From Candidatus Saccharibacteria bacterium RIFCSPHIGHO2_12_FULL_41_12 (GTDB taxonomy: Bacteria > Patescibacteriota > Saccharimonadia > Saccharimonadales > 2-12-FULL-41-12): a stretch of DNA of 64,000 nucleotides. The translations under genes were made by a program, and so were the position numbers. Under the pieces are notes generated by a model. That model made no database searches. It saw only the letters and a program-made list of their open reading frames with translations, and was not told the origin of the DNA. The stretch is from NCBI GenBank assembly GCA_001790445.1, contig MGCQ01000009.1:150500-214499 (forward strand), written 5' to 3'. Positions within the stretch are counted from its first letter, which is position 1. Each line of letters opens with the position of its first letter. Positions 1-64,000 of this stretch are shown here, one piece after another.

Positions 1-2204
1 GAGACAGAACTCAGAGCCATGGCTAGACCGGCGAGTTCTGGTTTTAAAATGAGCCCAAAACCGGCAAACATGCGGGTGGCGATTGGTATGCCGACCACGT
101 TATAAAACAGAGCAAAAAATAGATTTTGCTTGATCTTGCTGACTGTTTCGCGTGATAGCTGGATGGCGGTGATAACGTCTGTCAGATCATTTCTCATTAG
201 TACGATACCGCCCGTTTCCATGGCAATATCCGTGCCTGCGCCCATAGCTATTCCCAGATCTGCCTGAGCCAAAGCTGGCGCATCGTTTATGCCGTCACCA
301 ACCATTGCTACGTTGTGCCCACTACTCTGCAACTCTTTTACCTTGGCTGCTTTGTCTCCTGGCAGAACTTCCGCTAAAACATTTTTTATGCCTAGTTCAC
401 TTGCAATAGCCTCGGCCGTCCGTCTGTTATCCCCTGTAATCATGTAAACTTTGAGACCCATTTTGCTAAGCACCGCCACGACGTTTTTAGAGGTTGGCTT
501 GATAGTATCAGCAACCGCAATTATTCCTACTACACCCTCATCGGTAGCAAGTATCATAGCTGTTTTGGCTTGGTTTTCAAGAGATTCCAGCTTGTTATTT
601 ATCTCTGATAGAACTTTTTGGTTTAGTTTTTCTGAGATCAAAAACCTATTTCCGAAAAAATACGGCACATTTTTAATAGACCCTTCAATCCCTTTGCCCG
701 AAACAGATTGGAAGTCATCAACTTTGGATTTTGAGAGCTTCAATTCATCTGCTTTTTGAATGATGGCTCTGGCTAGAGGGTGTTCGCTGTCTCTCTCCAG
801 CGACGCGGCAAGCTGTAGTACAGTATTCTCATCGTAACCATTCACGCCGATAATGTCTGTTACCGTGGGTTTTCCGTGCGTTAGTGTGCCTGTTTTGTCA
901 AAAATAATTGTATCAATTCGACGAGTTGCCTCAAGAGGTTCACCGCCCTTAACCAAGATACCAGATTCTGCTCCTTTGCCAGTACCCACCATAATTGCCG
1001 TAGGGGTAGCCAGTCCCAGTGCACAGGGGCAGGCGATAACCAGTACGGCGGTAAAGGCCATGAGAGCAAAAACAAAGCTACTACCAAAGACAAAAAACCA
1101 AGCCAAAAAGGTCAATATGGCAATTATAATTACAGCTGGCACAAACCAGTTTGAAATTCTGTCAGCAAACGCTTGGATAGGGGCCTTTGAGCTTTGAGCT
1201 TCATCAACCATCTTTATAATTTGTGCCAGCATAGTTTCTTTACCGACACGCGTAACTTTGAACTCAAAACTCCCAGTTTGGTTAATTGTTGCCCCAATAA
1301 CAGTGTCACCAATCTGTTTTGTCACGGGCATACTTTCGCCGGTTACCATTGACTCATCAACGCTAGAGTTGCCTTTTGTTATTTGACCGTCCAATGGGAC
1401 AGATTCTCCTGGGCGGACAAGCAGAATATCGCCGTGTTTTATCTGGTCGATCGGTTTTTCAATAATCTCACTGCCAACAACCAAATGTGCGGATTTGACC
1501 TGCAAACTCATCAGTTTATGGATGGCTTCGTTTGATTTACCTTTTGCTCTAGCTTCCAGCCACTTGCCAAGTAGTACAAAAGTTATCAAAAAGGCGGCAG
1601 TTTCAAAGTAAAGTTCAGGAATTTTCTCACCATTTACGCCAATTAGGCTACTATTTTGTACGGCGTATTTTATGTAAAAGGCTACACTGTAAAAATATGC
1701 GGCAGAGGTGCCGATTGCTACCAAACTGTCCATGTTGAAATTTTTCATCTTTAGTCCAGACCACATGCCTTTGTAAAAACTTGCCCCCAAATAAAACTGG
1801 ACTACAGTGCCCAGTAGCAGGGAAGTTATTCCTGCGCGGGGCATCAAAAACTCTGCCCCTGGTAACCAAGCTAGAAAGTCTATTGCCATAAAATATAGTA
1901 GTGGCAAGCTCAAGATTAAGCCGAGCAAGAATTTACGTTTGTACTGCTTGCCTGATCCACCATGATGCGCGTGACCTGATGGGTCGTTTTCGTCTACTGC
2001 ACTGGCAGAATACCCAGCTTTTTTCACCGCTGCGATCAAATGCTCTGGCGAGGCCTGGTTTTGGTCATGGACGATGCTTGCTTTCTCGCTGGCATAACTA
2101 ACCGAAGCTTGCTCTACGCCAGAAACCTTTATAAGTTCTTTTTGGATCAAGTTGGCGCAGGAGCTGCAGTGCATGCCGTGGATTGCTAATTTTGTTGTTG
2201 TCAT
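1..2204 (-). CDS. copA: Copper/heavy-metal translocating P1B-type ATPase (C-terminus cut by window edge)
   Basis: Absent from the ORF track because it runs off the edge. Reading the minus strand from ATG at 2204 gives [24 protein letters not shown] (HMA MxCxxC), [15 protein letters not shown] (CPC), [10 protein letters not shown] (phosphorylation site) and [14 protein letters not shown] (hinge) with no stop down to base 3. The short ORFs listed at 451-2101 are antisense or out-of-frame shadows. Confidence 0.9.
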
Positions 2205-2222
2205 GTTTTTTCTCCTACCTAC

Positions 2223-3605
2223 TTAAATAGCGGTGATAGTTCCTCTGCGGATTCCCATAGCGCAGGTTATCGTATACTTTCCAGGCTGATTGATGGTAAA
2301 CGGCAATTGGATCTTACCTTTTTTGATCAATAGGGGAGTTTTGTAAATACCGGGTATCATGATTGTACTCATACAGCCTTGTCCGTCTTCCTTGGCATCT
2401 ACTTCTAAAATATACGGTTTGCCGGCCTGAACATTGAAAGTACTGGGGACTATGTCTCCCGCTAATGTAAATGTTGTTTTTAAAATTTCTCCATTATTTG
2501 ATTGCGTCACTGGAGCAGTTTTTGCTGGTTTTTTACTAGGATCTAGGGTTATATTTTTAACAATATTGTTGATAGAAGGGTTGTATCCCATTAAACGAAG
2601 TGCGTTGTTAATATTATAAAAGGCTAGCAAGACAACCGCCACACCCGCAAACCTAAAGAAAGATTTTGCAAATGAACCTTTGACAACAGATGTTAAACCG
2701 CCTATTCCCAGTAGTCCGGGTGCTGTACCGATTGCAAATAGTCCCATAACCAAAGAACCCGTGACAAAACTACCGCTACTTATAGCTACGAGTTGCATAG
2801 CTTGAGTAAAGCCACAGGGTAAGAAAAAAGATAAGCCCCCAAGCAGCATGGCATTTTTGTGACTGTACTCTCTGCTCCCATGCTTTTTAAGTCCAATTGC
2901 CCTAGCTATGCCTGCCGGCAAGGTAATGCCTTTGTTGCTTAGTTTTGGGAACAGCTCTGTTAATTGCAAGCCCAAAATAATCATCACTATGCCAACAAAA
3001 ACCGTCATCACTCCCATAGTTGAACCGTTTAAACTAAATATGGAGCCAAACAAGCCGATAATTCCACCAAGGACAAAGAAAGCGGTAATGCGTCCTAAAT
3101 TGAAGAACAAGTGCGGTCTAAATTTTTGGATCGAGGTAGCGGTAGGGTGCTTTTCTGCAAAACGGGCAGACAGCCCAAGCACCAAGCCACCAATCAAAGC
3201 CATACAAGTAGAAAAACCAGCAATTACGCCAATTGCAAGCGCCATTACTCCGCTGTTGCCACTCAAATTGTTCAGTCTTAAATTGGTTACACCTATGCCT
3301 TGGAGTAGCATAAGAATAATCACAAGTGCTATGAGGTTAAATGCAAATTGCTGATAGATAGTTTTATCTCTACTAAAGAATCGTTTTTTCTCAAAACCCA
3401 AGCAATAGCCAAAAGGTTGAATAGCGTTTTCTATTTCTTTGAAGGTTGGTTTTTGTGTATATTCAATTGTTGCAGTATTGTTTTTTAGACTTACTTTGAC
3501 CCGCGATACACCTGGAAGTTTATGAAGTTCACCGGAGATGATGACAGTGCAGGCTTTGCAGTGCATGCCTTTAATCGGGATAGAAAGTTCTTGCATATTT
3601 ACCAC
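2223..3605 (-). CDS. Fusion protein: N-terminal HMA metal-binding domain + DsbD_2/TauE-like polytopic permease + C-terminal cupredoxin-like domain
   Basis: 460-aa ORF. IPIKGMHCKACTVII is an HMA domain. The central region is multi-TM with FFLPCGFTQAMQL. The C-terminal beta-rich domain has Cys/Met residues (QGCMSTIM, YTITCAMGIRRG). It lies between csoR and copA with 0 and 18 nt gaps. Confidence 0.6.
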   Translation of the reverse strand: MVNMQELSIPIKGMHCKACTVIISGELHKLPGVSRVKVSLKNNTATIEYTQKPTFKEIENAIQPFGYCLGFEKKRFFSRDKTIYQQFAFNLIALVIILMLLQGIGVTNLRLNNLSGNSGVMALAIGVIAGFSTCMALIGGLVLGLSARFAEKHPTATSIQKFRPHLFFNLGRITAFFVLGGIIGLFGSIFSLNGSTMGVMTVFVGIVMIILGLQLTELFPKLSNKGITLPAGIARAIGLKKHGSREYSHKNAMLLGGLSFFLPCGFTQAMQLVAISSGSFVTGSLVMGLFAIGTAPGLLGIGGLTSVVKGSFAKSFFRFAGVAVVLLAFYNINNALRLMGYNPSINNIVKNITLDPSKKPAKTAPVTQSNNGEILKTTFTLAGDIVPSTFNVQAGKPYILEVDAKEDGQGCMSTIMIPGIYKTPLLIKKGKIQLPFTINQPGKYTITCAMGIRRGTITAI

Positions 3606-3896
3606 CTATTTATTAAGTAATTTTGTTACAGTTAATATTTCTTCTATCATTTTGGCTTTTTTGCTGCTGTCACCAGATCTCATTGCATTTTCAAAGCAGG
3701 CATGCAGATGATCTTCCATTAGCATTTGGTGTGCGGATTTAAGCAAACCAATTACTGCTAAGTTCTGCTGCATAACGTCGACACAGTAGGTGTCTTCGTC
3801 TAGCATTTTTTGTATACGCGCTATATGGCTCTGGGCCTTTTTAAAATTGGTAGTGGTTTTATTTCTATTGGCGTGGGTTTTGTGGGCTTTAGTCAT
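3606..3896 (-). CDS. csoR: CsoR/RcnR-family metal-sensing transcriptional repressor
   Basis: 96-aa ORF. DTYCVDVMQQNLAVIGLLKSAHQMLMEDHLHACF carries the Cys...His...Cys ligand pattern of CsoR (DUF156). It is the first gene of the copper operon. Confidence 0.8.
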   Translation of the reverse strand: MTKAHKTHANRNKTTTNFKKAQSHIARIQKMLDEDTYCVDVMQQNLAVIGLLKSAHQMLMEDHLHACFENAMRSGDSSKKAKMIEEILTVTKLLNK

Positions 3897-3918
3897 AATA
3901 AGTCTCCTCTATCTATCT

Positions 3919-3947
3919 AATATACCCCCTCCCTAGGTATAGGTCAA
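3919..3947 (-). promoter_or_regulatory. sigma70-type promoter with embedded CsoR-type operator
   Basis: The minus strand reads TTGACC (3947-3942), a 17-nt spacer, then TATATT (3924-3919). The segment 3941-3921, comprising the spacer plus the first 4 nt of the -10 box, is the pseudo-palindrome TATACCTAGGGAGGGGGTATA, a G/C tract flanked by TATAC/GTATA. SD GAGGAG follows before ATG 3896. Confidence 0.55.
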
Positions 3948-4001
3948 CACTATTTTCATTTTTGTGTAGTGGAAGTGTTCAATGATAGACTAGAGGGACT
4001 C

Positions 4002-5387
4002 TTAGCTTCTGATGAACGAATAAAATAGTATCAAAACAGCGACTAACATCACTACGAAAGTTAAGCGCACAAACGTATTTGATAAAATGCCATTTTTGTA
4101 ATCGCCCATTATATCTTTGTTATTGCCTATTTTGGCGATCATAAACAGCAGGGGAACGGCTGCTATACCGTTAAATACCGCTGTATAAACCAGCGCTTTG
4201 ATAGGATCTATACCTAGCAAGTTAATTGCCAGTCCAGTCAGCGTAGCAACAATAATTACTGCGTAAAAACCGACTGCTCTTTTGAATTTACGGTGCAAGC
4301 CTTCTTTCCATCCCAACGTTTCGGTGATTGCGTATGATGATGAGCCTGCTAAAACGGGAACAGCAAGTAGCCCAAGCCCGATGATTCCAGTTGAAAAAAT
4401 TAGTTTGGCAACCAGCCCAGCGTTTGGAAAATTAGTTACCAGCGGTTCGATTGCTTTGGCTGCATCTGAGGCAGTGTTAATTGAAGTAATCCCGTTTTTA
4501 AAAAGTACTGAGGCACAGACTATCACGATAAACCATGCGCCGAGACTGGCCATAGTCATGCCAACTACGTTATCAACCCTGATACTTCTAATAAATCTTT
4601 TGCTAACTTTTGGTAGGTCAGATTTTGCTGTTAATCTGCGACTACTTATTTCGCTTTCCACAGTTTCCGAGGTATCCCAAAAGAAAAGATATGGCGAAAT
4701 AGTAGTACCCAACATGCCGACAATAATGAATATAGTCGTCGAATCCAGATGTACATTAATCGCAAAAGTAGCCCGAATCAATTCGCCCCAATCTTGAACT
4801 ACCAAAAAAGCAGTAATTGGATAGGCAAGAAGTGCTAGGGCCAACCATTTGAGAATTTTGGCGTAAGTTTTATATTTTACAAATATTTCTAGAAGTATCA
4901 CAAAAATTGCATAAAAAAGAGCCAGCAAAACAAACGGCGCATCGACTAGTAGCTGCGTTGTCGCTGCCATTGCCCCAAGATCAGCGCCAATGTTAATCGT
5001 GTTGGCGATGACAACCAATGCTACCGACATAGCCAGAAGCTTTTTACTGTAGTTATCCTTAATTACCGCGGCTAAACCCTTACCCGTTATTGCACCAATA
5101 CGAACGCATGATTCCTGAACTGCCATCAGCAGTGGGTACATAAAAGGAAAAAGCCACAGCAAACCTGTTCCGTAAGCGGCTCCAGCTTGCGAATAAGTCG
5201 CAATGCCCGATGGATCATCATCTGCAGCGCCAGTGACAACCCCGGGCCCCAATATTCGCACAAAACGACTATATCGTTTGTGATTAGTCATACTTTTGCC
5301 GATGTTATAAGCTTGTTTTTCGGACTTATTAATCTTTCGCTTGAATTTGCGTTCGGTTCTAGTGTATCTACTGAGAGGTTTCGTCAT
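4002..5387 (-). CDS. Nramp-family divalent metal cation transporter
   Basis: 461-aa polytopic ORF. GPGVVTGAADDDPSGIATYSQAGAAYGTGLLW matches the conserved first-helix region of the Nramp family. The true start may be the internal MTNHKRY. Confidence 0.75.
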   Translation of the reverse strand: MTKPLSRYTRTERKFKRKINKSEKQAYNIGKSMTNHKRYSRFVRILGPGVVTGAADDDPSGIATYSQAGAAYGTGLLWLFPFMYPLLMAVQESCVRIGAITGKGLAAVIKDNYSKKLLAMSVALVVIANTINIGADLGAMAATTQLLVDAPFVLLALFYAIFVILLEIFVKYKTYAKILKWLALALLAYPITAFLVVQDWGELIRATFAINVHLDSTTIFIIVGMLGTTISPYLFFWDTSETVESEISSRRLTAKSDLPKVSKRFIRSIRVDNVVGMTMASLGAWFIVIVCASVLFKNGITSINTASDAAKAIEPLVTNFPNAGLVAKLIFSTGIIGLGLLAVPVLAGSSSYAITETLGWKEGLHRKFKRAVGFYAVIIVATLTGLAINLLGIDPIKALVYTAVFNGIAAVPLLFMIAKIGNNKDIMGDYKNGILSNTFVRLTFVVMLVAVLILFYSFIRS

Positions 5388-5507
5388 ACCAAATCTGCTT
5401 ATGCTTTCTACAAGTAATCATACTACATTCGGGGATTCAGAAAGTGCATATTTCTTAAGATTGTTAATACTTGCTAACGATTTGAATAGAAAGTCACATA
5501 ATGTAGA

Positions 5508-7460
5508 TTATTTTGTTGGGTTTTGAGTCATAGTCATGTCCAGGATTGTGTTTATCAGCTCTGCATGGCTCCAGACTAAAGGCGCGACAGAAGTTGGTGC
5601 TGAATTTTCGGGATTGATCTGTTCTGGGAGTACGCCACTTGCTAGAGATTGAGCCATAGCCCAGTCGATGAGTTCTCTCGCCTTATCAAAATTGTTACAC
5701 CGTATATAGTACTGAGCAAGCCAAAGGGTTGTAACTAGCCATGGATTGCCCGAATATGCTGGCTCAGACCGAAAATACATGTCGTTCATGTAGCGTGGAC
5801 TGCCACCAGATGGGGAAGAATTGAGTAGTTGCTTTTCGATGACACTGGCGCTTTGCTGTACAAACGTATCAGTTGTGTCGTCGTAGAGTCCAAACATCAT
5901 TGCCCCGTACATACTGGAAACGTCAAGAGTGTCGTCGAATTTCAAAGACCCATTTTTATCAAGCAAAAACCCCTTACGTAGCGTTCCTGTACCAAGGTCA
6001 AAAAATATTTTGGCACTAATTTGTATAGTTTTGGCAACTTCCTGCCATTTATGGCTATCATCCCTGCAATCAAACATCTCTGCTAGTTGCACCCCAACCA
6101 ATAAAGCTTGATGTACTACTGCTGTGGAATAAGTCGTTGTTAGAAATTTTTCTTCCCATATGTCGTAACTTGCGTGGGGCAAACCTGTCTGTGCATCAAT
6201 AAAACTACTCAAGAAATCAACTGCCGGCTTCACAAACTTAGGGTATAATTTTTTAACAAATTCCTCGTCTTTGGTGTATTTGAGATATTCTGCAATCATG
6301 CAGATTACAATGGCTGTTTCGTCTTCTTGTATGGGGATCTCTTTGTGGTCGCTATGAAGCATAGGGTGCCAGGTACTGCCAATGGTGCGATCAGCCTGAT
6401 ATTTATGCAACATATAACCGTTTGGTGAAATAATTTCGCTACAGAACTCAAAAAATCTTTTTGGTTCTTCCTGATATCCAAGACGAATAAGCGGCCAAAT
6501 TGCGTAACAACCATCTCTTGGCCAAACATAACTGTAGTAGTCTCGACCATAGTTAAAGATAGAAGAATCGCCAGATGCAATAATCCCGCCGCGCTTGTCA
6601 GCATGTGCTTTGATTACGAGCAACGATTTTTTTGTAAGTGTTTGATACTTTTTGTCGATAGTGTTTAACTGATCAGCAGAGATAGATAGCCATTTGTGCC
6701 AATGTCGCCTGGTTTTTTCTAGTCGATTTTCTAGGCCATCATGTAGCAGTGAGACATGAATTTTCTCGGCAGAAAACTGCGAATCTGAAGCAACAATCCA
6801 ATACTCTATGGTTGATGTTTGGTTTGGTTCCATGTCTTTTTGGAATCGGATAACAGAGTCAACGCCACCATGTTCGATAGCGCTTCCTGATAGTTCACCA
6901 TCCTCAGCGTCTCTAAATGTGCCTTCTTTGCCTTCGACGCCGTAATTTCCTACTGCGAACTGATCAAACAATTTATTGCCATCTTGTTGGCCGTATATTA
7001 ATAATGAACAGTGGCCTTTAAAATCAAGGATATAATTTTCGTCAGGGACAAACAAGGCGGTATCACCTCGTCCACCGTTAGAAATTTGAAATACCTGATG
7101 CATAAATATACGAATATCACGTTTTGTTTCTCCGCAATTTTTGACGGTAATCAGGCGACAAAATGCGTTTTCGCCGTTGTCAACAAAATCGCGAAAGGTC
7201 AGAGAAATTTCCAGCGTTTCATGATGTGCAGCAATGTTACTAACCAGCGCGTCTTCTTCGAAATCTACATGAATGTTCCAGCTTTCTCTGTCAACCCAGG
7301 AGAACGTGCCATCTACCCAAATTCCTATGGAATGGTGCACACTACGTGCGGTTGTCAGGTTTTCAAGCCCAACATAGGGATAATAAAAATCATGAACCAG
7401 GCCTTGCTCGTCCAGGCCAACCATAAGCTTGCCGTTGGATAAAACAACAGGTCTCCCCAT
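5508..7460 (-). CDS. Glycoside hydrolase family 15 (glucoamylase/glucodextranase-type)
   Basis: 650-aa ORF with a beta-sandwich N-domain and an (alpha/alpha)6 region. Motifs GGIIASGDSS and YSYVWPRDGCYAIW are typical of GH15. Confidence 0.8.
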   Translation of the reverse strand: MGRPVVLSNGKLMVGLDEQGLVHDFYYPYVGLENLTTARSVHHSIGIWVDGTFSWVDRESWNIHVDFEEDALVSNIAAHHETLEISLTFRDFVDNGENAFCRLITVKNCGETKRDIRIFMHQVFQISNGGRGDTALFVPDENYILDFKGHCSLLIYGQQDGNKLFDQFAVGNYGVEGKEGTFRDAEDGELSGSAIEHGGVDSVIRFQKDMEPNQTSTIEYWIVASDSQFSAEKIHVSLLHDGLENRLEKTRRHWHKWLSISADQLNTIDKKYQTLTKKSLLVIKAHADKRGGIIASGDSSIFNYGRDYYSYVWPRDGCYAIWPLIRLGYQEEPKRFFEFCSEIISPNGYMLHKYQADRTIGSTWHPMLHSDHKEIPIQEDETAIVICMIAEYLKYTKDEEFVKKLYPKFVKPAVDFLSSFIDAQTGLPHASYDIWEEKFLTTTYSTAVVHQALLVGVQLAEMFDCRDDSHKWQEVAKTIQISAKIFFDLGTGTLRKGFLLDKNGSLKFDDTLDVSSMYGAMMFGLYDDTTDTFVQQSASVIEKQLLNSSPSGGSPRYMNDMYFRSEPAYSGNPWLVTTLWLAQYYIRCNNFDKARELIDWAMAQSLASGVLPEQINPENSAPTSVAPLVWSHAELINTILDMTMTQNPTK

Positions 7461-7462
7461 GG

Positions 7463-8668
7463 TTATTCCTCTCTGCTTTTGCTGGCTAATCGATATGATA
7501 AATCGTGGAATACATTCATGTAGGCAATGAAGGCATCATAAGGATTCTCATAAGGGCTAAAGTATGCGTGAATATCACCGTCATTGAACCACTTGGTGCA
7601 CATATAGTAAAAATGGTCAGAAGTTTGCAGGCGTCGCCAATCTTCTATAAGATCCCAGTCATTTGTTTTGATAATATCGCCACCAAGTCCATACAGGGCG
7701 TGAATGGCTTCTTGTTGCATGCCGTTGCCAAGCCACGCGCTAAGATCTCTCTCGGTATCTGCCCAAGTAATTGTCTGCGGGGCGTCTACACGATCAACCG
7801 GCTCAATAGACTCAACAGCGTCGGAAACAGTCATGAATGTGTTGCCTTCAGTTGCTAGCCAATGTTCAGGAAGATGATGAAGAAAATTAAAAATTCCAGA
7901 CTCACCCCATTGATGTTCGCCAAAGGTTTCGTAATCCATAAACAGATTAAAGTTTGTGCCATCAGTCGCATTAATCCAATGGACGAACTTATCCGCCGTG
8001 AGAGGCCATTCGCTCCAATTTTGGTCGCCAAAACGAAAGGCGATATCATCGCTCAATTTATAATTTTTCAAAAGAAGACGGATGTTATCGGTATAAGATG
8101 GTTGATACATAAAGTTTGGACTTCTCCAGCCAAGAACAGGGTCCCAGCCCTCTGCCAGAATTCCTTTGTAGCCGGCTTGGTCGGCCCAATAGGCAAGGTC
8201 GTTGTTGTATGCTAACTCAGTATTGCGAAAAACTGATGGTTCTTGTCCGAAGAGTTCTTTGACCTTATTGCGGTGCATTTCAACTTGCACCTCAAACTCT
8301 TCGCGGTTGTAAAAAAAGGCCAGAGAATGGTGATATGTTTCTCCAACGATCTCTACACGTCCAGTTTCTACTAATTTTTGGAATGATCTCAGTGCTTCAG
8401 GAGACCACTTTTCAAGCTGTTCTAGTACCGTGCCCGTAATTGACAAGCTCAATCTAAAATCAGGGTAGGAATGCAGTAGTTCTAATAGTTTTCGGTTGGT
8501 TGGGATGTATGATTTTTTGGCAACTTTTGTCAGAACGTCTGCATTATTTGTTCTGTCGCCACCAGGAGCATCAAAATATTGATGATCAACTCCAGCATTA
8601 AAAATTGTGTAGGGTTTTACTCGGTATGGCTGGTGAACATGCAAGTATAAAATAATGGCTTTGCTCAT
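7463..8668 (-). CDS. Glycoside hydrolase family 57 (alpha-amylase/alpha-glucan-active)
   Basis: 401-aa ORF with GH57 signature regions LHVHQPYR, GRVEIVGETYHHSL, GILAEGWD and FMDYETFGEHQW. It overlaps the upstream gene by 4 nt. Confidence 0.8.
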   Translation of the reverse strand: MSKAIILYLHVHQPYRVKPYTIFNAGVDHQYFDAPGGDRTNNADVLTKVAKKSYIPTNRKLLELLHSYPDFRLSLSITGTVLEQLEKWSPEALRSFQKLVETGRVEIVGETYHHSLAFFYNREEFEVQVEMHRNKVKELFGQEPSVFRNTELAYNNDLAYWADQAGYKGILAEGWDPVLGWRSPNFMYQPSYTDNIRLLLKNYKLSDDIAFRFGDQNWSEWPLTADKFVHWINATDGTNFNLFMDYETFGEHQWGESGIFNFLHHLPEHWLATEGNTFMTVSDAVESIEPVDRVDAPQTITWADTERDLSAWLGNGMQQEAIHALYGLGGDIIKTNDWDLIEDWRRLQTSDHFYYMCTKWFNDGDIHAYFSPYENPYDAFIAYMNVFHDLSYRLASKSREE

Positions 8669-9870
8669 ATCGGCACCCCATTTGTATATTCACTGTAGCG
8701 CTGAATAAGTTGCTGAGCAGCATTGTTCCAAGATAACTTTTGATATTCTTGGTAAGCATTGCGGTGGAGCTCATCGCGCAGAGCCGGACTTCTAACGACT
8801 GCAACGATATCATTCGCCATACGATCAACATCCCAAAAGTCAACTTTTAGGCAATTTGCAAGCACTTCTGAAACACCGGATTGTCGAGAAATGAGAGAAG
8901 GAGTCCCATAGCCGACTGCTTCCAGGGGCGTTAGTCCAAAAGGTTCAGAGACGGATGGCATGACAAACAAATCAGAGATGGCAAACACGTCTCTCCATTG
9001 TTTGCCTCTCAAAAAACCTGTAAATATGACGTTTTTACTAATTCCTAAACTGGCGGCGGTTTCAATCAATTCATAATATTGTTCGCCAGTGCCAACTATC
9101 AACAGCAATGTTTTTGGCTCGCGGGCGACAACTTCTTTTGTGGCTAGCAGTAGGTTCATTAATCCTTTTTGAATAGTTAGTCGGCCGACATTAACAACGA
9201 CCTTGTAACCATGTTGTTTCATTTTTTCAATGTATTGATAGGCATTCTCCCCATCAAGCGGTTCTAGCATGTTTGGGTCAATACTGTTATGGACAACATC
9301 AATTTTATCCGCAGGAATGTCGTATTCACGCATAATGGCTTTTTTGGTGTGATTGCTGACTGCAATAATGCGATCTGCCATCATCATGGCAATATACTCA
9401 ATTTCATGCACTAATGGATTACCGAGTTGGCCCCCGGCGCGATCATGTTCCAGCGAATGTATATGCAAAATCATTGGTTTGTTGGACTTTGCTTTTGCTC
9501 GAATAGCAGCGCGAAAGGTCAGCCAATCATGTGCATGGATAACATCAAATTCCATACGATCAACCATACAGTCAACAGATTTTTCATAGGCAAGTTGTTG
9601 GCCAAATATATCTACCCATTGCTCGGTGCCATCAGAGTAAATATACTTGTAACTATCATAAGCAATGCCAGATTTGATGATTTCTTCAACGCCTTGTGGG
9701 TGCGCAGGAGTTACAGTCATAAAATCAATATCATGATTTGCATCGTAAGGCAGAATAAACTCAATATCACAGCCACTATTTGCCAGAGATTTGCAGAGTT
9801 GATAGCACGCCACTCCCAGTCCGCCACTGTTGTGAGGAGGCAGTTCCCATCCTAGCATTAATATTTTCAT
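8665..9870 (-). CDS. Glycosyltransferase (GT4/GT5, glycogen-synthase-like)
   Basis: MKILMLGWELPPHNSGGLGVACYQL (GGLG motif) and the C-terminal E-x7-E region PSVSEPFGLTPLEAVGYGTP. I place the start at ATG 9870 rather than the track's 9951, because the 27-aa extension is Lys/Asn-rich junk. Confidence 0.75.
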   Translation of the reverse strand: MKILMLGWELPPHNSGGLGVACYQLCKSLANSGCDIEFILPYDANHDIDFMTVTPAHPQGVEEIIKSGIAYDSYKYIYSDGTEQWVDIFGQQLAYEKSVDCMVDRMEFDVIHAHDWLTFRAAIRAKAKSNKPMILHIHSLEHDRAGGQLGNPLVHEIEYIAMMMADRIIAVSNHTKKAIMREYDIPADKIDVVHNSIDPNMLEPLDGENAYQYIEKMKQHGYKVVVNVGRLTIQKGLMNLLLATKEVVAREPKTLLLIVGTGEQYYELIETAASLGISKNVIFTGFLRGKQWRDVFAISDLFVMPSVSEPFGLTPLEAVGYGTPSLISRQSGVSEVLANCLKVDFWDVDRMANDIVAVVRSPALRDELHRNAYQEYQKLSWNNAAQQLIQRYSEYTNGVPI

Positions 9871-9980
9871 TTTTTTCTTTTTGTTATAGTAATTTTGTTT
9901 AGCATTAGCATTATATATACATAATAACCTATCCACAAGTAATGGAGACAAAAAAGATGTGGATTACTTACAGATGAGTT

Positions 9981-10529
9981 TCAGGCGAGAATTTTTGTAC
10001 TGTTAAGCGTTATAATTTGTGCGTTGTCGATAGGTTCGTGGGTGATACTGTCGCTACTTAAAAAACGTAGTACTCTAATAACCCCGCCGTGGGCTACAAT
10101 TAGCACCTCACCATCTTTGTGTTTTTGGTTGATTGTGGCGATGGCACCTTTAACCCTTCCAATTACTTGATCAAGAGATTCGCCACCATGCGCTTGATAA
10201 TCAAATTTTAACGTACGATGTAATTCTTTGAGCTCTTTCCCGGATGGCATCTGTGCCCACGATTTGCCAGAGAGTGCCCCCAAATCTATTTCACTGAGTC
10301 CTGGCTCTATTGCCACAGGTAAAGACAGCGCTTCCCCAAGGATTTTTGCAGTATGAGCGGCTCGAGTGAGAGGGGACGAATAGACATAGCGGACACTCTT
10401 TGGCACAAACTGAATAGTTTTTTCTGCTTGTTTGATTCCTTCTGGCGCTAGAGGTTCATCAATTGGTCCGTTGAGAATGCCTTTTTTGTTCATCTCTGTG
10501 ATGCCGTGGCGCAGTGCGTAAATGATCAT
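9981..10529 (-). CDS. Histidine phosphatase family protein (phosphoglycerate-mutase-like)
   Basis: MIIYALRHGITEMN carries the RHG catalytic motif. A second His lies in VLIVAHGGVIR. Confidence 0.8.
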   Translation of the reverse strand: MIIYALRHGITEMNKKGILNGPIDEPLAPEGIKQAEKTIQFVPKSVRYVYSSPLTRAAHTAKILGEALSLPVAIEPGLSEIDLGALSGKSWAQMPSGKELKELHRTLKFDYQAHGGESLDQVIGRVKGAIATINQKHKDGEVLIVAHGGVIRVLRFLSSDSITHEPIDNAQIITLNSTKILA

Positions 10530-10535
10530 TCCTCC

Positions 10536-10541
10536 ATTTTA
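10536..10541 (-). promoter_or_regulatory. -10 box TAAAAT, 6 nt before ATG 10529 (leaderless-type)
   Basis: The minus strand reads cgTGtTAAAATggaggaATG. This is an extended -10, and there is no room for an SD at functional spacing. Confidence 0.45.
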
Positions 10542-10614
10542 ACACGATAATTTCAACAAAATTGTCTGCTTATGCTTGCATATTAACGCTTGCGGGTGTA
10601 AAGTTTTTTACATT

Positions 10615-10881
10615 ATGACAGGAAGTTTTAATAGGTTTGAACGTAGTGCATTAGCAGAGCAAGCAGAGGACGTCAGAAGTATTATTGACGATTTATTCCC
10701 TGGAGTGAGATTTCAGCTAGTTCCTAGGAAAGTTGATGGAGCATGCGTTCTTGCTGCAAATATTCCGCCCGAAACTGATACAGCTGTGGTTGAAGATGTT
10801 ACATATGCTCTCAGAGAACTTGGCATAGCAAATATAGCGGAAGAAAACCTAGGACAACAAGGACCTCAGCAGGCTTTATGA
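10615..10881 (+). CDS. Hypothetical small acidic protein
   Basis: ORF 10576-10881. I prefer the internal ATG 10615 (MTGSFNRF), because TTGCAT-17-TAAAGT sits just upstream. No recognisable motif. Confidence 0.35.
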   Translation: MTGSFNRFERSALAEQAEDVRSIIDDLFPGVRFQLVPRKVDGACVLAANIPPETDTAVVEDVTYALRELGIANIAEENLGQQGPQQAL

Positions 10882-10892
10882 AACGCTCGTGC

Positions 10893-10920
10893 TTGCAAGT
10901 TTTAATCAATAGGATAGAAT
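10893..10920 (+). promoter_or_regulatory. sigma70-type promoter, -10 located 7 nt before ATG 10928
   Basis: TTGCAA (10893-10898), 16-nt spacer, TAGAAT (10915-10920), then acacatt and ATG. Confidence 0.5.
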
Positions 10921-10927
10921 ACACATT

Positions 10928-11452
10928 ATGACTCAACCAAGAACACCAGAAACTATCGGAACAGGTGAACCGACTCCCCAGGGGGCAGAAAGAATATTCA
11001 TAGTTCCGGTCATGTTTGATTGTGAGCATTTTCAAGAAGGCAAACAACAAATTCGCAGAATATATAAACCAAAGGATAGCGGTGGATGGGACGTATTCAC
11101 TCATACAAAAACTGCCTTCGGAGATTCTTATACTAGAGAAACTCAAGATCACGAAGGTGTTACCAGGGGCTTACCAAGCCAACCTAAGGGGAGTGTTTTT
11201 GATAAAGTTTGGGGGTTGGAAAATCCAAAGCTAGAGTTTACAAGATTCAGGATACCTTACGGAGACCACACTATTTTATACGACGAGTACGGTGGAGAAC
11301 TAAGCGGGCTTAGGATAGCCAACGTTGAATTGAGCGATGAAACTAAAACTCAGGCGGAAGCTTTTGAACCACCAGCTTGGTTTGGTGATGGAGTAACAGG
11401 CAATCAAGATTTTGACCCTCTTGCATTAGCTACCAAAGGTTCACCTGTTTAG
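10928..11452 (+). CDS. CYTH-like domain protein (degenerate ExExK)
   Basis: 174 aa. AERIFIV occupies the position of the EIERKFL strand. TKTAFGDSYTRETQDHE and FTRFRIPYGDHTILYDEYGGELSGLRIANVELSDE...FEPPAWFGDGVTGNQDFDPLALA follow the CYTH strand order, including the C-terminal P-W-x-G-x-x-VT motif. Confidence 0.5.
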   Translation: MTQPRTPETIGTGEPTPQGAERIFIVPVMFDCEHFQEGKQQIRRIYKPKDSGGWDVFTHTKTAFGDSYTRETQDHEGVTRGLPSQPKGSVFDKVWGLENPKLEFTRFRIPYGDHTILYDEYGGELSGLRIANVELSDETKTQAEAFEPPAWFGDGVTGNQDFDPLALATKGSPV

Positions 11453-11775
11453 TTAAACAGATAAAACGGTGGGGTGGCGATTTCTCTCAACAAATAATAT
11501 CCTATTAATATTCCGACAATATTAAACAAAATGTCAGAGAAAGAGTTCAGTGGTCCTTCGTAGCCGAACCCAATACCGTATTTGGCTAATATTGGCGAAA
11601 TAACAAATATCTCAATCGGCTCCCAGAGGGTCATAATTGCCAAAACTACCCAAGGACTCATCACCCAAGCAAGCAACATGCTATAGATGATATGCGTAAT
11701 ACTCCAAGCATCAAGAAAAGAGTTATTGCGCGCTGGGTCAAATTCGAATTTCGGCTTCATGCCATCAAGATACAC
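11449..11775 (-). CDS. Small integral membrane protein, unknown function
   Basis: 108-aa ORF with three hydrophobic helices. It is convergent with, and overlaps by 4 nt, the CYTH-like gene. Confidence 0.4.
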   Translation of the reverse strand: MYLDGMKPKFEFDPARNNSFLDAWSITHIIYSMLLAWVMSPWVVLAIMTLWEPIEIFVISPILAKYGIGFGYEGPLNSFSDILFNIVGILIGYYLLREIATPPFYLFN

Positions 11776-11827
11776 TAATACTTACAGATTCACAACAGTC
11801 AATATTGCAAAATATATAATTTTATGT

Positions 11828-11833
11828 TAAAGT
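11828..11833 (+). promoter_or_regulatory. -10 box TAAAGT, 6 nt before ATG 11840
   Basis: tgtTAAAGTaggcaaATG. Confidence 0.4.
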
Positions 11834-11839
11834 AGGCAA

Positions 11840-12349
11840 ATGTCAAAAATGTCATTTCCTGAAGAAAAGAAACATATAGAAGTCGGCGGTGGTGATGATT
11901 GGGCTAAATTAAAACTTGCTGGGGTGTTAGAGACACTTGGTCTGGGGCCATGTGTCGGAGTGGGTGTTTATAGCAAAGTACCAAAAATAGGTTTTCTAGG
12001 GCACTTTATCGTCGGAAATACCGAACAATTAAATACTATGTTACAAGATGCGGAAAAAGAAATTAGGTATCCAGCAACAGCACAGCTATGGGTTGGTGGC
12101 GGTTCGATAGCACCTTTAGAAGATTCAGAATTAAGCAACGAAATGATTTTAGAATATCGTGCCACAATAGAACAAGCACTAGAAGATACATTTGGCCCAT
12201 TAGAGGGTAGGATCAAAAGAGATTGGCTAAATGAAAATTCATGTATAGACTGTAGTTTAAATGTTAGGACAGGAGAAATTCATACTGAGATAACACCAGT
12301 AATACCAGATGATAATGATCCTCCGCCAGAACACAGAACCCTCTATTGA
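11840..12349 (+). CDS. Hypothetical protein with CheD-like (LGxC...H) signature
   Basis: 169 aa. ETLGLGPCVGVGVYSKVPKIGFLGHFIV resembles the CheD deamidase T-LGSCV...GG-x-H block. LWVGGGS resembles the later K-x-x-GGA strand. Confidence 0.35.
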   Translation: MSKMSFPEEKKHIEVGGGDDWAKLKLAGVLETLGLGPCVGVGVYSKVPKIGFLGHFIVGNTEQLNTMLQDAEKEIRYPATAQLWVGGGSIAPLEDSELSNEMILEYRATIEQALEDTFGPLEGRIKRDWLNENSCIDCSLNVRTGEIHTEITPVIPDDNDPPPEHRTLY

Positions 12350-12445
12350 TAAGCATTTGTTACGAGATCTTGGTTCTCGTAAATGTTATACTAATTAGTA
12401 ACGTTATATATTATGAATATGGTTCGCAGAAAGGACTACTAAATA

Positions 12446-13252
12446 GTGAAGTTACTAAACGGCTTAGAAGTCGCCTCTTATATAAAACAACGACAACTCA
12501 AGACAGTCAGCGGACTAGTCCAGAGTCGTGGCATAACTCCAAAACTGGCTATCATTAGGACAAATCCGGACCCAGTCGTCAATAGCTATATGAAGATCAA
12601 GACCAATTATGGCATGGATATTGGAGCATTGGCAGAAGTTCATAATATCGACCAAAGTGAAGCAGTAGAACTCATTAAAAAATTGAACAAAGATGATTCT
12701 GTCCACGGCATAATTGTCCAGATACCTTTGCCTGATCGGTCCCTAACAGAGGACGTCTTAAATGCAGTTTCTTTAGAAAAGGACGTCGATGGGCTCGGAG
12801 AGGGGTCCTCTTTTGAATGTCCAACACCACTGGCAATTCTTTGGCTTTTGGCTGGGTATAATATTGATTTAAGGGATAAAAAAATTCTAATTGTTGGTCT
12901 GGGGAAACTTGTTGGTAAACCGCTGATGGCCATGATGGAGGCTTCTGGATACGATGTATCTGGTGCTGACAAAAAAGTTAAAGATCTTAAAGCTGAGACT
13001 CTGAAGGCAGACGTAGTCATTACTTGTACCGGTGTGCCGGCACTAATAACTAGTGATATGGTCAAACCAAATGCAGTTATTGTTGATGCTGGGGTAGCCA
13101 CCGACAAAAACGGACTGGTTGGTGATGTGGCTGATGACGTCCGGGCGATGCCAGACATCACAATCACCCCGCTCAAAGGCGGAGTTGGCCCACTAACAGT
13201 CACTGCTCTTTATGAAAACTTACTTATAGCGGCTCGTAATCAGCTGGGATAG
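12446..13252 (+). CDS. folD: Bifunctional methylenetetrahydrofolate dehydrogenase/methenyl-THF cyclohydrolase
   Basis: 268 aa, GTG start. Motifs: GIIVQIPLP, KDVDGL, VVITCTGVP, ITPLKGGVGPLTVTAL. Confidence 0.9.
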   Translation: MKLLNGLEVASYIKQRQLKTVSGLVQSRGITPKLAIIRTNPDPVVNSYMKIKTNYGMDIGALAEVHNIDQSEAVELIKKLNKDDSVHGIIVQIPLPDRSLTEDVLNAVSLEKDVDGLGEGSSFECPTPLAILWLLAGYNIDLRDKKILIVGLGKLVGKPLMAMMEASGYDVSGADKKVKDLKAETLKADVVITCTGVPALITSDMVKPNAVIVDAGVATDKNGLVGDVADDVRAMPDITITPLKGGVGPLTVTALYENLLIAARNQLG

Positions 13253-14477
13253 AATGTTCTGCTCGGGCAGAGTGATCATAATTATTTGTTAGATCAAAAG
13301 CCTTTAGAGAAGGATATTTTTCTGTAAGTTGAGCCATAGCCCAGCGACATTCATCGATCGTGCCAACGCACTCGAGTGGTTTTGATTGGTCCATGCCAAC
13401 AAGCATTTTATATGTTTGCACAAGGTCTGGGTCCAAAAGCAAATTTTTCCCACCAAATAATTTCATAAGTTTTGACTCATCGATATAGTTAGCTAGCCCC
13501 AGATAGACAAAGGCGCATTTTGGGCACTTGCCACACCAAAATAATTGGTCCGAACTTTGGACGAAAGCCCTGTTGCAAGAGCTGAATACTCCGCTGTATT
13601 TATCGAAATACTTAGTGAACATTTCGCATATTTGCAGTTCGCTTAAGTTTCTAAGATATGAAAAATATCTGATGCTGTCGCCAAAATTCTCGGCTAAAAT
13701 GTCTTGGAAGTCTTGCTCAAACTCCAAAGATTTTGAATACTGATGGTTAATTTCTATTCCTCGGTAGGTTAGGGTCGGTTCATTGGCAGCAGCTTCGTTT
13801 GAGAAAATGACATCTTTTTTGCCCACTAAAATTGCCAACACAACGCCAATGCTGGCAAAGATTGCAGATACCGGGATATGCCCGTTATATGCTCCAAGTA
13901 AGCTTTTTTTAACAAGTTGTTCGTCTATTTTTCTACTCACAAAACAATGTTGCGTGTTTAGTTTAGCGACCAGAGGCTCGAGTTGCTGCCTGTGACCAAG
14001 TGACCATGTAGCGGTGTCGTGATCTCTTAGTTTTTCAACGGTAACAATTGAATCTTTACCCCCGCCAATTCCGATCAATGCTCCGCTACTGTTAACCTCA
14101 AGTTTCTCTGGCGGGTCACTAGTTACTGGGAAGTTAATTGGCGTTTTCGGATCCAAATTATTGACATAAAAAAACTCACCCAAACCCTTTTGGTAGGTTT
14201 TGGACAAGAAGTCTGCCAAATTTTGATCTACCTCAAGGTTTTTGTAGCTGACCAGGGGCGGCAGATAGGTTTTGTAGTATGAAACACCAGCGATCAAAAA
14301 GGCAACTACGCAGGCCCGATCAAGCGCCTTTTGATCTAGGTTTTTATCAATCTCTACATCAAATTGATATTCTTCGGTAAAATGTAATTGCTCATCGATA
14401 GAATATTTGAAAATGAGCGTCTTAGTGTCCGAGTCAAACGTGTACTCGTCAAAGCTGAATGTTTGATATTGGCTCAT
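13224..14477 (-). CDS. PP-loop-like ATPase-fold protein with C-terminal Cys cluster; candidate MurL-type UDP-MurNAc-L-Ala-L-Glu epimerase
   Basis: 417 aa. GALIGIGGGKDSIVT is SGGxDS-like and CGKCPKCAFVY is a QueC-like CxxCxxC. Its start overlaps the murD stop by 4 nt (14474-14477). The MurL assignment is context-based inference. Confidence 0.4.
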   Translation of the reverse strand: MSQYQTFSFDEYTFDSDTKTLIFKYSIDEQLHFTEEYQFDVEIDKNLDQKALDRACVVAFLIAGVSYYKTYLPPLVSYKNLEVDQNLADFLSKTYQKGLGEFFYVNNLDPKTPINFPVTSDPPEKLEVNSSGALIGIGGGKDSIVTVEKLRDHDTATWSLGHRQQLEPLVAKLNTQHCFVSRKIDEQLVKKSLLGAYNGHIPVSAIFASIGVVLAILVGKKDVIFSNEAAANEPTLTYRGIEINHQYSKSLEFEQDFQDILAENFGDSIRYFSYLRNLSELQICEMFTKYFDKYSGVFSSCNRAFVQSSDQLFWCGKCPKCAFVYLGLANYIDESKLMKLFGGKNLLLDPDLVQTYKMLVGMDQSKPLECVGTIDECRWAMAQLTEKYPSLKAFDLTNNYDHSARAEHSIPADYEPL

Positions 14478-15787
14478 AATTTATTGACAGATTCATTAAA
14501 TTTATCTCCCCGCTCTTGAAAGTTCTTGAACATATCAAAACTAGGGAAAGCCGGGCTGAGCACGACAGCGTCGCCACTTTTCGCAAAACTTTGGGCCAGT
14601 TTAACGATTTCAGAGATGTCTTTGCTACCTGTCACGGTAAAATTACCGTAGCCTGCTTGTTCAAGTTCTCCCGACACTCGCGCACTTGACTCACCAATGA
14701 GCAAAATCTTTCTGATCGATTGACTATTTTTGATGATTTCTTGACACAGTGTGCCTAGATCGAGCATTCTGTCGCGTCCGCCGATGATAACTACTTTTGG
14801 CTCGACTAGTGCGTTAATAGCTGCTTTGCAAGATCCAGGAGCAGTAGAGAATGAGTCGTTATAGAATTTTACGCCGTTGATTTCTCTGACAAGTTCAATT
14901 CTATATGGCAAGTTGGTCATAGTAGTAACAACTTGCCGAATTGCGTCGACGTTTTTATCTATCTGCCAGAAGGCGGTGATAGCGGCGCAGATATTTTGCC
15001 AGTTGTGTTTGCCTATTAGTTTGATCTCGCTAGTGTCGCAAATTTTTTGGTTTTCTACCCCAATCTCTCTGTCGCCACGTACGTTGGCGCCATGTTCGCC
15101 CATATATCCGACAAGTCGTCCTTCGCTTGCGCTGGCAATTTCCTCTGAATTTTCGTTTCCGGCAAAGTATATGGCAAAATCATCTTCACTCTGATGTATG
15201 AATAGTTGTTGTTTTGCAGAAATATATTCCTCCTCGTCCTCGTGCCAGTCTAGATGTTCAGGCTCAACCATAACGCAGACAGCTATATGGGGCGAATATT
15301 TTAGATCAATCAGCTGAAAGTTAGCCAGTTCTATAACTACCCAGTCATCAGGACCAATTTGGTCAATCAACTCTAGTGGGGGAGTCCCAATATTACCAAT
15401 AAGATGCGTTTTGTGGCCAGATGATTCCAGCATTTTGGCTATCAGCGTACAGGTAGTGCCTTTGCCTTTAGTGCCAGTCACACCAATTATATTTTTGGTC
15501 GGACAAACACGGAAGAACTCGTTAGTGTTGCTGGTGACTTTCTCTAGGATATTTGGATTTTCGGGGTTTGCCCGGAGTATTTGGCTGGGGTGAATTATTG
15601 GCGTTCGTACGATAGTGTCATATTGATCAAGATCAGCGATATAGTCAGCACCAAGTTTGCCACTAACACCGTCAGGTAGCGGGATATCAGCGTTGCTATC
15701 TGCAACAGTTATATTGTCCTCTCGCTTTTGCCAATATGCCAGGGAACTTTTGCCTTGACCACCAAATCCCAAAATAACTACGTTCAT
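14474..15787 (-). CDS. murD: UDP-N-acetylmuramoyl-L-alanine--glutamate ligase (MurD or MurD2 type)
   Basis: 437 aa. MNVVILGFGGQGKS is the N-terminal Rossmann region and GVTGTKGKGTTCTLIAKML is the Mur ligase P-loop. The domain order is that of MurD. Confidence 0.85.
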   Translation of the reverse strand: MNVVILGFGGQGKSSLAYWQKREDNITVADSNADIPLPDGVSGKLGADYIADLDQYDTIVRTPIIHPSQILRANPENPNILEKVTSNTNEFFRVCPTKNIIGVTGTKGKGTTCTLIAKMLESSGHKTHLIGNIGTPPLELIDQIGPDDWVVIELANFQLIDLKYSPHIAVCVMVEPEHLDWHEDEEEYISAKQQLFIHQSEDDFAIYFAGNENSEEIASASEGRLVGYMGEHGANVRGDREIGVENQKICDTSEIKLIGKHNWQNICAAITAFWQIDKNVDAIRQVVTTMTNLPYRIELVREINGVKFYNDSFSTAPGSCKAAINALVEPKVVIIGGRDRMLDLGTLCQEIIKNSQSIRKILLIGESSARVSGELEQAGYGNFTVTGSKDISEIVKLAQSFAKSGDAVVLSPAFPSFDMFKNFQERGDKFNESVNKL

Positions 15788-15794
15788 CTAACCC

Positions 15795-15800
15795 ATTATA
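15795..15800 (-). promoter_or_regulatory. -10 box TATAAT, 7 nt before murD ATG 15787
   Basis: The minus strand reads tagTATATAATgggttagATG. Confidence 0.45.
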
Positions 15801-15840
15801 TACTATTTTGCTGATCAAGGAGACATATAATATAACCATC

Positions 15841-15869
15841 TTGACAATAAATAATGCTTGTGCTATAGT
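15841..15869 (+). promoter_or_regulatory. Consensus-like sigma70 promoter
   Basis: TTGACA (15841-15846), exactly 17 nt, TATAGT (15864-15869). ATG 15880 lies 10 nt after the -10, so the leader is only a few nt. Confidence 0.55.
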
Positions 15870-15879
15870 AACTTTAGTT

Positions 15880-16827
15880 ATGTCAGAGATTTTGAGAGTA
15901 GTAGGAGAAGAGATACTTCAAGCAGGAGAAGAGGCACTTCCATATGCTGTAGCGACAGTTGGAGCAATAGGAGGAAATTTTCTCGATCGTATTAATAGAA
16001 AAAAAGCCCAAGGTCAGGCTGAGGATTTTTCTGGTGTCCTTGGATCCCAACATTTACAAACGGATTCAGCTGAAGTTATTCAAGAGAGTAGAATAGACAG
16101 GATAAAAAAAGGAATTGGTGTGATGACCTGTGTTGGAGCAGTAGCGGGTGGTCTAGTTGGAGCTGCTCTTTCATTTGATTATAAAGAACCAACAAATAGT
16201 GCAGAGCCAGTCCAATTAATTGTAGATAGAACAGGCGAAACTCGCACAAAAGATGATGCTAAACCAAAAGAAACAATAGATAGAATTGTATCTGTAATGA
16301 ATGCCAAGTTTGGAGATGATGTCGGAATCCAAGTTGCTTACAATGGGAATGCCAGAAAGATGAGCTACGAAGAACTTAAAAATACTATACCCCAGGGTAC
16401 TGATTCTGTGGCACAAGCTTTGAAGGCAGGCGCATTAGGAGCAAAAGAATCCAATGTTGTAGTTTTAGCATATGGTGACAAAGAAGGCCTCCCTCCTTTT
16501 GATGAAATCAAGGGTGACAAAGCGGAAGAGGACGAACTTACTGTTATAAGCGTAGGTGGTCATTCAGGATCGATGGAAGAATATGCTAAAAAATCTAGTG
16601 GACAGTATTTTGAAGCCAATCCATCAAATGCTGAAGAAGTTGCTGAGAATGTTGCAAAATCAATAGACCCTAAAGCAGAAGACGGCGAAATTGATTTTAG
16701 AATGCCTTTTAGGGACAGGTTAGCTCTGAGCGGACTTGCTGTAATAGGATTCCTAGGAGCCCGAAGTGCTTCACGTCGCAAGAAGATTATCCGACAAGGC
16801 AATAACGTAACCCAGATAGGAGCCTAA
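15880..16827 (+). CDS. vWA-like domain protein with C-terminal membrane anchor
   Basis: I prefer ATG 15880 (MSEILRVV) to the track start 15808. LIVDRTGET is MIDAS-like DxTxT. GTDSVAQALKAG and VVVLAYGDKEG follow the vWA strand order. The C-terminal hydrophobic stretch LALSGLAVIGFLGA is followed by RSASRRKK. Confidence 0.4.
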   Translation: MSEILRVVGEEILQAGEEALPYAVATVGAIGGNFLDRINRKKAQGQAEDFSGVLGSQHLQTDSAEVIQESRIDRIKKGIGVMTCVGAVAGGLVGAALSFDYKEPTNSAEPVQLIVDRTGETRTKDDAKPKETIDRIVSVMNAKFGDDVGIQVAYNGNARKMSYEELKNTIPQGTDSVAQALKAGALGAKESNVVVLAYGDKEGLPPFDEIKGDKAEEDELTVISVGGHSGSMEEYAKKSSGQYFEANPSNAEEVAENVAKSIDPKAEDGEIDFRMPFRDRLALSGLAVIGFLGARSASRRKKIIRQGNNVTQIGA

Positions 16828-16829
16828 AT

Positions 16830-17783
16830 ATGAGTGAATTAGCAAAAAATTTTGAAACAAATGCAACAACGCAATTAAGTGCTGTCATGAAAGATGGTGA
16901 AGCTCACATAATGACAACAATTACCGGAATCGTTGCAGGTGAGAGTATAGTCTACGGAGGCCCTCCAGGTGGTAGTAAGACAAACCTCATGAGAGCTGTA
17001 CCTAAGCTTATAGGAGATATCACTCCTGAAATGGTGGCCGAGCTTTCGCCACTTGCCGATACTACACCAAAAGAAAACGTTGGTTCTGTAGTTGAAGTAG
17101 AAGGTAAGAAAACATATATCCCTGGTGCTATTAGACGTGAGACCAGATTTCTATTGGACGACGATGGTTCGAGGAAGAACCCATATACGCAGGATTCCCT
17201 GTTGGGTGTTAGAGAAGGTGGATATGTGTTGATAGCAGGTGATAAATTTTATGTGGATCTTTTGGCAGATATTCAGACGCTCAATGCCAGCAAACCAGGT
17301 CAGCCAATCTTTAAGCTATCAGAAGCTGGTGCCTCACGTTCAGGAGCTGGTACTATTTTCGGCAAGACAAGTGAGGATACAATGAAAGATCTTTTTGGTC
17401 GTAAATTTATTCCATCTGAAGTTACTGCCATTACTTCAATAGAAGAGCTAGAGCAATTGATAAAAGAGGCCAAAGATTATAGAGGTACTTCAGACTCACT
17501 TGACACAGCTGCAGCTAAAATGACGGCAAGAATTAGAGAAGCTCACGAGGAAATACTTGGATATTCAGAAGCAGGTGGTCGTATGGCCAGACAGCTCGGT
17601 AATTTAGTGGCAGCTAGATTAGTCCTTTCTAATGAAAAAGACGGATCAAGTGTTGGAGAGATGAATGCACTGCACCTTGCTGCTGGTATGATCATAGATG
17701 CAAGAGTCAGTGGTCTATCACCTAAGCCTGAGGAACACGCAGAAGCTATCCGTCAAAGAGCTGGCGTAGAACAAGTATTATAA
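16830..17783 (+). CDS. MoxR-like AAA+ ATPase, divergent
   Basis: 317 aa. Walker A is GESIVYGGPPGGSKTNL. Walker-B-like RFLLDDDGSR. LLGVREGGYVLIAGDKF and QTLNASKPGQPIFKLSEAGASRSG are collinear with the MoxR blocks LLEAMQE..V and ATQNP.E..G...LPEAQLDRF. SD AGGAG lies upstream. Confidence 0.55.
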   Translation: MSELAKNFETNATTQLSAVMKDGEAHIMTTITGIVAGESIVYGGPPGGSKTNLMRAVPKLIGDITPEMVAELSPLADTTPKENVGSVVEVEGKKTYIPGAIRRETRFLLDDDGSRKNPYTQDSLLGVREGGYVLIAGDKFYVDLLADIQTLNASKPGQPIFKLSEAGASRSGAGTIFGKTSEDTMKDLFGRKFIPSEVTAITSIEELEQLIKEAKDYRGTSDSLDTAAAKMTARIREAHEEILGYSEAGGRMARQLGNLVAARLVLSNEKDGSSVGEMNALHLAAGMIIDARVSGLSPKPEEHAEAIRQRAGVEQVL

Positions 17784-17802
17784 TAATTAGCTAGGGGCAA
17801 CC

Positions 17803-18618
17803 ATGCGAACAAATCAAGAAATATTGCCTTTGACTCAAGCAAAGCTTGAGGAAGTAGACGCCCAGACTATAGGAATAGGTAGTCGACTGAATACTTCGGA
17901 ATTCATGCCGATGGGAATTGTTCCAGTATTTTCTGAACAGTACGATCCAAGTGTTCATAATCCGTCTCAAATAGATTATAGAAGCTCGATGGCTATAGCA
18001 ACTGGTGAGCCTTATGTCACCCATAAGTTTGGTATAGTGCCTCTAAGAGTAGAGGTAGTTTCAGGAAGGGTATCAAAAAATGATATCTCCGAAATAGCAG
18101 AACTAAAACAGTCATCTGTAAATACGATCACAAATTTAGTCGAGGCTTCTTTGCCGCGTATGGGCGATCATGTTGTTAATCATGGAGCTGTGTTTGAAAG
18201 AGATATATTAGGTAATCAAGAGCGGGATGCGGATATCCGTATCGTAATAGGTGATTTCGCAAGTGTTGGCGCTGGGCTTGCCAGGCCATCATATGAAGCA
18301 ACCCCTACGGTGCTTGTTAAGGTCAATCACATATTAGAGCGTGATGTGCCGCCAAATATAGGAACTGTGCAACTTGCAGCCAACCAAGAGCCTTTAGATA
18401 CTTCTAATTCAGAGAAGTTACAGAACTATAATCACAATCTAGAATTAGTGCACCAAGAACAGGTATCAAGATTAGAAAAGCTTGGTTTTGTTGTTGCCTC
18501 AACTGTCATTGATCCTAGGACTACTCGTGAGAGTGGTGCAATAGTAGGCTTGTCAGTTGATGATTTGGACAAGGATTTAGCCGACGCAGTACAGGCTGTA
18601 GTGTACCGCCAAAGGTAA
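17803..18618 (+). CDS. Hypothetical protein (third gene of the vWA/MoxR group)
   Basis: 271-aa ORF, co-directional, 19 nt after the MoxR-like gene. No motif recognised. Confidence 0.4.
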   Translation: MRTNQEILPLTQAKLEEVDAQTIGIGSRLNTSEFMPMGIVPVFSEQYDPSVHNPSQIDYRSSMAIATGEPYVTHKFGIVPLRVEVVSGRVSKNDISEIAELKQSSVNTITNLVEASLPRMGDHVVNHGAVFERDILGNQERDADIRIVIGDFASVGAGLARPSYEATPTVLVKVNHILERDVPPNIGTVQLAANQEPLDTSNSEKLQNYNHNLELVHQEQVSRLEKLGFVVASTVIDPRTTRESGAIVGLSVDDLDKDLADAVQAVVYRQR

Positions 18619-18643
18619 GCACTAGCAGTAATATAAAATAGAC

Positions 18644-18672
18644 TTGACAATACATCTACGCACTGCTATAAT
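18644..18672 (+). promoter_or_regulatory. Perfect-consensus sigma70 promoter
   Basis: TTGACA (18644-18649), 17 nt, TATAAT (18667-18672). A roughly 70-nt leader with SD GAGGAG precedes ATG 18749. Confidence 0.65.
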
Positions 18673-18748
18673 AACAATCAAATCCTTAAGTTGAGGTGGA
18701 GCAAGACTTACAGGTGGAAGAGCAATAATAAGTTTTCGAGGAGTTTAT

Positions 18749-19924
18749 ATGTCAGCAGAATTAGGAACAAGAGTAATGGACGCAGTACGCAATCCTAGAG
18801 CAACAGTAGCACTAGTTGGTGTGATGTCAGCAATGGCTTTATCTGGTTGTTTAGGTATTGGTGAAAAAGACGAGTCAGCTAAAGTTAAACAGGATGCTCA
18901 ATGCGGAAAGGTTGATGGCTTCACAGGTATGGACATGGACGATTTCGGTCTTAACGAAGAGCGAGTTCTTCCAAAAACAGAAGAAGATACCCAAGGTGAA
19001 TTTATAACAGAAGTTTCATCTCTAGCTGTGATCATGGACAATGATGACGAAAATAAGGATGTGTATGCTTCATCATTGGCTGCTCTATATTCTGTCATAC
19101 ATTCAAGCCCTAAAGACAAAGATGGCTTTGTAGACCCTAACGGCAAAGATCTAAATGTTTCTTATCAAGAAGCTCTAGATACTATGTTCCCAGGTGATGA
19201 ATTTGATAAAGAAGCTACAGTAAAACTTTGTCAGGGTGTATCTGACTATCTTGTTGAGAACACCGACGAAGCTGGAGCTAAGGATATTAATCTTCTTGTA
19301 GGAGAACTAAAGTTTGACCCTGAAGGTGACGACCCTGAAGCTCTAAGGATTAAAAAACTTGTCAAAGCTGAAGTAGATCTAAATAATGTACTTGTTGTTA
19401 AAGATTCTAATGGGAATAAAGTGCTTGCTTATATAACTGAAAATGACGAAGGTGAAGTTAGAGTATTTCTACCAATAGACCCAAGCAAGGGTGCAAAAAA
19501 TAATAAAGCCCACAAGGGCAAGGCTAAAGGCCAAAGACAGACTGGCGCACAAGGCGGTGGTGGTTCTGGTCGAGATGGCGGAACTGGTGGTGGCAAAGGC
19601 GGTGGCGAAGGCGATGGCTGTGGTGGAAGTGGTTGCGGTAAAGGCGACAGAGGAGGTGACAACGGCGGCGGAGATGGCTGTGATACAAATTGTGGTGGCG
19701 ATGAAAAAACCCCAGGCAAAAACCCCCCAGCACAACCTCCAGAGCAGCAACAACCTCAACCACAACCAGAGCCTACTCCAGAACCACAACCAGAGCCTCA
19801 GCCTGAACCAAACCCAAATCCAAAAGGTGATGACAATACTCCTCCAGCACCATCTATATTGTTACCACTTTTGTTAGCAAAAAGGGTTCGATACAACTCA
19901 AAAGCCTTTAAAAGGGATAATTAG
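18749..19924 (+). CDS. Lipoprotein with acidic domain and Gly-rich/Pro-rich low-complexity tail
   Basis: 391 aa. Signal peptide with lipobox MALSGC. Gly/Cys tract GGGGSGRDGGTGGGKGGGEGDGCGGSGCGKGD, then PQPEPTPEPQPEPQPEPNPNP. The C-terminus is hydrophobic then basic (ILLPLLLAKRVRYNSK). Confidence 0.6.
   Translation: MSAELGTRVMDAVRNPRATVALVGVMSAMALSGCLGIGEKDESAKVKQDAQCGKVDGFTGMDMDDFGLNEERVLPKTEEDTQGEFITEVSSLAVIMDNDDENKDVYASSLAALYSVIHSSPKDKDGFVDPNGKDLNVSYQEALDTMFPGDEFDKEATVKLCQGVSDYLVENTDEAGAKDINLLVGELKFDPEGDDPEALRIKKLVKAEVDLNNVLVVKDSNGNKVLAYITENDEGEVRVFLPIDPSKGAKNNKAHKGKAKGQRQTGAQGGGGSGRDGGTGGGKGGGEGDGCGGSGCGKGDRGGDNGGGDGCDTNCGGDEKTPGKNPPAQPPEQQQPQPQPEPTPEPQPEPQPEPNPNPKGDDNTPPAPSILLPLLLAKRVRYNSKAFKRDN
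19544..19825 (+). repeat. Low-complexity coding repeats (GGN tract, then CCA/GAG/CCT Pro-Glu-Pro-Gln repeats)
   Basis: Directly visible: ggcggtggtggttctggt...ggcggtggcgaaggcgatggc, then ccacaaccagagcct repeated. This generates the four antisense or off-frame shadow ORFs at 19429-19877. Confidence 0.7.
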
Positions 19925-19937
19925 TAATAAGGAGAAT

Positions 19938-21038
19938 ATGACTATGGAACTAAAGAACATTTTAAAAAGAACAATAGTAGCATCAATAATGCTGTTTACA
20001 GCAGTATCTATAATAGGCTCAGGCGGAACAGTATCCGCTATTCCTTACCAAGCTGGCAATAACAACGGTACTACCTACCCAGCATTTAACATCTTTACAG
20101 GGACACCTAGCGAAGGTGACGAAAGTGACTTTTTCCGAGGTAAAGAAGAGACTAACCCAGGTGCTTCAACGAACGTTGTTAACAGCGCTTGTGCAGATGG
20201 CACACGAATGACTCTACGAGTTTACGTACACAACGGTGCAAACCCAGATCAGAACCAAGGTGGTTCTGGCCCAGGTGTAGCTCACGGCACAAAGGTACGT
20301 GTACAACTTCCTGGTGGACCAACAAGTAGCTTCAACCCAGCAGCAGTAGTTAGCGCTACAAACGCGTCAACAGTTAGCGATAACATGACAATTAACTGTG
20401 GTGGACGTAATGTTAATCTAAGTTACGTTGCTGGATCTGCTAGACAGTTTAGCGTTCCTGGTGGGACACAAGGTCTTAGCGATTCTATCGTGACTACAGG
20501 TGCTCCAATAGGTACTTATTCACCTAATGGTGACATGTGGGGATGTTGGGAACAAAGAGTTTGGGTTACATTAACTGTAGTGGTACAAGCTCCTCCAGTG
20601 GTCCAACCATCTCTAGGTGAATGTCGTTCAACAGATGTTAACGCAGAGTCTAACAGACGTGTTACTGTGAACATCAACAACGTATTCGTTAGCAACGCTA
20701 CAATAGTAGGCTACAGAACTGACTACGGTGACGGAACAGTTATCAACACCCAGACTTCTAACCACACATACGCAGCTGACGGTAATTACACAATATCGTC
20801 AAGCGTACAGATACGATTCGCAGATGGACGAACAGAGTGGGTAACATCAGTTGGTTGTGCTCGAAGTGTTACCTTTGAAAACGGACAACCCCCAGTTGTG
20901 ACTCCTCCAACAACTCCAACACCTAGCGCTCCATTGGTTCTACCTAACACAGGTGCTGGTAGTGTTGTAGCGATATTCGCTGGAGTTACTGGTTTGAGCA
21001 CATTGGCTTACTCAGTAGTTGCACGAAGATTTAGCTAA
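19938..21038 (+). CDS. LPXTG cell-wall-anchored surface protein with PKD domain
   Basis: 366 aa. Signal peptide. PKD-like DYGDGTVINTQTSNHTYAADGNYTISSSV. The C-terminal sorting signal is LPNTG, a hydrophobic stretch, then RRFS. Confidence 0.8.
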   Translation: MTMELKNILKRTIVASIMLFTAVSIIGSGGTVSAIPYQAGNNNGTTYPAFNIFTGTPSEGDESDFFRGKEETNPGASTNVVNSACADGTRMTLRVYVHNGANPDQNQGGSGPGVAHGTKVRVQLPGGPTSSFNPAAVVSATNASTVSDNMTINCGGRNVNLSYVAGSARQFSVPGGTQGLSDSIVTTGAPIGTYSPNGDMWGCWEQRVWVTLTVVVQAPPVVQPSLGECRSTDVNAESNRRVTVNINNVFVSNATIVGYRTDYGDGTVINTQTSNHTYAADGNYTISSSVQIRFADGRTEWVTSVGCARSVTFENGQPPVVTPPTTPTPSAPLVLPNTGAGSVVAIFAGVTGLSTLAYSVVARRFS

Positions 21039-21121
21039 ATCACTCTGTACAAAGTAGCAAATTTTTGCTACAATAGAGTTAAGTTAAAAGGGCAAGCGTG
21101 ACTGACCGCTCAATTATTAAA

Positions 21122-21160
21122 ATATCCCTCAGCCTAATATGGTTGAGGGATATTTATATT
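21122..21160 (+). terminator. Hairpin terminator candidate
   Basis: ATATCCCTCA, 12-nt loop, TGAGGGATAT, followed by a T-rich tail. It lies 84 nt after the LPXTG gene stop. Confidence 0.55.
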
Positions 21161-21226
21161 AATTAATTTTAGAGAATAAGATTTTTTTGAACTACTTTCC
21201 GCCGACACCAAGGTGTCTGATGCGTC

Positions 21227-21644
21227 ATACTTTCTTGTGTTGACAAGAAAGTATGCAAAGAAACAACAGGCTGTTTGAAAAATACATATTGATCCAAACA
21301 AACCAAAAGCCCTGTTTCTGCGGGACTCCTTCCAGTCGGGCTAAAGCCTAGTCCTCAAAACAAGGAGCTTTTGATCTGTTCGTTTCATCTGTTTTTCAAA
21401 GGGCCTGATCAGTAGTAGTCTAAAGTCATGATTAATAATATTTCCATAGGAAATATACAAAGGAAGCCTGGGTCAGGCCATGAACCAGACCTGAGAGGTT
21501 TCGTAGAAATAACAACTATTAGCTGAGGACTGTTTGAGCAAAGCGAGTTCCGCAAGCTGTTGTTATTCTCTACAAGAAATCTCATCAAGTATGTTCATAG
21601 CCTGTTGTTTCTTTGGTTACTTTCTTGTCAACACAAGAAAGTAG
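21227..21644 (-). repeat. Intergenic structured repeat element, full-length copy A (core on minus strand)
   Basis: Bounded by hairpins ATACTTTCTTGTgttgACAAGAAAGTAT (left) and TTACTTTCTTGTcaacACAAGAAAGTAG (right). The ends are inverted (GCAAAGAAACAACAGGCTG / CAGCCTGTTGTTTCTTTGG). The conserved core GGGACTCCTTCCAGTCGGGCTAAAGCCTAGTCCTC is at 21322-21356. Confidence 0.8.
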
Positions 21645-21735
21645 CTCGTGCAAGGCACTTCAGTGCCGACGAAAGGCTGTTATGTAGTGGCAACTCTTGA
21701 TTTTACAGAGGTAATACGCTATAATCTGAGTCTAT

Positions 21736-21799
21736 GGTCTCATCGTCCGAGCGGTCTAGGCGCCAGGTTTCCGTCCTGGCAACTTCGAAGAAGATCACC
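21736..21799 (+). pseudogene. tRNA-like remnant (5' two-thirds related to the adjacent tRNA-Glu, T arm missing)
   Basis: It shares TATGGTCTCATCGTC and CCAGGTTTnCnTCCTGGCAA with tRNA-Glu. The anticodon loop is TTTCCGT (TCC). The D stem does not pair, the T arm collapses to CTTCGAAG, and it ends GAAGATCACC. It is about 64 nt and cannot fold into a normal cloverleaf. Confidence 0.3.
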
Positions 21800-21825
21800 T
21801 TTAACAATTCAGCAAGTACACATAT

Positions 21826-21900
21826 GGTCTCATCGTCTAACGGTTAGGACACCAGGTTTTCATCCTGGCAATAGGGGTTCGATTCCCCTTGAGATCACCA
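21826..21900 (+). tRNA. tRNA-Glu (anticodon UUC), CCA encoded
   Basis: Hand-folded cloverleaf of 75 nt. Acceptor GGTCTCA/TGAGATC (one G-U), D stem GTCT/GGAC, anticodon stem CCAGG/CCTGG with loop TTTTCAT, 4-nt variable region, T arm AGGGG-TTCGATT-CCCCT, discriminator A plus CCA. Confidence 0.9.
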
Positions 21901-21909
21901 AACCAAGTG

Positions 21910-21931
21910 CCCCACGTATAGTGGGGTTTTT
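21910..21931 (+). terminator. Rho-independent terminator
   Basis: CCCCAC-gtata-GTGGGG followed by TTTTT. Confidence 0.8.
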
Positions 21932-22143
21932 GGTTTGGTGATGTTAATGCGAATCCTGAACAGGTTCGTTAATTGTCATAATCTATGATTTGACGATTTG
22001 GAGCCAATGTCAGAATAAGAAGCAAAGCGGATTATTATTACATTGAAGCGTCTTCCTCCTTGAGATCACCACAATTATTTTGAACTAGAAAATTACAGTA
22101 CCTAGAGCCAGATATATTAGACTCCCAGAATTGGAAGTCTAAC

Positions 22144-23277
22144 TTGACTAGAATACCAAATATTGTTAAAATTGGTAATGTGAATAACAATAACATCTTA
22201 ACTTTAGATTTCCCTCCAAATCTCGATAAGATATGGACAAAGGATTTTGCATTACAATTGGCTGCAACAGAAGGCTCTATTAGTGCATTGAACCAAGCCG
22301 TATCACTATTGCATAATCCAAATCTACTTATGCGACCTTTGCTAACAAAAGAAGCAGAATCCAGCTCTAGATTAGAAGGCACACAAGCATCAATGGATGA
22401 CGTTTTTAAGTCAGCAATGCGACCAGACTCTGAGCAGAGTGATGATGTTCGTGAAATTATCAATTATCAAAACGCATTGTTGCGTGGTGAGCATATCATA
22501 AAGACAAGACCACTAAATCAGGTGGTTATTAGACAAATTCACTCAGTTCTTATGAGTAACGTTAGAGGTGGTTCAGCCAATCCAGGTAGCTTTAGAACTG
22601 AAAATGTTTGGATTGGTGTACTTGGAACAGGAATGGGAGAAGCGAGATATGTGCCACCTGATGCTGTGCATATTCCTGAACTAATGAAAAATGTCGAAGA
22701 GTTTATGTCTAATTCACAAATGCACCCCCTAATAGCTTGTGGATTATTGCACCATAGATTTGAAGCAATTCACCCTTTTAAAGATGGTAATGGTAGAACA
22801 GGCAGGTTACTAATAACTTTATTCCTTCTTAAAACTCAAAAGTTATCTAAGCCAATGCTGTATCCAAGCGGATTTTTTGAAAAAAATAAAGATATTTATG
22901 TAAAAGCTCTTAATGCTGTTGATGTGAATCAGGATTGGTATAGTTGGTTGCTATTCTTCCTTAAAGCAATAGAAAAACAGGCAACAATATCATTGGGCGT
23001 GGCGAGTGAGATTGACAAATTATTCAAAGATTACAAGAGATTGATACAAGAGACCGCAGCTCACATGGCTTTAGGCAACGTTCTAGAATTTTGTTTTAAG
23101 CAGCCGTATGTTACGGTTGGACTTATATCAAGTGCTCTAGGTATGCCAGCTAATACTGTCCGAAGGTATATAACAACCCTTGAAAGCAAAGGCATATTAG
23201 ACCAACCTTATACAATCGCACGCGGCGAAAAAGTTTATACTAACAAAGCTCTTTTAGAGATCTTAAGAAAAATATAG
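22144..23277 (+). CDS. Fic family protein (AMPylase-type) with C-terminal winged-helix
   Basis: 377 aa. The Fic motif HPFKDGNGRTGRLL is present, and the N-terminal (S/T)xxxE(G/N) inhibitory-helix-like SSRLEGTQAS is upstream. TTG start as listed. Confidence 0.85.
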   Translation: MTRIPNIVKIGNVNNNNILTLDFPPNLDKIWTKDFALQLAATEGSISALNQAVSLLHNPNLLMRPLLTKEAESSSRLEGTQASMDDVFKSAMRPDSEQSDDVREIINYQNALLRGEHIIKTRPLNQVVIRQIHSVLMSNVRGGSANPGSFRTENVWIGVLGTGMGEARYVPPDAVHIPELMKNVEEFMSNSQMHPLIACGLLHHRFEAIHPFKDGNGRTGRLLITLFLLKTQKLSKPMLYPSGFFEKNKDIYVKALNAVDVNQDWYSWLLFFLKAIEKQATISLGVASEIDKLFKDYKRLIQETAAHMALGNVLEFCFKQPYVTVGLISSALGMPANTVRRYITTLESKGILDQPYTIARGEKVYTNKALLEILRKI

Positions 23278-23323
23278 AATCATTTGTTATTACATTAACC
23301 TTTAAATCATAAGCGTTAATCGC

Positions 23324-23329
23324 TATAAT
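23324..23329 (+). promoter_or_regulatory. -10 box TATAAT, 6 nt before pyk ATG 23336
   Basis: cgcTATAATataactATG. Confidence 0.5.
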
Positions 23330-23335
23330 ATAACT

Positions 23336-24778
23336 ATGGTTACAAAGAGTGGGCTTCCTACTGTTAAGTTAGAAGATTTCAAAAGAACAAAAATAATCGC
23401 GACTATTGGTCCGTCTACGGATTCGCTAGAAGCTATCGAAAAACTGATCAAAAACGGGGCAAATGGCATTCGGCTGAACTTTAGTCATGGTACGCATGAG
23501 GAAAAGGCTAGACACATAAAATGGATTCGCCAAATATCAAAAACTACCGGCAAGCCAATAGCGATAATTCAAGATTTGCAAGGTCCAAAGATCCGCTTGG
23601 GAGATTTCGAAGAAGTTATTTCTATTAGCAAGGGCGAAATATTTAGTTTGAAATACAACGCAGATTATAAAAAAACTGGCTATATTCCAACTCAATACGA
23701 ACTGAGCAAAAAAACCGAGCGTGGTCAAAGGCTACTTTTCAATGATGGCAGACTTATCGCAACGATCAAAACAATCAAAACAATCAAAGATGGTGCCCTT
23801 TATCTGCGTGCTGAAAGCGCAGGGACTTTGGTCAAAAGAAAGGGCATTAGCCTACCAGATACAGACTTTAAAGGAGATGTAATCACCGCTAAAGACCGCG
23901 AGGACATGGCTTTTGGCTCGACAAGAGATATTGATTATGTGGCGATGAGTTTTGTTCAGAGTGCGGACGATATAGAAAATCTTAGAAGAATGCTGACCAA
24001 TCTAGGCTCAAATGCAAGGATAATTGCCAAGATAGAGACAAAATCGGCAGTTGATAATCTTGAGTCCATCGTTGCCCAGGCAGATGCGGTGATGGTAGCC
24101 AGAGGAGATTTGGCAACAGAAATATCGGCAGAGTCTGTGCCTGTGATCCAAAGAAGAATAATCCATGTTGGTAAGAAATTTGCTAAACCGACCATTGTGG
24201 CAACCCAGATGTTGGCTAGTATGACCGAGCAACCAGAACCAACACGGGCAGAAGTATCAGATATTGCCACAGCGGTTATATTGGGTGCTGACGCTGTCAT
24301 GCTCAGTGATGAAACGGCAGTTGGCAAATATCCTGACAAAGCGGTCAAAGTTATGAAAGACGTGATTACTTATACTCAAACCAACGAAGACGTTTTGTAC
24401 CAAAAACTAAAATTCGAAAATCCATCAATTCAGCAAGCAATATGTAAATCCATTATTAGAATAGCTGGCGATGTGTCGGCAAGGGCAATTGTAGCAGAGA
24501 CAAAATCCGGCGCTACAGCCTTACAAATAGCGGCTTTTAGGTCCGATGTGCCACAGATTGCAGTAACTTCTTCCCCCAGAGTAGCCCAGCAATTGGCTAT
24601 TGTGTTTGGTGTTCAGAGTTATATCATGCCTGATTCATCTGTTGTGGCAACAAAATTATCCAATTGGTTGCAACGTAACAAAATTATGAATAAGGGTGAC
24701 GTGATTGTGACAGCCTTGGGCAGGCAACCTGGGGTTGTTGGCACGACAGATACGATCAAAATAAGGATGTTGGACTAA
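23336..24778 (+). CDS. pyk: Pyruvate kinase
   Basis: 480 aa. Motifs: KIIATIGP, NGIRLNFSHG, MVARGDLA, IVATQMLASM, VMLSDETA. Confidence 0.9.
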   Translation: MVTKSGLPTVKLEDFKRTKIIATIGPSTDSLEAIEKLIKNGANGIRLNFSHGTHEEKARHIKWIRQISKTTGKPIAIIQDLQGPKIRLGDFEEVISISKGEIFSLKYNADYKKTGYIPTQYELSKKTERGQRLLFNDGRLIATIKTIKTIKDGALYLRAESAGTLVKRKGISLPDTDFKGDVITAKDREDMAFGSTRDIDYVAMSFVQSADDIENLRRMLTNLGSNARIIAKIETKSAVDNLESIVAQADAVMVARGDLATEISAESVPVIQRRIIHVGKKFAKPTIVATQMLASMTEQPEPTRAEVSDIATAVILGADAVMLSDETAVGKYPDKAVKVMKDVITYTQTNEDVLYQKLKFENPSIQQAICKSIIRIAGDVSARAIVAETKSGATALQIAAFRSDVPQIAVTSSPRVAQQLAIVFGVQSYIMPDSSVVATKLSNWLQRNKIMNKGDVIVTALGRQPGVVGTTDTIKIRMLD

Positions 24779-26071
24779 ATGGCAGAGAACTTCAACAAAA
24801 AAACTATTCGAGACGTTGATCTAAAAGACAAGCTGGTATTTCTCAGAGCAGATTATAATGTACCGATAGAAAACGGGCATATTACAAGCGATTTGAGGAT
24901 CAAGCAGTCACTGCCGACAATCAATTATCTCATTGAAAACGGAGCTCGGGTCGTGATTTGTTCTCATTTGGGGCGACCAAAAGGCCCAGAAAAAGCTTTG
25001 AGTCTGCGACCTGTCGCCGAAAGACTTGGTCAGCTTTTGGACCAAAAAGTTACTTTTTGCGAATCAACGATAGGCGACGAAGCTAATCGGCTAAAAAAGG
25101 AACTTAAAAGTGGTGAGATTTTGCTCCTTGAGAATGTGAGATTTTATCCCGAAGAAAAAAGTAATGACAATAAGTTTGCCAAAAGCTTGGCTGAAGGAAT
25201 TGATATTTTTGTCCAAGACGGGTTTGGCGTTGTGCATCGTGCCCATGCAAGCACAGAGGCTGTACCAAATCTCATTGAACACAAGGTAGCCGGCTTTTTG
25301 CTGGAAACCGAAGTGACCAAAATATTAGACGTTATGCAGGATCCAAAAAGACCGTTGGTTGCTTTGATTGGCGGGGCAAAAATTAGCGACAAGATTGAAC
25401 TTATTGACAAATTTATAGAGATTGCAGACGCGGTGCTTATCGGTGGGGCAATGGCTAATACGTTTTTGAAAGCTCAGGGTCGAGAAATTGGCGACAGTCT
25501 ATTTGAGCCGGATATGATAGCAGAGGTAAAGAAAATTATGGACAAAGCCCAGGACCGTGTAGAATCTGACAAATTTGTGTTTTATTTGCCTCAGGACGGC
25601 GTTGCTTCCCAAAAAATGGACACTTATACAACGACTAGAATTGTTGATTGGTCAGCGCACTCAGTGGCAAGTATAGATAGCTACCCTAAAAATCCAGCCA
25701 GAATAACAAATATGGTTAGAGACAATGAATCTATCTATGATATTGGGCCGTTTTCTGGCTCATTTATGGCGGGGGTAATTCAGATGGCGGAGACGGTGGT
25801 TTGGAACGGCGCCATGGGTGTGACAGAGGTAAATGCACTTCATTCGCCTATAGGTCCATTTGCGCATGGGACTGATTTGGTGGTTCAAGCAATGACAGGA
25901 GAATATGGCAAAAAACCAACAGTGATAGTCGGCGGCGGCGACACCACAGGATATGTCGAAAACAGAGGTATAATTGAACTTTTTGATCACGTTTCTACTG
26001 GCGGTGGCGCTTGTTTGGATCTAATGGTCGGTAAAAAATTGCCAGGTATTGAGGCTCTTGACAAAGCTTAA
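24779..26071 (+). CDS. pgk: Phosphoglycerate kinase
   Basis: 430 aa. Motifs: VFLRADYNVP, SHLGRPKG, GGAKISDKI, VSTGGGA. The start abuts the pyk stop. Confidence 0.95.
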   Translation: MAENFNKKTIRDVDLKDKLVFLRADYNVPIENGHITSDLRIKQSLPTINYLIENGARVVICSHLGRPKGPEKALSLRPVAERLGQLLDQKVTFCESTIGDEANRLKKELKSGEILLLENVRFYPEEKSNDNKFAKSLAEGIDIFVQDGFGVVHRAHASTEAVPNLIEHKVAGFLLETEVTKILDVMQDPKRPLVALIGGAKISDKIELIDKFIEIADAVLIGGAMANTFLKAQGREIGDSLFEPDMIAEVKKIMDKAQDRVESDKFVFYLPQDGVASQKMDTYTTTRIVDWSAHSVASIDSYPKNPARITNMVRDNESIYDIGPFSGSFMAGVIQMAETVVWNGAMGVTEVNALHSPIGPFAHGTDLVVQAMTGEYGKKPTVIVGGGDTTGYVENRGIIELFDHVSTGGGACLDLMVGKKLPGIEALDKA

Positions 26072-26178
26072 GGAGGGAAAACCCAAAAAGGTTTTTCGCC
26101 TCCTTAGACTACGCTATCGCTTCGTGATCCTCCCTTTCCTTTGTCTAATACTTTATTGAGCAAGTAAATAAAGTATTA
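26070..26178 (+). terminator. Post-stop hairpin motif (SD-like AAGGAGGG ... CCTCCCTT) plus AT-rich hairpin; family-2 repeat, copy 1
   Basis: GGAGGGAAAACCC (26072-26084) and GATCCTCCCTTTCC (26126-26139) recur at 58901-58913 and 58926-58939. Also AAGGAGGGAAAACC/GGTTTTCGCCTCCTT and TAATACTTTATT-n8-AAATAAAGTATTA hairpins. Confidence 0.35.
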
Positions 26179-26242
26179 GTATAAAAAATTATGTGAATAA
26201 GGCCAAGAAGTGTTATTCTGTGATAAAATAAGCTTTAGAGTT

Positions 26243-27028
26243 ATGAGTGGGAAAAAAACAATTATAATCGGAAATTGGAAGATGTTTAACAACATACACC
26301 AATCAAGTACTTTGCTGGCTCGTCTGCACCAAAACATTGACTCTCATAGAGATGTTGAGGTGGTGATTGCGCCAGGATTTTTAGCTCTACAACCCCTGTC
26401 GCTTGAGATAGATGGACGACGCATTAAACTCGCAGCTCAAAACGCGTATTTTAAAGACGAGGGGGCTTTTACCGGTGAAGTTTCATTTTCTCAACTGAGA
26501 AACTTAGTGGACTATGTAATTATTGGACATTCTGAGAGAAGAATATATTTTGAAGAAAGCCTCGATTTGATTCGTGACAAAGTTGCGGCGTGCGTCAGAA
26601 ACGGTATTACGCCTATTTTGTGTGTCGGCGAAACAGCAGAAGAAAGAAAATACAAAGAGACAAAAACAGTCTTACATGATCAGGTCACTACGGCGTTGGC
26701 GAATTTGACAGCAGAGGAAGTGGCAGAGATAGTGATTGCTTATGAGCCAGTTTGGGCGATCACAACTTTTGGTGGGGAAATTGCCAAACCAAGCGTAGTT
26801 AAAGAAGAATTACAGTTTATCCGCAAGCAAGTTGGTGATCTATACGGCGGATCTACAGCCAAAAAAATACGAATAATTTATGGCGGGAGTGTGGACGACA
26901 ACACAATAGGCGGATATTTAGATATTGAGGGTTGTGATGGCGCCATTCCTGGTTCTGCAAGTTTGAACTACCATAAATTTAGCAAAATTGTACAGCTAGC
27001 TAACAAAAAAACTATAAAAAGGAAATAA
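26243..27028 (+). CDS. tpiA: Triosephosphate isomerase
   Basis: Motifs: IIIGNWKMF, IIGHSERR, AYEPVWAI, GGSV. I prefer ATG 26243 (MSGKKTIIIGNWKM) over the track's 26210. Confidence 0.9.
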   Translation: MSGKKTIIIGNWKMFNNIHQSSTLLARLHQNIDSHRDVEVVIAPGFLALQPLSLEIDGRRIKLAAQNAYFKDEGAFTGEVSFSQLRNLVDYVIIGHSERRIYFEESLDLIRDKVAACVRNGITPILCVGETAEERKYKETKTVLHDQVTTALANLTAEEVAEIVIAYEPVWAITTFGGEIAKPSVVKEELQFIRKQVGDLYGGSTAKKIRIIYGGSVDDNTIGGYLDIEGCDGAIPGSASLNYHKFSKIVQLANKKTIKRK

Positions 27029-27029
27029 T

Positions 27030-27536
27030 ATGCCAGAAGAATCCAATAAATCTATGGAAGACGTAAAAGACGCTAACACTGTTGCCCAGCCAGCTACTTC
27101 ACGTCCTGTGGTGGTTGGCAACAGCAACGAGGTGACTGACGATACAGTAGTCCCAGAAAAGTCAAAAAAGATCATTGAGCCACTAACCCCAGAAGAAAAA
27201 CATTCGGTAAATTCTGAAAAAAAGGAAGACCAAGAAGTTAAACCAGAAGAAAAAGCAGATGAAAAACAGCCCCCACAAGAAGAGTCACTCGATGGTTCTG
27301 CAGAAGTAGATACATTGGCTGGAGAAGTTAATACCAAGAGACAAGCAGAAATAGCTGCCAAAGAGAATGAAGAAAAATTAGCAGCAATTGAAAAAAAGAT
27401 AGAATCAAAAGAATACTATCTGCCTATAAAGGACTCAGCTCACAGTAATAAATTTGGCACAGCGCTGGTTATACTTTTAATCTTGGTAATTGCCATTGCT
27501 GGTGCTGGATACTACTACATGACACTGCAAAAGTAG
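27030..27536 (+). CDS. Acidic, Glu/Lys-rich tail-anchored membrane protein, unknown function
   Basis: 168 aa. Low-complexity E/K/P-rich region with a single C-terminal TM (ALVILLILVIAIAGAGYYY). It starts 1 nt after the tpiA stop. Confidence 0.4.
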   Translation: MPEESNKSMEDVKDANTVAQPATSRPVVVGNSNEVTDDTVVPEKSKKIIEPLTPEEKHSVNSEKKEDQEVKPEEKADEKQPPQEESLDGSAEVDTLAGEVNTKRQAEIAAKENEEKLAAIEKKIESKEYYLPIKDSAHSNKFGTALVILLILVIAIAGAGYYYMTLQK

Positions 27537-27538
27537 TC

Positions 27539-27544
27539 TATAAT
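27539..27544 (+). promoter_or_regulatory. -10 box TATAAT, 6 nt before pcrA ATG 27551
   Basis: gtcTATAATacatagATG. Confidence 0.5.
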
Positions 27545-27550
27545 ACATAG

Positions 27551-29665
27551 ATGATAGAGTCTCTTGTTCGTGGTCTTAATAAGGCCCAAGAATCTGCGGT
27601 GATTTGTACAGATGGTCCGATGCTTATCCTGGCCGGCGCAGGTAGTGGTAAAACCAAAACTCTAACGCACAAAATCGCCTATCTTTTGCAAATTAATAAA
27701 GTCCCGCCATCCCAAATTCTGGCGGTGACGTTTACAAACAAAGCGGCTAGAGAAATGGCTGACCGACTCGGAACGCTAATCGGTGGCAGAATAATTTTGC
27801 CATATCTTGGGACATTCCATAGCGTTTGCGTGCGGCTTCTCAGGAAATACGGTCAACAGATTGATATCCCCAGCAATTTTGTTATTTACGATGAAGCAGA
27901 CAAAAGAAACTTGGTCAAAAAAATTCTGAAGAGCCTCCACATAGATGAAAAAAAATATCCGCCTCCGCAAATTTCTGCAATTATTTCGAACGCCAAAAAT
28001 GATTTGATGGACCCTGATCATTACATAGAAATTTCCAGTGGACCAATTGCCGAGGTGGTCTACAGTGTATATACGCAATACCAAAGAGAACTCGCCGCCT
28101 CTAAAGCGTTAGATTTTGATGACATTATTATGAAAATGGTTGAGTTGCTCAAAGCTAGCAAACAGACCAGGCAATATTTGCATCAGCAAATTAATTATAT
28201 TTTTATCGACGAATATCAGGATACTAACCTTGCTCAGTACACATTGATCAAACTACTTATAAACAAATCCAAAAATATTACAGTGGTGGGGGATGATTGG
28301 CAGTCGATATATAGTTGGCGTGGGGCGGATTTTCGGAATATTTTGAAATTTGAAAAAGATTTCCCCGGTACAAAAGTTATAAAGTTGGAGCAAAATTATA
28401 GAAGTACTAAGAATATTCTTGATTCAGCCCATTCTGTTATTACCAAGAACACCAACCGGTCAGAAAAAAAATTGTTTACCGACCAAGGACATGGATCTCC
28501 TGTTGAAATAATTCAGACTCACAACGAAAGAGACGAAGGTCGTCGGGTGGCACAAATTATTCAACAAGAGCTTGCCATGGGCACGTCGTACGATGACATC
28601 GCTGTACTTTATCGGACGAATGCGCAGAGCCGATCTATAGAAGAATCGATGATCCACTACAATGTAGCCTATAAAATTGTCGGTGGTGTAAAGTTTTATG
28701 ATCGTAAGGAGATAAAAGATATATTGGCTTATTTGCGCCTAATCATGCAACCCGATGACCAGGCTAGTTTTGAGCGTATCTATAACGTGCCAAGCCGTAA
28801 AATTGGTGATAAATCATTGGCGACTTTTTATAATTTTAAGATATCGCGGGGACACAGTTTGAGCCAGACTTTGGACGAAATAGCTGGTTGTGAAGATTTA
28901 ACCCCTAGCACCCGCGTTGGCTGGGATAGTCTGGGGAATATAATTCGCAGTTTTAGAGACAAGCAAGAAGATTTGACAGTTGAGGAAATTATTCAGCAAC
29001 TTATCAAGATACTTGATTATTATGAATATCTGGATGATGGCACTGTACAGGGGGAATCTCGTCAGGAAAACGTCAAAGAGCTTCTAAGCGTTGCTAGTCA
29101 ATTTGTGGGACTCGGGCTGAGTGAATTCTTGGAACAAACGGCTTTAATAAGCGACCTAGATGAAAAAGACAAAGTCAACGGAGTTGTTACCCTAACAACT
29201 ACCCATGCGGCCAAGGGTTTAGAATTCCCTGTGGTGATTATGGCTGGCATGGAAGAAGGTATTTTCCCTCATTCTCGCTCGTTATTTGACGGGAGTGAAC
29301 TAGAAGAAGAAAGGCGTCTTTGTTATGTCGGCATGACTCGGGCCAAATCGAAGTTATATCTTACTTATGCACAGTCAAGAATGATTTTTGGTAAGCAAGA
29401 GTATAATATTCCGTCTCGCTTTCTCGGTGATATTGATGAAAATTTTGCAAAAAATACCGACAACGTTTCTGACTTATCTCCCAAACCAGTTACTTCAAGT
29501 GACCCTGTATACATACCTGAGCTTGAACCCGGCGATAATGTCTCTCACGGACTTTTTGGCAATGGCGCAGTACTTGAAGTAGATGGCTCATTTGCACTTG
29601 TCTATTTCAAAGGCAAAGGAAACAAGAAAATTAACTTAGAATTCGCCCCAATAAAGAAACTCTAA
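27551..29665 (+). CDS. pcrA: ATP-dependent DNA helicase, UvrD/PcrA family
   Basis: 704 aa. Motifs: AGAGSGKTKTLTHK (motif I), FIDEYQDTN (II), VGDDWQSIYSWRGA (III), TTHAAKGLEFPVV (VI region). Confidence 0.9.
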   Translation: MIESLVRGLNKAQESAVICTDGPMLILAGAGSGKTKTLTHKIAYLLQINKVPPSQILAVTFTNKAAREMADRLGTLIGGRIILPYLGTFHSVCVRLLRKYGQQIDIPSNFVIYDEADKRNLVKKILKSLHIDEKKYPPPQISAIISNAKNDLMDPDHYIEISSGPIAEVVYSVYTQYQRELAASKALDFDDIIMKMVELLKASKQTRQYLHQQINYIFIDEYQDTNLAQYTLIKLLINKSKNITVVGDDWQSIYSWRGADFRNILKFEKDFPGTKVIKLEQNYRSTKNILDSAHSVITKNTNRSEKKLFTDQGHGSPVEIIQTHNERDEGRRVAQIIQQELAMGTSYDDIAVLYRTNAQSRSIEESMIHYNVAYKIVGGVKFYDRKEIKDILAYLRLIMQPDDQASFERIYNVPSRKIGDKSLATFYNFKISRGHSLSQTLDEIAGCEDLTPSTRVGWDSLGNIIRSFRDKQEDLTVEEIIQQLIKILDYYEYLDDGTVQGESRQENVKELLSVASQFVGLGLSEFLEQTALISDLDEKDKVNGVVTLTTTHAAKGLEFPVVIMAGMEEGIFPHSRSLFDGSELEEERRLCYVGMTRAKSKLYLTYAQSRMIFGKQEYNIPSRFLGDIDENFAKNTDNVSDLSPKPVTSSDPVYIPELEPGDNVSHGLFGNGAVLEVDGSFALVYFKGKGNKKINLEFAPIKKL

Positions 29666-29667
29666 GT

Positions 29668-30007
29668 TTGTGTGGGGCAAACCCAAACGAACACTACAAA
29701 ACAGTAGCGCCAACGAGCCGAGAAGATATCTTCTCGGTCTGCACTACGCTTATACTCTGTTTTGTAGCATTCATTCGACTTTGCCAGACAACACTAAAGT
29801 TCTATGCGGACGTAAAGCCTTCAGGTTTGGCTCACGAAAAAACAGATGAAATAACCTACGAAACAAAGGATTGTTTTGAGGACCAGGCTTTAGCCCGACC
29901 AGAGGGAGTCCCGGAAAAACATCTTTTGGTTTGGAGGTTATTTCAATCACGTTTTTTTGTAAGCCGAGTTTCTTTGCTTACTTTCTTAGTCGGTACAAGA
30001 AAGTAAG
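29668..30007 (+). repeat. Intergenic structured repeat element, half copy C
   Basis: Shares with 63300-63632 the box GCACTnCGCTTATACTCT (29741-29758), GGCTCACnAAAAAA, the core GAGGACCAGGCTTTAGCCCGACCAGAGGGAGTCCC (29878-29912), TTATTTCAATCACGTTT, and an identical terminal hairpin TTACTTTCTTAGTCGGTACAAGAAAGTAAG (29978-30007). The 112-aa ORF listed here is a shadow. Confidence 0.8.
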
Positions 30008-30155
30008 ATATAAACGTATTGGAGATAGTTGGAGCAAAGCCACACACAATAAACGACGTAAATTGTGGTAAAATAGAGTTTACATTGTTGGTTCAATTAC
30101 AAAAACAAAGATATATTCGGTTAAACTGCGAGAGAGGGACCAACAGTAGTAGATA

Positions 30156-31325
30156 ATGAAGAACAGTAATAACAAGAACAAGAGTGGTAGTGCATTGAGT
30201 CACAGATTGGTTATCCCAGCAGTGACGCTTCTTTTTTTGGTGATTTTTTCTTTTGCGGCGTTTATATTTTTTGGAGGGTCTCTATCTGGCGCGGATGACG
30301 TTCATGCGGTCAAGATAACCGTAGATGGCAAGACTAAACTTGTGCCAACTAGGGCCAAAAGTGTTGGCGAATTGCTGGACAGCATGAATATCTCACTGAG
30401 GCCGAAAGATGTGGTTGAGCCTGCAAAAGACACCCCGATCTCTAGTGACAAGCTTAGCGTGAATGTCTATTATGCCAGACCGGTAACGATTTTTGACAAT
30501 AATAACAAACCAATAGTGGCGCAGCTGGCTGAGCGGCGACCGGAAGAAATAGCCAAAAGGGCGGGATTGACAGTTTACCCAGAAGATAGGATTAACGCTG
30601 TTTCTACTAATGATCCTCTGGGCAGTGGGGTGGTTGGTGACAAAATAGTCATTGACAGAGCTCTGCCAATAAAACTAAGCCTGTACGGAGTAATTTATGA
30701 TATTCGCACACAAGCTGTGACGGTCGCGGACCTCGCGCATGAGCGAAAAATTAACTATGATCAAAGTTCCATTCTTCCTAGACCAGAAACCAAGCTAAAG
30801 GCTAATGACGTGGTGTTTATTACTGAGCCAGGCAAGCAAATTGCCACCATGGATGAGGTAATAGCTCAGAACACCGAATATGTTGACAGCACAGATTTGC
30901 CAATCGGCGCAACAAAAGTCCGTGAGGAAGGAAGTCCAGGCAAAAAAGTCGTAGTTTATGAAATAGCTAAAGACGGATCTAAAAAACCTCTACAAGAAAT
31001 TATAGTTTTGCAGCCTGTTAGGAAATTAGTTGCCCGTGGGGCAAAAGCTAAAGAAGATGCCAAATTTGACGGGGATTTTGCATCAGCACTAGCCCGCCTT
31101 AGAAGCTGTGAAGGTGGGTACACTAGCATTAATCGTGCAGGCGGTTACTACGGAGCCTACCAATTTGACATAGGCACTTGGAATAACTACGGTGGTTATT
31201 TAAACGCAGCCCAAGCTCCACCAGCCGTACAAGATCAAAAGGCCTGGGAGACATATCAAAGACGCGGATGGCAGCCGTGGCCTACCTGCAAAAACAAGGT
31301 AGGACTTCAGGATATTTACAGATAA
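30156..31325 (+). CDS. RpfB-like cell-wall hydrolase (DUF348 repeats + G5 + Rpf/transglycosylase-like domain)
   Basis: 389 aa. N-terminal TM. Repeated DUF348-like units (VKITVDGKTKLV..., VTIFDNNNKPIV..., IKLSLYGVIYDI...). G5-like EEGSPGKKVVVYE. The C-terminal LARLRSCEGGYTSINRAGGYYGAYQFDIGTWNNYGG...WQPWPTC matches the Rpf catalytic domain pattern. Confidence 0.75.
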   Translation: MKNSNNKNKSGSALSHRLVIPAVTLLFLVIFSFAAFIFFGGSLSGADDVHAVKITVDGKTKLVPTRAKSVGELLDSMNISLRPKDVVEPAKDTPISSDKLSVNVYYARPVTIFDNNNKPIVAQLAERRPEEIAKRAGLTVYPEDRINAVSTNDPLGSGVVGDKIVIDRALPIKLSLYGVIYDIRTQAVTVADLAHERKINYDQSSILPRPETKLKANDVVFITEPGKQIATMDEVIAQNTEYVDSTDLPIGATKVREEGSPGKKVVVYEIAKDGSKKPLQEIIVLQPVRKLVARGAKAKEDAKFDGDFASALARLRSCEGGYTSINRAGGYYGAYQFDIGTWNNYGGYLNAAQAPPAVQDQKAWETYQRRGWQPWPTCKNKVGLQDIYR

Positions 31326-31326
31326 C

Positions 31327-32124
31327 ATGGACGGTGTTTTTGCAAAAAAAGCGTTGGGGCAACATTGGTTAAATGACAGCGCTAGTTTAGAATCTATCGT
31401 AGATTTTGCCAATTTAGATAAAGATGATTTTGTGCTTGAGGTCGGTCCAGGTCATGGGGTTTTGACTCGGTGTTTGGTTGATCGAGCGGCGGAAGTCCTA
31501 GCTGTAGAATTTGATGATCTTTTGGCGTCAACTTTAGAGTCGAAGGTCAAAGCCAATAATCTAAAAGTTATCAATCAAGACATTTTGAAATTTGATTTTG
31601 TCCAGTTACCAAAAGATTTTAAGATTGTTGCTAATATTCCGTATTATTTGACCTCAAAATTAATTCGTAATATTACCCAGAGCAAGAATTTGCCATCTGT
31701 TGTTGTGCTATTGATCCAAAAAGAAGTAGCCCAGAGGCTGGTTGGCAAAGACGGTGACATGTCCCTGCTTTCTTTGGCGGCCAAAATACATTTTGATGTG
31801 TCTTTGGGTACAGTTGTTGGTAGAAAATCTTTCGACCCTCCACCAAAGGTTGATTCGCAGGTCGTAAAGCTCGCCCGGCTTGATCATCAAAAATTGGCAG
31901 ATTCAGAGGTTACAAGCGTTTTTCGTTTAGCAAAGGCAGCGTTTAACAGCAAAAGAAAGACGTTGCTCAATTCGCTTCAGGGGGGGTTGAATGTAGAAAA
32001 ATCAAAGCTAGAGGAAATCTCGAATAAGTATCAAGAGATAGATCTGACGCTTCGCCCACAGAATTTACAGGTTGATGATTGGAAAATCTTGTATAATGTA
32101 TTTCTCAAGGAAGGTTTACTATGA
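31327..32124 (+). CDS. rsmA: 16S rRNA (adenine1518/1519-N6)-dimethyltransferase
   Basis: 265 aa. Motifs: FAKKALGQHWL, VLEVGPGHGVLT (SAM motif), VANIPYYLTS. Confidence 0.9.
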   Translation: MDGVFAKKALGQHWLNDSASLESIVDFANLDKDDFVLEVGPGHGVLTRCLVDRAAEVLAVEFDDLLASTLESKVKANNLKVINQDILKFDFVQLPKDFKIVANIPYYLTSKLIRNITQSKNLPSVVVLLIQKEVAQRLVGKDGDMSLLSLAAKIHFDVSLGTVVGRKSFDPPPKVDSQVVKLARLDHQKLADSEVTSVFRLAKAAFNSKRKTLLNSLQGGLNVEKSKLEEISNKYQEIDLTLRPQNLQVDDWKILYNVFLKEGLL

Positions 32125-32534
32125 ACACAGGACTAATTGATCAAGTTTTGATATTTGCCAACAATTTTAGTCGCATATCAGACCAAGTATTAAGAGAAAG
32201 ACTGGGTTTTACCTACGCCAAATTTCTTGTGCTGCAGCAAATTTATCAGGGTAATAATATTTCACATATGATATCAAAAAACCTTGGCAAAACAGAGGCC
32301 AGCGTTAGCAGACAAATTGCCATTTTGGAGAAAGAGCTACTGATAAAAAGAAAAATTAACAATTCTGACGACAGGCAAAAAATTATTTATTTAACAAAAA
32401 AGGGCACTCTAGTGCTAAAAAATTGTCACAAAGCTATAAACGCTTATTTTGACTCAAAAACTTCAGATATCAATTGCAAAGACAAAACAGTTAATGAATT
32501 AATATCTATCAACAAAGAAATTGCTAATCTATGA
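32121..32534 (+). CDS. MarR-family transcriptional regulator
   Basis: 137 aa. Winged-helix pattern: FLVLQQIYQGNNISHMISKNLGKTEASVSRQIAILEKELLIKRK...DDRQKIIYLTKKG. It overlaps rsmA by 4 nt. Confidence 0.7.
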   Translation: MNTGLIDQVLIFANNFSRISDQVLRERLGFTYAKFLVLQQIYQGNNISHMISKNLGKTEASVSRQIAILEKELLIKRKINNSDDRQKIIYLTKKGTLVLKNCHKAINAYFDSKTSDINCKDKTVNELISINKEIANL

Positions 32535-32780
32535 TTTGATGCGGAGCATTAGCCGTAAATTGGACAAATAATGCTTAGGATTGACTCTGGGGTGCGCCAA
32601 AAGATAGGCGACGTGTTTTTCTACAAAAGGGATCTGGTGGTCAGGATATGCGTTGACATTACCGCTGTAACTGGGTTCTGTTTTTAGCGTTTTATCTTTT
32701 TCCATAACACGAAGGGCGTCGTAAAATCCTGCATCTTCCATGTTTCTTAGTGCAGTTGCTTTAGTATTTTTTTGTAACAT
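32529..32780 (-). CDS. Hypothetical protein
   Basis: 83-aa ORF. No motif recognised. Confidence 0.35.
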   Translation of the reverse strand: MLQKNTKATALRNMEDAGFYDALRVMEKDKTLKTEPSYSGNVNAYPDHQIPFVEKHVAYLLAHPRVNPKHYLSNLRLMLRIKS

Positions 32781-32929
32781 AAATAGGTTACTCTACGTCT
32801 TGATTTTCTTGGGTTTTTTTACTTCTTTTCGGCCTTTATCTTTTGACATGAATATTAGTCCTCTCCAATTTATATCTGAGAAATTCTCAGTTCTTACATC
32901 TATAGTATAGCCCAAAATGGCCTGAAAAC

Positions 32930-33103
32930 CTAATTGCCCAGTTCTTTGCCCAGCTTGTACCCCAGATACAAACCACCAAACCCGCCGACAGTGCTGAGCA
33001 GTAAACTCCATGGCCCAAATCCATTACCATGGTCCAACGTTGTGCCAATCCAGCCACCAAGACCACCGCCAATAGTCAACCCAAGATATATATAAAATTT
33101 CAC
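32930..33103 (-). CDS. Small glycine-zipper membrane protein (57 aa, below the ORF-track cutoff)
   Basis: My translation from GTG 33103 is VKFYIYLGLTIGGGLGGWIGTTLDHGNGFGPWSLLLSTVGGFGGLYLGYKLGKELGN*. This gives two GxxxG-rich helices. The start lies 3 nt after the upstream gene's stop. The two listed ORFs (32793-33011, 32887-33072) are other frames of the same DNA and look non-coding. Confidence 0.5.
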   Translation of the reverse strand: MKFYIYLGLTIGGGLGGWIGTTLDHGNGFGPWSLLLSTVGGFGGLYLGYKLGKELGN

Positions 33104-33106
33104 AGC

Positions 33107-33685
33107 CTACGCACCACCTTTCCGACCCCTTAGTGATAATCCAAACATACTTCCGTCAAAAATTGTGTAATATATTGGAAAGATCAAAAGGCTTATTGGG
33201 CTACCCCAGCTGATAATTATAGAAAGTAGACTTGCTATGAAAAACAGTATCCAGAACCAAGGACTTTCATCTGTTGGTTTTCGAAGCACTCTAACATAGG
33301 TCGGTATTCCGCCAATAAAATGAGCCACTAAGCTTATACTCAGATTAATCAGTGGTGAATCAAAAAGCACCCAGACTAGACCGCTTATAATCAACAAAGC
33401 AATTGATACATATTCTACTAGTCCAAATCTTTTGTCTCCTTTGAATAAGGACACTCCACAAAAGGCTACGTTGCCTGCAAGCATTGCTGAAGCAAGTACG
33501 ATTGAGCTTGTTGTGCTGTGACTTAAAACTACTCCAAAGAGGCTATTGATTGCTAAGAATATCCAGATAACACGTGTAAAAACACTAGGTTTGTATGTGC
33601 CACCAAGCATTTGTTTGATGCCGACAGCGTATGACAACAGCGCAAAGAAAACAATTAGACCAAATATAATTTTATCCACTACCAC
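33107..33685 (-). CDS. Polytopic membrane protein (about 6 TM), unknown function
   Basis: 192-aa ORF, hydrophobic throughout. Confidence 0.5.
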   Translation of the reverse strand: MVVDKIIFGLIVFFALLSYAVGIKQMLGGTYKPSVFTRVIWIFLAINSLFGVVLSHSTTSSIVLASAMLAGNVAFCGVSLFKGDKRFGLVEYVSIALLIISGLVWVLFDSPLINLSISLVAHFIGGIPTYVRVLRKPTDESPWFWILFFIASLLSIIISWGSPISLLIFPIYYTIFDGSMFGLSLRGRKGGA

Positions 33686-33727
33686 AGTTTAGCATTCTGC
33701 AGATATATGTTTTGATATTTGAGCCAT

Positions 33728-34555
33728 CTAATTTGCGGGGGGTAAAGACGGTTTTTCTTTTCCCTCTGTACCAACAGCTATCCCTTTTGTTACTGGCTCC
33801 TCGCCGATCATTTTGATAGGTTGTAGGCCCAAAATTTTTTCAGCAATATCGTCTAAGTTTGCAATAACTTGTTTGTTAACATGCTCGAGTTCTCGTGTAA
33901 CCATGCTCTGTTCTGTTGTTGCATGCCAGGAGGGTACTTGCTCTAGGATAATATTTGCCAAACCATTTGTCCCATTTATTGAGCCTATTAACTCAGCGTT
34001 TAATTTTTCTAACTGATCTAGGAAGTCACCCTCATCCTCATCATAATCGTGAAAAAGCGTTTGTAAATTGCGTATTTCGGGGGAATGATGAAAATTTGTT
34101 TCAACAAACACCTTTTTGTTAATACCAGAATTTGTATATACAGCCTTTTTTATCAATGCTGGCCCTAAGTCAGAATCTGAACTTAGTTGCTCTAAAAATG
34201 CGTCAGGAGCAGTAATGGTTCTTAGTAGCATAAATCTTGGGCAAATATTGTAGTGTCTGGCGAGTTCAATCGGATCAGAGCCGTACATAGATTGCATATC
34301 TGGCGTTATTTCACGTTGAGCTTTACCCGAACTTGTGCCCCTACCATCCACCCAAAATGTTGGCTTATTAAACGGATCAGGCACCACAATTCCGCATGCT
34401 GAAGCACCATAGCGGCCCAAGGCTATTTCTGTAGCTAAAAACATGCCACTTGTTATTAACTCTCTGCGTGTTTCGAGCGATATTATGTCAGCTGGTGGCA
34501 TTATTGCCAGCTCCTGTTTGGCCGTAGTCGCAGGTACAATATCGGGATGTGTCAT
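33728..34555 (-). CDS. Hypothetical cytoplasmic protein
   Basis: 275-aa ORF. No motif recognised. Confidence 0.45.
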   Translation of the reverse strand: MTHPDIVPATTAKQELAIMPPADIISLETRRELITSGMFLATEIALGRYGASACGIVVPDPFNKPTFWVDGRGTSSGKAQREITPDMQSMYGSDPIELARHYNICPRFMLLRTITAPDAFLEQLSSDSDLGPALIKKAVYTNSGINKKVFVETNFHHSPEIRNLQTLFHDYDEDEGDFLDQLEKLNAELIGSINGTNGLANIILEQVPSWHATTEQSMVTRELEHVNKQVIANLDDIAEKILGLQPIKMIGEEPVTKGIAVGTEGKEKPSLPPAN

Positions 34556-34634
34556 AAGTATAAAACTAACATATTAAGCAATAAAAATCAATCATAAGCA
34601 ATATATGATTAAATTTTATCGATTAGTATAATTT

Positions 34635-35046
34635 TGGTGGAGCTGGTGGGTATTGCACCCACGTCCATCGGTTTTACTTTGACTGGTCTTCTACATATTT
34701 AGTTTATTTACATATCTTTGAGGGTACCGGCTAAACAAACAAAACGATATCTTCGCATTTCTCATTGTCTTAGAGAATTCCGTGGAGAAAAGCACAAAAT
34801 TCTAGCAACCAGATAATATAACACGATTTTGATCTATCTGGTGTCGATCAAATCATGGTTTAAGACAAGCTTAAACTTGCGTAAGCTGGTGTGCTGATAG
34901 AAGCAACAAAATTATTAACCTTGTCGTTCATAGCATCAGCTATACGCTGAGTAAATGTTTTTGCATTTATTCAGTTTGTCTATAACGCTGACAAGCGATA
35001 TGCGAACCAATCTGTAAAAGTCCAATGTCGAGCTTAAATCAGCCCC
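34635..35046 (-). ncRNA. ssrA: tmRNA (SsrA), about 412 nt
   Basis: The minus strand begins GGGGCUGAUUUAAGCUCGACA... and ends ...GGACGUGGGUGCAAUACCCACCAGCUCCACCA. The acceptor stem is GGGGCUG/CAGCUCC with a G3:U70 pair, followed by ACCA. The T-arm-like helix is GUGGG-UGCAAUA-CCCAC. An extended -10 gTGcTATAAT (35056-35061) lies 9 nt upstream of the 5' G. Confidence 0.85.
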
Positions 35047-35134
35047 AATGCCTAAATTATAGCACAAATTGCAATAAAACACCAGTATTTTGGCAGATGT
35101 TATTAAGAGAGCATGTTATAATAGTATTCAATAA

Positions 35135-36172
35135 ATGAACAAAAAAAGTTTAATTAATTATTACGGTATATCGACGCTTATTAGTCTTGTTCTAATAGGT
35201 TTGGTTGGTCTAAAACTAGGCATGAGTGCGTTAATTTTAACTCTGATTTTGGTAGCACTGGAGATTACCTTCAGCTTTGACAACGCTGTGATTAACGCCA
35301 AGATTTTAAAAGATATGAGCAGAAGCTGGCAACGAGCATTTATTTGGCTAGGCATACCAATAGCTGTATTTGGAGTTCGAATATTATTACCCCTGCTAGT
35401 TGTTTCTATGGTTACAGGTTCAAATATTGCAGACATGACTAATTTGGCGCTCAATAACCCAGAAGAATACGCATTAAAGATCAACGACGTAAGATATATG
35501 ATATATAGTTTTGGCGGAGTATTCCTGATGATGTTAGCGCTGGATTTTTTCTTTGAACACAAGAAAGTCCGCTGGCTGAAAAAGGTAGAGACGATAATGA
35601 TGAAGGCTGGAACTATGGAAGGTCTGACGGTGATGATCTCAATTTTTGCACTGCTACTTGCTACTAATTTGGTAGATAGTGAGCACAAAACCGATGTGTT
35701 GATCTCTGGGATGGTCGGTATGTTCGTATATTTATTAATTCGTGCTATGAATATTTTGCTGGCAAGGTCAAACATCCGTGGGAAGGCTAAAAGCGGGCTG
35801 AATAACACTTTCAAGGCGGGGCTGGTGGGTTTTATCTACCTCCAAGTCGTAGATGCCAGCTTTAGTATGGACAGTGTTATTGGGGCATTTGCTATTACCC
35901 AAGCAATCATAATCATCGCCATAGGCCTGGGTATTGGAGCTATTTATGTACGGAGTATGACTATACATATGCTTCGGAGCAACGCACTTGAAAACTACAA
36001 ATACATGGAGCATGGGGCACATTACGCTATCGGAATATTAGCGATAATTATGTTTTTGAACTTGAAATACGAGATTCCCGAATACATTACTGGTCTAAGT
36101 GGAGTTGTCGTCATAACTGCATCGGTATTTTATTCTGTCAAAGAAAAAAGGATAAAACCCGCAAAGTGGTAA
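35135..36172 (+). CDS. TerC/DUF475-family integral membrane protein
   Basis: 345 aa, polytopic. EITFSFDNAVINA and VVDASFSMDSVIGAF resemble the duplicated S-x-DN motifs of the TerC superfamily. Confidence 0.6.
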   Translation: MNKKSLINYYGISTLISLVLIGLVGLKLGMSALILTLILVALEITFSFDNAVINAKILKDMSRSWQRAFIWLGIPIAVFGVRILLPLLVVSMVTGSNIADMTNLALNNPEEYALKINDVRYMIYSFGGVFLMMLALDFFFEHKKVRWLKKVETIMMKAGTMEGLTVMISIFALLLATNLVDSEHKTDVLISGMVGMFVYLLIRAMNILLARSNIRGKAKSGLNNTFKAGLVGFIYLQVVDASFSMDSVIGAFAITQAIIIIAIGLGIGAIYVRSMTIHMLRSNALENYKYMEHGAHYAIGILAIIMFLNLKYEIPEYITGLSGVVVITASVFYSVKEKRIKPAKW

Positions 36173-36175
36173 TAT
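36170..36175 (+). promoter_or_regulatory. -10 box TAATAT, 6 nt before metG ATG 36182
   Basis: agTGgTAATATgtttacATG. It overlaps the stop codon of the preceding gene. Confidence 0.45.
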
Positions 36176-36181
36176 GTTTAC

Positions 36182-37639
36182 ATGGTGAGTGATCAAAAAG
36201 ATAATTATTATGTTTCCACTTCTTTGCCGTATGTAAATGGCCCACCGCATTTGGGGCACGCTATGGAATTTGTTATGGCCGATGTTCTAGCTAGATATGC
36301 TCGCAAAAAGGGGAAAAACGTTATTTTTTCTGCAGGTACCGACGAACATGGCAGTAAAATTGTAGAAAAGGCCAAAGAAGAAAATATATCACCCAGAGAA
36401 CTTGCCGACGCTAATAGTCAGTTATTTAAAGACCTAATGGGCAAACTCAACATTAGTCATGACAGATTTATCAGAACTACAGATGCAGGACATGAGCAGC
36501 GTGCACAATTAATATGGAAAAAACTTGAAAAAGATATATACAAAAATAAATACACAGGTTGGTATTGTACCGGATGTGAAGAATATAAAAATGATGCGCA
36601 TGTTAAGGAAACAAATGGTGTTTGCCCGGATCACAACCGTAAATATGAACAACTAGAAGAAGAGAATTACTTTTTTGCTCTTAGTAAATATGCGGTGCAG
36701 ATCAAACAAGCTATCAATAGTGAAAAAATGCTTGTTATCCCAAAAACTCGCAGAAACGAGACTTTGGCGCTACTCGAAAGAGGTCTAGAGGATATTAGTA
36801 TTAGCCGTCCGAAAGACAAGCTTGACTGGGGCATATCTGTACCGGGTGATGATTCACAGGTTATGTATGTCTGGTTTGAGGCTCTGATGAACTATGTTAC
36901 AGTTTTGGGCTATCCTGAGCATCAAGATTTCAAAGATTTTTGGCCTGCCAACATGCATGTAATAGGCAAAGGTATTAACAGGTTTCATACCGCAATTTGG
37001 CCAGGGATATTGTTGTCACTTGGGGTTGAGTTGCCAAAGGCTGTTTATGTTCATGGTTATGTTGGTGTTGACGGTGCAAAAATGAGCAAAAGCCTGGGGA
37101 ACGCTGTAACGCCAGATTCAATAATTGATGCATATGGTGTTGACGCTTTTCGGTATTATTTTTTACGCCATATACCGTCGTACGGGGATGGAGATTACTC
37201 AAAAGAAAAATTTGAAACAATGCTTAATGCAGAACTTGCCAACGAACTTGGCAACATTGTCAGCAGAACGGCAGCTATGATCGTTAAGTACCAAGAGGGT
37301 CTGATTGGCAATATACCTCCGCCAGAGCATGACATTGCCGAATACACTAAGAATATTGAAAATTGTCATTTTGATCAGGCTCTTGAAATGGTCTGGCAAC
37401 AAATCCGTGGTCTGAATCAATACATTGATGAGCAAAAACCTTGGGTAATGGCCAAATCGGGTGATGCAGATCATCTTGGAGAAGTTCTCTCTTATATTGT
37501 CAGCAGTTTACTGGAAATTGGAGATTTATTGTTGCCTTTTATGCCTACGACAGCAGAAAAAATCATCACAATCTTTAAAACAGGCGTTGTCGCAAAAGAC
37601 TTTGCGCCACTTTTCCCCCGTATCGAAATCAAAAAATGA
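36182..37639 (+). CDS. metG: Methionine--tRNA ligase (short form, no C-terminal tRNA-binding domain)
   Basis: 485 aa. PYVNGPPHLGHA (HIGH), Zn knuckle CTGCEEY...CPDHN, and KMSKSLGN (KMSKS). Confidence 0.9.
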   Translation: MVSDQKDNYYVSTSLPYVNGPPHLGHAMEFVMADVLARYARKKGKNVIFSAGTDEHGSKIVEKAKEENISPRELADANSQLFKDLMGKLNISHDRFIRTTDAGHEQRAQLIWKKLEKDIYKNKYTGWYCTGCEEYKNDAHVKETNGVCPDHNRKYEQLEEENYFFALSKYAVQIKQAINSEKMLVIPKTRRNETLALLERGLEDISISRPKDKLDWGISVPGDDSQVMYVWFEALMNYVTVLGYPEHQDFKDFWPANMHVIGKGINRFHTAIWPGILLSLGVELPKAVYVHGYVGVDGAKMSKSLGNAVTPDSIIDAYGVDAFRYYFLRHIPSYGDGDYSKEKFETMLNAELANELGNIVSRTAAMIVKYQEGLIGNIPPPEHDIAEYTKNIENCHFDQALEMVWQQIRGLNQYIDEQKPWVMAKSGDADHLGEVLSYIVSSLLEIGDLLLPFMPTTAEKIITIFKTGVVAKDFAPLFPRIEIKK

Positions 37640-38427
37640 TTGAGCTGACGGATTCACATTGCCATATTCACTTTGATGAGTATGACTATGACGTTCAGCA
37701 AACATTGTTGGATGCGCGCGTGGCAGGAGTTACCCGGATTGTTGCCGTAGGAACAGATGTCGATAACTCTGTTGAAACAATAGAATTTGCCAGACAAAAC
37801 AATGGCATAATTGCTCTCGTTGGGGTGCATCCTCATGAGGCTACAAAAACACTCGCAGAAAACCAATTTAAAAATTTAGAGAGATTAGTTAAAGAAAACA
37901 TCGATATTATCAGTGGTATTGGTGAGTGTGGGCTGGATTATCACTATGAACACTCAACCAGAAAAGATCAGAAAAGGTTGCTAGAAATGCATCTTGATCT
38001 GGCTGCAAAATATAATTTGCCGATAAGTTTTCATGTGCGTGAGGCGTTTGATGATTTTTGGGCAATTTTAGATAATTCCAAAGATGTTAGAGGAGTGGTC
38101 CATAGCTTTAGTAGTGGGTCAAAGGACATGAAAGCAATAATGGGGTATGGACTTTATGTGGGCATCAATGGTATAATCACTTTTTCCCGGGAGGAAGATT
38201 TGCTTGAATCTGTCAAGCAAGCACCTCTTGAGAGAATGTTACTTGAAACAGATGCGCCGTATTTGACACCAAAGCCATATCGTGGTAAAATAAATAAACC
38301 AGAATATGTGCGGTTGGTGGCCGAATTTTTGAGCAATCTCAAAGGTGTCAATCCGGACATAGTGGCAAAGATAACAACAAATAATGTAGAGGAACTATTT
38401 GGTAGGACAAAGGATGTCTCACAGTAA
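37636..38427 (+). CDS. tatD: TatD-family metal-dependent hydrolase
   Basis: 263 aa. Motifs: LTDSHCHIHF, GECGLDYHY, SFHVREA, VVHSFSG-like VVHSFSSG, LLETDAPYL. It overlaps metG by 4 nt. Confidence 0.85.
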   Translation: MIELTDSHCHIHFDEYDYDVQQTLLDARVAGVTRIVAVGTDVDNSVETIEFARQNNGIIALVGVHPHEATKTLAENQFKNLERLVKENIDIISGIGECGLDYHYEHSTRKDQKRLLEMHLDLAAKYNLPISFHVREAFDDFWAILDNSKDVRGVVHSFSSGSKDMKAIMGYGLYVGINGIITFSREEDLLESVKQAPLERMLLETDAPYLTPKPYRGKINKPEYVRLVAEFLSNLKGVNPDIVAKITTNNVEELFGRTKDVSQ

Positions 38428-38818
38428 CACAACCAGTCAGGTTAGCTCACACGAGCAAGCTAGAACTCCTGCAGAAATTGCTAAAGTGCGATTTTTTGGC
38501 ACTGTCTCTGAAGCTGTGAATAATGTTTTGCGGTTTTCGCTTCCTGCCGAGGAAGATAGTCAAGCAACTGAATTGAATAATTCCCCAGTATCCATAGAAA
38601 GCAATAGTAACACTACCTCAGGACAAGAAGTTAACATGTTAAATGAGACCCAAACTATTACTCAAGAAGTTTCACACGACCCAGTCAGTGGTAATGCGAC
38701 AGTAGATGGTGAAGTTCGTCCTGGTTTGGGGGAGCTACGTAATATGATTGCCCTGAATGCTAGCAGTTCTCATACACTTCAGAGTGATATTTTTCAAGGT
38801 TTAGAGGAGAAATTATAG
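38414..38818 (+). CDS. Hypothetical Ser/Thr-rich protein
   Basis: ORF 38399-38818. I prefer ATG 38414 (MSHSNTTSQ), which has an SD-like AGGACAAAGG upstream. Confidence 0.35.
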   Translation: MSHSNTTSQVSSHEQARTPAEIAKVRFFGTVSEAVNNVLRFSLPAEEDSQATELNNSPVSIESNSNTTSGQEVNMLNETQTITQEVSHDPVSGNATVDGEVRPGLGELRNMIALNASSSHTLQSDIFQGLEEKL

Positions 38819-38820
38819 TC

Positions 38821-39210
38821 ATGTTTGATTGGTTTAGCAACATACTAGGTTTGGTTGGTTCAGGCGATAGCACTGATCGGGCTACAAAACTTAACAATGA
38901 TTTTATCCGTCACGAAGCAAAAATTGGTGGCAAGTTGTTTGGTCCTGTGCCTCGCAATCGACGTCGTGACTTTTTCTGTCTAGACAGCCACACATGGATT
39001 TGGCACGAGGAATGGCTTGATCAAAATGGCCAGAATCATATTCAGACGACGCGTTACGAAGTTAGACCTGACGGTGTAGTCAAGGCTCAGGACGGCCAAA
39101 TGCAGTACCAAAAAGTTGGCGACGAAGAACTCCAGCGCTTGATTAAAGCAGCCAAAATGTACGAGGCTCAAGTTTACCAAGAAATTTATCAGCCCATCTT
39201 CCAATCTTAA
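38821..39210 (+). CDS. Hypothetical protein
   Basis: 129-aa ORF starting 2 nt after the previous stop. No motif recognised. Confidence 0.4.
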   Translation: MFDWFSNILGLVGSGDSTDRATKLNNDFIRHEAKIGGKLFGPVPRNRRRDFFCLDSHTWIWHEEWLDQNGQNHIQTTRYEVRPDGVVKAQDGQMQYQKVGDEELQRLIKAAKMYEAQVYQEIYQPIFQS

Positions 39211-39237
39211 AAGCTTTAATTGTATAATTAAGTTTGA

Positions 39238-40380
39238 ATGAAAAAAACATATTATTTTGACTGCGCCTCTGCCACGCCTATAGACCCAGATGTTGCCAGA
39301 AAAATGCACCAACTTGAAGATGCATGGGGTAATATTTCTGCCCAACATTCCCAGGCACGGCTGGCAAAGAAAGTTTGGGACGAAGCTCTCTCTGCAATCG
39401 CAGATATTCTCAAGATCAAACCAAGCGAAATAATAATTACCTCTGGCGGGACAGAGTCAAATAACTCTGCCATCCACGGCGTTATGCAGGCAGATGAACA
39501 TGCGCAAATGCTTTACTTGGCAATTGAGCATCCATCTATTGGGGAAAAAGCTCAGCAATATAATTCCCGTGAGGTCAAAGTTGACAAAAAAGGTGTACTG
39601 GATTTGGCTGATCTGAAGAAAAAGATCAATGACAATATCAAGCTCATTAGCGTTATGCAAGTGAACAATGAAATAGGCACAATACAACCTGTGCAAGATG
39701 TTGCCCAGGCCGTCAAAGAAATCAAAATAGACAGACAAAACAGAGGGGTTAACCTGCCACTTTATCTGCACACTGACTCTTGTCAAGCAACTAATTATGT
39801 CAGTGTTCTTCCTCACAGGTTGGGTGTGGACATGATGAGTATTAATTCTGGTAAAATCTATGGTCCAAAGGGCGTAGGCATGCTCTATGTCAGTTCAAAA
39901 ATTAAAGAATTTACCCCTTTGTTAGTGGGTGGTGGGCAACAAAGCGGTAGAAGAAGTGGCACAGAAGACGCGGTAGGTGCTTATGGATTTGCTTTGGCTC
40001 TCAAAAAAGCTACGCAGGGTACAAAATTAGAGGAAAAACGTGTTTCTGGTCTCAGAGATAGGCTGATTAAAGCTCTAAAAAACGAGTTCCCAGAAGTAGT
40101 TATCAATGGTTCTTTGAGTCGGAGAATAGCTAACAATGTCAATGTGTCATTTCCAGGACACGATAACGAAACTTTAATGTTGCAGCTTGATGAGCTCGGC
40201 ATATCTGTGGCTACAGGTTCGGCTTGTTCGGCAAGTAGCGAAGAGCCATCGCATGTCCTAGGCGCCATTGGTGCGAGTGAGACCGTAATGAATTCAGCAC
40301 TTCGCATCACATTAGGACGACAAACAGATGATCAATCTATAAATTTTCTTATCAAATCACTAAAATCAATCATCAAATAG
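39238..40380 (+). CDS. Cysteine desulfurase (class V aminotransferase, IscS/NifS-like)
   Basis: 380 aa. Motifs: YFDCASATPIDPDV, ITSGGTESNN, HTDSCQA, the PLP-Lys region INSGKIYGPKGVG, and the active-site Cys in ATGSACSAS. Confidence 0.85.
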   Translation: MKKTYYFDCASATPIDPDVARKMHQLEDAWGNISAQHSQARLAKKVWDEALSAIADILKIKPSEIIITSGGTESNNSAIHGVMQADEHAQMLYLAIEHPSIGEKAQQYNSREVKVDKKGVLDLADLKKKINDNIKLISVMQVNNEIGTIQPVQDVAQAVKEIKIDRQNRGVNLPLYLHTDSCQATNYVSVLPHRLGVDMMSINSGKIYGPKGVGMLYVSSKIKEFTPLLVGGGQQSGRRSGTEDAVGAYGFALALKKATQGTKLEEKRVSGLRDRLIKALKNEFPEVVINGSLSRRIANNVNVSFPGHDNETLMLQLDELGISVATGSACSASSEEPSHVLGAIGASETVMNSALRITLGRQTDDQSINFLIKSLKSIIK

Positions 40381-40389
40381 CCTTATAAT

Positions 40390-41175
40390 TTGAAAGTCAA
40401 TAGCTCAGGTCGTGATATAATTAATTACGAATTCGCTAATGATTATCAGTTGAACGAAAGGGTGTGGGGGATGCCAATTACGCCGACTAAACAAACCAAA
40501 AAAAATAGCAGAAAAGCTAGTAAATCACTGAGTTGGAATAAATATTTTAAGAAATTGTTTTATTATCTAAGCAAACCTTTTGTTGGCTACAAACACTTGT
40601 TGTCCAGAAAGAAAAAAACCACCATATTTCTAACCATTATTTTGGCTCCTATACTCATTTATGCAAGCCTAGTGGCCATAGACTACATTCAATTCAAAAG
40701 GGTAGAGTACATTATTAATAAAATCAACCAAGAAACCATCAAGGAGCTTGGCCAACCAGAGAACTATGGCGCTAGCGGATCATGTGGTTATGCTAATGAC
40801 CTGTACAGGAAAGGTTTGCCAAGTTGTGGTTATGACGGGGGTTTAACATATACAGTCAAAGATGAACAACAAGCTACAGAATATGCAAAGAAATATGAGC
40901 AAATCGTTATTAAAAGCGGGTATTTTAGAGATTATAAATACTACGACCCAATTAAATTTCCAAAAACATTAAAAGGTAAGTATGACGCTGATTCATCTTT
41001 AAGCGTATCTGTATCTCTATTTCCACAAACTGGAACAAAATGTAATTTTGGAATGGGGTACATGACAACAAATAAAACGACTACAGACACCAAGAGCCCT
41101 CATTTAGTTAATTTATCGACAGGATGCTATAAATCCGGCACCCACTGGCAATTTTACAAAGTTCTTACCCCATGA
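40390..41175 (+). CDS. Hypothetical membrane-anchored protein
   Basis: 261-aa ORF. It has a basic N-terminus, one TM (TIFLTIILAPILIYASLVAI) and a Cys-containing extracytoplasmic domain. The real start may be the internal MPITPTK. It overlaps the next gene by 4 nt. Confidence 0.4.
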   Translation: MKVNSSGRDIINYEFANDYQLNERVWGMPITPTKQTKKNSRKASKSLSWNKYFKKLFYYLSKPFVGYKHLLSRKKKTTIFLTIILAPILIYASLVAIDYIQFKRVEYIINKINQETIKELGQPENYGASGSCGYANDLYRKGLPSCGYDGGLTYTVKDEQQATEYAKKYEQIVIKSGYFRDYKYYDPIKFPKTLKGKYDADSSLSVSVSLFPQTGTKCNFGMGYMTTNKTTTDTKSPHLVNLSTGCYKSGTHWQFYKVLTP

Positions 41176-44100
41176 AGAGCTTCGGGCTAGCACGCTCACA
41201 AGTTCTATTATTGACAGGAGCTATACTATTTACCTTAATATCATTAATCACATTGTCACCTGTTGCACATGCAGTCACTAACACATGGGTAGATGGTAGT
41301 CAGCCAGAGCTAGTAAAGGGGGAAGACTACACCCCAGGCACCAATACTTACACATGGCAATCCGCCGGTAACGTAGAGTGTCACTCAGATTCATTCAGCT
41401 ACTATAAATACGAATGGAATAGTCTTTTTAGACGAAATGAGCTTAAGCTGAAGACATTTAACGACCCATGCACCACATCTAATCGATTAGGAGTATATGG
41501 TCAATACATCGATCCATTCGTTGGTGCTTCTTTCCCATATGCGTATAGATCATACGCCGGATATTCAGCCGTCCCGACCAATCCTCTCCTAATGTTCGCA
41601 GACAGCAGGTTCTTTAGTTCTAGTTCTCCAACGATGCTTTATTCCCCAGCGTCGTCAGTCGCAGAGTATGGGGGCATAGCTCCAGTATCATCGGACAAAC
41701 CATTTGAGCTGGAGTATAAATTTGCGACTACGCCACCACAATCACCATATCAAGACAAGCAAGGCAAACCTTTGCCCATTCATGCCATGAACTATTCAAG
41801 CAACGGACAGTGGATGATCGCTGAAGTATTGGGCGCAGGAATAGTCAGGATTAATCTAACAACTAGCCAAGTTCAGCTAATAGATACAGTATACGGTACT
41901 TATGGGCAAGGATTTACACCCTCAATGCAGTTGGCGATCAGTGACGACGGCAACTCCGCTATTTTAAACGAAAAAGTCTATGACTTGGCTACTTGCCAAG
42001 CTTCTCCTTTTACTCTCTATGCATCAAATAATGTGGTTCAGGGTTGCAGATCACGAAATATGCAGAGCCTGTTTTACCAAAGTTTTAGTAATTACGGCGG
42101 TATCTCTGGGCTTAAATTTGACGGAGATAATAAAACTATTAGGGGTATTGTTACAGCGAAAGATAGCGCTGGCGTCAGAAAGAGTAATTATATGTCGCTG
42201 AGTGTGGCTGGGCATACGCCCCAGAAATATAATTATCTAGCTTTGGGCGATTCGTTCGCTAGTGGTGAAGGGGCATATAACTATCGGGCGGGTACGGACG
42301 AGCCAAATAATCGTTGTCACCAGTCGGCCAAAGCTTATTCTGAGATAATCTCTACCCAGTTGGGGCTGAGTAGTCATCATACTGTGGCATGTAGTGGTGC
42401 CAAACTCATTAATATATTACATAATTACGATGAGGACTATGCCCTAAAGAGTAACAGCAGAGAAATTTATTACAACATTAATGAAAAACAGTCGAAAGGG
42501 AAAGAAGATCAAGATGCGTATAATAATGAAATATATAGCAACTTCCTTCCTGGTTATCGTCAACAAATCCGCCATGTAGAAAAGTACAAACCGGATGTTG
42601 TCACAGTATCTGTGTCAGGTAACGATATTGGATTTGCAGGTAAAATCAACATTTGTATTACCAGGTCAACAACTTGTTTTTCCCAGCCTTCAGACAGAGC
42701 TCAGATATTTGAAGAGATCAAGAACCAATATGATCCACTTAAACAAACCCTTCAAGCCATAAAAGACAAGGCATCACCAGGTGCAAGAATTTATGTTTTG
42801 GGATATCCGAAATACTTTCCTGAAGGTGGGGGGTCTAATTGTGCAAAAAACGCTTCATTCGACGACCAAGAACGAAAACTTGCCAATGACATGGTCTCTG
42901 ATCTCAACCAAATGGTTTTGAGAGCAACCCAGTCCGTAGGTGTCAGCTATATAAATGTCGAACAGTCTATGGCTGGCCACTATCTTTGTGGGCAAGCTTC
43001 AAAAGAAGCTTTCAACGGTCTAACCGCGGGTAACGATGCTATTAAAGGCATCGGCTACCCAATAGGCAAAGAATCGTATCATCCTAATGCTTTTGGGCAC
43101 CAGATATTCAGAGAAGAGGTTCTAAAGCAGAGTCAGACATTTTCTCTAAACAACCCTCCCCCAAATGCGTCTATCTCAGAAAACGATATCTCCTCTAAAC
43201 TAACTGCCAGCCTCAGCCCTAGCGATCTGGCTAACATTCCGAATCTACCGATTGCCTATAGTAATCAATATATGGCCCCTGATCTAGTTTATCTCCAGGG
43301 AGGCGGTAATCAATTTAAATTAGAATACGACAACAATCAGAGCATAGTTCTGTCAAATTCTAGATATACTGCGAAAATTCATTCTGATCCGACATACCTC
43401 GCTACTATTGACTCAGATGAGAATGGAAATCTTTCATCAGATATTGTTTTGCCGACAAATCTAGAGCCTGGGCTACACACTCTGCACATAACTGGACCAA
43501 CCAAAGACAACAAAACCTTGGACATGTATAAGACCGTCTATGTTGCAACCTCGGAGACAGACGCTGATGGAGACGGAACTCCAAACGACCAAGAAAAATG
43601 CTTAGTTAATGAGCCAGCCAACGCAGATGAAGACGTGGATGGTATAGATGATGCTTGTGACCCAGAGATTATCAAGTTGTCAGCTAACCCAGATCTAGAT
43701 CCACTCCCGCCACCAGACCAAGTTTCACCTCAAGTTATTGGGCAACCCAGCCGGACACCAGACCTAAACGGTTGGTATAACAGAGACGTATTTATCAACT
43801 GGTCAGCCACAGACCAAGACCCCTCCAGCGGGACTCCGACTCAACCACCATCAACCACAGCTGATCAAGAGGGTGAACATCAATACAGTTCTGCCAGTTC
43901 TTGCGACCCTGCAGGTAATTGTGCTGTCGGTAATTACACTCTTAAGCTAGATAAAACAGCACCAATAATCTCTTATACAATTAGCCCTACGCCGAACAAC
44001 AAAGACTGGAATAACCAGTCATTAATTGTGACTTTTTCCTGTCAAGACTTGGTCAGCGGAGTCCAGTCGTGCTCTCAACCCATACAAGTTAACGCAGAGG

Positions 44101-45167
44101 GCGAGACCATAGTGACCGGCACTACGCAAGATTGGGCAGGCAACGAGTCTTCAATAAATGTGATAGTAAAGCTAGATAAAACCAGTCCAAAACTGTCAAT
44201 TTCTCTACCAACTCCTAATCTGTACGGATGGTATGCTCAAGACGTTGAGCTCACCCCATCTTGTGAGGACGAGACCTCAGGAGTTATTCGTTGTCCTGAC
44301 GTGGTGACAGTAGATTCGGAGGGAAAAAACCAGGTATATAATTTTGAAGTTAGCGATAATGCAGGCAATCAAGCCCAAGCAACTTCGACAATTAGCATAG
44401 ACAAGACCAAACCAATCATTATGACAACGCAGATTAGCAATAATGAGCGATCCCCGTCTGGTACAAGCGAATTAGTTGCTGATTTTGCCGATGGATTGTC
44501 AGGCGTTGTTAGGGCAGAATATTTTATAGGGGACACAGACCCAGGCGAAGGGGATGGAGCAAATGCAGAGATTGATAGCGACGTTGTTCGCGTGACCCTA
44601 GGCAGTAACTATCCACCCGGAATATTTGCGATTAACCTCAGAGTCCAGGACCAAGCAGGTAATTGGAGTACAGCATCAACAGACTACTTAATTGTTCATG
44701 AAAACGCCAGGTTTAGGAGCACATTCTCCGGACTGCTTAGTCTACCTGCTACAACTAACATGCCATTTTTAACAGATCAGACTAAGGACACAAACGCACA
44801 TATTAGTTTGATGGTTGCCTATAACAAAAAAGATCAAATAACAAAATCTAGTAAGCTATATCTACATTATAAAACAGGCACAAAATGTCTCGGACCCCGT
44901 GCAACCAATTGCCACAAGGTAGAATTATCTAGTACAAAAATAGACTGGGCGACTACTGACCAGAATGCCCTAAATAAAGTTTTATTGTTCGGGCAAGGAA
45001 CTTTCGTAGCCGACGGCGTGCGGTCAAACAAATACTTTGCAGGAGAATACTCAAAAGACACGAGGCAGATAACTCTACGGCTGTATGACTCGAAACCCAC
45101 CAGCGTCACCGTCCCACAATATGAAGTCACAGCGCAACTAGTGCATGGGGTAGTTGCAATTAGGTAA
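41172..45167 (+). CDS. Giant secreted protein: beta-propeller-like N-region + SGNH/GDSL hydrolase + TSP3-type Ca-binding repeats + tandem Ig-like domains
   Basis: 1331 aa. Signal peptide. YLALGDSFASGEG (GDSL block I), VSVSGNDIGF (block III), KESYHPNAFGH (block V). DADGDGTPNDQEKC...DEDVDGIDDACDP is the Ca-binding region. There are three repeats of the type (L/I)DKT(A/S/K)P.....W......V.......D..SGV. Confidence 0.7.
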   Translation: MKSFGLARSQVLLLTGAILFTLISLITLSPVAHAVTNTWVDGSQPELVKGEDYTPGTNTYTWQSAGNVECHSDSFSYYKYEWNSLFRRNELKLKTFNDPCTTSNRLGVYGQYIDPFVGASFPYAYRSYAGYSAVPTNPLLMFADSRFFSSSSPTMLYSPASSVAEYGGIAPVSSDKPFELEYKFATTPPQSPYQDKQGKPLPIHAMNYSSNGQWMIAEVLGAGIVRINLTTSQVQLIDTVYGTYGQGFTPSMQLAISDDGNSAILNEKVYDLATCQASPFTLYASNNVVQGCRSRNMQSLFYQSFSNYGGISGLKFDGDNKTIRGIVTAKDSAGVRKSNYMSLSVAGHTPQKYNYLALGDSFASGEGAYNYRAGTDEPNNRCHQSAKAYSEIISTQLGLSSHHTVACSGAKLINILHNYDEDYALKSNSREIYYNINEKQSKGKEDQDAYNNEIYSNFLPGYRQQIRHVEKYKPDVVTVSVSGNDIGFAGKINICITRSTTCFSQPSDRAQIFEEIKNQYDPLKQTLQAIKDKASPGARIYVLGYPKYFPEGGGSNCAKNASFDDQERKLANDMVSDLNQMVLRATQSVGVSYINVEQSMAGHYLCGQASKEAFNGLTAGNDAIKGIGYPIGKESYHPNAFGHQIFREEVLKQSQTFSLNNPPPNASISENDISSKLTASLSPSDLANIPNLPIAYSNQYMAPDLVYLQGGGNQFKLEYDNNQSIVLSNSRYTAKIHSDPTYLATIDSDENGNLSSDIVLPTNLEPGLHTLHITGPTKDNKTLDMYKTVYVATSETDADGDGTPNDQEKCLVNEPANADEDVDGIDDACDPEIIKLSANPDLDPLPPPDQVSPQVIGQPSRTPDLNGWYNRDVFINWSATDQDPSSGTPTQPPSTTADQEGEHQYSSASSCDPAGNCAVGNYTLKLDKTAPIISYTISPTPNNKDWNNQSLIVTFSCQDLVSGVQSCSQPIQVNAEGETIVTGTTQDWAGNESSINVIVKLDKTSPKLSISLPTPNLYGWYAQDVELTPSCEDETSGVIRCPDVVTVDSEGKNQVYNFEVSDNAGNQAQATSTISIDKTKPIIMTTQISNNERSPSGTSELVADFADGLSGVVRAEYFIGDTDPGEGDGANAEIDSDVVRVTLGSNYPPGIFAINLRVQDQAGNWSTASTDYLIVHENARFRSTFSGLLSLPATTNMPFLTDQTKDTNAHISLMVAYNKKDQITKSSKLYLHYKTGTKCLGPRATNCHKVELSSTKIDWATTDQNALNKVLLFGQGTFVADGVRSNKYFAGEYSKDTRQITLRLYDSKPTSVTVPQYEVTAQLVHGVVAIR

Positions 45168-45254
45168 ATGGTTTGATACGGCTTAGATACGCACTACTTG
45201 ATCTAACTTGGCTTATGCAGTACTATGAACAACGGTAATTAGTGCAAATAAAGA

Positions 45255-46085
45255 ATGTTAAAGATTTTTAAAATTAATTTAAATAAACCAAAAATTATTG
45301 CTTGCTTGTCTCTTGGCCTACTTATTTCAATGAGTTGGCTCGGTGTGGCATTTTCTCAGACTGTCAGTGAGGGTTACTTGTCTGACGTAGTTATGCAAAG
45401 AGGAATGCTAGTCGCCTCGCGAACAGATAATGTCCAAAAAGTAGAATTATTAACTGGTCAAAATCTAGACAAAATACGCGGAGTAGTCATTAACAAAAAC
45501 GATTCCCCTGTAACTTTGAGTGCAGACAACGAACAGATCTTTGTGTCTAATTCTGGCGTTCATGAAGTTGTCGTAAGTGACGAAAATGGTGATATTAAAA
45601 AAGGTGATCTTATCAGTATTTCTTCTGTAGCAGGCATTGGTACTAAGGCAGGGAATCAACAAACTATTGTTGTGGGGCGTGCCGAAAGCGCATTTGACCA
45701 AAAAACAGGCGCGCTGGGCTCGATTGTCAGCAATAACAAGACAGTTCAAATCAGTCGTATCCCAGTAAATATAGCAATTGATAAGAACCCTTTGCACAAA
45801 AACCCTAGCAGTAATGTGCCCGAAATACTTGCCCGAGCCAGTCGAGGAATAGCCAATAGAGACGTTAGTATGCCCAGAATATACATTGCATTTACGCTAC
45901 TGATAATATCGTCTTTAATATCGGGAACGCTACTATATGGAGCAGTCCGCGGGAGTATAATATCGATCGGGCGTAACCCTTTGTCCAAAAGCATGATTAT
46001 AAAAAACCTTATCCAAGTTATCATCACTAGTTTTATCATTTTTATTATAGGGTTATTTGCGGTATACTTGATCCTAAGATTGTAA
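45255..46085 (+). CDS. Membrane protein: signal-anchor + about 190-aa extracytoplasmic domain + C-terminal F-ATPase subunit-c-like helical hairpin lacking the ion-binding carboxylate
   Basis: 276 aa. The C-terminal 65 aa, IAFTLLIISSLISGTLLYGAVRGSIISIGRNPLSKSMIIKNLIQVIITSFIIFIIGLFAVYLILRL, aligns by eye with subunit c (....G.G......IARQPE......M.IG.AL.EA......). IGRNPL sits at the polar loop, and there is no Asp/Glu in helix 2. It lies 19 nt upstream of the b-like gene. Confidence 0.4.
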   Translation: MLKIFKINLNKPKIIACLSLGLLISMSWLGVAFSQTVSEGYLSDVVMQRGMLVASRTDNVQKVELLTGQNLDKIRGVVINKNDSPVTLSADNEQIFVSNSGVHEVVVSDENGDIKKGDLISISSVAGIGTKAGNQQTIVVGRAESAFDQKTGALGSIVSNNKTVQISRIPVNIAIDKNPLHKNPSSNVPEILARASRGIANRDVSMPRIYIAFTLLIISSLISGTLLYGAVRGSIISIGRNPLSKSMIIKNLIQVIITSFIIFIIGLFAVYLILRL

Positions 46086-46104
46086 CTTATAAACGAGGTG
46101 GGAT

Positions 46105-46731
46105 ATGTCAGGGTGGTTGAATACAATTTTAGTTGTTGGCTCACTGGTGTCTGTGACCTTGGCTTTTATTTGGGTTGCCATAAAAGTTGGTCAATCGCCA
46201 GGTCCCAAGAAAACTAGAGATAACCAAGATCTTGCTGGGGCGGCAGAAGATGACGTAGAGCATATTTTTAATGACGAATTTAGAGAAGAGCTACGCAATA
46301 GAGGGCGTCTTCACTTTGAAAAAATTATTAGCGACAGCGCGATGTTTTTGCAACAAGATCTAAGACTGACAGCTTCTCAAATTAATGAATTTATGAAGAA
46401 AGAGATAACTTCAACACTTCAGGAAACGTTTACCAAATACGAAGAATCAATCATGGATGCCAAACAGGTGGCTCTAGAGACAATCAAAAAAACCCAAGAA
46501 TCTGTTGAAGAGCAAAGGGTAATGATGAACGAACAAGTCCGGGCAGAAATCGAAAAGGAAAAGAAACGGACTGTGGAGCAGTTTGACAAAAACTTGTCGG
46601 AAATAGTTAATCACTATTTGATTGCTGCAATTGGCAATCAAGTTAGCATAGACGACCAAATGGACTTTATATTGGGCGAACTGGAAAATAATAAGCAACA
46701 GATTTTAGAGGATATTAAGTCGAGCTATTGA
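46105..46731 (+). CDS. atpF: F-type ATPase peripheral-stalk subunit b-like protein
   Basis: 208 aa. A single N-terminal TM is followed by a long charged coiled-coil. SD GAGGTG. The position is immediately before the delta-like gene. Confidence 0.5.
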   Translation: MSGWLNTILVVGSLVSVTLAFIWVAIKVGQSPGPKKTRDNQDLAGAAEDDVEHIFNDEFREELRNRGRLHFEKIISDSAMFLQQDLRLTASQINEFMKKEITSTLQETFTKYEESIMDAKQVALETIKKTQESVEEQRVMMNEQVRAEIEKEKKRTVEQFDKNLSEIVNHYLIAAIGNQVSIDDQMDFILGELENNKQQILEDIKSSY

Positions 46732-46741
46732 CGACATTGCC

Positions 46742-47242
46742 ATGAATAAAAAAGAACAACCAGTTTTTAAGTTAAGTGATCGTATCTTGACAAATATTGA
46801 TTTGGCCAGAGCGATCCGACAGACTAAACAACTTGATGATTATTTTCATCAAAATAATCTTCGTGGTGGGGGTCAACCGACTGCCATATCAAAAGCAGGA
46901 CGTGTTGTAGAAGATTTAGCGCGTGACAATAATCTTTCCATTCTTGAGAAGAAAGACAGGAAACTACTTCTTAAACAGTTGGCAGTAATACAGGAGCATG
47001 CGCCCGTGGTGCATTTTAGCTTTCCTTCGGAGCCTTCACGTGGGGCGCTAGCTAATATTGTCGGTTGGCTGAGGAATAATGTAAATTTTTACTGTCTTGT
47101 CAGCGTGGGACTTGAGCCAATTATCGGCATTGGCTGCATTGTTCGCACAGAGAATAAAATCTTTGACTGCAGTCTTAAAAATCGGCTGAACGGCAACAAA
47201 GATCTGCTTAAGCAAGTTATACAAAAGGCAACAAAGTCGTGA
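46742..47242 (+). CDS. atpH: F-type ATPase subunit delta (OSCP)-like protein
   Basis: 166 aa. The C-terminal half, VHFSFPSEP...[31 protein letters not shown], follows the OSCP pattern (V.SA..L......V...VDP.LIGG..V..G....D.S....L). Confidence 0.5.
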
Positions 47243-48665
47243 GTGAAAACCAGACCAATTTCCAGAAAATTATAGATAGCGGTAAGCCTGTTGGTGAAGT
47301 TATCGGAGTTGATAAGTTTTTAGTCAAGGTGAAGGGTTTGCACCCAGTTCAGATACATTCACTTGTAATGTTTGAAGATGGCAGTAAAGGCATAGTCAAA
47401 CAAGTTGATGAGCAAACAGTTTCGGTCTTACATCTAGGAGACGAGACAGTTCAGAGAGGTTCTTTGGTCGGGGTCCAGCATCAAGAACTAGTGACCAAAG
47501 TAGGTAAAGAATATATTGGTAGGGTGGTCTCAGTCATGGGTAAACCGCTTGACGGCAAAGGCCCGATTGTGGCAGATGGAACATGGCCAGTTTTTTCTCC
47601 TGCTCCACCGCTTTGGAGCCGCAAACTTCTGGACAAACAACTTGATAGCGGAGTGACGACAGTTGATTCAATTTTTCCACTTGTTCGAGGCCAGAGAATA
47701 GCTGTTTTGGGAGATAGTAAATCCGGCAAAACGACGCTGGCAACCCAACTTGCCATCAACCAAAAAAATACTGATCAGATAGTCGTTTATTGCATGATTG
47801 CAAAAAGGCGAAGTGATATAGATGCAATAATCACAAAATTAGAGGCTACCGGAGGAATTGAGTCAGCTATCGTCGTTGTATCAACTATGTTTGAATCTCT
47901 GATAATGAGTTATTTAGCGCCGTACGTCGCTGTATCTATGGCAGAATATCTTTGGCAAAAATGTGACCAAGATACGATTATTATTTATGATGATTTGACT
48001 TCTCATGCACATGCCTGTCGAGAGATCGCGCTTTTATCTGGGACCAGCCCGGGTAGAGACTCATATCCTGGTGATATGTTTTATGCGCACTCAAGTTTGT
48101 TGGAGCGCGCCGGAAGGCTTGAGAGTAATGGGAGTTGTTTGACGAGTATACCTATTGTATTAGCTGCAGGAGGAGATATCACAGCTTATTTGCCCACTAA
48201 CATTATGTCTATAACAGATGGTCAGTGGATTTTGGACATGGATGTTTTTAGAAGTGGTGTGCGTCCTGCATTTAGCATTGGGCTGAGTGTGACACGTGTG
48301 GGTGGAGTGGGTCATAACAAGCGACAAAAGCACATAGCAGCCTCGCTTATGAAGGTTTTAGCGTTATATCGTGAAGCAGAAGAATTTTCTCACTTTGGGT
48401 CAGAACTTACACCAGAGTCAAAAGCTGCTCTAGAGCTGGGAAAGAATATTTTTGCCTTGTTAAGTCAAGGACCAACAGACGTGTACAGTACTTACGCTCA
48501 GCAACTCATGCTTGACATAGTTATGGAAGCTGAAGCAGGTCTAAAGATTGATATACCTAAGCTTAAAAGTCTTGCTAACGAGTATTCTGAAAAAATCCAA
48601 AAGGATGAAGATTATGATAAAGTCAGGGACAATCTCAAGAAAATGATACTGGTGGAGGTTAAAAA

Positions 48666-48669
<4 letters not shown>
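47239..48669 (+). CDS. atpA: F1-ATPase alpha-subunit homologue (divergent, short)
   Basis: 476 aa. Motifs: [18 protein letters not shown] (Walker A), [11 protein letters not shown] (Walker B region), [35 protein letters not shown]. Confidence 0.85.
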
Positions 48670-50829
<2,160 letters not shown>

Positions 50830-50838
50830 AAATATTAA

Positions 50839-51144
50839 ATGATGGCAAAAGATACTACAGTTAAACCTGATGAGAAGTTAAACCAAGAGCAGTCGCTTCC
50901 TAAAGATCTCACGGTCAAACTTTATTCGCCCTACAAAGTTTATTTTAATGATTTGGCAGATACTGTCTCTGCAGTGAATAGAACAGGCCCATTTGATATT
51001 CTTTTGGGTCACCATAATTTTCTGACGTTGTTAGAACAATGTGAAGTTGTTATTCGTAATAAAAAAAATATTCAAAAATTCAAGATATCCAGAGGGATTA
51101 TGCACGTCAAAAAGAATAAAGTAACGATATTTCTTGACGTCTAA
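50839..51144 (+). CDS. atpC: F1-ATPase epsilon-subunit homologue (beta-sandwich only)
   Basis: 101 aa. LTVKLYSPYKVYFNDLADTVSAVNRTGPFDILLGHHNFLTLLEQCEVVI...ISRGIMHVKKNKVTIFLD follows the epsilon N-domain pattern. There is no C-terminal helical hairpin. Confidence 0.65.
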   Translation: MMAKDTTVKPDEKLNQEQSLPKDLTVKLYSPYKVYFNDLADTVSAVNRTGPFDILLGHHNFLTLLEQCEVVIRNKKNIQKFKISRGIMHVKKNKVTIFLDV

Positions 51145-51166
51145 AATTAGTTTTAACATCGTTGCA

Positions 51167-51189
51167 ATTAAAGCCTGGAAGGCTTTAAT
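51167..51189 (+). terminator. Hairpin after atpC
   Basis: ATTAAAGCC-tggaa-GGCTTTAAT. There is no clear T-run, and the repeat element follows immediately. Confidence 0.4.
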
Positions 51190-51193
51190 CACC

Positions 51194-51630
51194 ATACTTT
51201 CTTGTACTAACAAGAAAGTATGCAAAGAAATAGCAGGCTGTTGACCAGACTTGATGGGATTTCTTGTCGAGGATTACAACAGCTTGCGGAACTCCCCTCC
51301 GTGGCCTTCGGCGACGAAGGGTCAGACAGTCCTCGCCTAATAGTTGTAATCTCGACGAAATCTCTCAGGTCTGCTCAAGGCCTGACCAACAATCTGTATA
51401 TTTTCTATGAAAATATTATTAATACTTTAGACTACTTATTTAGCCCCTTTTAAAAACACCTTCGGTTATTGCAACTACAAACAGATTAATCTGAGGACCA
51501 GGGCTTGTCCCCGACTGGAAGGAGTCCCGGAAGAGTAGTCTGTTTGTAGTTGTAATAAGCTAGGGTAATTGTTTTTAAACCGGGGTGGCACTTTTTGCTT
51601 ACTTTTTCTTGCTAGAGAGAAAAAGTAAGG
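51194..51630 (+). repeat. Intergenic structured repeat element, full-length copy B (inverted relative to copy A)
   Basis: Left hairpin ATACTTTCTTGTactaACAAGAAAGTAT, then GCAAAGAAATAGCAGGCTG. A long imperfect hairpin spans 51246-51373. The core GAGGACCAGGGCTTGTCCCCGACTGGAAGGAGTCCC is at 51493-51528. The right hairpin is TTACTTTTTCTTGCTAGAGAGAAAAAGTAAGG. The 77-aa ORF listed inside is a shadow. Confidence 0.8.
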
Positions 51631-51761
51631 TGATAGAAGCCCTGCCAAGGGCTTAGCGCAAGAGATTATTATATATCTGTTATACTATCGTTTTTGTCGA
51701 CACAAAAATGGAACAAGAAATTGCTTGCTTGCAAGCCTGCTAAAAGATGAAAAAAAGATAA

Positions 51762-52712
51762 TCAGTCGATGACTATGTAATCAAATGCAAAGCTAGATCC
51801 TGCAGGCGCTGGGCTGGAGGTGCAGATACTAAAATTAGAAGATGATTTATTAATGTAGTAATTTATGTCGCCACCTGCAGAACCGACAGGGGTGATTGCT
51901 ATATGAGGTGAGTTGAATTTTTGGGTGAAATTAATAGTTGCAAAACAACCAGCACCGGGACCACCACCAATATTTACGTTAACAGTGCCAGCCGTATCTG
52001 TGCCACTTATTGATGATGTTCCTCCGCTTCCCAGAGCGCCACCATTACTTCGGCTAGGAGTACCCCCGCCTGCGTCGATATGACGATTAAGCAAAATGTC
52101 TCCATTAATTTGCAGAGTTTGAATATTGAGGGAAGAAGCTGTTAATATACCACCTACACTGAGCGGACCACTTACACTCATGCCTTTTTGTACACTAAGT
52201 TGCCCCTGTATTGTTGTATTGCCTGCTATCTGAAGATTGTTAACTTGTACGTGGTCAAAATTACTTGTTCCTGATACTGATATGCCAGGTAGGCTGAGCG
52301 ATCCACCAACTTTGATCTGTCCAGCTACTTCCAGATTATCTCTAATTAGTACCTTGCCAGCAAATATGGCATTCGACTCAACACTAAGAGTTTGCTTGGG
52401 ACTGCCAACTTTGACATCGGTTTCTTTGAGTTTGTCCATAGTGTTTTGGTCAAGAGCAGTGCTTTTAACTGAGGAATCAGGGTTTGCAACTTTAGCTTTA
52501 TAAAAAGCAAAAAAACTGGCAACACCGGCGATTATGATTAATAATATAAATCCTAATAAATATATATTGAGTTTACCGATGAGCTTTTGTAGCGAAAACG
52601 ACCTTTTAGGTTTTTGGACGGGCGTTTCTTCCGGAACGTTTTCTTCACTTGTCTCTATAGCTTCTAAGTCATCAACGCTAATATTTTCTTCTGGCTTATT
52701 TTCTTCTTCCAT
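51762..52712 (-). CDS. Membrane-anchored protein with beta-helix-like (bactofilin/polymer-forming-like) repeats
   Basis: ORF 51762-52808. I prefer ATG 52712 (MEEENKPE). It has an acidic N-terminus and one TM (IYLLGFILLIIIAGVASFFAF). Short repeats follow: LEVAGQIKVGGSLSLPGISVSGTSNFDHVQVNNLQIAGNTTIQGQLSVQKGMSVSGPLSVGGILTASSLNIQTLQINGDILL. Confidence 0.5.
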   Translation of the reverse strand: MEEENKPEENISVDDLEAIETSEENVPEETPVQKPKRSFSLQKLIGKLNIYLLGFILLIIIAGVASFFAFYKAKVANPDSSVKSTALDQNTMDKLKETDVKVGSPKQTLSVESNAIFAGKVLIRDNLEVAGQIKVGGSLSLPGISVSGTSNFDHVQVNNLQIAGNTTIQGQLSVQKGMSVSGPLSVGGILTASSLNIQTLQINGDILLNRHIDAGGGTPSRSNGGALGSGGTSSISGTDTAGTVNVNIGGGPGAGCFATINFTQKFNSPHIAITPVGSAGGDINYYINKSSSNFSICTSSPAPAGSSFAFDYIVID

Positions 52713-52842
52713 ACCACTTCCGTTATTACTATAGCAATTATAAACCATAGCATAAGCAATACCAACTTGCCCCGTACTTAGATGGGCTTGTTGTATTTTT
52801 TGACGCAAAGTGGCACAATAAACAATATAGTGGGGTTAACAT

Positions 52843-53517
52843 ATGAGGTATCATTATCAACTTGATCACCATCATCAAAAGAAATTTTTAAGACGCACAA
52901 GCTGGTTCTTAATATTTGTTATTGTTTGTATAGTAGGTTTTGCTGGTTATGCGTATATTGATAACCTCAATGAATCTAGCGCAAATACAGAAGAAAAGAC
53001 TACTTCAGGTGCTAGTGCTGGTTATTTTGCTCCTGCCGTGGGTATCATCCGTAGTCCATACTTCCAGTTTCAAGCTAATAAATCGTGGGCACAAGCAACT
53101 AGTGATTCTACCGGCAACAAATTTGTTTATCGTAGCCTCAGAGACTCATTAATAGAGAGAGAACTGACTATTTATGTTAATGGTTCTCCTAGTTTGTCCG
53201 CTACAAGAGTATTACCAGTCAACTTGAAGGGAACTGCAGAATTCTTGCCTCAAGCCGTGTCAGACCACTGTGGCAAGACATTTCCTACAAAACAACAATC
53301 AATTCAGTCAGTTACTCTGGACAGGGTAAACTTCAACTGTCAACCAGATAGTACAGCTTACACAGTTTTTGTTGGACTAGTTGGAGGTAGCACCCAGATA
53401 GCTTTAACTAGACCAAATGGTCAAAAGGCGATGTACACTATTTATTATAGCGACGTAACCGCTACGCCAAGTGTCAGCCATTTATCAGAAATTATTAGCA
53501 CTTTTCAAGCAAGGTGA
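52843..53517 (+). CDS. Hypothetical signal-anchored protein (first gene of surface cluster)
   Basis: 224 aa. N-terminal TM (WFLIFVIVCIVGFAGYAYI) followed by an extracytoplasmic domain. Confidence 0.4.
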   Translation: MRYHYQLDHHHQKKFLRRTSWFLIFVIVCIVGFAGYAYIDNLNESSANTEEKTTSGASAGYFAPAVGIIRSPYFQFQANKSWAQATSDSTGNKFVYRSLRDSLIERELTIYVNGSPSLSATRVLPVNLKGTAEFLPQAVSDHCGKTFPTKQQSIQSVTLDRVNFNCQPDSTAYTVFVGLVGGSTQIALTRPNGQKAMYTIYYSDVTATPSVSHLSEIISTFQAR

Positions 53518-53561
53518 CGATCTGTTGAGACCAATTTGCTTGTGGTATACTTTAAAATGTT

Positions 53562-54341
53562 ATGACAAATAATAAAAAGAGAGTAATAGCTTATGTATCA
53601 GGGCTTGTAGCAATAAGTTTTGCGTTCTCTGGTGTGGTGGTCGCACAGTTCACATCACCCAATTACAAGGTAGAAGAATCATATTTTGGCACTGGTGGAG
53701 AGCTTGAAACTATCTCCCCAAACTATAAATCACGCCAATCAACAGGATCTCTCGGCGTAGGCAATGGCTCCAGCGCTAACAATGACGCAACTTCCGGGTT
53801 TACTACGCCTTCAGATCCTTTTTTAGAGTTTGCAGTTTCTGGGGCAACAGTGGATTTGGGTACTCTTAGTGAGAGCTCGACATCTTCTGATGCAGCGCAG
53901 GCAGGAGCTTGCAACTGTTCGTTTTATGTACGTAGCTATATGTCACTTGGTTATTCTGTAATAACGGTTAGTCAGCCACCGACCAGCGAGAGTAACAACA
54001 GCTTGCAAGCCAAATCAGTCTTGGCCGTTCCCTCAACAGACCCTGATGTGGAAGAGTTCGGTATTAATGTAGTTAACAACACATCCCCTGATATAGGAGC
54101 GGATCCAATTAATGATCCTGATGGTACTTTTGCAGATGGACAGGCAAGTACTGGCTATAGTACTCCAAACCAATTCAAATACAGTGCAGGAGATATTATT
54201 GCTAGCTCACCAGCAACCGCAGGTAATCAAGGTGTTGGAAAGACCAACTATACCATTTCATATATAGCCAAGATCAGCCGTATGTCAAAGGCCGGAAGCT
54301 ATGTTATGAACCATGATCTTGTGGCGGTGCCAACCTTTTAG
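53562..54341 (+). CDS. Secreted protein, WxL-like C-terminal strand (…GSYVMNHDLVAVPTF)
   Basis: 259 aa. Signal peptide. Duplicated SPNYK motif. It ends in G-S-Y-x6-L-V-A-V-P-T-F followed by a stop. Confidence 0.45.
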   Translation: MTNNKKRVIAYVSGLVAISFAFSGVVVAQFTSPNYKVEESYFGTGGELETISPNYKSRQSTGSLGVGNGSSANNDATSGFTTPSDPFLEFAVSGATVDLGTLSESSTSSDAAQAGACNCSFYVRSYMSLGYSVITVSQPPTSESNNSLQAKSVLAVPSTDPDVEEFGINVVNNTSPDIGADPINDPDGTFADGQASTGYSTPNQFKYSAGDIIASSPATAGNQGVGKTNYTISYIAKISRMSKAGSYVMNHDLVAVPTF

Positions 54342-54458
54342 TAATACACTAATGATCTAAACTGTGGATAACTAGTTGATTGTTATTTCCGTTTATGGTA
54401 AAACTAAAGCTGAGTTTAATCAAAAACAAAAACAACAGAAATAAAACAAGGAGCAAAA

Positions 54459-55811
54459 ATGCCAAACATATTTTCATCAAAGGATCTTCAGACGGGATAT
54501 CAGCGAGTTATCCTAGGGCTTTTGATCTTGGTCCTAGCTGTCGCAGGACTTACACCCTTGATGTCTTCTAAGGCATCAGCGCTAACACTTACTTCACGTA
54601 AGGTAACTGTGTCAACTTCAGGAGCGGATGCGACTGGCACTACATACTCATTTGCCTTCTCAGCAGCTACCGCATCGCCTATACAGTCTATGAGCTTCCA
54701 ATTCTGTAATACTCCGCTTGGTACATGTGTGCTCCCCGGTACTGACGGATCACCTACAGCAGCAGAAAAGATTGATGTATCACATGTTACAGCCGCTCCA
54801 GGAGCTTTCACGGGTACTACAGGAACAGCTTTCGCTGAATATACAGGTGCCGATGCTGGTGGATGTGACCAATCTGACGGTGGGTCAGGCGTAGCAACAC
54901 AATTTTGTGTTACTCGTACTGAGGCTACTTCAGAAGCAGCCGCAGCCAAAACCTTTGTTATCTCTGGAATTTCTAACCCAATTATTACCAATACTACATA
55001 TGAGACAGTTTATGTTCGAATAGTTACTTACTCTGACACGGCTTTCGCTACATCTGTTGACTCAGGTATCGTAGCAGCTGGTATAACCCAACAGTTGACA
55101 GTTAACGGACGCGTCCAAGAGCGACTTGAGTTCTGTGTAGCAGCTATCGACGACGGCGGTGCTACTGACACAACGCTACCTGCAGCATGCTCAGCCGCCC
55201 CTGCGACCACTACCATAGATATCGGAGTAGTTGATAACGTTACCCCAGTCAAAGCTCCTGTAACGGCGACGGCGACAAATGGCTCCAATGATGATTATGG
55301 TATAGCGATGATTAATACCAACGCATCAAGTGGCGTAGTCCTGACTTTCTTTGCGGAGGCAGACGCAGGTGCACCTGATACTGACCAAGAGCGATCTTTC
55401 AAAGTTGATAATGCTAACTGTGATCCAGTAGCTTCAACCCTAACTGATCAGTGTTTCCAGTCGGCAGCAGCAGGTGGTACAGGAACGACCATAACTTCTG
55501 CTAACGAGCGTTTCGGGCTTAACATACCATGTATCATGACTACCCAGGGAACAACTTCTAACATGGGTTCAGTCCCAGTCGGATACAGCAATACCGATGC
55601 TAACACTGCAAATGATCTAGATTGTGAGAATGATGATGTAGGTTTCTTGTTCGCCTGGAACGATACTTCAACAGCTGCAACTCTAGCTTCATCAGCATCA
55701 GTTGTAGATGATGAGATAGTCAAGCTAAGCTTCGGTGCATCTGCCGCAGCAACCACACCAACTGGTTCATATACTGTAGTTACTACTTACATAGCAACAC
55801 CTACATTCTAA
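54459..55811 (+). CDS. Secreted Thr/Ala-rich protein, WxL-like C-terminal strand (…GSYTVVTTYIATPTF)
   Basis: 450 aa. Signal peptide. SD AAGGAG. It is a paralogue of the next gene (SRKVTVSTS..YSFAF....IQSMSFQFCN vs SRSVAVGSS..HRFDF....MGSIEFEYCEN; TVYVRIVTYSD vs TVYVRISTFST). Confidence 0.45.
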   Translation: MPNIFSSKDLQTGYQRVILGLLILVLAVAGLTPLMSSKASALTLTSRKVTVSTSGADATGTTYSFAFSAATASPIQSMSFQFCNTPLGTCVLPGTDGSPTAAEKIDVSHVTAAPGAFTGTTGTAFAEYTGADAGGCDQSDGGSGVATQFCVTRTEATSEAAAAKTFVISGISNPIITNTTYETVYVRIVTYSDTAFATSVDSGIVAAGITQQLTVNGRVQERLEFCVAAIDDGGATDTTLPAACSAAPATTTIDIGVVDNVTPVKAPVTATATNGSNDDYGIAMINTNASSGVVLTFFAEADAGAPDTDQERSFKVDNANCDPVASTLTDQCFQSAAAGGTGTTITSANERFGLNIPCIMTTQGTTSNMGSVPVGYSNTDANTANDLDCENDDVGFLFAWNDTSTAATLASSASVVDDEIVKLSFGASAAATTPTGSYTVVTTYIATPTF

Positions 55812-55853
55812 AACATTTACGGAAACGTTAAAGCTTAGTTTAGAATAAGAAGT

Positions 55854-56900
55854 ATGTCTGTCTCAATAAGAACAAAGATACTTTCCTCGTCAATGGCATC
55901 ACTCATAATAGTGGTGTCATTGTTGAATTTGGCACATGGGGTAAAAGCTCTTGCTCTATCATCTAGGTCAGTTGCAGTAGGTAGTTCAAAATCCAGTGAA
56001 GTAACCTCTCATCGTTTTGATTTTACTCTTTCAACTATGGCTACAATGGGCTCAATAGAGTTTGAATATTGTGAGAATAATCCATTTGTTGGTACTGCCT
56101 GTTCTGCACCCCCAGGGTTATCATTGTCAGGGGTTGCTTTGGGTGCTCAATCAGGTGAAACTGGATTTAGTGTTGACGGTTCAAGCACAGCAAATAAAGT
56201 GGTGCTTACACGTCCTTCTATCCTCGCAACACCTACAGCTGTATCGTATACCCTGACTAATGCTGTTAACCCTAGCGAGAATAATAAAACAGTTTACGTG
56301 CGTATAAGCACTTTCTCCACAGTTGACGGCACTGGTCCGCGTACGGACTCTGGTGCAGTCGTATTTTCTACTGCCAGTGGGATATCTGTCGACGGGTTTG
56401 TTCCACCGTATTTGACACTTTGTGTAGGTGTGACTGTTGACTTAACTTGTCAAAGTGCATCAGGGACACAGCTGGATTTTGGAGAGTTTTCTACCAAGCA
56501 AACCAGGTCATTAACTTCACAGTTTGCCGCAGCTACTAATGACCCAGGTGGTTACTCTATGTTTGTAGCAGGCCCAACTATGACTTCTGGTAGTAATATC
56601 ATCCCAGCACTAGCTACCTCGAGCTCAAGCCAAATAGGCAAAAGTCAGTTCGGCATGAATCTTAGAGCAAATTCTAATCCATCTGTAGGCAGCGATAGTG
56701 CAGGCGTGGGGACAGCAGTCCCAACGGCGGGATTTGCAGTCCCAAACCAGTTCTCATTCAATAATCAGATAGTAGCTTTATCCCCCCTATCGACAGAGTT
56801 TAATCGATTTACTGCTAGCTATATAGTTAATATCTCTCCCAGCCAAAGTCCAGGAATTTACAACACGACGTTAACATATATAGCAACCGCAGCTTTCTAG
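55854..56900 (+). CDS. Secreted protein, WxL-like C-terminal strand (…GIYNTTLTYIATAAF)
   Basis: 348 aa. Signal peptide. Paralogue of 54459-55811. Confidence 0.45.
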   Translation: MSVSIRTKILSSSMASLIIVVSLLNLAHGVKALALSSRSVAVGSSKSSEVTSHRFDFTLSTMATMGSIEFEYCENNPFVGTACSAPPGLSLSGVALGAQSGETGFSVDGSSTANKVVLTRPSILATPTAVSYTLTNAVNPSENNKTVYVRISTFSTVDGTGPRTDSGAVVFSTASGISVDGFVPPYLTLCVGVTVDLTCQSASGTQLDFGEFSTKQTRSLTSQFAAATNDPGGYSMFVAGPTMTSGSNIIPALATSSSSQIGKSQFGMNLRANSNPSVGSDSAGVGTAVPTAGFAVPNQFSFNNQIVALSPLSTEFNRFTASYIVNISPSQSPGIYNTTLTYIATAAF

Positions 56901-56974
56901 GAAACCACAGTTTGCAAATCTCCGCGGGGTACTCTATAATTTTATTAAATAATGCCAACAAGGGGAGATGTTCA

Positions 56975-57946
56975 ATGACTTTAAGTCGCAGAGTGTATGG
57001 ATTTTTGATTATAGTGTTAACGTGCTTAGGGCTTGCGTTTGTGGTGGCATCAGCCCAAGAGCAAAATAGCGGCAGTGGGCTACAAATATCACCGACTAGA
57101 TCAGAGGTTACTGCTTCACCGGGTGAGCAGAAGACAATATCAATAATTCTAAAGAACGTGACACAGGGTGATGTTCTAGCTAAAGTATCCCTGAATGATT
57201 TTGAGTCAGACAATGTATCAGGTACTCCACAGATAATCGTAGATACTAAGAAGCGAACACCTTATACAATCAACTCTATGCTCAAAGACATGCGAGACGT
57301 TGAGCTAAAAAAGGGTGAAACAAAAGAAGTAAAACTAACAATTGATGTCCCGTCTAACGCAGCCCCAGGTGCATATTTTGGAGCTATTCGATATGCGGCG
57401 AACCCTAAAGGAGCAACAGAATTACCTGAAGGACAACGACAAGTGGCTCTAACTGCTAGTGTCGCTCACCTCGTATTTGTAGAGGTTCCTGGTGATATAA
57501 CACAACAAATTCAAATAGAGAGCTTAGACATACATAAGGATAATAAGAAATCATCTTTCTTCTTTAAAGCCCCTAACAAATCATCTATAAAGATAAAGAA
57601 CAAGGGCAATGGGTTTTCTAGACCGTTTGGCCAAGTATCTATCAAGAGTCCTTTTGGTAAAGAAGTCTATAGTTATGAAGTAAACAATTTTGACCCAAGG
57701 CGAACAATCTTGCCGAACTCTTCAAGAGTATTTATAGATGATATCAAGAACGTCAAAATTCCTGGTAAGTACAAAGTCATTGGTTCAGTGGCATATGGTG
57801 ACGGTGGTGAGGTTATTAACTACGAAACTTCTTTCTGGTATGTGCCTACTTGGTTGTTCATACTGATCATAGCGCTTATTGCAGGTATAGTTGGGTTGAG
57901 CTACTATATCTACCGCAAAAGGCTTTCTTACAAAAAGAAACGATAA
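56975..57946 (+). CDS. DUF916/DUF3324-like (CscA/Duf-type) cell-surface protein with C-terminal TM anchor
   Basis: I prefer ATG 56975 (MTLSRRVYGF; SD AAGGGGAG) over the track's 56912. Signal peptide. GLQISPTRSEVTASPGEQKTISIILKNVTQGDV is an Ig-like/chaperone-like N-domain. RRTILPNSSRVFIDDIKNVKIPGKYKV resembles the DUF3324 APNS....L..GKY block. TM WLFILIIALIAGIVGLSYYIY is followed by RKRLSYKKKR. Confidence 0.55.
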   Translation: MTLSRRVYGFLIIVLTCLGLAFVVASAQEQNSGSGLQISPTRSEVTASPGEQKTISIILKNVTQGDVLAKVSLNDFESDNVSGTPQIIVDTKKRTPYTINSMLKDMRDVELKKGETKEVKLTIDVPSNAAPGAYFGAIRYAANPKGATELPEGQRQVALTASVAHLVFVEVPGDITQQIQIESLDIHKDNKKSSFFFKAPNKSSIKIKNKGNGFSRPFGQVSIKSPFGKEVYSYEVNNFDPRRTILPNSSRVFIDDIKNVKIPGKYKVIGSVAYGDGGEVINYETSFWYVPTWLFILIIALIAGIVGLSYYIYRKRLSYKKKR

Positions 57947-58015
57947 GGTAGATAGCAAAACTTTAGTAGAGTATAATACAAGGGATAGTATTAAAGGTTG
58001 GGAGTGCTGTTACCG

Positions 58016-58891
58016 ATGCCAAGCATAGTAAAAAATCTTAAGACATTGGCTTGCTGTCTCTCATTGCTCCTGAGCGTGTTAATAGTCTCACCTTTGGTAG
58101 TGAACGCAGCACAGGACTCTGGCTCTACAGGGCTAGAAGGTCGGATCAGTGCACCTGCACCAACAACAGCCGCCACAATTTCTTTCCCTAGATCGGGGAC
58201 GGTCGTCACGGATTCAGTAATTACGGTTACTGGTCTTTGTCCGTCAGGCACTATAATAAAAATCTTTAAAAACAATGTTTTCGCAGGTTCTGCTCAATGT
58301 ATAAGAGGTAGCTTCTCTGTCCAGATAGACCTGTTTAGTGGTCAAAATGATTTGATAGTGCGTGTATACGATGATTTAGATCAAGCTGGGCCTGATTCGG
58401 CGGTTGTAACTGTTAACTACAATTCGCCCAACAATAATGTGGCAGCCAGAGTGTCACTGACTTCAAATTTCGCTAAAAGAGGTGCTAACCCCAACGAAAC
58501 TTTGATATGGCCACTGGCTATAAGTGGTGGTGATGGGCCTTATGCTATAAGTGTTGACTGGGGTGACGGGTCTACACCTAGCATAATCAGTCTGCAATTT
58601 GCTGGGAATTTTAATATTTCGCATGTATACGCTCAGCCCGGTGTTTACACAGTTATTGTTAGAGCTGTTGATAAAAATGGTAGTGTAGCATTTTTGCAAT
58701 TGGTTGGTGTGGCAAATGGTGCATCGGGCCAAGATTCTGCAAAAGGTGGAGTTACCCAAAATAACAACACCAAAAACACTAAAATAATTTGGTGGCCATT
58801 GGTAGGAATAATTCCTTTGATGTTGCTGGCTTTTTGGTTTGGCAAGAGACATCAACTCTTTGTTCTCAAAAAGCGCATAGACCAACTGTAA
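58016..58891 (+). CDS. Surface protein with Ig-like + PKD domain and C-terminal TM anchor
   Basis: The track starts at TTG 57998. ATG 58016 (MPSIVKNL) is preceded by GGGAG. Signal peptide. PKD-like VDWGDGSTPSII...HVYAQPGVYTVIVRAVDKNG. C-terminal TM IIWWPLVGIIPLMLLAFWF followed by GKRH. Confidence 0.6.
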   Translation: MPSIVKNLKTLACCLSLLLSVLIVSPLVVNAAQDSGSTGLEGRISAPAPTTAATISFPRSGTVVTDSVITVTGLCPSGTIIKIFKNNVFAGSAQCIRGSFSVQIDLFSGQNDLIVRVYDDLDQAGPDSAVVTVNYNSPNNNVAARVSLTSNFAKRGANPNETLIWPLAISGGDGPYAISVDWGDGSTPSIISLQFAGNFNISHVYAQPGVYTVIVRAVDKNGSVAFLQLVGVANGASGQDSAKGGVTQNNNTKNTKIIWWPLVGIIPLMLLAFWFGKRHQLFVLKKRIDQL

Positions 58892-58895
58892 AACC

Positions 58896-58982
58896 TCAGA
58901 GGAGGGAAAACCCTGGCGGGATCGGGATCCTCCCTTTCCAAGGTAATCAACAATTAAGACACACGTAATTATTGTTGATTAA
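58896..58982 (+). terminator. Post-stop hairpin motif, family-2 repeat, copy 2
   Basis: GGAGGGAAAACCC (58901-58913) and GATCCTCCCTTTCC (58926-58939), then the AT-rich hairpin AATCAACAATTA...TAATTATTGTTGATT. Confidence 0.35.
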
Positions 58983-59007
58983 GTAAAATTACTGAGATGA
59001 CAAATGG

Positions 59008-59013
59008 TAGAAT
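59008..59013 (+). promoter_or_regulatory. -10 box TAGAAT, 6 nt before mnmA ATG 59020
   Basis: aaTGgTAGAATtaatagATG (extended -10). Confidence 0.5.
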
Positions 59014-59019
59014 TAATAG

Positions 59020-60129
59020 ATGAAGGTTTATGTAGGATTATCTGGTGGTGTCGACTCGTCCGTTACCGCTGCGTTGCTTAAAGAACAAGGGCACGACGTC
59101 ACTGGCGTGTTTATGAAAAACTGGGCAACTGATTTGCCAGGTTTTGCCTGCCCCTGGAAAGATGATTACATGGATGCCAAGCGTGTGGCCGTGCATTTGG
59201 GGATTGACTTTAAAATGTATGATTTCCGGAAGCAGTACAAGCAAAAAGTGGTCGATTACATGATCGCAGAGTACAAAGCAGGGCGCACGCCTAATCCTGA
59301 CATTATGTGTAACCAAGAAGTTAAATTCAAACTTTTTTTGGAAACTGCGATAGAAGACGGTGCAGAGGTGATTGCGACTGGTCACTACGCCAGAATCATG
59401 GATTCTGCAAGCACTAAATCCGAAGCACGAAATCCTAAACAAGCACTAAATCCGAAGCACGGAACTTTAAACATTTCAAAATTGTACAAAGCGAAAAATA
59501 AGGAGAAGGATCAGACGTATTTTTTGTATAGGGTGACAGAGAAGGCATTATCTAAAACATTGATGCCAATAGGGGATTTTGCGACCAAGAAAGAAGTTAG
59601 AGATTTGGCCAAGAAGTTTGGCTTGCCAACTGCAGACAAAAAAGATTCCCAAGGGATATGTTTTGTCGGCAAGGTTGGGATTCGTGAGTTTTTGCAACAA
59701 TATGTCTCGTCCAAGCAGGGATCAATAATAGATCAAGATGGTAAAGAGATTGGCAAACACGACGGAGCTATTTTCTACACCATTGGGCAGAGGACAGGGC
59801 TCGGCGTAGGTGGCGGGATGCCTTATTATGTAGTCGCCAAGGACATGGATAAAAACCAGGTGATCGTCAATACGGATCTCACAGACAAGAGACTCTGGCT
59901 TAATGATTTTGAAATCTCGGATGTGCACTGGATTGGCGATGAGCCAGATTTGAGCCAAGAATACGACGTTTGCCATCGTTACCGCGCACCGTCTACCAAG
60001 GCCAGATTCAGTGAATCAAAACACGGCCTCAAAGTATCTCTTGTCGAACCAGTCAGAGCCATAACCCCTGGTCAATCAATAGTCATCTACAATAAAGACC
60101 AAGTCCTCGGCGGCGGAATTATAGCCTAA
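59020..60129 (+). CDS. mnmA: tRNA 2-thiouridine(34) synthase
   Basis: 369 aa. MKVYVGLSGGVDSSV (PP-loop), NPDIMCN, ATGHYAR, KDQTYFL, DSQGICFVG. Confidence 0.9.
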   Translation: MKVYVGLSGGVDSSVTAALLKEQGHDVTGVFMKNWATDLPGFACPWKDDYMDAKRVAVHLGIDFKMYDFRKQYKQKVVDYMIAEYKAGRTPNPDIMCNQEVKFKLFLETAIEDGAEVIATGHYARIMDSASTKSEARNPKQALNPKHGTLNISKLYKAKNKEKDQTYFLYRVTEKALSKTLMPIGDFATKKEVRDLAKKFGLPTADKKDSQGICFVGKVGIREFLQQYVSSKQGSIIDQDGKEIGKHDGAIFYTIGQRTGLGVGGGMPYYVVAKDMDKNQVIVNTDLTDKRLWLNDFEISDVHWIGDEPDLSQEYDVCHRYRAPSTKARFSESKHGLKVSLVEPVRAITPGQSIVIYNKDQVLGGGIIA

Positions 60130-60208
60130 GTTCGGGTTATAGCCTAAGTTCGGATTATAGTCATACTATAATAATAAATTCTAAAATCTCAACCTATCGT
60201 GTGAATAA

Positions 60209-60790
60209 TTAGAATTTTGTTTTAGGCATTTGTTTTTGAAATCTTTTGATAAGAACTTTGTCATTGTCAATATTTATTGCTTCAACGTAGCTTACATACT
60301 TTGCAACATTGTATGTCGTACAGACTTCCTCTACAGTTGGACGGCACGGTAGAGGGTGTACCCACACGCTTTTTTGGAGCTGAAAAAATCCAAGATTCCT
60401 GAGTTTACCTGTCAGTGCACGTCTTCCAGAACCTTGCTTCTCAGGGATGTCGTACATAACTAGCCGCCATTTCTTGTCCCATTTTTGTTTGCCAGGTATA
60501 GTTAGATTGCTAAAGTTATTATTAGTGTGTCTGAGCTTACCCTTTTTTGTAATCCGTAACCCGTGCTCATACTCTCCAGCGAGGTAACCTTGAGCTTTCA
60601 TGTAGTATATTACTCTTTTTATCTCACGTGCGCGCTGTCTCTCGTCAAATTTTTTGTAATATTTTTGTAAAGGTTTGTCCAGAGCTAGGACGATATTCGG
60701 AGCTACAATAACAGATCCAATAGCAGAAGTAGTAATAACGAATTTTAAAACGTGATCTAACATTTTCGCAGTATTTTGATTCTTATTCAT
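60209..60790 (-). CDS. PaaX-like regulator (wHTH + Cas2/VapD-fold C-domain)
   Basis: 193 aa. WDKKWRLVMYDIPEKQGSGRRALTGKLRNLGFFQLQKSVWVHP follows the PaaX C-domain pattern (WdG.W.lv.y.iPe..r..R..lr..L...Gf..l..svW). Confidence 0.5.
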   Translation of the reverse strand: MNKNQNTAKMLDHVLKFVITTSAIGSVIVAPNIVLALDKPLQKYYKKFDERQRAREIKRVIYYMKAQGYLAGEYEHGLRITKKGKLRHTNNNFSNLTIPGKQKWDKKWRLVMYDIPEKQGSGRRALTGKLRNLGFFQLQKSVWVHPLPCRPTVEEVCTTYNVAKYVSYVEAINIDNDKVLIKRFQKQMPKTKF

Positions 60791-60875
60791 TCTAATATTT
60801 TACACGATCGGTTAAGAAATTAGAAGAATTTAGAATATTTAATTTCTTCAAGGTCAGCGAGAATATGGGTTCTGG

Positions 60876-60881
60876 TACACT
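60876..60881 (+). promoter_or_regulatory. -10 box TACACT, 6 nt before ATG 60888
   Basis: tcTGgTACACTaaatacATG (extended -10). Confidence 0.4.
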
Positions 60882-60887
60882 AAATAC

Positions 60888-61337
60888 ATGAGCAAAATGG
60901 TTAGGGTTGGTGTCGGGGTTTTTGTCATTCGTGGTGGCAAGTTTATTATTGGCAAGCGCAAGGGCTCTCATGGCGCGGGTACGTGGGCGCTGACAGGTGG
61001 ACATATGGAATTTGGTGAATCTATTGAAGATACCGCCCGGCGAGAAGTCATGGAAGAGGCAGGCGTGAAAATCAAGAACATCAGATACGTTGGCATGACT
61101 AATGACGCTGAAGGCTATAAAAATAAAGGCAGGCACTATGTCAATCTTTATGTTGTGGCCGATTGGGCAAGTGGTGAACCGCGCGAAACGGAGCCAGATA
61201 AATTTGTAAATATTCACTGGTGTGATTTTGAGACTTTGCCAACCCCACGATTTGTTGTCTGGGAGAAACTTTTCAAAGCTGATTTTTTGAGTGACATTAA
61301 GAAAGCCCTCAAAGGCTCATCTCGTGATAAAATATAA
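60888..61337 (+). CDS. NUDIX hydrolase
   Basis: 149 aa. The Nudix box is GGHMEFGESIEDTARREVMEEAGV. Confidence 0.85.
   Translation: MSKMVRVGVGVFVIRGGKFIIGKRKGSHGAGTWALTGGHMEFGESIEDTARREVMEEAGVKIKNIRYVGMTNDAEGYKNKGRHYVNLYVVADWASGEPRETEPDKFVNIHWCDFETLPTPRFVVWEKLFKADFLSDIKKALKGSSRDKI
61328..61333 (+). promoter_or_regulatory. -10 box TAAAAT, 7 nt before alaS ATG 61341
   Basis: cgTGaTAAAATataaccaATG. It lies inside the 3' end of the NUDIX gene. Confidence 0.4.
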
Positions 61338-61340
61338 CCA

Positions 61341-63272
61341 ATGACAACGCAAGAAATTAGACGTAAATATTTAGAGTTTTTTAAATCAAAACAGCACAAA
61401 GCGATTGAACGGGCTAGTTTGTATCTAAAAGACGACCCGACGACGTTGTTTACTGGTTCTGGGATGCAGCCACTGATCCCGTATCTGCTGGGCAAGCAGC
61501 ATCCTAAAGGAACTCGGCTGGTTAACAGCCAAACGTGTTTTCGTGGTGTAGACGCAGACGAGGTTGGCGATAATCGGCATACGACTTTCTTTGAAATGCT
61601 TGGCAACTGGTCTCTTGGCGATTATTTTAAAAAAGAACAGGTCGCTTGGTTCTTTGAATTTCTAGTAGATGAAGTTGGACTTGATCCTAACAAACTATAC
61701 GTGTCATGTTTTATTGGCAGTAAAGAGCACGGTATCCCTAGGGATGAAGAAACAGCCAAAATCTGGCAAGAGCTCTTTGAGTCTAAGGGTATCGACGCAA
61801 AAATAGTTGAAATTGGCAGTGCAAAAGATGGAGATAAACTAGGTATCAAGCCTGGCGAGAGGATATTTTTCTACGATGATAATGAGAACTGGTGGAGCCG
61901 TAATGGCGGGCTAGATACAACGCCAGTTGGTGATCCTTGCGGTCCTGACAGTGAAGTATTTTATGACTTTGGCGAGCAGAATCACGACACCAGCTTTGGT
62001 CAGGCACATCCAGCTAGCGAGTCAGGGCGATTTATGGAAACTGGCAACCAAGTTTTTATGGAATATCGTCGCACAGAAAAGGGTTTTGAGCCTTTAGCCA
62101 AGAAAAATGTAGATTTTGGCGGAGGTTTGGAGCGAATCGCAGCTGCCGCAATTAATTCCCCAGATATTTTTAACATAAGTTTGTTAAAACCGATTATCGA
62201 AAAACTAGAGGGATTATCCGGCAAAAAATATGACGAACATACAGAAAGTATGCGGGTGATTGCTGATCATCTGCGTGGTGCAACATTTTTATCGGTTGAC
62301 GGCGTAGAACCAAGCAACAAAGAGCAAGGTTACGTTATGCGTCGTATAATTCGCCGGGCGATGGTTAAGGCCCATGATCTGGGTATACAGCAGAACTTTC
62401 TGCAAGAAGTTGTGCCAGTTATTGCAGATCTGTACCACGATGACTTCCCAGAAGTTGCCAAAAACCGAGAAAAGATTATCGACACGTTAGTTAAAGAAGA
62501 AGAAGCCTTCCGACAAACTCTCCGCAAAGGTTTACACGAGTTTGGAAAACTAGTGGGTGCTCATTGGGATTCTTTTGGTTGGGATGAAAAGCATTGGGAC
62601 CAGCCTGATCAAGCACTAGGTGGTGATATTATTTTTAGACTATATGACACCTATGGATTTCCTATAGAGCTTACCAAAGAAGAAGCTATCAAGCGTGAGA
62701 TAAAAATTGCTGATGATGCAGACAGGGTTTTCGACAAACTAATGAAAGAGCAGCGGGAACGGTCGCAGACGGCTGGCAAGGGTGTATTCAAGGGCGGACT
62801 GGCGGATCACTCTGAGGATACTAAGAAGCATCACACAGCGACGCATTTGATGTATGAGGCACTCAGGCGGGTATTAGGTGATCATGTGGTTCAAAGGGGT
62901 TCTAAAGTCACAGCAGATAGAACTCGTTTTGATTTCTCACATCCTGAGAAAATGACAGATGAACAAAAGCAGAAAGTAGAACAAATTGTCAACGAACAGA
63001 TAGCCAAAGACCTAAAAGTATCATTTGCAGAATATAAGACAGACGAGGCCTTCAAAATGGGCGCCAAAGGCGCCTTTGGTGACAAATATGGCGACACGGT
63101 CAAAGTTTATACAATGGGTAAGGATGGCGAAAAACCATTTTCTATAGAAATATGTGGAGGTCCTCACGTTGATCATACAGGGCAACTTGGGGAAGGTGGA
63201 AAACACTTCAAAATAACCAAAGAAGAATCCTCCTCCGCCGGAGTCCGCCGCATCAAAGCCAGCCTGTTGTAA
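61341..63272 (+). CDS. alaS: Alanine--tRNA ligase, short form lacking the C-terminal C-Ala/DHHA1 domain
   Basis: 643 aa. MTTQEIRRKYLEFFKSKQHK, FTGSGMQPL, RHTTFFEMLGNWS. The editing-domain motifs are HTATHLMYEALRRVLG and ICGGPHV. The protein ends soon after the editing domain. Confidence 0.9.
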   Translation: MTTQEIRRKYLEFFKSKQHKAIERASLYLKDDPTTLFTGSGMQPLIPYLLGKQHPKGTRLVNSQTCFRGVDADEVGDNRHTTFFEMLGNWSLGDYFKKEQVAWFFEFLVDEVGLDPNKLYVSCFIGSKEHGIPRDEETAKIWQELFESKGIDAKIVEIGSAKDGDKLGIKPGERIFFYDDNENWWSRNGGLDTTPVGDPCGPDSEVFYDFGEQNHDTSFGQAHPASESGRFMETGNQVFMEYRRTEKGFEPLAKKNVDFGGGLERIAAAAINSPDIFNISLLKPIIEKLEGLSGKKYDEHTESMRVIADHLRGATFLSVDGVEPSNKEQGYVMRRIIRRAMVKAHDLGIQQNFLQEVVPVIADLYHDDFPEVAKNREKIIDTLVKEEEAFRQTLRKGLHEFGKLVGAHWDSFGWDEKHWDQPDQALGGDIIFRLYDTYGFPIELTKEEAIKREIKIADDADRVFDKLMKEQRERSQTAGKGVFKGGLADHSEDTKKHHTATHLMYEALRRVLGDHVVQRGSKVTADRTRFDFSHPEKMTDEQKQKVEQIVNEQIAKDLKVSFAEYKTDEAFKMGAKGAFGDKYGDTVKVYTMGKDGEKPFSIEICGGPHVDHTGQLGEGGKHFKITKEESSSAGVRRIKASLL

Positions 63273-63299
63273 ATTATTTATTATTAAAATAACGTCTGT

Positions 63300-63632
63300 G
63301 GAATCGGATCATGCCCGAAAAGAGAGCGTTACATGCCGGGAAACTTTCTGTTTCTCGGATTGCACTCCGCTTATACTCTCTTTTAAGGCATGATCCGATT
63401 CCATCAGGACTTAGAACCCCTACTTTGTTACAGATTTAATTCTCGCATCCTGGCTCACAAAAAAACTGATGAAAATGACTTTATGGCAAAGGACAGTTTT
63501 GAGGACTAGGGCTTGTCCCCGACCAAAGGGAGTCCCACAGAAACATCTTTTGGCAGGAAGTTATTTTCAATCACGTTTCTTTTGTAAGCCGAGTTTCTTT
63601 GCTTACTTTCTTAGTCGGTACAAGAAAGTAAG
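63300..63632 (+). repeat. Intergenic structured repeat element, half copy D
   Basis: 16-bp stem GGAATCGGATCATGCC (63300-63315) / GGCATGATCCGATTCC (63387-63402). Box GCACTCCGCTTATACTCT (63362-63379). Core GAGGACTAGGGCTTGTCCCCGACCAAAGGGAGTCCC (63501-63536). The terminal hairpin at 63603-63632 is identical to that of copy C. Confidence 0.8.
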
Positions 63633-63715
63633 ATATCAATAACAGAAAGATAATAATATACTAGCGGGGGATAGATTAAATAAAGTTTTGCCAAGAAAGA
63701 CATAAGAGACCAATC

Positions 63716-63724
63716 TGTTATAAT
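63716..63724 (+). promoter_or_regulatory. Extended -10 (TGtTATAAT), 7 nt before ftsA ATG 63732
   Basis: cTGtTATAATaaatcttATG. Confidence 0.45.
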
Positions 63725-63731
63725 AAATCTT

Positions 63732-64000
63732 ATGGTTAAGATATTTGATAAGGCAAATCAATTGTTTGGTTCTAGCAACCAGAAGTTGTTCGCCAAAGAA
63801 AACCACATACTAGCCCTAGACATCGGCACAGAGTTTGTGAAGGCTTTGATCGGCAAGGTAGCCAAAAATGGAGACATTGAGATTATTGGTGTCGGTCGCT
63901 ATCATCAAGAATTGTCAGATATGCAGGCTGGGGCTATTGCAGATATCAGCGGAGTGGTAGAGAACTGCAACCGCGCACTTGTTGACGCGGAAAATCAGGC
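63732..64000 (+). CDS. ftsA: Cell division protein FtsA (N-terminal fragment, continues past window)
   Basis: Not in the track because it is open at the window end. MVKIFDKANQLF...ILALDIGTEFVKALIGKVAKNGDIEIIGVGRYHQELSDMQAGAIADISGVVENCNRAL matches the actin-like FtsA N-terminus (LDIGT..VK, G.I.D). Confidence 0.75.
   Translation, partial: MVKIFDKANQLFGSSNQKLFAKENHILALDIGTEFVKALIGKVAKNGDIEIIGVGRYHQELSDMQAGAIADISGVVENCNRALVDAENQ

What the first reader, a model, noticed from the sequence alone, without database searches (positions are those of the whole stretch)
13224..15787. murD translationally coupled to a PP-loop/Cys-cluster protein: possible MurD2-MurL route to D-Glu in peptidoglycan
The Mur ligase (GVTGTKGKGTT) overlaps by 4 nt a 417-aa protein of unknown family. 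That protein has an ATP-pyrophosphatase-like GGGKDS loop and a QueC-like CGKCPKC zinc motif.

In Xanthomonas oryzae a MurD paralogue (MurD2) adds L-Glu to UDP-MurNAc-L-Ala. An adjacent protein, MurL, which at its discovery resembled no known enzyme, then epimerises the L-Glu in an ATP/Mg-dependent reaction, replacing glutamate racemase. An adenylating PP-loop fold would fit an ATP-dependent epimerase. I cannot confirm homology to MurL from memory.
Basis: inference. Interest (0 to 1): 0.55.

Follow-up and report, generated by a model that had tools for sequence, protein, structure and literature searches.

The report
MurD2–MurL D-glutamate operon in Saccharibacteria
This is a two-gene operon from an uncultured Saccharibacterium (CPR) that most likely builds the D-glutamate of the cell wall by first attaching L-glutamate and then flipping it with an ATP-using epimerase, a known but rarely reported alternative to glutamate racemase that turns out to be common in this lineage.

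Summary
A 437-aa Mur ligase (14474..15787, minus strand) overlaps a 417-aa ORF (13224..14477) by ATGA. The 417-aa protein is a MurL homologue: NCBIfam MurL E=3e-96 nearly end to end, plus precomputed Pfam MurL_N and MurL_epimerase_C hits. A high-confidence model of its core matches QueC (Foldseek E=1e-6, TM 0.72) and other PP-loop ATP pyrophosphatases. GGGKDS and four cysteines are invariant in 80 homologues.

The strongest evidence is comparative. In related Saccharimonadales-type loci, the slot between the ligase and folD holds either murL or a bona fide glutamate racemase. The choice co-varies with ligase Glu-pocket residues. At E. coli position 348, Arg goes with MurL in 25/25 loci and Lys with MurI in 32/33. 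At position 422, Phe goes with MurL in 87/87 and Tyr with MurI in 31/31. The window has Arg and Phe. MurL–ligase fusions occur in several phyla.

No murI or dat lies in about 81 kb around the operon; the rest of the genome could not be checked. This is a new member of a known pathway, in a lineage (CPR, at least 580 species genomes) absent from the published distribution.

The parts
14474..15787 (-). [quoted passage not shown]
   Evidence: Pfam Mur_ligase_M and Mur_ligase_C; TIGR01087 at 292 bits. Catalytic K115/N138/E157/H183/K198 equivalents are conserved. Glu-pocket residues are in the MurL-linked state.
13224..14477 (-). [quoted passage not shown]
   Evidence: NF041275 MurL E=3.2e-96. Precomputed Pfam MurL_N + MurL_epimerase_C. 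AF2 model pLDDT 94.7.
14474..14477 (-). ATGA stop/start overlap (translational coupling of ligase and epimerase)
   Evidence: Read directly. The identical -4 overlap occurs in 60 of 80 genome loci.
15452..15484 (-). Ligase ATP-binding P-loop GVTGTKGKGTT (residues 102-112)
   Evidence: It aligns with E. coli MurD G-S-N-G-K115-S-T.
14768..14770 (-). Ligase Arg340, equivalent to E. coli MurD Lys348 and X. oryzae MurD2 Arg358 (stereospecificity determinant)
   Evidence: Alignment to 1e0d. Mutagenesis reported in PMC8788868. Arg goes with MurL in 25/25 loci and Lys with MurI in 32/33.
14519..14521 (-). Ligase Phe423, equivalent to E. coli MurD Phe422
   Evidence: Best discriminating column: Phe in 87/87 MurL-linked and Tyr in 31/31 MurI-linked relatives.
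14049..14066 (-). MurL PP-loop-like motif GGGKDS (residues 138-143), between strand 133-136 and helix 141-149
   Evidence: Invariant in 80/80 homologues, including proteobacterial and fused ones. Topology from the model. Aligns in register with QueC SGGQDS.
13515..13577 (-). MurL Cys motif C301-x13-C315-x2-C318-x2-C321 (QueC-type, predicted structural Zn site)
   Evidence: C301, C318 and C321 are in 80/80; position 315 is Cys in 64 and Asp in 16. QueC/QatC have the same C-x(n)-C-x2-C-x2-C zinc site.
13368..13370 (-). MurL Cys370 in the invariant KP(L/F)ECVG motif, a candidate catalytic thiol (inference)
   Evidence: Cys in 79/80 homologues; the one exception is a gap. No functional test.
15788..15879 (.). 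Divergent intergenic region upstream of the ligase; TATAAT ends 9 nt before the ligase ATG
   Evidence: Sequence read. The strong plus-strand promoter-like site at 15841..15869 serves the divergent gene; no minus-strand site was called here.
12446..13252 (+). folD, a conserved convergent flank overlapping the murL 3' end by 29 nt; marks the syntenic slot
   Evidence: Pfam THF_DHG_CYH. The same flank appears in MurL-type loci and MurI-type loci.

Best explanation
This is a two-gene murD2-murL operon that supplies the D-Glu of the peptidoglycan stem peptide without a glutamate racemase.

Step 2 (inferred from homology to characterised MurL): MurL converts the terminal L-Glu to D-Glu, consuming one ATP and releasing AMP.

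Proposed mechanism of step 2 (fold shown here, chemistry inferred): MurL's core is a QueC-like PP-loop ATP pyrophosphatase. The invariant GGGKDS loop binds ATP-Mg and the enzyme adenylates the Glu alpha-carboxylate. This acidifies the C-alpha proton, possibly through an oxazolone. A base, for which invariant Cys370 is a candidate, inverts the centre. Hydrolysis of the D-acyl-adenylate makes the reaction one-way. The C301/C315/C318/C321 cluster is probably a structural zinc site, as in QueC. The extra N-terminal domain of about 125 aa probably binds the UDP-MurNAc-peptide.

The ATGA overlap couples synthesis of the two enzymes. In some lineages they are fused into one polypeptide.
For: MurL homology is nearly full length: NF041275 E=3.2e-96, with Pfam MurL_N + MurL_epimerase_C.

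Published biochemistry of Xanthomonas and Micromonospora MurD2/MurL shows an L-Glu ligase followed by a unidirectional epimerase that uses ATP/Mg and produces AMP.

Fold: the core model (pLDDT 91.4) hits QueC 3bl5 at E=1e-6, probability 1.00, TM 0.72. The next hits are NcsA, TtuA, YcfA, TrmU and GMP synthetase. GGGKDS and C301/C318/C321/C370 are invariant in 80 sequences from CPR and Proteobacteria. PP-loop enzymes act by AMPylating their first substrate, and QueC/QatC carry the same Cys4 zinc motif.

Linkage: the ligase is adjacent to MurL in 77/80 genome loci, 60 of them with the same 4-nt overlap. Single-ORF fusions occur in L073, L075, L081 and L084, and in P0121, P0128, P0173, P0174 and P0199.

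Ligase pocket: the four published MurD2 positions are E/R/P/F here. In close relatives the ligase-folD slot holds either murL or a TIGR00067-positive glutamate racemase. Arg348 goes with MurL in 25/25 loci and Lys348 with MurI in 32/33. All top discriminating columns lie in the Glu-binding C-terminal domain.

No murI or dat lies in the window or in about 17 kb of flanks.
Against: No biochemistry exists for any CPR member.

The window MurL scores 322 bits against the 700-bit equivalog cutoff. That cutoff also excludes Alpha-/Gammaproteobacterial and Bdellovibrionales MurLs at 443-487 bits.

The ligase passes the generic murD (D-Glu) equivalog model.

Three of the four published MurD2 signature states (E182, P414, F416), and the non-Lys at position 319, are also found in MurI-linked relatives, so they do not discriminate in this clade.

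The R/K association rests on about four evolutionary switches, so the loci are not independent events.

The PP-loop relationship is not detectable by sequence profiles.

The rest of the genome was not searched for murI.

The roles of Cys370, the zinc site and the N-terminal domain are inference only.
Confidence: 0.85

Rival explanations
1. The enzymes work as MurD2 and MurL, but the genome also has a glutamate racemase or D-amino-acid transaminase elsewhere. In that case this operon is a redundant or conditional route rather than the sole D-Glu source.
For: Only about 81 kb of the genome could be examined. At least one Saccharibacterium is reported to have a working MurI (title of Penalver et al. 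2024, cited in PMC11974145). One K348 ligase sits next to MurL (L166).
Against: In relatives murI and murL occupy the same slot as alternatives, and neither of the two scans found both at one locus. No murI-like sequence occurs in 660 kb of MurL-flanking DNA from 80 genomes. A MurD2-type ligase barely uses D-Glu in the characterised system, so free D-Glu would have no entry point unless a second MurD exists. Only one MurD-like gene is in the window.
Confidence: 0.1
2. The ligase is an ordinary D-Glu-adding MurD. The 417-aa protein is a QueC-like PP-loop enzyme with a different job (nucleobase or tRNA modification, or another peptidoglycan-precursor modification) that merely travels with murD.
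For: The ligase exceeds the TIGR01087 murD cutoff. MurL is below its equivalog cutoff. One JGI record names a homologue as QueC (P0118). The fold is QueC-like.
Against: The match to the MurL model is nearly full length and includes the MurL-specific N-terminal domain. There is no significant sequence-profile similarity to QueC. Fusions to the ligase occur in several phyla. MurL is mutually exclusive with murI at the same locus, with compensating changes in the ligase Glu pocket. This explanation leaves the D-Glu source unaccounted for.
Confidence: 0.04
3. The pair performs ligate-then-epimerise chemistry on a different residue or acceptor, for example a stem peptide with Ser at position 1 or a position-2 residue other than Glu. 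[quoted passage not shown]
For: CPR peptidoglycan chemistry is essentially uncharacterised. The window ligase has unusual residues at some pocket positions, such as Arg at the E. coli 346 equivalent where relatives have Phe/Tyr.
Against: Residues that contact Glu in E. coli MurD are conserved or conservatively changed: Ser415 in 72/75, Phe422 in 69/75, and Lys to Arg at 348. The alternative partner at the same locus is specifically a glutamate racemase.
Confidence: 0.03

Closest known systems
MurD2/MurL of Xanthomonas oryzae (XOO_1320/XOO_1319), with orthologues verified in Micromonospora and Salinispora (Feng et al. 2017, as reviewed in PMC8788868 and PMC5808125)
   Same: The two genes are adjacent. 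The ligase is MurD-like with Glu/Arg/Pro/Phe at E. coli positions 182/348/414/416. The partner is homologous to MurL over nearly its full length, with the same invariant motifs. The proposed chemistry is the same: L-Glu ligation followed by an epimerisation that converts ATP to AMP.
   Different: The host is a CPR Saccharibacterium, not on the published distribution list. Sequences are distant: 322 bits on the Xanthomonadales model, and 36-39% identity to the proteobacterial MurLs fetched here. The gene order is ligase then murL with an ATGA overlap, whereas the proteobacterial and Peribacteria loci fetched here have murL first. No activity has been measured.
QueC (7-cyano-7-deazaguanine synthase; B. 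subtilis 3bl5) and QueC-like PP-loop proteins (YcfA, QatC)
   Same: The Rossmann-like PP-loop core is shared (Foldseek E=1e-6, TM 0.72 on the QueC chain). A glycine-rich xGGxDS loop follows strand 1. The C-x(n)-C-x2-C-x2-C cysteine motif is present. The chemistry begins with adenylation of a carboxylate.
   Different: No significant sequence-profile similarity. The loop is GGGKDS rather than SGGxDS. MurL has an extra N-terminal domain of about 125 aa and a longer C-terminal helical region with an additional invariant Cys. The adenylate is resolved by stereoinversion and hydrolysis, not by attack of ammonia. MurL is not a member of the QueC family.
Classical MurD + MurI (glutamate racemase) module, as found in sister Saccharimonadales-type loci (L092-L095 and 32 metagenome loci)
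   Same: It occupies the same chromosomal slot next to folD. The ligase is 45-52% identical to the window's. The end product is the same.
   Different: The racemase acts on free glutamate without ATP. That ligase has Lys348, Tyr422 and Thr321. murI is on the opposite strand and coupled to folD. The window has murL in place of murI.
TtuA/NcsA-type PP-loop enzymes with an Fe-S cluster
   Same: PP-loop fold hits at E=2e-4 to 5e-4, with conserved cysteines near the active site.
   Different: Those cysteines hold a [4Fe-4S] cluster used for sulfur transfer. The MurL cysteine spacing matches the QueC zinc site instead. Which metal MurL binds, if any, is untested.

Membership tests
[quoted passage not shown] | Near full-length sequence homology to the curated MurL model | tested here: met
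   NF041275 E=3.2e-96, 322.5 bits, protein residues 3-387 on model positions 6-396 of 447.
[quoted passage not shown] | Score above the NCBIfam equivalog cutoff (700 bits) | tested here: not met
   322.5 bits. The cutoff is lineage-specific: MurL-ligase-linked proteins from Gamma-/Alphaproteobacteria, Bdellovibrionales and Peribacteria score 408-487 and also fail it.
[quoted passage not shown] | Two-domain Pfam architecture MurL_N + MurL_epimerase_C | tested here: met
   Precomputed hits PF26299 + PF26298 on the exact protein. The local Pfam copy lacks these models and gave no hit.
[quoted passage not shown] | Genetic linkage to a MurD-like ligase | tested here: met
   ATGA overlap in the window. 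Adjacent in 77/80 genome loci. Fusions.
[quoted passage not shown] | ATP/Mg-dependent, AMP-forming, unidirectional L-to-D epimerisation of the terminal Glu | not testable with these tools
   This is a biochemical property, known only for the Xanthomonas, Micromonospora and Salinispora enzymes.
[quoted passage not shown] | Host genome lacks murI and D-amino-acid aminotransferase | tested here: inconclusive
   None in the 64-kb window or about 17 kb beyond it. The slot that holds murI in relatives holds murL here.
[quoted passage not shown] | Mur ligase architecture with intact catalytic residues | tested here: met
   Pfam Mur_ligase_M/C. K115, N138, E157, H183 and K198 equivalents are invariant in 75/75 MurL-linked ligases, including the window's.
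[quoted passage not shown] | Arg at the position of X. oryzae MurD2 R358 (E. coli K348) | tested here: met
   Window Arg340. Within the clade, Arg goes with MurL in 25/25 loci and Lys with MurI in 32/33.
[quoted passage not shown] | Glu at the position of MurD2 E197 (E. coli D182); Pro/Phe at P433/F435 | tested here: met
   Window has Glu, Pro and Phe. These states also occur in MurI-linked relatives, so they do not discriminate in this clade.
[quoted passage not shown] | Preference for L-Glu over D-Glu | not testable with these tools
   Requires an enzyme assay.
PP-loop ATP pyrophosphatase superfamily (QueC-like) | Rossmann-like PP-loop fold | tested here: met
   Core model against PDB: QueC 3bl5 E=1e-6, probability 1.00, TM 0.72, rmsd 4.8 over 217 columns. 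Next come NcsA, TtuA, YcfA, TrmU and GMP synthetase. The full-length model gave only weak hits.
PP-loop ATP pyrophosphatase superfamily (QueC-like) | SGGxDS PP-loop after strand 1 | tested here: met
   A variant, GGGKDS, lies between strand 133-136 and helix 141-149. It is invariant in 80/80 and aligns in register with QueC SGGQDS.
PP-loop ATP pyrophosphatase superfamily (QueC-like) | Detectable sequence-profile membership in a PP-loop Pfam family or QueC | tested here: not met
   No PP-loop family was hit by any of 48 members at E<=1. hhalign against E. coli QueC gave probability of about 1%. A profile search of PDB sequences returned only spurious PurH hits.
PP-loop ATP pyrophosphatase superfamily (QueC-like) | Cys4 zinc site of QueC type | tested here: inconclusive
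   The sequence pattern C301-x13-C315-x2-C318-x2-C321 is present and conserved and matches the QueC/QatC pattern. Metal binding and 3D geometry were not tested.

The most novel reading that the evidence does not exclude
In Saccharimonadales the D-Glu supply module next to folD is dimorphic. Lineages carry either murI with a Lys348/Tyr422/Thr321 MurD, or murL with an Arg348/Phe422 MurD2. The MurD2-MurL route would then be a major, unreported way of making cell-wall D-Glu across a large part of the CPR (at least 580 species-level genomes, plus Peribacteria, Moraniibacteriota and others). It would help explain racemase-less CPR genomes. The natural covariation would map the determinants of MurD stereospecificity more finely than the published mutagenesis. 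MurL would be an offshoot of the QueC-type PP-loop fold that has been turned into an adenylating, hydrolysis-driven epimerase.
Probability: 0.6. Interest if true: 0.6.

Novelty: new member of a known kind. Interest (0 to 1): 0.5.

Why it matters
The MurD2/MurL bypass of glutamate racemase has been described as confined to a few proteobacterial and actinobacterial genera, and promoted as a narrow-spectrum antibiotic target on that basis. Finding it in hundreds of Saccharibacteria and other CPR genomes changes that picture, and so changes what inhibitors of it would hit, including members of the human oral microbiome lineage.

Standard annotation passes these ligases through the murD D-glutamate ligase model and would label them D-glutamate ligases, which gets the stereochemistry wrong.

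The murI/murL dimorphism at one locus gives a natural map of the ligase residues that set Glu chirality.

Assigning MurL's core to the QueC-like PP-loop fold gives a concrete, testable mechanism for an enzyme that the 2018 and 2021 reviews describe as lacking recognisable domains.

Tried and rejected
(1) tblastn with E. coli MurI gave one hit, at 61398..61529 (E=0.005). It lies in frame inside alaS (61341..63272), so I rejected it as chance.

(2) The local Pfam copy gives no hit for the 417-aa protein. The MurL Pfam families appear only in precomputed annotations.

(3) Sequence routes to the PP-loop claim all failed. phmmer and a profile search against PDB sequences gave only spurious PurH hits. 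hmmscan of 48 members found no PP-loop family. hhalign against E. coli QueC gave probability of about 1%. The full-length model gave only weak Foldseek hits. Removing the N-terminal domain was what made the fold match clear.

(4) I first treated non-Lys at E. coli position 319, Glu182, Pro414 and Phe416 as MurD2 signatures. I withdrew this when the representative search showed the same states in MurI-linked relatives. Positions 348, 422 and their neighbours are the ones that discriminate.

(5) I rejected the NCBIfam 700-bit cutoff as a functional boundary after calibrating it on other phyla.

(6) Penalver et al. 2024 (MurI of Ca. Saccharimonas aalborgensis) is not in the library, so only its title is used.

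(7) The Tn-seq paper and the Patescibacteria review contain nothing on D-Glu supply.

(9) P0051, on a contig of about 734 kb, turned out to be environmental rather than a cultivated strain.


Full report
**Observation.**
One is a 437-aa Mur ligase at 14474..15787, and the other is a 417-aa ORF at 13224..14477. The junction reads TTATGAGCC, so the ligase stop codon and the next start codon share ATGA at 14474..14477. The quoted motifs are all present:
- GVTGTKGKGTT at ligase residues 102-112
- GGGKDS at residues 138-143 of the 417-aa protein
- CGKCPKC at residues 315-321 of the 417-aa protein

The pair is flanked upstream by a divergent block of unannotated genes. Downstream lies a convergent folD (12446..13252) that overlaps the 3' end of the second gene by 29 nt.

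**Source organism.**
The exact 417-aa protein occurs on ENA metagenome contigs of 92.5 to 219 kb. Its named homologues are Candidatus Saccharimonadales, in the CPR/Patescibacteria. The best GTDB species representative is only 56% identical in this protein.

**What the 417-aa protein is.**
[quoted passage not shown] The match has E=3.2e-96 and 322.5 bits, covering residues 3-387 on model positions 6-396 of 447. Precomputed Pfam annotation gives MurL_N + MurL_epimerase_C; the local Pfam copy lacks those models.

The score is below the model's 700-bit equivalog cutoff, but that cutoff is specific to Xanthomonadales. Ligase-linked MurLs from other groups also fail it:
- a Gammaproteobacteria MAG: 443 bits
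- an Alphaproteobacteria MAG: 458 bits
- a Bdellovibrionales MAG: 487 bits
- a Peribacteria MAG: 408 bits

Homology to MurL is therefore secure. Assignment as an isofunctional enzyme rests on the further evidence below.

**What is published on the pathway.**
Two reviews by the discoverers describe it (PMC8788868; PMC5808125).
- X. oryzae lacks murI and dat.
- XOO_1319 (MurL) then epimerises the terminal Glu in one direction only. It uses one ATP with Mg2+ and forms AMP.
- MurL is said to lack known conserved or cofactor-binding domains. Adenylation of the alpha-carboxylate was proposed as the mechanism.
- The stated distribution is Xanthomonadales, a few Alphaproteobacteria and Micromonosporaceae, with low-similarity orthologues in cyanobacteria, a fungus and an amoeba. 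CPR is not mentioned.
- No paper in the searchable library joins MurL or MurD2 with Patescibacteria, PP-loop or QueC.

**Fold of MurL.**
An AlphaFold2 model built from 48 homologues is confident (pLDDT 94.7, pTM 0.93). It shows three parts:
- an N-terminal beta/alpha domain (residues 1 to about 120)
- a Rossmann-like domain beginning with strand 133-136, then the GGGKDS loop, then helix 141-149
- a cysteine-rich helical C-terminal part

Foldseek with the whole model gave only weak hits. Even so, the highest-probability targets were PP-loop enzymes. A second model of residues 125-417 (pLDDT 91.4) gave a clear answer. The top hit was B. subtilis QueC 3bl5 (E=1e-6, probability 1.00, TM 0.72 normalised to QueC, rmsd 4.8 over 217 columns). 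It was followed by NcsA, TtuA, QueC-like YcfA, TrmU/MnmA and GMP synthetase.

Conservation across 80 MurLs, including proteobacterial and fused ones, supports this:
- GGGKDS is in 80/80.
- C301, C318 and C321 are in 80/80.
- C370 is in 79/80.
- Position 315 is Cys in 64 and Asp in 16.

The spacing C301-x13-C315-x2-C318-x2-C321 matches the structural zinc site C-x(n)-C-x2-C-x2-C described for QueC and QatC. PP-loop enzymes characteristically AMPylate their first substrate (PMC13376578).

Sequence profiles do not detect the PP-loop relationship. MurL therefore works like a QueC-type PP-loop enzyme but is not a member of that sequence family. It fits the published AMP stoichiometry and the proposed carboxylate adenylation.

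**The ligase: first test, and a correction.**
The reviews report that MurD2 differs from E. coli MurD at four positions: D182E, K348R, A414P and L416F. The E197D/R358K double mutant switches MurD2 to D-Glu use. E. coli K319T gains some L-Glu use.

Aligned to E. coli MurD 1e0d, the window ligase has Glu, Arg, Pro and Phe at those four positions and Phe at position 319. Among 75 MurL-linked ligases from genome loci:
- position 182 is Glu in 72
- position 348 is Arg in 70
- position 319 is never Lys
- the catalytic residues are invariant

A search of 1.84 billion representatives then showed that several of these states are not specific. Non-Lys at 319 and Phe at 416 are nearly universal among the 150 closest relatives, and Glu at 182 is common (66 of 150). 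In contrast, 118 of the 150 have Lys at 348. Those three states are therefore clade features, not MurD2 markers.

**The decisive comparison.**
I looked up genomic contexts for both ligase types.
- Four Lys348 ligases, 45-52% identical to the window's, are each followed by a convergent gene of 215-229 aa and then folD.
- That gene is a glutamate racemase. Two were scanned, and both pass the TIGR00067 equivalog cutoff (157.7 and 154.7 bits against 146.65) and carry the DSGVGG, ACNT and GCTHY motifs.
- An Arg348 ligase is followed by murL with the 4-nt overlap.

A metagenome scan with a mixed alignment gave 80 further loci:

| Ligase residue 348 | MurL downstream | MurI downstream | Other | No room on contig |
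|---|---|---|---|---|
| Arg | 25 | 0 | 0 | 4 |
| Lys | 1 | 32 | 10 | 4 |

Fisher's exact test gives p=1.5e-15. However, an NJ tree with parsimony implies only about four switches, so the loci are not independent events.

The columns that best separate 87 MurL-linked from 31 MurI-linked ligases all lie in the C-terminal Glu-binding domain:
- E. coli position 422: Phe in 87/87 versus Tyr in 31/31
- position 348: Arg in 83/87 versus Lys in 31/31
- position 321: Ser/Ala/Thr versus Thr in 31/31
- positions 333, 346, 350, 352, 413 and 423 also discriminate

The window ligase has Arg340 and Phe423, the MurL-linked states. The same chromosomal slot thus holds one of two alternative D-Glu modules, and the ligase pocket changes with the choice. 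This is what one expects if the MurL-linked ligase takes L-Glu.

**Linkage and fusion.**
In 80 genome loci the ligase is adjacent to MurL in 77.
- 66 have the order ligase then murL, and 60 of those have the identical -4 overlap.
- 11 have murL first. These are Peribacteria, Moraniibacteriota, another Patescibacteria MAG, Proteobacteria and Bdellovibrionales.
- Four of the 11 are single ORFs without stop codons: L073, L075, L081 and L084.

Five representatives are fusions in the opposite order, ligase then MurL (P0121, P0128, P0173, P0174, P0199). All five have Arg348. Fusion in both orders is strong evidence of consecutive function.

**murI and dat.**
tblastn with E. coli MurI and IlvE found nothing real in the window. 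The only hit is a chance match inside alaS. About 17 kb beyond the window's ends has no PF01177 or PF01063 gene. Neither does 660 kb of MurL-flanking DNA from 80 genomes. The rest of this genome could not be reached.

At least one Saccharibacterium has a functional MurI, according to the title of Penalver et al. 2024. I could not read that paper. This is consistent with the dimorphism found here.

**Distribution.**
Most are Saccharimonadales. Among the ligases nearest to the window's, the MurL type is a large minority: 29 Arg against 47 Lys in the metagenome sample.

**Mechanism proposed.**
- Shown here: gene structure and coupling, MurL homology, the QueC-like PP-loop fold, the invariant motifs, and the covariation of ligase pocket residues with MurL or MurI.
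- Taken from published biochemistry of homologues: L-Glu ligation, then unidirectional epimerisation that converts ATP to AMP.
- Inferred: adenylation of the Glu alpha-carboxylate at the GGGKDS site, stereoinversion by a base (Cys370 is a candidate), hydrolysis of the D-adenylate as the irreversible step, a structural zinc at the Cys cluster, and substrate binding by the N-terminal domain.

**Verdict.**
This is a new member of a known pathway, in a lineage where the literature I could search has not reported it. Two additions are worth following up: the murI/murL dimorphism with covarying ligase residues, and the assignment of MurL's core to the QueC-type PP-loop fold. Databases already recognise the MurL family, and some JGI records carry the epimerase name, so the basic identification is not new. 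Interest is moderate.

Noticed in passing
L092:7310-8778, L093:7316-8826, L094:6340-7805, L095:3580-5051: In the MurI-type relatives, murI lies on the opposite strand to the ligase, directly downstream of folD. It overlaps folD by 4 nt in L092, L093 and L094, and sits 2 nt from it in L095. The alternative modules are therefore coupled to different neighbours: murI to folD, and murL to the ligase.
   Followed up: partly
L073:3989-6301, L075:3977-6084, L081:3986-6490, L084:3902-6496; P0121, P0128, P0173, P0174, P0199: Single-polypeptide fusions of MurL and the ligase exist in both orders. MurL-ligase occurs in Patescibacteria UBA4473, Peribacteria, Moraniibacteriota and an alphaproteobacterium. 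Ligase-MurL occurs in five representatives of 849-881 aa.
   Followed up: partly
P0196, P0200, P0226, P0230: Four relatives of the ligase are 718-912 aa long, with the ligase at the C-terminus and an N-terminal extension of about 270-470 aa. The extension is not MurL (no phmmer hit at E<=1e-5). Its identity is unknown.
   Followed up: no
L016:2019-3317, L070:3917-5317, L076:3168-4535: Three MurL genes have no adjacent ligase. L070 (Peribacteria) sits next to pyruvate:ferredoxin oxidoreductase subunits. L076 sits next to a V/A-type ATPase catalytic subunit.
   Followed up: partly
L166 (metagenome locus): This is the single exception to the rule: a ligase with Lys at position 348 (and Asp182, Ser321) that is nevertheless followed by MurL. 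Three of the 75 MurL-linked ligases from genome loci also have Lys348.
   Followed up: no
L110, L114, L139-L141, L146, L152, L161, L163, L176: Ten Lys348-type ligases have neither murI nor murL immediately downstream. Most are followed by folD. Where these genomes get D-Glu was not examined.
   Followed up: no
window 15788..15879: On the minus strand a perfect TATAAT ends 9 nt before the ligase ATG. No obvious -35 element or Shine-Dalgarno sequence is present, which suggests a very short or absent leader. The promoter scan did not call it.
   Followed up: partly
window 14474..15787; ligases of L074, L077, L079: The window's ligase and all three other MurL-linked ligases tested pass the NCBIfam TIGR01087 'murD, D-glutamate ligase' equivalog cutoff (292-328 bits against 212). 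Automated annotation would therefore probably assign the wrong substrate stereochemistry to these ligases.
   Followed up: yes
window 61341..63272: The alanyl-tRNA synthetase is only 643 aa, with catalytic and tRNA_SAD domains. It appears to lack the usual C-terminal region.
   Followed up: no
window 15880..21038: A run of five plus-strand genes diverges from the ligase. Four have no Pfam hit, including a Gly/Pro-rich low-complexity protein at 18749..19924. The fifth is a PKD-domain protein with a C-terminal hydrophobic anchor-like tail (19938..21038).
   Followed up: no
window 34635..35046 (-) and 21826..21897 (+): A tmRNA gene (Rfam 87 bits) and a single tRNA gene. No rRNA genes are in the window.
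   Followed up: no
window 41172..45167: A 1331-aa ORF with an N-terminal hydrophobic segment, followed by several small membrane or secreted-looking ORFs and then the F-type ATP synthase genes (47239..51144). Not examined.
   Followed up: no

Follow-up and report, generated by a model that had tools for sequence, protein, structure and literature searches.

A divergent pair of structured non-coding units with a predicted triple-helix pseudoknot, located 3' of genes in a Saccharimonadales genome

Introduction

The window analyzed here, a stretch of 64,000 nucleotides from a Saccharimonadales genome (candidate phyla radiation, CPR), contains an intergenic sequence, element A (about 21190..21690), that begins and ends with related hairpins, and the question it raises is what kind of element this is and on which nucleic acid it acts. 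The original prediction, made from the letters of the window, left two possibilities side by side, a MITE, as the terminal inverted repeats would suggest, and a structured RNA or single-stranded DNA (ssDNA) element, as the conserved helices would suggest. Herein we describe the anatomy of element A and of its relatives inside and outside the window, and we put forward a hypothetical mechanism that we weigh against four alternative explanations.

Results

Element A and its copies in the window

The 11-bp-stem hairpins predicted for the termini of element A are present at both ends, ACTTTCTTGT-GTTG-ACAAGAAAGT on the left (21229-21252) and ACTTTCTTGT-CAAC-ACAAGAAAGT on the right (21619-21642), and their pattern is matched six times in the window where 0.03 matches are expected; the core motif CCCGACN5GGAGTCCC is matched four times (0.07 expected). 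Directly inside the hairpins lie CAAAGAAACAACAGGCTG and CAGCCTGTTGTTTCTTTG, the inverted repeats that had been pointed out before, but these had been given too short a length, as the inverted arms extend over 83 nt (21190-21272 and 21599-21681) and are 77% complementary. Element A is far more stable than shuffled sequence (folding z ~ -12 on both strands), and its minimum-free-energy fold recovers all three interior helices that had been drawn by eye, namely the AT-rich hairpin, the stem that spans the region of 21322-21356, and the long hairpin (21486-21593). The overlapping open reading frames encode just 55-59 amino acids, so the view that the element carries no ORF of substance holds.

Element A is a divergent dimer in which two units of ~200 nt are placed back to back, with their 5' ends in the center and their 3' ends facing outward, so that either DNA strand carries one unit in sense. 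The left unit is of type 2 and lies on the minus strand (21190..21405; nhmmer type-2 match 21404-21193, E = 2.8e-52), the right unit is of type 1 and lies on the plus strand (21440..21690; nhmmer type-1 match 21476-21645, E = 5.9e-26), and their sense strands are more stable than the antisense by 4.8 and 5.7 kcal/mol, respectively. From 5' to 3', a unit starts with closing stems specific to its locus, continues with a long stem that is free in sequence and topped by a near-invariant apex, and finishes with an H-type pseudoknot and a short 3' hairpin. On the minus strand, the left unit of A contains the type-2 conserved core (GAGGACTAGG-hairpin-CCCGACTGGAAGGAGTCCC, 21322..21356), whose enclosing stem differs in sequence between copies, then the L1 pyrimidine strand (GTTTCTTTG, 21256..21264), a mirror of the S2 pyrimidine strand, then the S2 hairpin (CAT-ACTTTCTTGT-GTTG-ACAAGAAAGT-ATG, 21226..21255), and lastly the 3' hairpin H (GACACC..GGTGTC, 21204..21217) followed by GGCGGAAAG. 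The right unit, on the plus strand, has the type-1 apex (GCTGAGGACTGTTTGAGC-AAA-GCGAGTTCCGCAAGC, 21522..21557), the S1 5' strand CTGTTG with L1 GTTTCTTTG (21602..21615), where CTGTTG is complementary to the loop CAAC at 21629-21632, the S2 hairpin (GTT-ACTTTCTTGT-CAAC-ACAAGAAAGT-AGC, 21616..21645), and a homologous hairpin H (GGCAC-TTCA-GTGCC, then GACGAAAGG, 21654..21676). Hairpins like these, followed by GACGA or ACGAA, also come after the pseudoknot in locus L011 and in Ralstonia, and the right unit can be aligned over ~185 nt with units from GC-rich metagenome contigs. What had been called the terminal inverted repeats of A turn out to be the 3' modules of its two units, which face opposite ways. 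Between the unit 5' ends lies a central AT-rich palindrome (21438..21456) that, read by eye, is ~85% conserved with the center of element B.

Exactly six clear units are detected in the window by nhmmer, at four loci. The predicted four copies in 64 kb are real as loci but are not equal copies, as A and B combine two unit types and C and D each have one clear type-2 unit. Element B (51165..51665) is built as A, as a divergent dimer whose minus-strand unit (~51165-51400) is of type 1 and whose plus-strand unit (~51430-51665) is of type 2. Element C (29668..30065) has a type-2 unit on the plus strand (~29830-30014); the 5' module in front of it (29668-29830) is more stably folded on the minus strand, and 29668-29680 pairs with 30040-30056 in a closing stem specific to this locus. 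Element D (63290..63690) is built as C, with its type-2 unit on the plus strand at ~63455-63640 and its 5' module at 63290-63455, and the 5' part of both is probably a degenerate partner unit. The 63-nt 3' module of D is 97% identical to that of C, and outside this module the two share ~72-83% identity, while A and B are 72% identical; folding z values for B, C, and D range from -7 to -11. The stems are wholly different in sequence from copy to copy, with pairing retained. Judged from the sequences, the copies are old (70-80% identical, with stems replaced) and not the products of a recent burst.

Units fold as single strands of fixed polarity

The apex of the long stem has the consensus GGCGAGGACUGUYUGAGC-hairpin-CGAGUUCCGCAGCC in type 1 and UGAGGACYAGG-hairpin-CCCGACYRRARGGAGUCCC in type 2, and UGUYUGAG and CGAGUU are near-invariant in 46 non-redundant type-1 units. 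One G/C position of the type-1 apex covaries with its C/G partner, and GAGGAC/GUUCC is seen to switch to GAGCAC/GUUGC. A kink-turn has a canonical stem, a 3-nt bulge, tandem sheared G.A pairs, and a non-canonical stem. The type-1 apex, with its tandem G.A pairs and covarying canonical stem, looks like a kink-turn, but its bulge has five near-invariant nucleotides (UGUYU) in place of the canonical three.

Across phyla, compensatory changes are found in 23 of the 41 consensus pairs of the type-1 unit alignment, and the terminal hairpin contains 51 G.T wobbles compared with two A.C mismatches. The sense strand folds better than the antisense in all six units of the window and in 28 of 32 foreign units. 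Together with the retained pairing of the stems, these lines of evidence back the earlier suggestion of a structured RNA or ssDNA element, and we are confident that selection acts on the folding of each unit as one strand, always of the same polarity, with the anatomy described above. It should be noted that DNA also forms T.A-T and C+.G-C triplexes and tolerates G.T, and such tolerance and pyrimidine-motif triplexes are compatible with ssDNA as well as with RNA.

The 3' module is predicted to form a triple-helix pseudoknot

The 3' module has the consensus L1 = UUUCUUUG and S2 = NNN-ACUUUCUU...AAGAAAGU-N'N'N', with S1 formed by pairing of the 5-6 nt that precede L1 with the hairpin loop, and its statistics are based on 148 non-redundant instances. 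The N3/N'3 positions covary, being fully paired in 131 of the 148 with more than 12 pair types. Anchored S1 complementarity has a mean of 3.09, compared with 2.11 +/- 0.07 when the loops are permuted, and comprises 48 distinct helices. In an ungapped alignment of 26 sequences, 90.5% of cells are paired (78.9% after shuffling), the covariation score is 0.292 (0.107 for shuffled alignments, with none of 500 shuffles reaching it), and four of the five S1 pairs are altered on both sides.

The length of the T-run in L1 equals that of the A-run in the S2 3' strand (diagonal counts of 27, 44, 28, and 3, with few off the diagonal), which indicates a parallel (Hoogsteen) register rather than an antiparallel one. 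Moreover, all three strands change jointly in several members. In the right unit of element B, L1, the S2 5' strand, and the S2 3' strand are altered together (CTTTTTG / ACTTTTTCT / AGAAAAAGT), the same holds for loci L121, L129, and L172, and a variant shared by Pasteurella, Aeromonas, and Burkholderia reads TTTCTTTTG / ACTTTTCTTTG / CAAAGAAAAGT. Since the pyrimidine strand L1 mirrors the stem, U.A-U and C+.G-C triples are implied, and we infer from the covariation that these triples are made by L1 placed in the S2 major groove. An antiparallel Watson-Crick helix between L1 and the purine strand is disfavored by the run-length correlation, which is in the parallel register, although symmetric variants would be compatible with either.

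Probable insertion without a recognizable enzyme

Sites A and C, the two for which a comparison was possible, are cleanly empty in locus L002, the closest relative available (PcrA is 78% identical at the protein level), in which nhmmer finds no unit in 22 kb, and the inserted DNA corresponds to ~21170-21690 at site A and to ~29668-30065 at site C. The proposed search for empty sites thus succeeded, and the empty sites, along with the family members in several phyla, support the conclusion that the element was inserted or acquired. Target-site duplications are absent at the borders of eight well-delimited dimers, and comparison with the empty sites reveals none at A or C. A Ralstonia strain that lacks the dimer was considered as a further clean empty site and rejected, as one copy of the 3' hairpin remains inside an outer inverted repeat; this strain may represent a deletion between two palindromic hairpins and not the pre-insertion allele.

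A classical MITE, that is, a deletion derivative of a DDE-type insertion sequence moved in trans by a transposase that binds its terminal inverted repeats, with the folding a by-product of the palindrome, would fit the small non-coding size, the presence of several copies, the intergenic location, the presence/absence difference with L002, and the terminal inverted repeats, which are 45-83 nt long in the family and up to 96% identical (45-nt ends). The label is nevertheless not supported for A, given the lack of target-site duplications at eight dimers and of any transposase match among the 40 window proteins scanned (14 without a Pfam family), the age of the copies, and repeats that are the 3' modules of units. 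Neither the window nor 2.6 Mb of loci contain a related full-length insertion sequence, most family members are solo units, and the interiors of the two halves of A, and likewise of B, are unrelated. Compensatory changes occur inside each half, and even between both halves of one Ralstonia element, G.T is strongly favored over A.C, and the mirror-repeat covariation of L1 is unexplained by a protein that binds duplex DNA. We therefore regard a classical MITE as very unlikely.

No transposase, reverse transcriptase (RT), integrase, or HUH protein is found among the 40 proteins of the window scanned against Pfam, 14 of which matched no family, and all-against-all clustering of the ORFs within 3 kb of the motif matches yields no recurrent partner enzyme, just phage terminases and ABC transporters. 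By a rough estimate, the terminases are about as numerous as expected by chance in viral contigs. The same scans bear on a SINE-like retro-element, in which the unit RNA would be copied by a host or intron RT that recognizes the 3' pseudoknot and snap-back second-strand synthesis would make the dimers. Snap-back synthesis of this kind yields the geometry observed, in which the antisense and sense copies are joined by a turn where the RNA 5' end was, triplex pseudoknots are known in RT-associated RNAs such as telomerase RNA, and a target-site duplication is not seen. Yet RT is found neither in the 40 window proteins (with the 14 lacking a Pfam family) nor recurrently beside foreign copies, there is no poly(A) or templated tail, and the idea is wholly inferential; it is the least probable explanation considered here.

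Distribution, genomic context, and transcription signals

The original prediction would have failed had the copies been confined to the window or had they belonged to a known family, and neither is the case. Family members are carried by Ralstonia, Burkholderia, Aeromonas, Variovorax, Pasteurella, and Ilyobacter, by more than 120 metagenome contigs, and by 54 viral contigs, where they are unannotated and often occur in the same divergent pairs. Loci that carry them include glgB-glgX of R. pseudosolanacearum GMI1000 (megaplasmid NC_003296, around 302,150-302,720), the interval between dapF and a DUF484 gene upstream of xerC in P. multocida, and aceF-lpdA of B. cepacia ATCC 25416. At gathering threshold, Rfam 15 gives no match in the elements of the window or in 17 foreign loci, and in permissive E-value mode the best E value is 0.25 or worse, with no match spanning an element; between them, the two modes covered the window, element A, a canonical foreign unit, and the 17 loci. 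Literature searches by sequence strings, organism, and topic returned no description of the element, nor does a 2026 review of RNA triple helices list such a bacterial element; the sole string matches in the literature were to the 3' end of 5.8S rRNA and were judged coincidental. The type-2 core pattern has no exact match in 185,579 species genomes and so seems lineage-restricted, while the 3' module is widespread. Direct repeats in the viral contigs L241 and L242 were considered as signs of a concatemer or a small circular genome, an explanation that was rejected as these contigs hold several dispersed repeats of 100-330 nt.

More than 16 further divergent pairs and no convergent pairs were found, and solo units are the majority of the family. 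As predicted, all four loci of the window are directly 3' of a gene end, and in the family as a whole the units favor gene 3' ends (60 upstream genes point the same way as the unit and 32 do not), extragenic sites between convergent genes are used, and placement between divergent genes is rare (eight cases). About a third of the solo units are antisense to the upstream gene. In locus L011, a solo 3' module that lacks the 5' domain directly follows a stop codon.

A strong terminator separates A from its upstream gene, and read-through into A may therefore be low. In some family members the sense strand finishes with a classic terminator, a hairpin followed by a U-run, and in some centers of the Burkholderiales type a terminator would keep read-through from reaching the second unit. 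An intrinsic terminator as the general reading was rejected, however, with a sense hairpin plus T-run in 12 of 144 units and in 18 of the reverse-complement control. No sigma-70-like promoter was called inside A or B, their centers included.

These signals are directly relevant to the possibility that the units are free-standing small RNA genes, transcribed outward from a central bidirectional promoter and acting in trans (titration of an apex-binding protein would be one way), with the triplex serving only to stabilize them. This would account for an apex that is near-invariant across phyla, for centers whose GC content is below that of their contigs and which A and B have in common, and for a divergent layout that suits a bidirectional promoter; some units have a terminator of their own, and, as in families of RNA genes, the loops are conserved among paralogs and the stems vary freely. 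On the other hand, promoters were not called in the centers of A or B, solo 3' modules occur without a 5' domain right after a stop codon, and the density of six units in 64 kb of a reduced genome, compared with about one per 130 kb in other Saccharibacteria loci and none in the nearest relative, is unusual for a housekeeping small RNA. We consider this explanation quite unlikely.

An ssDNA element would fold on the strand exposed in replication, repair, or transfer, and would be recognized by an enzyme of the HUH/Y1 type, as REPIN-RAYT and IS200/IS605 elements are, or serve as a single-strand initiation or priming signal. It would have strand-specific hairpins after a conserved linear stretch 5' of the stem foot, as here, inverted doublets would be its standard arrangement, and it is compatible with the capacity of DNA for T.A-T and C+.G-C triplexes and G.T pairs, with the missing target-site duplications and promoters, with an orientation that is weakly biased relative to neighboring genes, and with extragenic siting between convergent genes. 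What argues against it is that no Y1/HUH protein is found among the 40 window proteins (14 without a Pfam family) or recurs beside 148 foreign copies, that REPs are normally lineage-specific while this module is conserved across phyla, that the apex resembles an RNA kink-turn, that the sense strand of some members carries a terminal hairpin plus U-run, and that IS200/IS605 ends lie on one strand and are not inverted. An ssDNA element is, in our view, an unlikely explanation, though the most probable of the four alternatives.

Discussion

Proposed function and spread

On present sequence evidence, the explanation that we favor, and hold tentatively, is that element A is one copy of a composite cassette that does not code for protein, spreads horizontally, works as a single strand (probably of RNA), and caps 3' ends. 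We propose that the units act as RNA, transcribed either as the 3' part of the transcript of a neighboring gene or from an unrecognized promoter in the AT-rich center. The triplex pseudoknot and the 3' hairpin would together form a compact cap that is resistant to 3' exonucleases and sets the end of the transcript, in the manner of the triple helix of ENE/MALAT1 (ENE, element for nuclear expression) or of REP stabilizers, and the dimer would provide such a cap to transcripts coming from either side. The invariant apex could be, and this is a guess, the recognition site for a factor. We also guess that the constant divergent geometry reflects snap-back, hairpin-primed copying of a single-stranded intermediate during spread. 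Taken together, these steps would define an undescribed cross-phylum class of bacterial and phage non-coding RNA that has a triplex-pseudoknot cap at its 3' end, recruits a factor through a kink-turn-like apex, and spreads as divergent dimers via a single-stranded intermediate and not by DDE transposition, a wider proposal in which we place less trust than in the capping cassette itself.

If the proposal is correct, an unannotated structured element is common to at least three phyla (Saccharibacteria, Pseudomonadota, and Fusobacteriota) and to contigs classed as viral, with the triplex pseudoknot as its best-conserved part. It would provide a testable bacterial analogue of the triple-helix RNA stabilizers of eukaryotes and viruses, as well as a mobile cassette with neither target-site duplications nor a recognizable enzyme, and six units in 64 kb would be a notable investment for a CPR genome of ~1 Mb. 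The cultivable carriers Ralstonia, Burkholderia, and Pasteurella ease experiments. In GC-rich genomes the units create spurious small ORFs (FFGYFLL..KKVT and LSERSEF are among the peptides), which a covariance model would clear from annotation.

Comparison with known systems

The palindrome-associated elements (PATEs) of IS200/IS605 resemble the present element in that they are short and non-coding with subterminal hairpins and no target-site duplication, but the hairpins of a PATE are on the same strand, its ends are not inverted, and a TnpA Y1 gene is present in the genome; none of these is seen here, where the search for a Y1 gene covered the window and the flanks of the collected copies. 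In element A the loops GTTG and CAAC and their flanks are reverse complements and the two units are on opposite strands. ERIC/IRU, BOX, RUP, and Correia elements are likewise small, modular, non-coding intergenic repeats with strong folds, often in transcribed 3' regions; they differ in that there is no sequence similarity to them, no target-site duplication is seen here, the present copies are old with compensatory changes, and the triplex pseudoknot is without counterpart there. An identity with ERIC/IRU or any other E. coli repeat was rejected, as a blastn search with the Pasteurella dimer gave zero matches in 5,426 E. coli genomes.

REP/REPIN/BIME elements of Proteobacteria resemble it in that they are extragenic and enriched between convergent genes, have strand-specific hairpins with a conserved 5' stretch, form inverted doublets, and leave no target-site duplication. 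REP hairpins also stabilize upstream mRNA. The inverted doublets of REPs have a parallel in the divergent pairs, which occur in the window and elsewhere (more than 16 loci), a resemblance that is one of architecture only. REPs are 20-40 nt long, lineage-specific, and linked to RAYT, whereas the unit described here is ~200 nt long, has a multi-helix 5' domain and a pseudoknot, and is found across phyla. In addition, the REP hairpin is headed by a GTAG-type motif and the present hairpin is preceded by TTCTTTG, and no RAYT (Y1 transposase) was found in the window or in the flanks of the collected copies.

In its 3' module the element can be compared with triplex H-type pseudoknots, namely those of telomerase RNA and of the SAM-II, SAM-V, and preQ1-II riboswitches, in which a pyrimidine-rich loop 1 occupies the major groove of stem 2. 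Here, stem 2 is far longer (13-14 bp), the location is 3' of genes and not in a 5' UTR, there is no match to an Rfam riboswitch, and no RT was found near the elements. To our knowledge, the triple-helix pseudoknots described in bacteria belong to riboswitches and group II introns and not to interspersed repeats or the 3' ends of transcripts. With ENE/MALAT1, the element shares a predicted U.A-U run, broken by a C+.G-C triple, near the 3' end of the unit, and plant and fungal transposable elements also have ENEs in their transcripts. An ENE uses a U-rich internal loop to clamp a poly(A) or A-rich tail at the 3' end, while here the third strand would be supplied by loop 1 of the pseudoknot, which is H-type, and the A-rich strand lies inside the unit with a hairpin after it; and where ENEs are eukaryotic or viral, the element described herein is bacterial.

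Architecture of the elements

It is well supported that the element pairs strand-specific structured units in a divergent dimer, and that these units belong to an unannotated family that crosses phyla and carries a pseudoknot module. The original prediction placed hairpins at both ends of element A, and these lie where it put them (ACTTTCTTGT-GTTG-ACAAGAAAGT, 21229-21252, on the left; ACTTTCTTGT-CAAC-ACAAGAAAGT, 21619-21642, on the right), with the inverted stretches CAAAGAAACAACAGGCTG and CAGCCTGTTGTTTCTTTG directly internal to them. The three interior helices seen by eye are all recovered in the minimum-free-energy structure, and A indeed has no substantial ORF, only overlapping ones of 55-59 aa. 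The inverted repeat is also present, but its length had been underestimated, the arms being 83 nt long (21190-21272 and 21599-21681). The terminal-hairpin pattern matches six times in the window against 0.03 expected and the core CCCGACN5GGAGTCCC four times against 0.07 expected; A folds with a z-score of about -12 on both strands (B, -11; C, -7; D, -9). The elements do not form a uniform repeat but are built as dimers of units.

By profile search, the window has exactly six clear units, namely type-1 units in A (21476-21645, + strand) and B (51382-51195, - strand) and type-2 units in A (21404-21193, - strand), B (51445-51662, + strand), C (29830-30039, + strand) and D (63453-63660, + strand). 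In A and B the paired units stand back to back, with their 5' ends in an AT-rich centre and their 3' ends outward, and the interiors of A and B are reverse complements of each other. Outside the 3' module, the two halves of A and of B have unrelated interiors; the apparent terminal inverted repeat is the 3' module common to two units of opposite orientation. The 5' modules of C (29668-29830) and D (63290-63455), in which the minus strand is the more stable (-66.4 vs -49.2 and -71.1 vs -66.8 kcal/mol, respectively), are probably degenerate left-hand units and possibly a third, degenerate unit type. They have in common the conserved loop TTCTCGG.CTGCACT.CGCTTATACTCT, on 16-bp stems wholly different in sequence. 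Among the window copies generally, loops are conserved, and stem sequences are entirely different yet still complementary.

Selection on a single strand

In S2, the hairpin stem of the 3' module, mismatches are G.T wobbles in 51 cases and A.C in 2. All six window units are more stable as the sense than as the antisense strand, by 4.5-16 kcal/mol, and so are 28 of the 32 foreign type-1 units (mean, -6.6 kcal/mol). The halves of one Ralstonia dimer differ by compensatory changes internal to each half. Together, the wobble excess, the sense stability and the compensation within halves indicate that selection acts on each unit in single-stranded form and with fixed polarity, rather than on duplex DNA or a cruciform. 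The window type-1 units align with units of GC-rich contigs over about 185 nt, and RNAalifold finds 41 consensus pairs in the type-1 alignment, 23 of them with compensatory changes; GAGGAC/GUUCC, for example, swaps with GAGCAC/GUUGC.

Across 46 non-redundant type-1 units, UGUYUGAG and CGAGUU are near-invariant. The apex hairpin between these stretches is small and variable, and covariation links a G/C position to its C/G partner. The order of canonical stem, 5-nt bulge, tandem G.A pairs and Watson-Crick pairs resembles a kink-turn, although the bulge is unusually long and conserved, and this conserved, kink-turn-like sequence suggests that a protein recognises it or that it makes a tertiary contact. 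By literature string matches, eukaryotic 5.8S rRNA has the apex 11-mer CUGUYUGAGCG (e.g., 21529-21541) as a conserved motif at its 3' end, which is probably a coincidence.

The 3' module and a putative triple helix

The 3' module, for which we assembled 148 non-redundant instances, is an H-type pseudoknot. The three bases flanking ACUUUCUU...AAGAAAGU on each side are paired in 131 of the 148, with more than 12 pair types, and the hairpin loop is complementary to the 5-6 nt that precede the pyrimidine loop L1, giving helix S1. Anchored S1 helices have a mean length of 3.09 against 2.11 +/- 0.07 with permuted loops (48 distinct helices); four of the five S1 pairs change on both sides in an ungapped alignment, and the covariation score is 0.292 vs 0.107 (0 of 500 shuffles), whereas slid controls collapse. 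L1 (UUUCUUUG) mirrors the S2 pyrimidine strand, and it has as many Ts ahead of its C as the purine strand has As ahead of its G (27, 44, 28 and 3 on the diagonal, with few cases off it). This run-length match in parallel register fits Hoogsteen U.A-U and C+.G-C triples and not an alternative Watson-Crick helix. The three strands also vary jointly, as TTCTCTTTG / ACTTTCTCTT / AAGAGAAAGT in foreign locus L129, TCTTCTTTG / ..CTTCTG / CAGAAGAAAGT in loci L121, L190 and L245, TTTCTTTTG / ACTTTTCTTTG / CAAAGAAAAGT in Pasteurella, Aeromonas and Burkholderia, and CTTTTTG / ACTTTTTCT / AGAAAAAGT in the right-hand unit of B. From this covariation we infer a triple helix in the module.

Distribution of the family

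The element matches no Rfam family, the database check that the original prediction had called for. The 3'-module pattern occurs in more than 120 metagenome contigs among the matches listed and in 54 IMG/VR contigs, AT-rich through very GC-rich. By blastn, the unannotated module is found in Ralstonia (105 records), Burkholderia, Aeromonas, Variovorax, Pasteurella multocida and Ilyobacter, with no match in E. coli genomes or INPHARED phages. An nhmmer search for units from apex to pseudoknot gives 68 in 2.6 Mb of fetched loci. The window holds six units in 64 kb vs about ten matches in 1.34 Mb of other Saccharibacteria loci. In L028, a related element from Saccharibacteria, the 3' module is an all-U version. 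Four IMG/VR contigs (L241, L242, L223 and L231) carry several dispersed repeats of 100-330 nt with 90-100% identity; these include the pseudoknot motif, so that the family is also dense in some genomes of viruses or proviruses.

Insertion status

Relatives of the window PcrA all come from Saccharibacteria or Patescibacteria metagenome-assembled genomes (MAGs), the nearest (L002) with 78% protein identity and the others with about 55%; an ENA metagenome contig 99.9% identical to the window also has A. Synteny with L002 spans the region. Between the PKD-domain gene terminator and the tRNA-Glu promoter (site A), L002 has 60 nt vs about 580 nt in the window, and between pcrA and an rpf-like gene (site C), 22 nt vs 416 nt, with no element remnant at either site and no unit in all 22 kb searched with nhmmer. 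The elements are therefore DNA present in one lineage and missing in a close one. The 52 nt to the right of the C terminal hairpin (30014-30065) pair with the C left end (GTTTGTGTGG with CCACACACAA), and since both segments are missing in L002, this locus-specific closing stem arrived with the insertion. Adjoining A, a gene for a Fic/DOC protein with a C-terminal HTH domain (22144-23277) is missing at the syntenic position in L002, where pyruvate kinase directly follows tRNA-Glu; it is a second lineage-specific insertion. Another Saccharibacteria MAG (L011, 12130-12230) has a solo 3' module (pseudoknot, 3' hairpin and GACGAG, lacking the 5' domain) 35 nt past the pcrA stop codon, the same gene end that bears C in the window.

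Divergent (-/+) pairs occur at more than 16 loci besides the window, including P. multocida between dapF and a DUF484 gene (upstream of xerC) and R. pseudosolanacearum GMI1000 between glgB and glgX, and no convergent pair was seen among the loci examined. Most foreign dimers are imperfect palindromes over their whole length, with 70-90% arm identity. A SINE-like retro-element whose dimers formed by snap-back is highly improbable in our judgment. The original suggestion of a MITE, made from the terminal inverted repeats, fares little better: a classical DDE-type MITE is very unlikely, as no target-site duplication is visible at eight dimers, no parent insertion sequence was found in the window or in 2.6 Mb of loci, and the copies show no recent burst. 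Pfam matched no transposase, reverse transcriptase, integrase or HUH enzyme among 40 window proteins, 14 of which matched no family, and no partner enzyme recurs beside the copies, neighbour clustering giving terminases and ABC transporters only. The 450-nt divergent dimer between glgB and glgX on the GMI1000 megaplasmid (L259) is missing in Ralstonia YC40-M, which keeps one 3' hairpin inside the outer inverted repeat and has flanks 98.6% identical, and CQPS-1 has the outer-hairpin segment in an extra tandem copy (strain polymorphism, L259/L261/L262). The YC40-M allele equally fits deletion between two palindromic hairpins and so is no proof of insertion.

As is typical of reduced CPR genomes, housekeeping proteins of the window are unusually short (AlaS 643 aa, AtpD 434 aa and AtpC 101 aa; 47239-51144, 61341-63272), and many surface proteins and proteins of no assigned role have no Pfam match. 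Two further window genes encode tmRNA (34635-35046, - strand) and a protein of 193 aa that carries a PaaX central Cas2-like domain (60209-60790, - strand); the latter lies upstream of the alaS operon.

Gene context and proposed function

Units favour gene 3' ends, with the upstream gene co-oriented in 60 vs 32 cases and the downstream gene convergent in 71 vs 42; divergent genes flank only 8 units, and one third of units are antisense to the upstream gene. Some 3' hairpin is present in 110 of 144 units, while a post-pseudoknot hairpin with a T-run follows in only 12 of the 144. The tRNA-Glu(UUC) gene (21826-21900, + strand) has a sigma-70-like promoter (TTGATT-17-TATAAT, 21697-21725) that directly abuts the right end of A; inside A or B no such promoter is called.

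With moderate confidence, we favour a function of the units at the RNA level. We propose that a unit would be transcribed along with or beside the adjacent gene and that the triplex pseudoknot together with its 3' hairpin would act as a cap resistant to exonucleases, defining and protecting the transcript 3' end; a dimer would serve the genes on either side, and a factor would bind at the apex. That the units are instead trans-acting small RNA genes driven from the dimer centre seems doubtful to us. In Burkholderiales-type dimers (L146, L157, L182 and L192) the centre, about 100 nt long, is not palindromic and closes with a terminator-like hairpin and T-run; it may be a separate small transcript between two units. 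An ssDNA element, serving as a priming signal or as the target of an HUH-type enzyme, is unlikely but stays a serious reading because promoters are missing and the orientation bias is weak.

Comparison with known systems

Among known systems, the element works most like the REP/REPIN and ERIC-type structured intergenic repeats. It differs from REP-RAYT in head sequence and size, and no RAYT gene was found, and its inverted ends are at odds with the defining test of an IS200/IS605 PATE. The 3' module resembles the ENE/MALAT1 and telomerase-type triplexes, although its topology is different from that of the ENE; the prokaryotic entries in a 2026 review of RNA triple helices are riboswitches and group II introns only, and the module sequence was not found in print in the literature searched. 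We regard the element as a structured interspersed repeat, a known kind, in a previously undescribed form, and there is a substantial chance that its unit is a genuinely new RNA class.

Follow-up and report, generated by a model that had tools for sequence, protein, structure and literature searches.

A chimeric copy of a modular, probably mobile hairpin-repeat family downstream of pcrA in a Saccharibacteria genome

The window, that is, the whole stretch of DNA analysed (64,000 nucleotides from Candidatus Saccharibacteria bacterium RIFCSPHIGHO2_12_FULL_41_12; GC content 41.5%), carries an insertion of hairpin modules, referred to here as C, between pcrA and an rpfB-like gene. Three further members of the same family (A, B, and D) lie elsewhere in the window (Table 1). 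A preliminary description of this DNA had drawn attention to a conserved core within region C, and every string that it quoted, including the stem halves ACCTACGAAACAAAGGA and TCTTTTGGTTTGGAGGT, was located where it had been reported.

Table 1. Positions of copy C, its neighbours, and the other copies of the family in the window.
Feature	Position	Strand	Basis or remarks
pcrA	27551-29665		UvrD/PcrA domains; stop codon 29663-29665
112-aa ORF	29668..30006	+	TTG start; artefact of the repeat
Insertion C, entire (~386 nt)	29673..30058	+	Alignment with syntenic relatives L180 and L181, borders accurate to ~10 nt; follows the pcrA stop codon and precedes the conserved TGTGGTAAAAT -10 box (extended -10) of the rpfB-like gene
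C, left module (hairpin)	29686..29773	+	Fold; alignment with D and L088
C, left-module outer stem (variable), CTACAAAACAG / CTGTTTTGTAG	29690-29700 / 29759-29769
C, left-module inner palindrome, CCGAGAAGATATCTTCTCGG	29718-29737
C, left-module conserved box, GCACTACGCTTATACTCT (= GCACTMCGCTTATACTCT)	29741-29758
C, arm (~45-bp hairpin)	29829..29964	+	Covariance model R1
C, core 1 at arm apex (TGAGGACCAGGCTTTAGCCCGACCAGAGGGAGTCCC)	29877..29912	+	Core match
C, GTTTCTTTG box and hairpin H (CTTACTTTCTTAG-TCGG-TACAAGAAAGTAAG)	29968..30007	+	Module common to several phyla
C, tail of C-type element (GATATAAACGTA..AGATAGTT..)	30008..30058	+	Partly common to L088 and D (alignment)
rpfB-like gene	30156-31325		G5 and transglycosylase domains; downstream neighbour of C
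Copy A, two-armed composite	21190..21685	.
A, left half: T / H / core-1 arm	21190-21225 / 21226-21255 / 21270-21405	T and arm -
A, core match	21322-21357	-
A, centre			AT-rich, palindromic
A, right half: V arm / H / T	21474-21603 / 21617-21644 / 21645-21685	arm +
A, V-arm apex, GTTTGAGCAAAGCGAGTT	21532-21549
Copy B, two-armed composite	51146..51670	.	After the atp operon
B, left half: T1 / H / V-type arm	51162-51193 / 51193-51222 / ~51234-51375	T1 and arm -
B, right half (after the centre): core-1 arm / H' / T1	51444-51581 / 51598-51629 / 51629-51661	arm +
B, core match	51492-51528	+
Copy D, second C-type insertion	63273..63697	+	Between alaS and an ftsA-like gene
D, left module / arm / H	63293-63409 / 63452-63589 / 63602-63632
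D, core match	63500-63536	+

C and D each fold into three hairpins: (i) a left module; (ii) a long arm tipped by the core; and (iii) a short terminal hairpin, H. Region C folds at -115 kcal/mol (z = -6.4 vs. shuffled sequence), and the z-score of region D is -9.9 on the same basis. When the left modules of C, D, and L088 (a third C-type copy, at an unrelated locus) are aligned, the outer stem differs and the inner part is kept. Within the window the conserved box of this module is restricted to C and D, and it is absent from the viral contigs searched. The arm is conserved at its base (AAAAACWGATGAAA / TTTCAATCA), variable and covarying in its middle, and conserved again at its apex, where core 1 forms an invariant GGAC/GUCC helix and a small covarying inner hairpin (GGC/GCC, GGGC/GCCC-type, or GGUC/GACC). 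The stem flanking the core had been described as covarying over 15-17 bp; it does covary, and the hairpin as a whole is ~45 bp long.

The covariance analysis that the preliminary description had proposed bears out a conserved apex inside a truly covarying stem. From an alignment of 22 arms a consensus hairpin was derived (MAFFT and RNAalifold), in which 22 of 35 pairs have changed on both sides, and the count is the same on 27 arms. A search with a covariance model (R1) then returned 30 sense-strand arms, which score 72-131 bits, as compared with at most 30 bits on the antisense strand; the arm of C itself scores 127.5 bits on the sense strand vs. 26.6 bits on the other. Pairing holds in 92.8% of the cells across 27 arms of the window and of related loci, vs. 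70.8% in shuffled controls and 37-63% when the partners are slid, and 231 cells carry double changes where 91 are expected; the alignment used here was fitted to the model, which favours structure, and an independent MAFFT alignment with RNAalifold agrees with it. Since G·U or U·G pairs outnumber A·C or C·A pairs in the arms by 73 to 9, the hairpin is maintained on one specific strand only. The V-type arms from other phyla, introduced below, have the same strand bias (G·U 35 vs. 9). These alignments show that the arm structure is selected on one strand.

The core pattern (GAGGACYAGG..CCCGAC..GGAGTCCC) matches the window four times, in agreement with the earlier count of four copies, whereas 0.27 matches are expected by chance and none of 100 shuffles reached four. 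All modules found in the window are confined to these four elements, which account for ~3% of it. The basic half-unit, read 5' to 3' on one strand, consists of a ~45-bp arm, a TTTCTTTG box, the short hairpin H, and usually an outer hairpin, T. Full elements contain two such half-units, which point outward from an AT-rich palindromic centre. Copy A joins an A arm (minus strand) to a V arm (plus strand), copy B joins a V arm (minus strand) to a B arm (plus strand), and the elements at L087, L095, L098, L101, L102, L103, and L104 are composites of A-like and B-like arms. In C and D, a separate left hairpin module replaces one half and has the same orientation as the single arm, which is followed by H and a short tail. 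C has in common with copies A and B only the arm and the terminal hairpin, as had been noticed before; the label of half-copy is better replaced by that of a chimeric subtype with its own left module, as this combination occurs at a minimum of three independent loci (C, D, and L088), with L097 carrying a related one. Copy D, previously counted among the full elements, agrees with C in its left module, its arm, its H hairpin, and its tail and is a second copy of the C type.

The core-1 arms fall into three subtypes: A-like (tail ..CAGCCTGTTGTTTCTTTGC, H = ATACTTTCTTGTCAACACAAGAAAGTAT), B-like (tail GGGGTGGCACTTTTTGC, H' = TTACTTTTTCTTGC..GAGAAAAAGTAA), and C-like. A fourth type of arm, V, has the apex GAGGAC-TGTTTGAGCAAAGCGAGTT-CCGCA, only the two ends of which are common with core 1. 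The stem had been taken to be unique to each copy, but it is shared within subfamilies, the arm of copy A being 92-96% identical to arms in L095, L097, L098, and L101, groundwater-metagenome loci where the flanks are unrelated. The outer hairpin beyond H is either T1 (GGTGAT..AAAGCC-loop-GGCTTT..AATCGCAA) or T2 (GTCG-stem-loop-stem-GACGAAAGG). Loci differ in how they combine the four arm types (A, B, C, and V), the left module, and the hairpins H, H2, T1, and T2. An extra hairpin pair (CGTTTTTGTCGACACAAAAATGG and a GC-rich hairpin) lies just past element B (51681-51745) and also ends arms in L044 and L104, which makes it another interchangeable terminal module (H2/T3). In L103 (565-759), an A-like arm has an extra hairpin of ~60 nt just 3' of the core, so arms tolerate internal insertions. 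Two short tandem duplications within ORFs of the window (59408-59471, 2 x 32 nt; 19758-19805, 2 x 24 nt) are unrelated to the hairpin repeats.

Comparison with relatives shows that C, D, and A are not conserved features of their sites. In relatives whose PcrA is 78% identical, the gene order PK-PGK-TIM-x-pcrA-rpfB-ksgA is kept, and the pcrA-to-rpfB spacer measures 95-98 nt in the syntenic relatives (L180 and L181), where the element is absent, vs. 490 nt in the window; the alignment assigns ~386 extra bases to the window. The alaS-to-ftsA spacer is likewise 31 nt in L182-L184 (AlaS ~80% identical) vs. ~450 nt in the window, where copy D sits just upstream of a conserved TGTTATAAT box. Copy A is missing upstream of tRNA-Glu in the relative L180. 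C, D, and A are therefore absent from the same sites in relatives that keep the gene order, and loss in those relatives instead of gain here is less likely, as it would have had to happen cleanly and independently three times. The ~40 kb of distinct sequence searched in the relatives contain neither an arm nor a module. The preliminary description had implied a conserved RNA motif or a 3' end of the pcrA transcript; the element is instead a lineage-specific insertion. A possible long or short target duplication at C and D (TAAGTTTGTG / TAAATTGTG, and remnants of gene 3' ends) looked plausible by eye but failed a shuffle test, in which the similarity of the junctions of C and D was no better than that of shuffled sequence (p about 0.57). 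That the elements lie precisely between stop codons and downstream promoters, in the tiny and tightly packed genomes of Saccharibacteria and their relatives, points to active, tolerated mobile DNA, which also gives rise to spurious ORFs (such as the 112-aa call) and to noise in assembly and annotation.

Several other features were observed in the same comparisons. A pseudo-copy of the 5' half of tRNA-Glu (21735-21790; L180 5377-5430) is preceded by a CGCTATAAT promoter box and followed, ~35 nt downstream, by the genuine tRNA-Glu gene (21826-21900); the conservation of the pseudo-copy in the relative indicates that it is old and unrelated to element A. A small unit at 21060-21165 (L180 ~5225-5325) combines a terminator hairpin with a promoter-like TGCTACAAT and a stretch, GACTGACCGCTCAA, that is conserved; it matches nothing in Rfam and may be a small RNA or a leader. 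A Fic/DOC-family gene (22144-23277) follows tRNA-Glu in the window, whereas pyruvate kinase directly follows the tRNA in L178-L180 (L181 begins at pyruvate kinase, its upstream region falling outside this comparison). The entire 15.8-23.3 kb stretch differs from the relatives, which suggests a variable island beside the tRNA. The tmRNA gene (34635-35046, minus strand; 87 bits) has the same neighbourhood as in the relatives.

Core 1 was also sought outside the window. A scan of 185,579 reference genomes gave a single true match (L044, a Saccharimonadales MAG), in contrast with four copies in the 64 kb of the window; the other 85 matches were due to chance, in high-GC or otherwise unrelated DNA. 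In metagenomes the core was found on 18 contigs, mostly from Hainich groundwater, on which all arms are intergenic. Core 1 is absent from the viral contigs searched, element C from the plasmids searched, and the L106 element from the annotated phages searched.

The V arm apex (CTGTYTGAGCRAAGCGAGTT), H, and the outer T recur, with their layout preserved, both in Ralstonia and on viral contigs whose GC content is 34-63%. Seven IMG/VR contigs (31-60% GC) carry H together with its 5' TTTCTTTG box. The 18-mer of the V apex is present on 63 viral contigs, about nine of which show the full layout of a true arm, namely a 35-55-bp hairpin with an entirely different stem and the same loop, followed by TTTCTTTG and H. 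The 18-mer GTTTGAGCGAAGCGAGTT was rejected as a general marker of arms, as most of the 63 viral matches stand in two other conserved contexts without a long hairpin. These contexts, seen in ~50 viral contigs among the IMG/VR loci L112-L173, are highly conserved and also lack H: one (..AAGTGGTTT/18-mer/AAATAAATTATC..) has ~40% GC and the other (..GTGCGCCAGT/18-mer/CTTCCACTG..) ~44% GC, and the 18-mer might there be a junction or attachment sequence. The 63%-GC version of the element is a repeat of Ralstonia megaplasmids, which occurs at 560 places in 150 replicons, with 1-13 copies in each; a search of 5,426 E. coli genomes found none. Matches to the H/T part of this repeat extend to Burkholderia, Paraburkholderia, Caballeronia, and Variovorax, and those to its H part to a replicon of Ilyobacter polytropus (Fusobacteriota). 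T follows H in the Ralstonia-type as in the window copies, and the order V apex, TTTCTTTG box, H, T is kept. Modules of 20-40 nt are retained, with order and strand unchanged, in organisms of 34% to 67% GC, while the stems between them change fully but stay paired. This pattern points to a shared, unnamed recognising machinery, for which the apex loop, H, and T provide a sequence handle.

The Ralstonia copies also provide a series of alleles. In R. pseudosolanacearum GMI1000, the glgX-glgB spacer reads T(-) H(-) arm(-) centre arm(+) H(+) T(+), which is the plan of A and B in the window. Among strains with 99.4% identical flanks, three alleles of this site occur (the full element, T-H-T alone, and a lone T), and each junction combines parts of the left and the right copy of H or T. 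The series shows recent gain or loss, which may reflect insertion or, equally, the instability for which long palindromes are known; the shorter alleles may be deletion products of an unstable palindrome instead of empty sites. In this spacer (L174 2690-3215; L175-L177), even the shortest allele is a long palindrome (GGTTTGGTCTTGGTGGTGCATC ... GATGCACCACCAAGACCAAACC) with T at its tip, so the repeat is nested in a still larger inverted repeat.

Known RNA families and published descriptions were also searched. In the whole window, only tmRNA and tRNA matched Rfam 15, a match being a covariance-model score at or above the gathering threshold of the family. Permissive searches with 29500-30200 and with the Ralstonia-type element gave weak generic matches to long hairpins (mostly miRNA precursors), far below threshold, and the seven viral loci that bear H gave nothing. 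Searches of the literature with sequence strings and concept terms retrieved no matching description. Three candidate identities were set aside: (i) a hammerhead or other small ribozyme, prompted by CUGAUGA in the arm base, and (ii) a PyrR-binding loop, prompted by CCAGAGGGAG, neither of which has support from Rfam and both of which rest on motifs that vary between copies; and (iii) divergent small-RNA genes driven from the centre of a composite, as no promoter-like site is found in A or B.

Taken together, region C is probably a copy of a modular, non-coding hairpin-repeat family of the REP/BIME/REPIN or structured-MITE kind that spreads to intergenic sites. According to this interpretation, the repeats would have moved to new intergenic positions in some lineages of the Saccharimonadia, and C and D would be chimeras in which a different hairpin module was swapped in for one half. 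The mobilising enzyme would recognise a folded single strand with its conserved loops, H, and T, as do TnpA of IS200/IS605, RAYT, and the enzymes that act on attC. That single-stranded DNA is the form recognised is a tentative suggestion. It is favoured because the elements move and the halves of the composites lie on opposite strands, because A, B, and C have no promoter-like site inside, and because a design that keeps structure, frees sequence, and confines wobble pairs to one strand matches the ends of IS200/IS605, REP-RAYT, and attC. Downstream of pcrA the insertion is probably transcribed along with that gene, in which case its hairpins may, as a side effect, influence the 3' end of the mRNA. 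It is conceivable, though somewhat doubtful, that the half-unit (a long hairpin with the CTGTYTGAGCRAAGCGAGTT loop or its Saccharibacteria-specific replacement, the TTTCTTTG box, H, and T) is the substrate of an undescribed, horizontally spreading system that acts on single-stranded DNA or RNA. If so, such a system would exist in Patescibacteria, Betaproteobacteria, Fusobacteriota, and phages, and could be either a mobile element of a new, hairpin-borne class or a mobile RNA that acts with a conserved protein, and not another lineage-specific MITE. Neither an autonomous parent element nor a consistent partner gene was found in the window or the fetched loci.

The strongest competitor is that the elements are a structured non-coding RNA family or cis-acting elements of mRNA 3' ends, in which the RNA of arm, H, and T binds a conserved partner, and the copies are either gene copies or exapted repeats that stabilise or terminate the pcrA, alaS, and atp transcripts. 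The strong covariation and its strand-specific G·U signal would fit RNA equally well, the apical loops are conserved across phyla, and the C-type copies (C, D, and L088) are all co-oriented with the upstream gene. Against this, the elements are absent from close relatives at all three sites tested and so are dispensable for those genes, the composites bear their two arms on opposite strands, and no sigma-70-like promoter is found inside A, B, or C. The sense strand of C has no terminator-like or promoter-like signal, and the sole terminator-like match near C is on the opposite, wrong strand. With no Rfam family matched either, this explanation is considered unlikely, although the elements may yet have an RNA role, be it as a 3'-end stabiliser or processing site or as a mobile RNA to which a conserved protein binds.

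The modules could also be double-stranded sites, that is, palindromic binding or recombination sites for a dimeric protein (e.g., a Xer-like 11-6-11 arrangement), with H and T as crossover sites and the arms as accessory DNA. H usually has 10-12-bp arms around a spacer of ~6 bp, and the Ralstonia alleles (T, T-H-T, and full element) show hybrid junctions inside H or T. Yet slippage between short direct repeats joined by a palindrome explains these junctions equally well, and no recombinase gene lies nearby. A duplex palindrome would carry no strand bias, so the 73-to-9 excess of G·U over A·C, which leaves the complementary strand mismatched, speaks against the duplex form and makes these sites an improbable explanation. 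It is very improbable that the copies are orphan guide-RNA scaffolds of a transposon-encoded nuclease or recombinase (like omega RNA, reRNA, or bridge RNA), in which the variable stem would be the programmable part. The elements do have a conserved scaffold around a variable middle segment, are present in several copies, and are associated with mobile DNA, but the variable segment is fully base-paired in the hairpin instead of free, the variable stems have no match of at least 12 nt elsewhere in the window save one chance 12-mer, the window holds no tnpB, iscB, or IS110-type gene, and Rfam gave no HEARO or IS605-orfB match. Finally, the 112-aa ORF, which the preliminary description had already judged an artefact, does offer an open frame with a TTG start, but it is scarcely credible as a genuine small protein gene, as it matches no Pfam family, crosses paired and covarying stems, is missing with its region from the relatives, and is not kept in the homologous copies D and L088, which have 3-12 stops in every frame. 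The elements are non-coding.

With regard to the enzyme that might mobilise the hairpin repeats, one locus provides a lead. A gene for a 206-aa RAYT-like Y1 (HUH) transposase lies between a truncated and a complete arm in L104 (1294-1914, minus strand; = L193 2832-3410). Its product scores 40.1 bits with Y1_Tnp of Pfam (cutoff 23) and 38.6 bits with REP_Tyr_transpos of NCBIfam, which is below the cutoff of 80. Both sides of the gene bear GAGGTCWGACCTC palindromes, which on one side form two tandem copies of 48 nt. Homologues (62-64% identity) fall into P0242, at the same conserved locus on many contigs, and P0243, on one contig. Those in L185-L192 and L195 have the GAGGTCWGACCTC palindromes and lack the arms; in keeping their flanking palindromes they behave as RAYT genes do. 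As the link to arms is confined to one locus, the RAYT-like protein was rejected as a general partner and is only a lead. The 64 kb of the window contain neither a transposase nor a RAYT-like gene.

Among named systems, the elements are like REP/BIME/REPIN sequences in that they are intergenic and multi-copy, have hairpin units in mosaics and inverted doublets, and fold in a strand-specific manner. The T hairpins begin with GTCG or GGTG, much as REPs have a GTAG head, and those of the forms GTCG-stem-loop-stem-GACGAAAG and GGTGAT..AATCGCAA resemble REPs loosely; the ~135-nt arms and H do not, and four elements are present in 64 kb. Unlike REPs, which are 20-40 nt long, the arms here measure ~135 nt and the composites ~500 nt, the apical loops are conserved, and modules are common to several phyla. 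Unlike REP-RAYT systems, the window has no RAYT gene, and the RAYT-like gene at L104/L193 has its own, different palindromes. The elements also resemble MITEs (Correia/NEMIS, ERIC/IRU, BOX, RUP, and RIME), being non-coding, a few hundred bases long, strongly folding, and situated in transcribed spacers, with modular variants, internal indels, and presence or absence that differs between relatives. Copy A has terminal inverted repeats (83-nt arms, 77% complementary), and symmetry is also seen in the composites of L095, L101, and Ralstonia; a clear terminal inverted repeat is lacking in copies of the C and D types. Unlike MITEs, C and D have no detectable target-site duplication, the stems diverge wholly and stay paired, and modules are found in Patescibacteria, Betaproteobacteria, and Fusobacteriota; to our knowledge, the known MITE families are lineage-specific. 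A parent insertion sequence sharing these ends was looked for in the window and in the fetched sequence of the 18 metagenome loci, the viral contigs, and the Ralstonia locus, and none turned up.

The ends of IS200/IS605, the ORF-less derivatives of these elements (PATEs), and integron attC sites offer another likeness, namely a folded single strand as substrate in which structure is kept over sequence. With IS200/IS605 and attC the elements also have in common G·T wobbles and bulges on one strand only and the lack of a target duplication. In IS200/IS605, both end hairpins lie on the same strand, whereas the two halves of the composites lie on opposite strands. PATEs insert 3' of a fixed tetra- or pentanucleotide, and no common target motif of this kind was seen at the A, C, and D junctions. 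The arm bases read AAAAACWGATGA / TCAATCAYG and not the R''/L'' and L'/R' boxes of attC (RYYYAAC...GTTRRRY), and neither cassette arrays nor an integrase gene were found. Unlike both of these systems, an adjacent Y1 transposase or integrase is not the rule. The ssoA-type single-strand origins of rolling-circle plasmids are orientation-specific, long, imperfect hairpins with a variable stem and a conserved loop motif and base. The likeness of the elements to them is one of design only, as the elements are chromosomal and multi-copy and have neither RSB and CS-6 (TAGCGT) nor a Rep gene. Judged by their sequence features, no named family accounts for the elements in all of its defining traits, and they would be assigned to none of them. 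They are best classified with hairpin repeats of the REP/BIME/MITE type, as a new relative that is unusually large and modular, with a conservation of modules across phyla for which no description was found.
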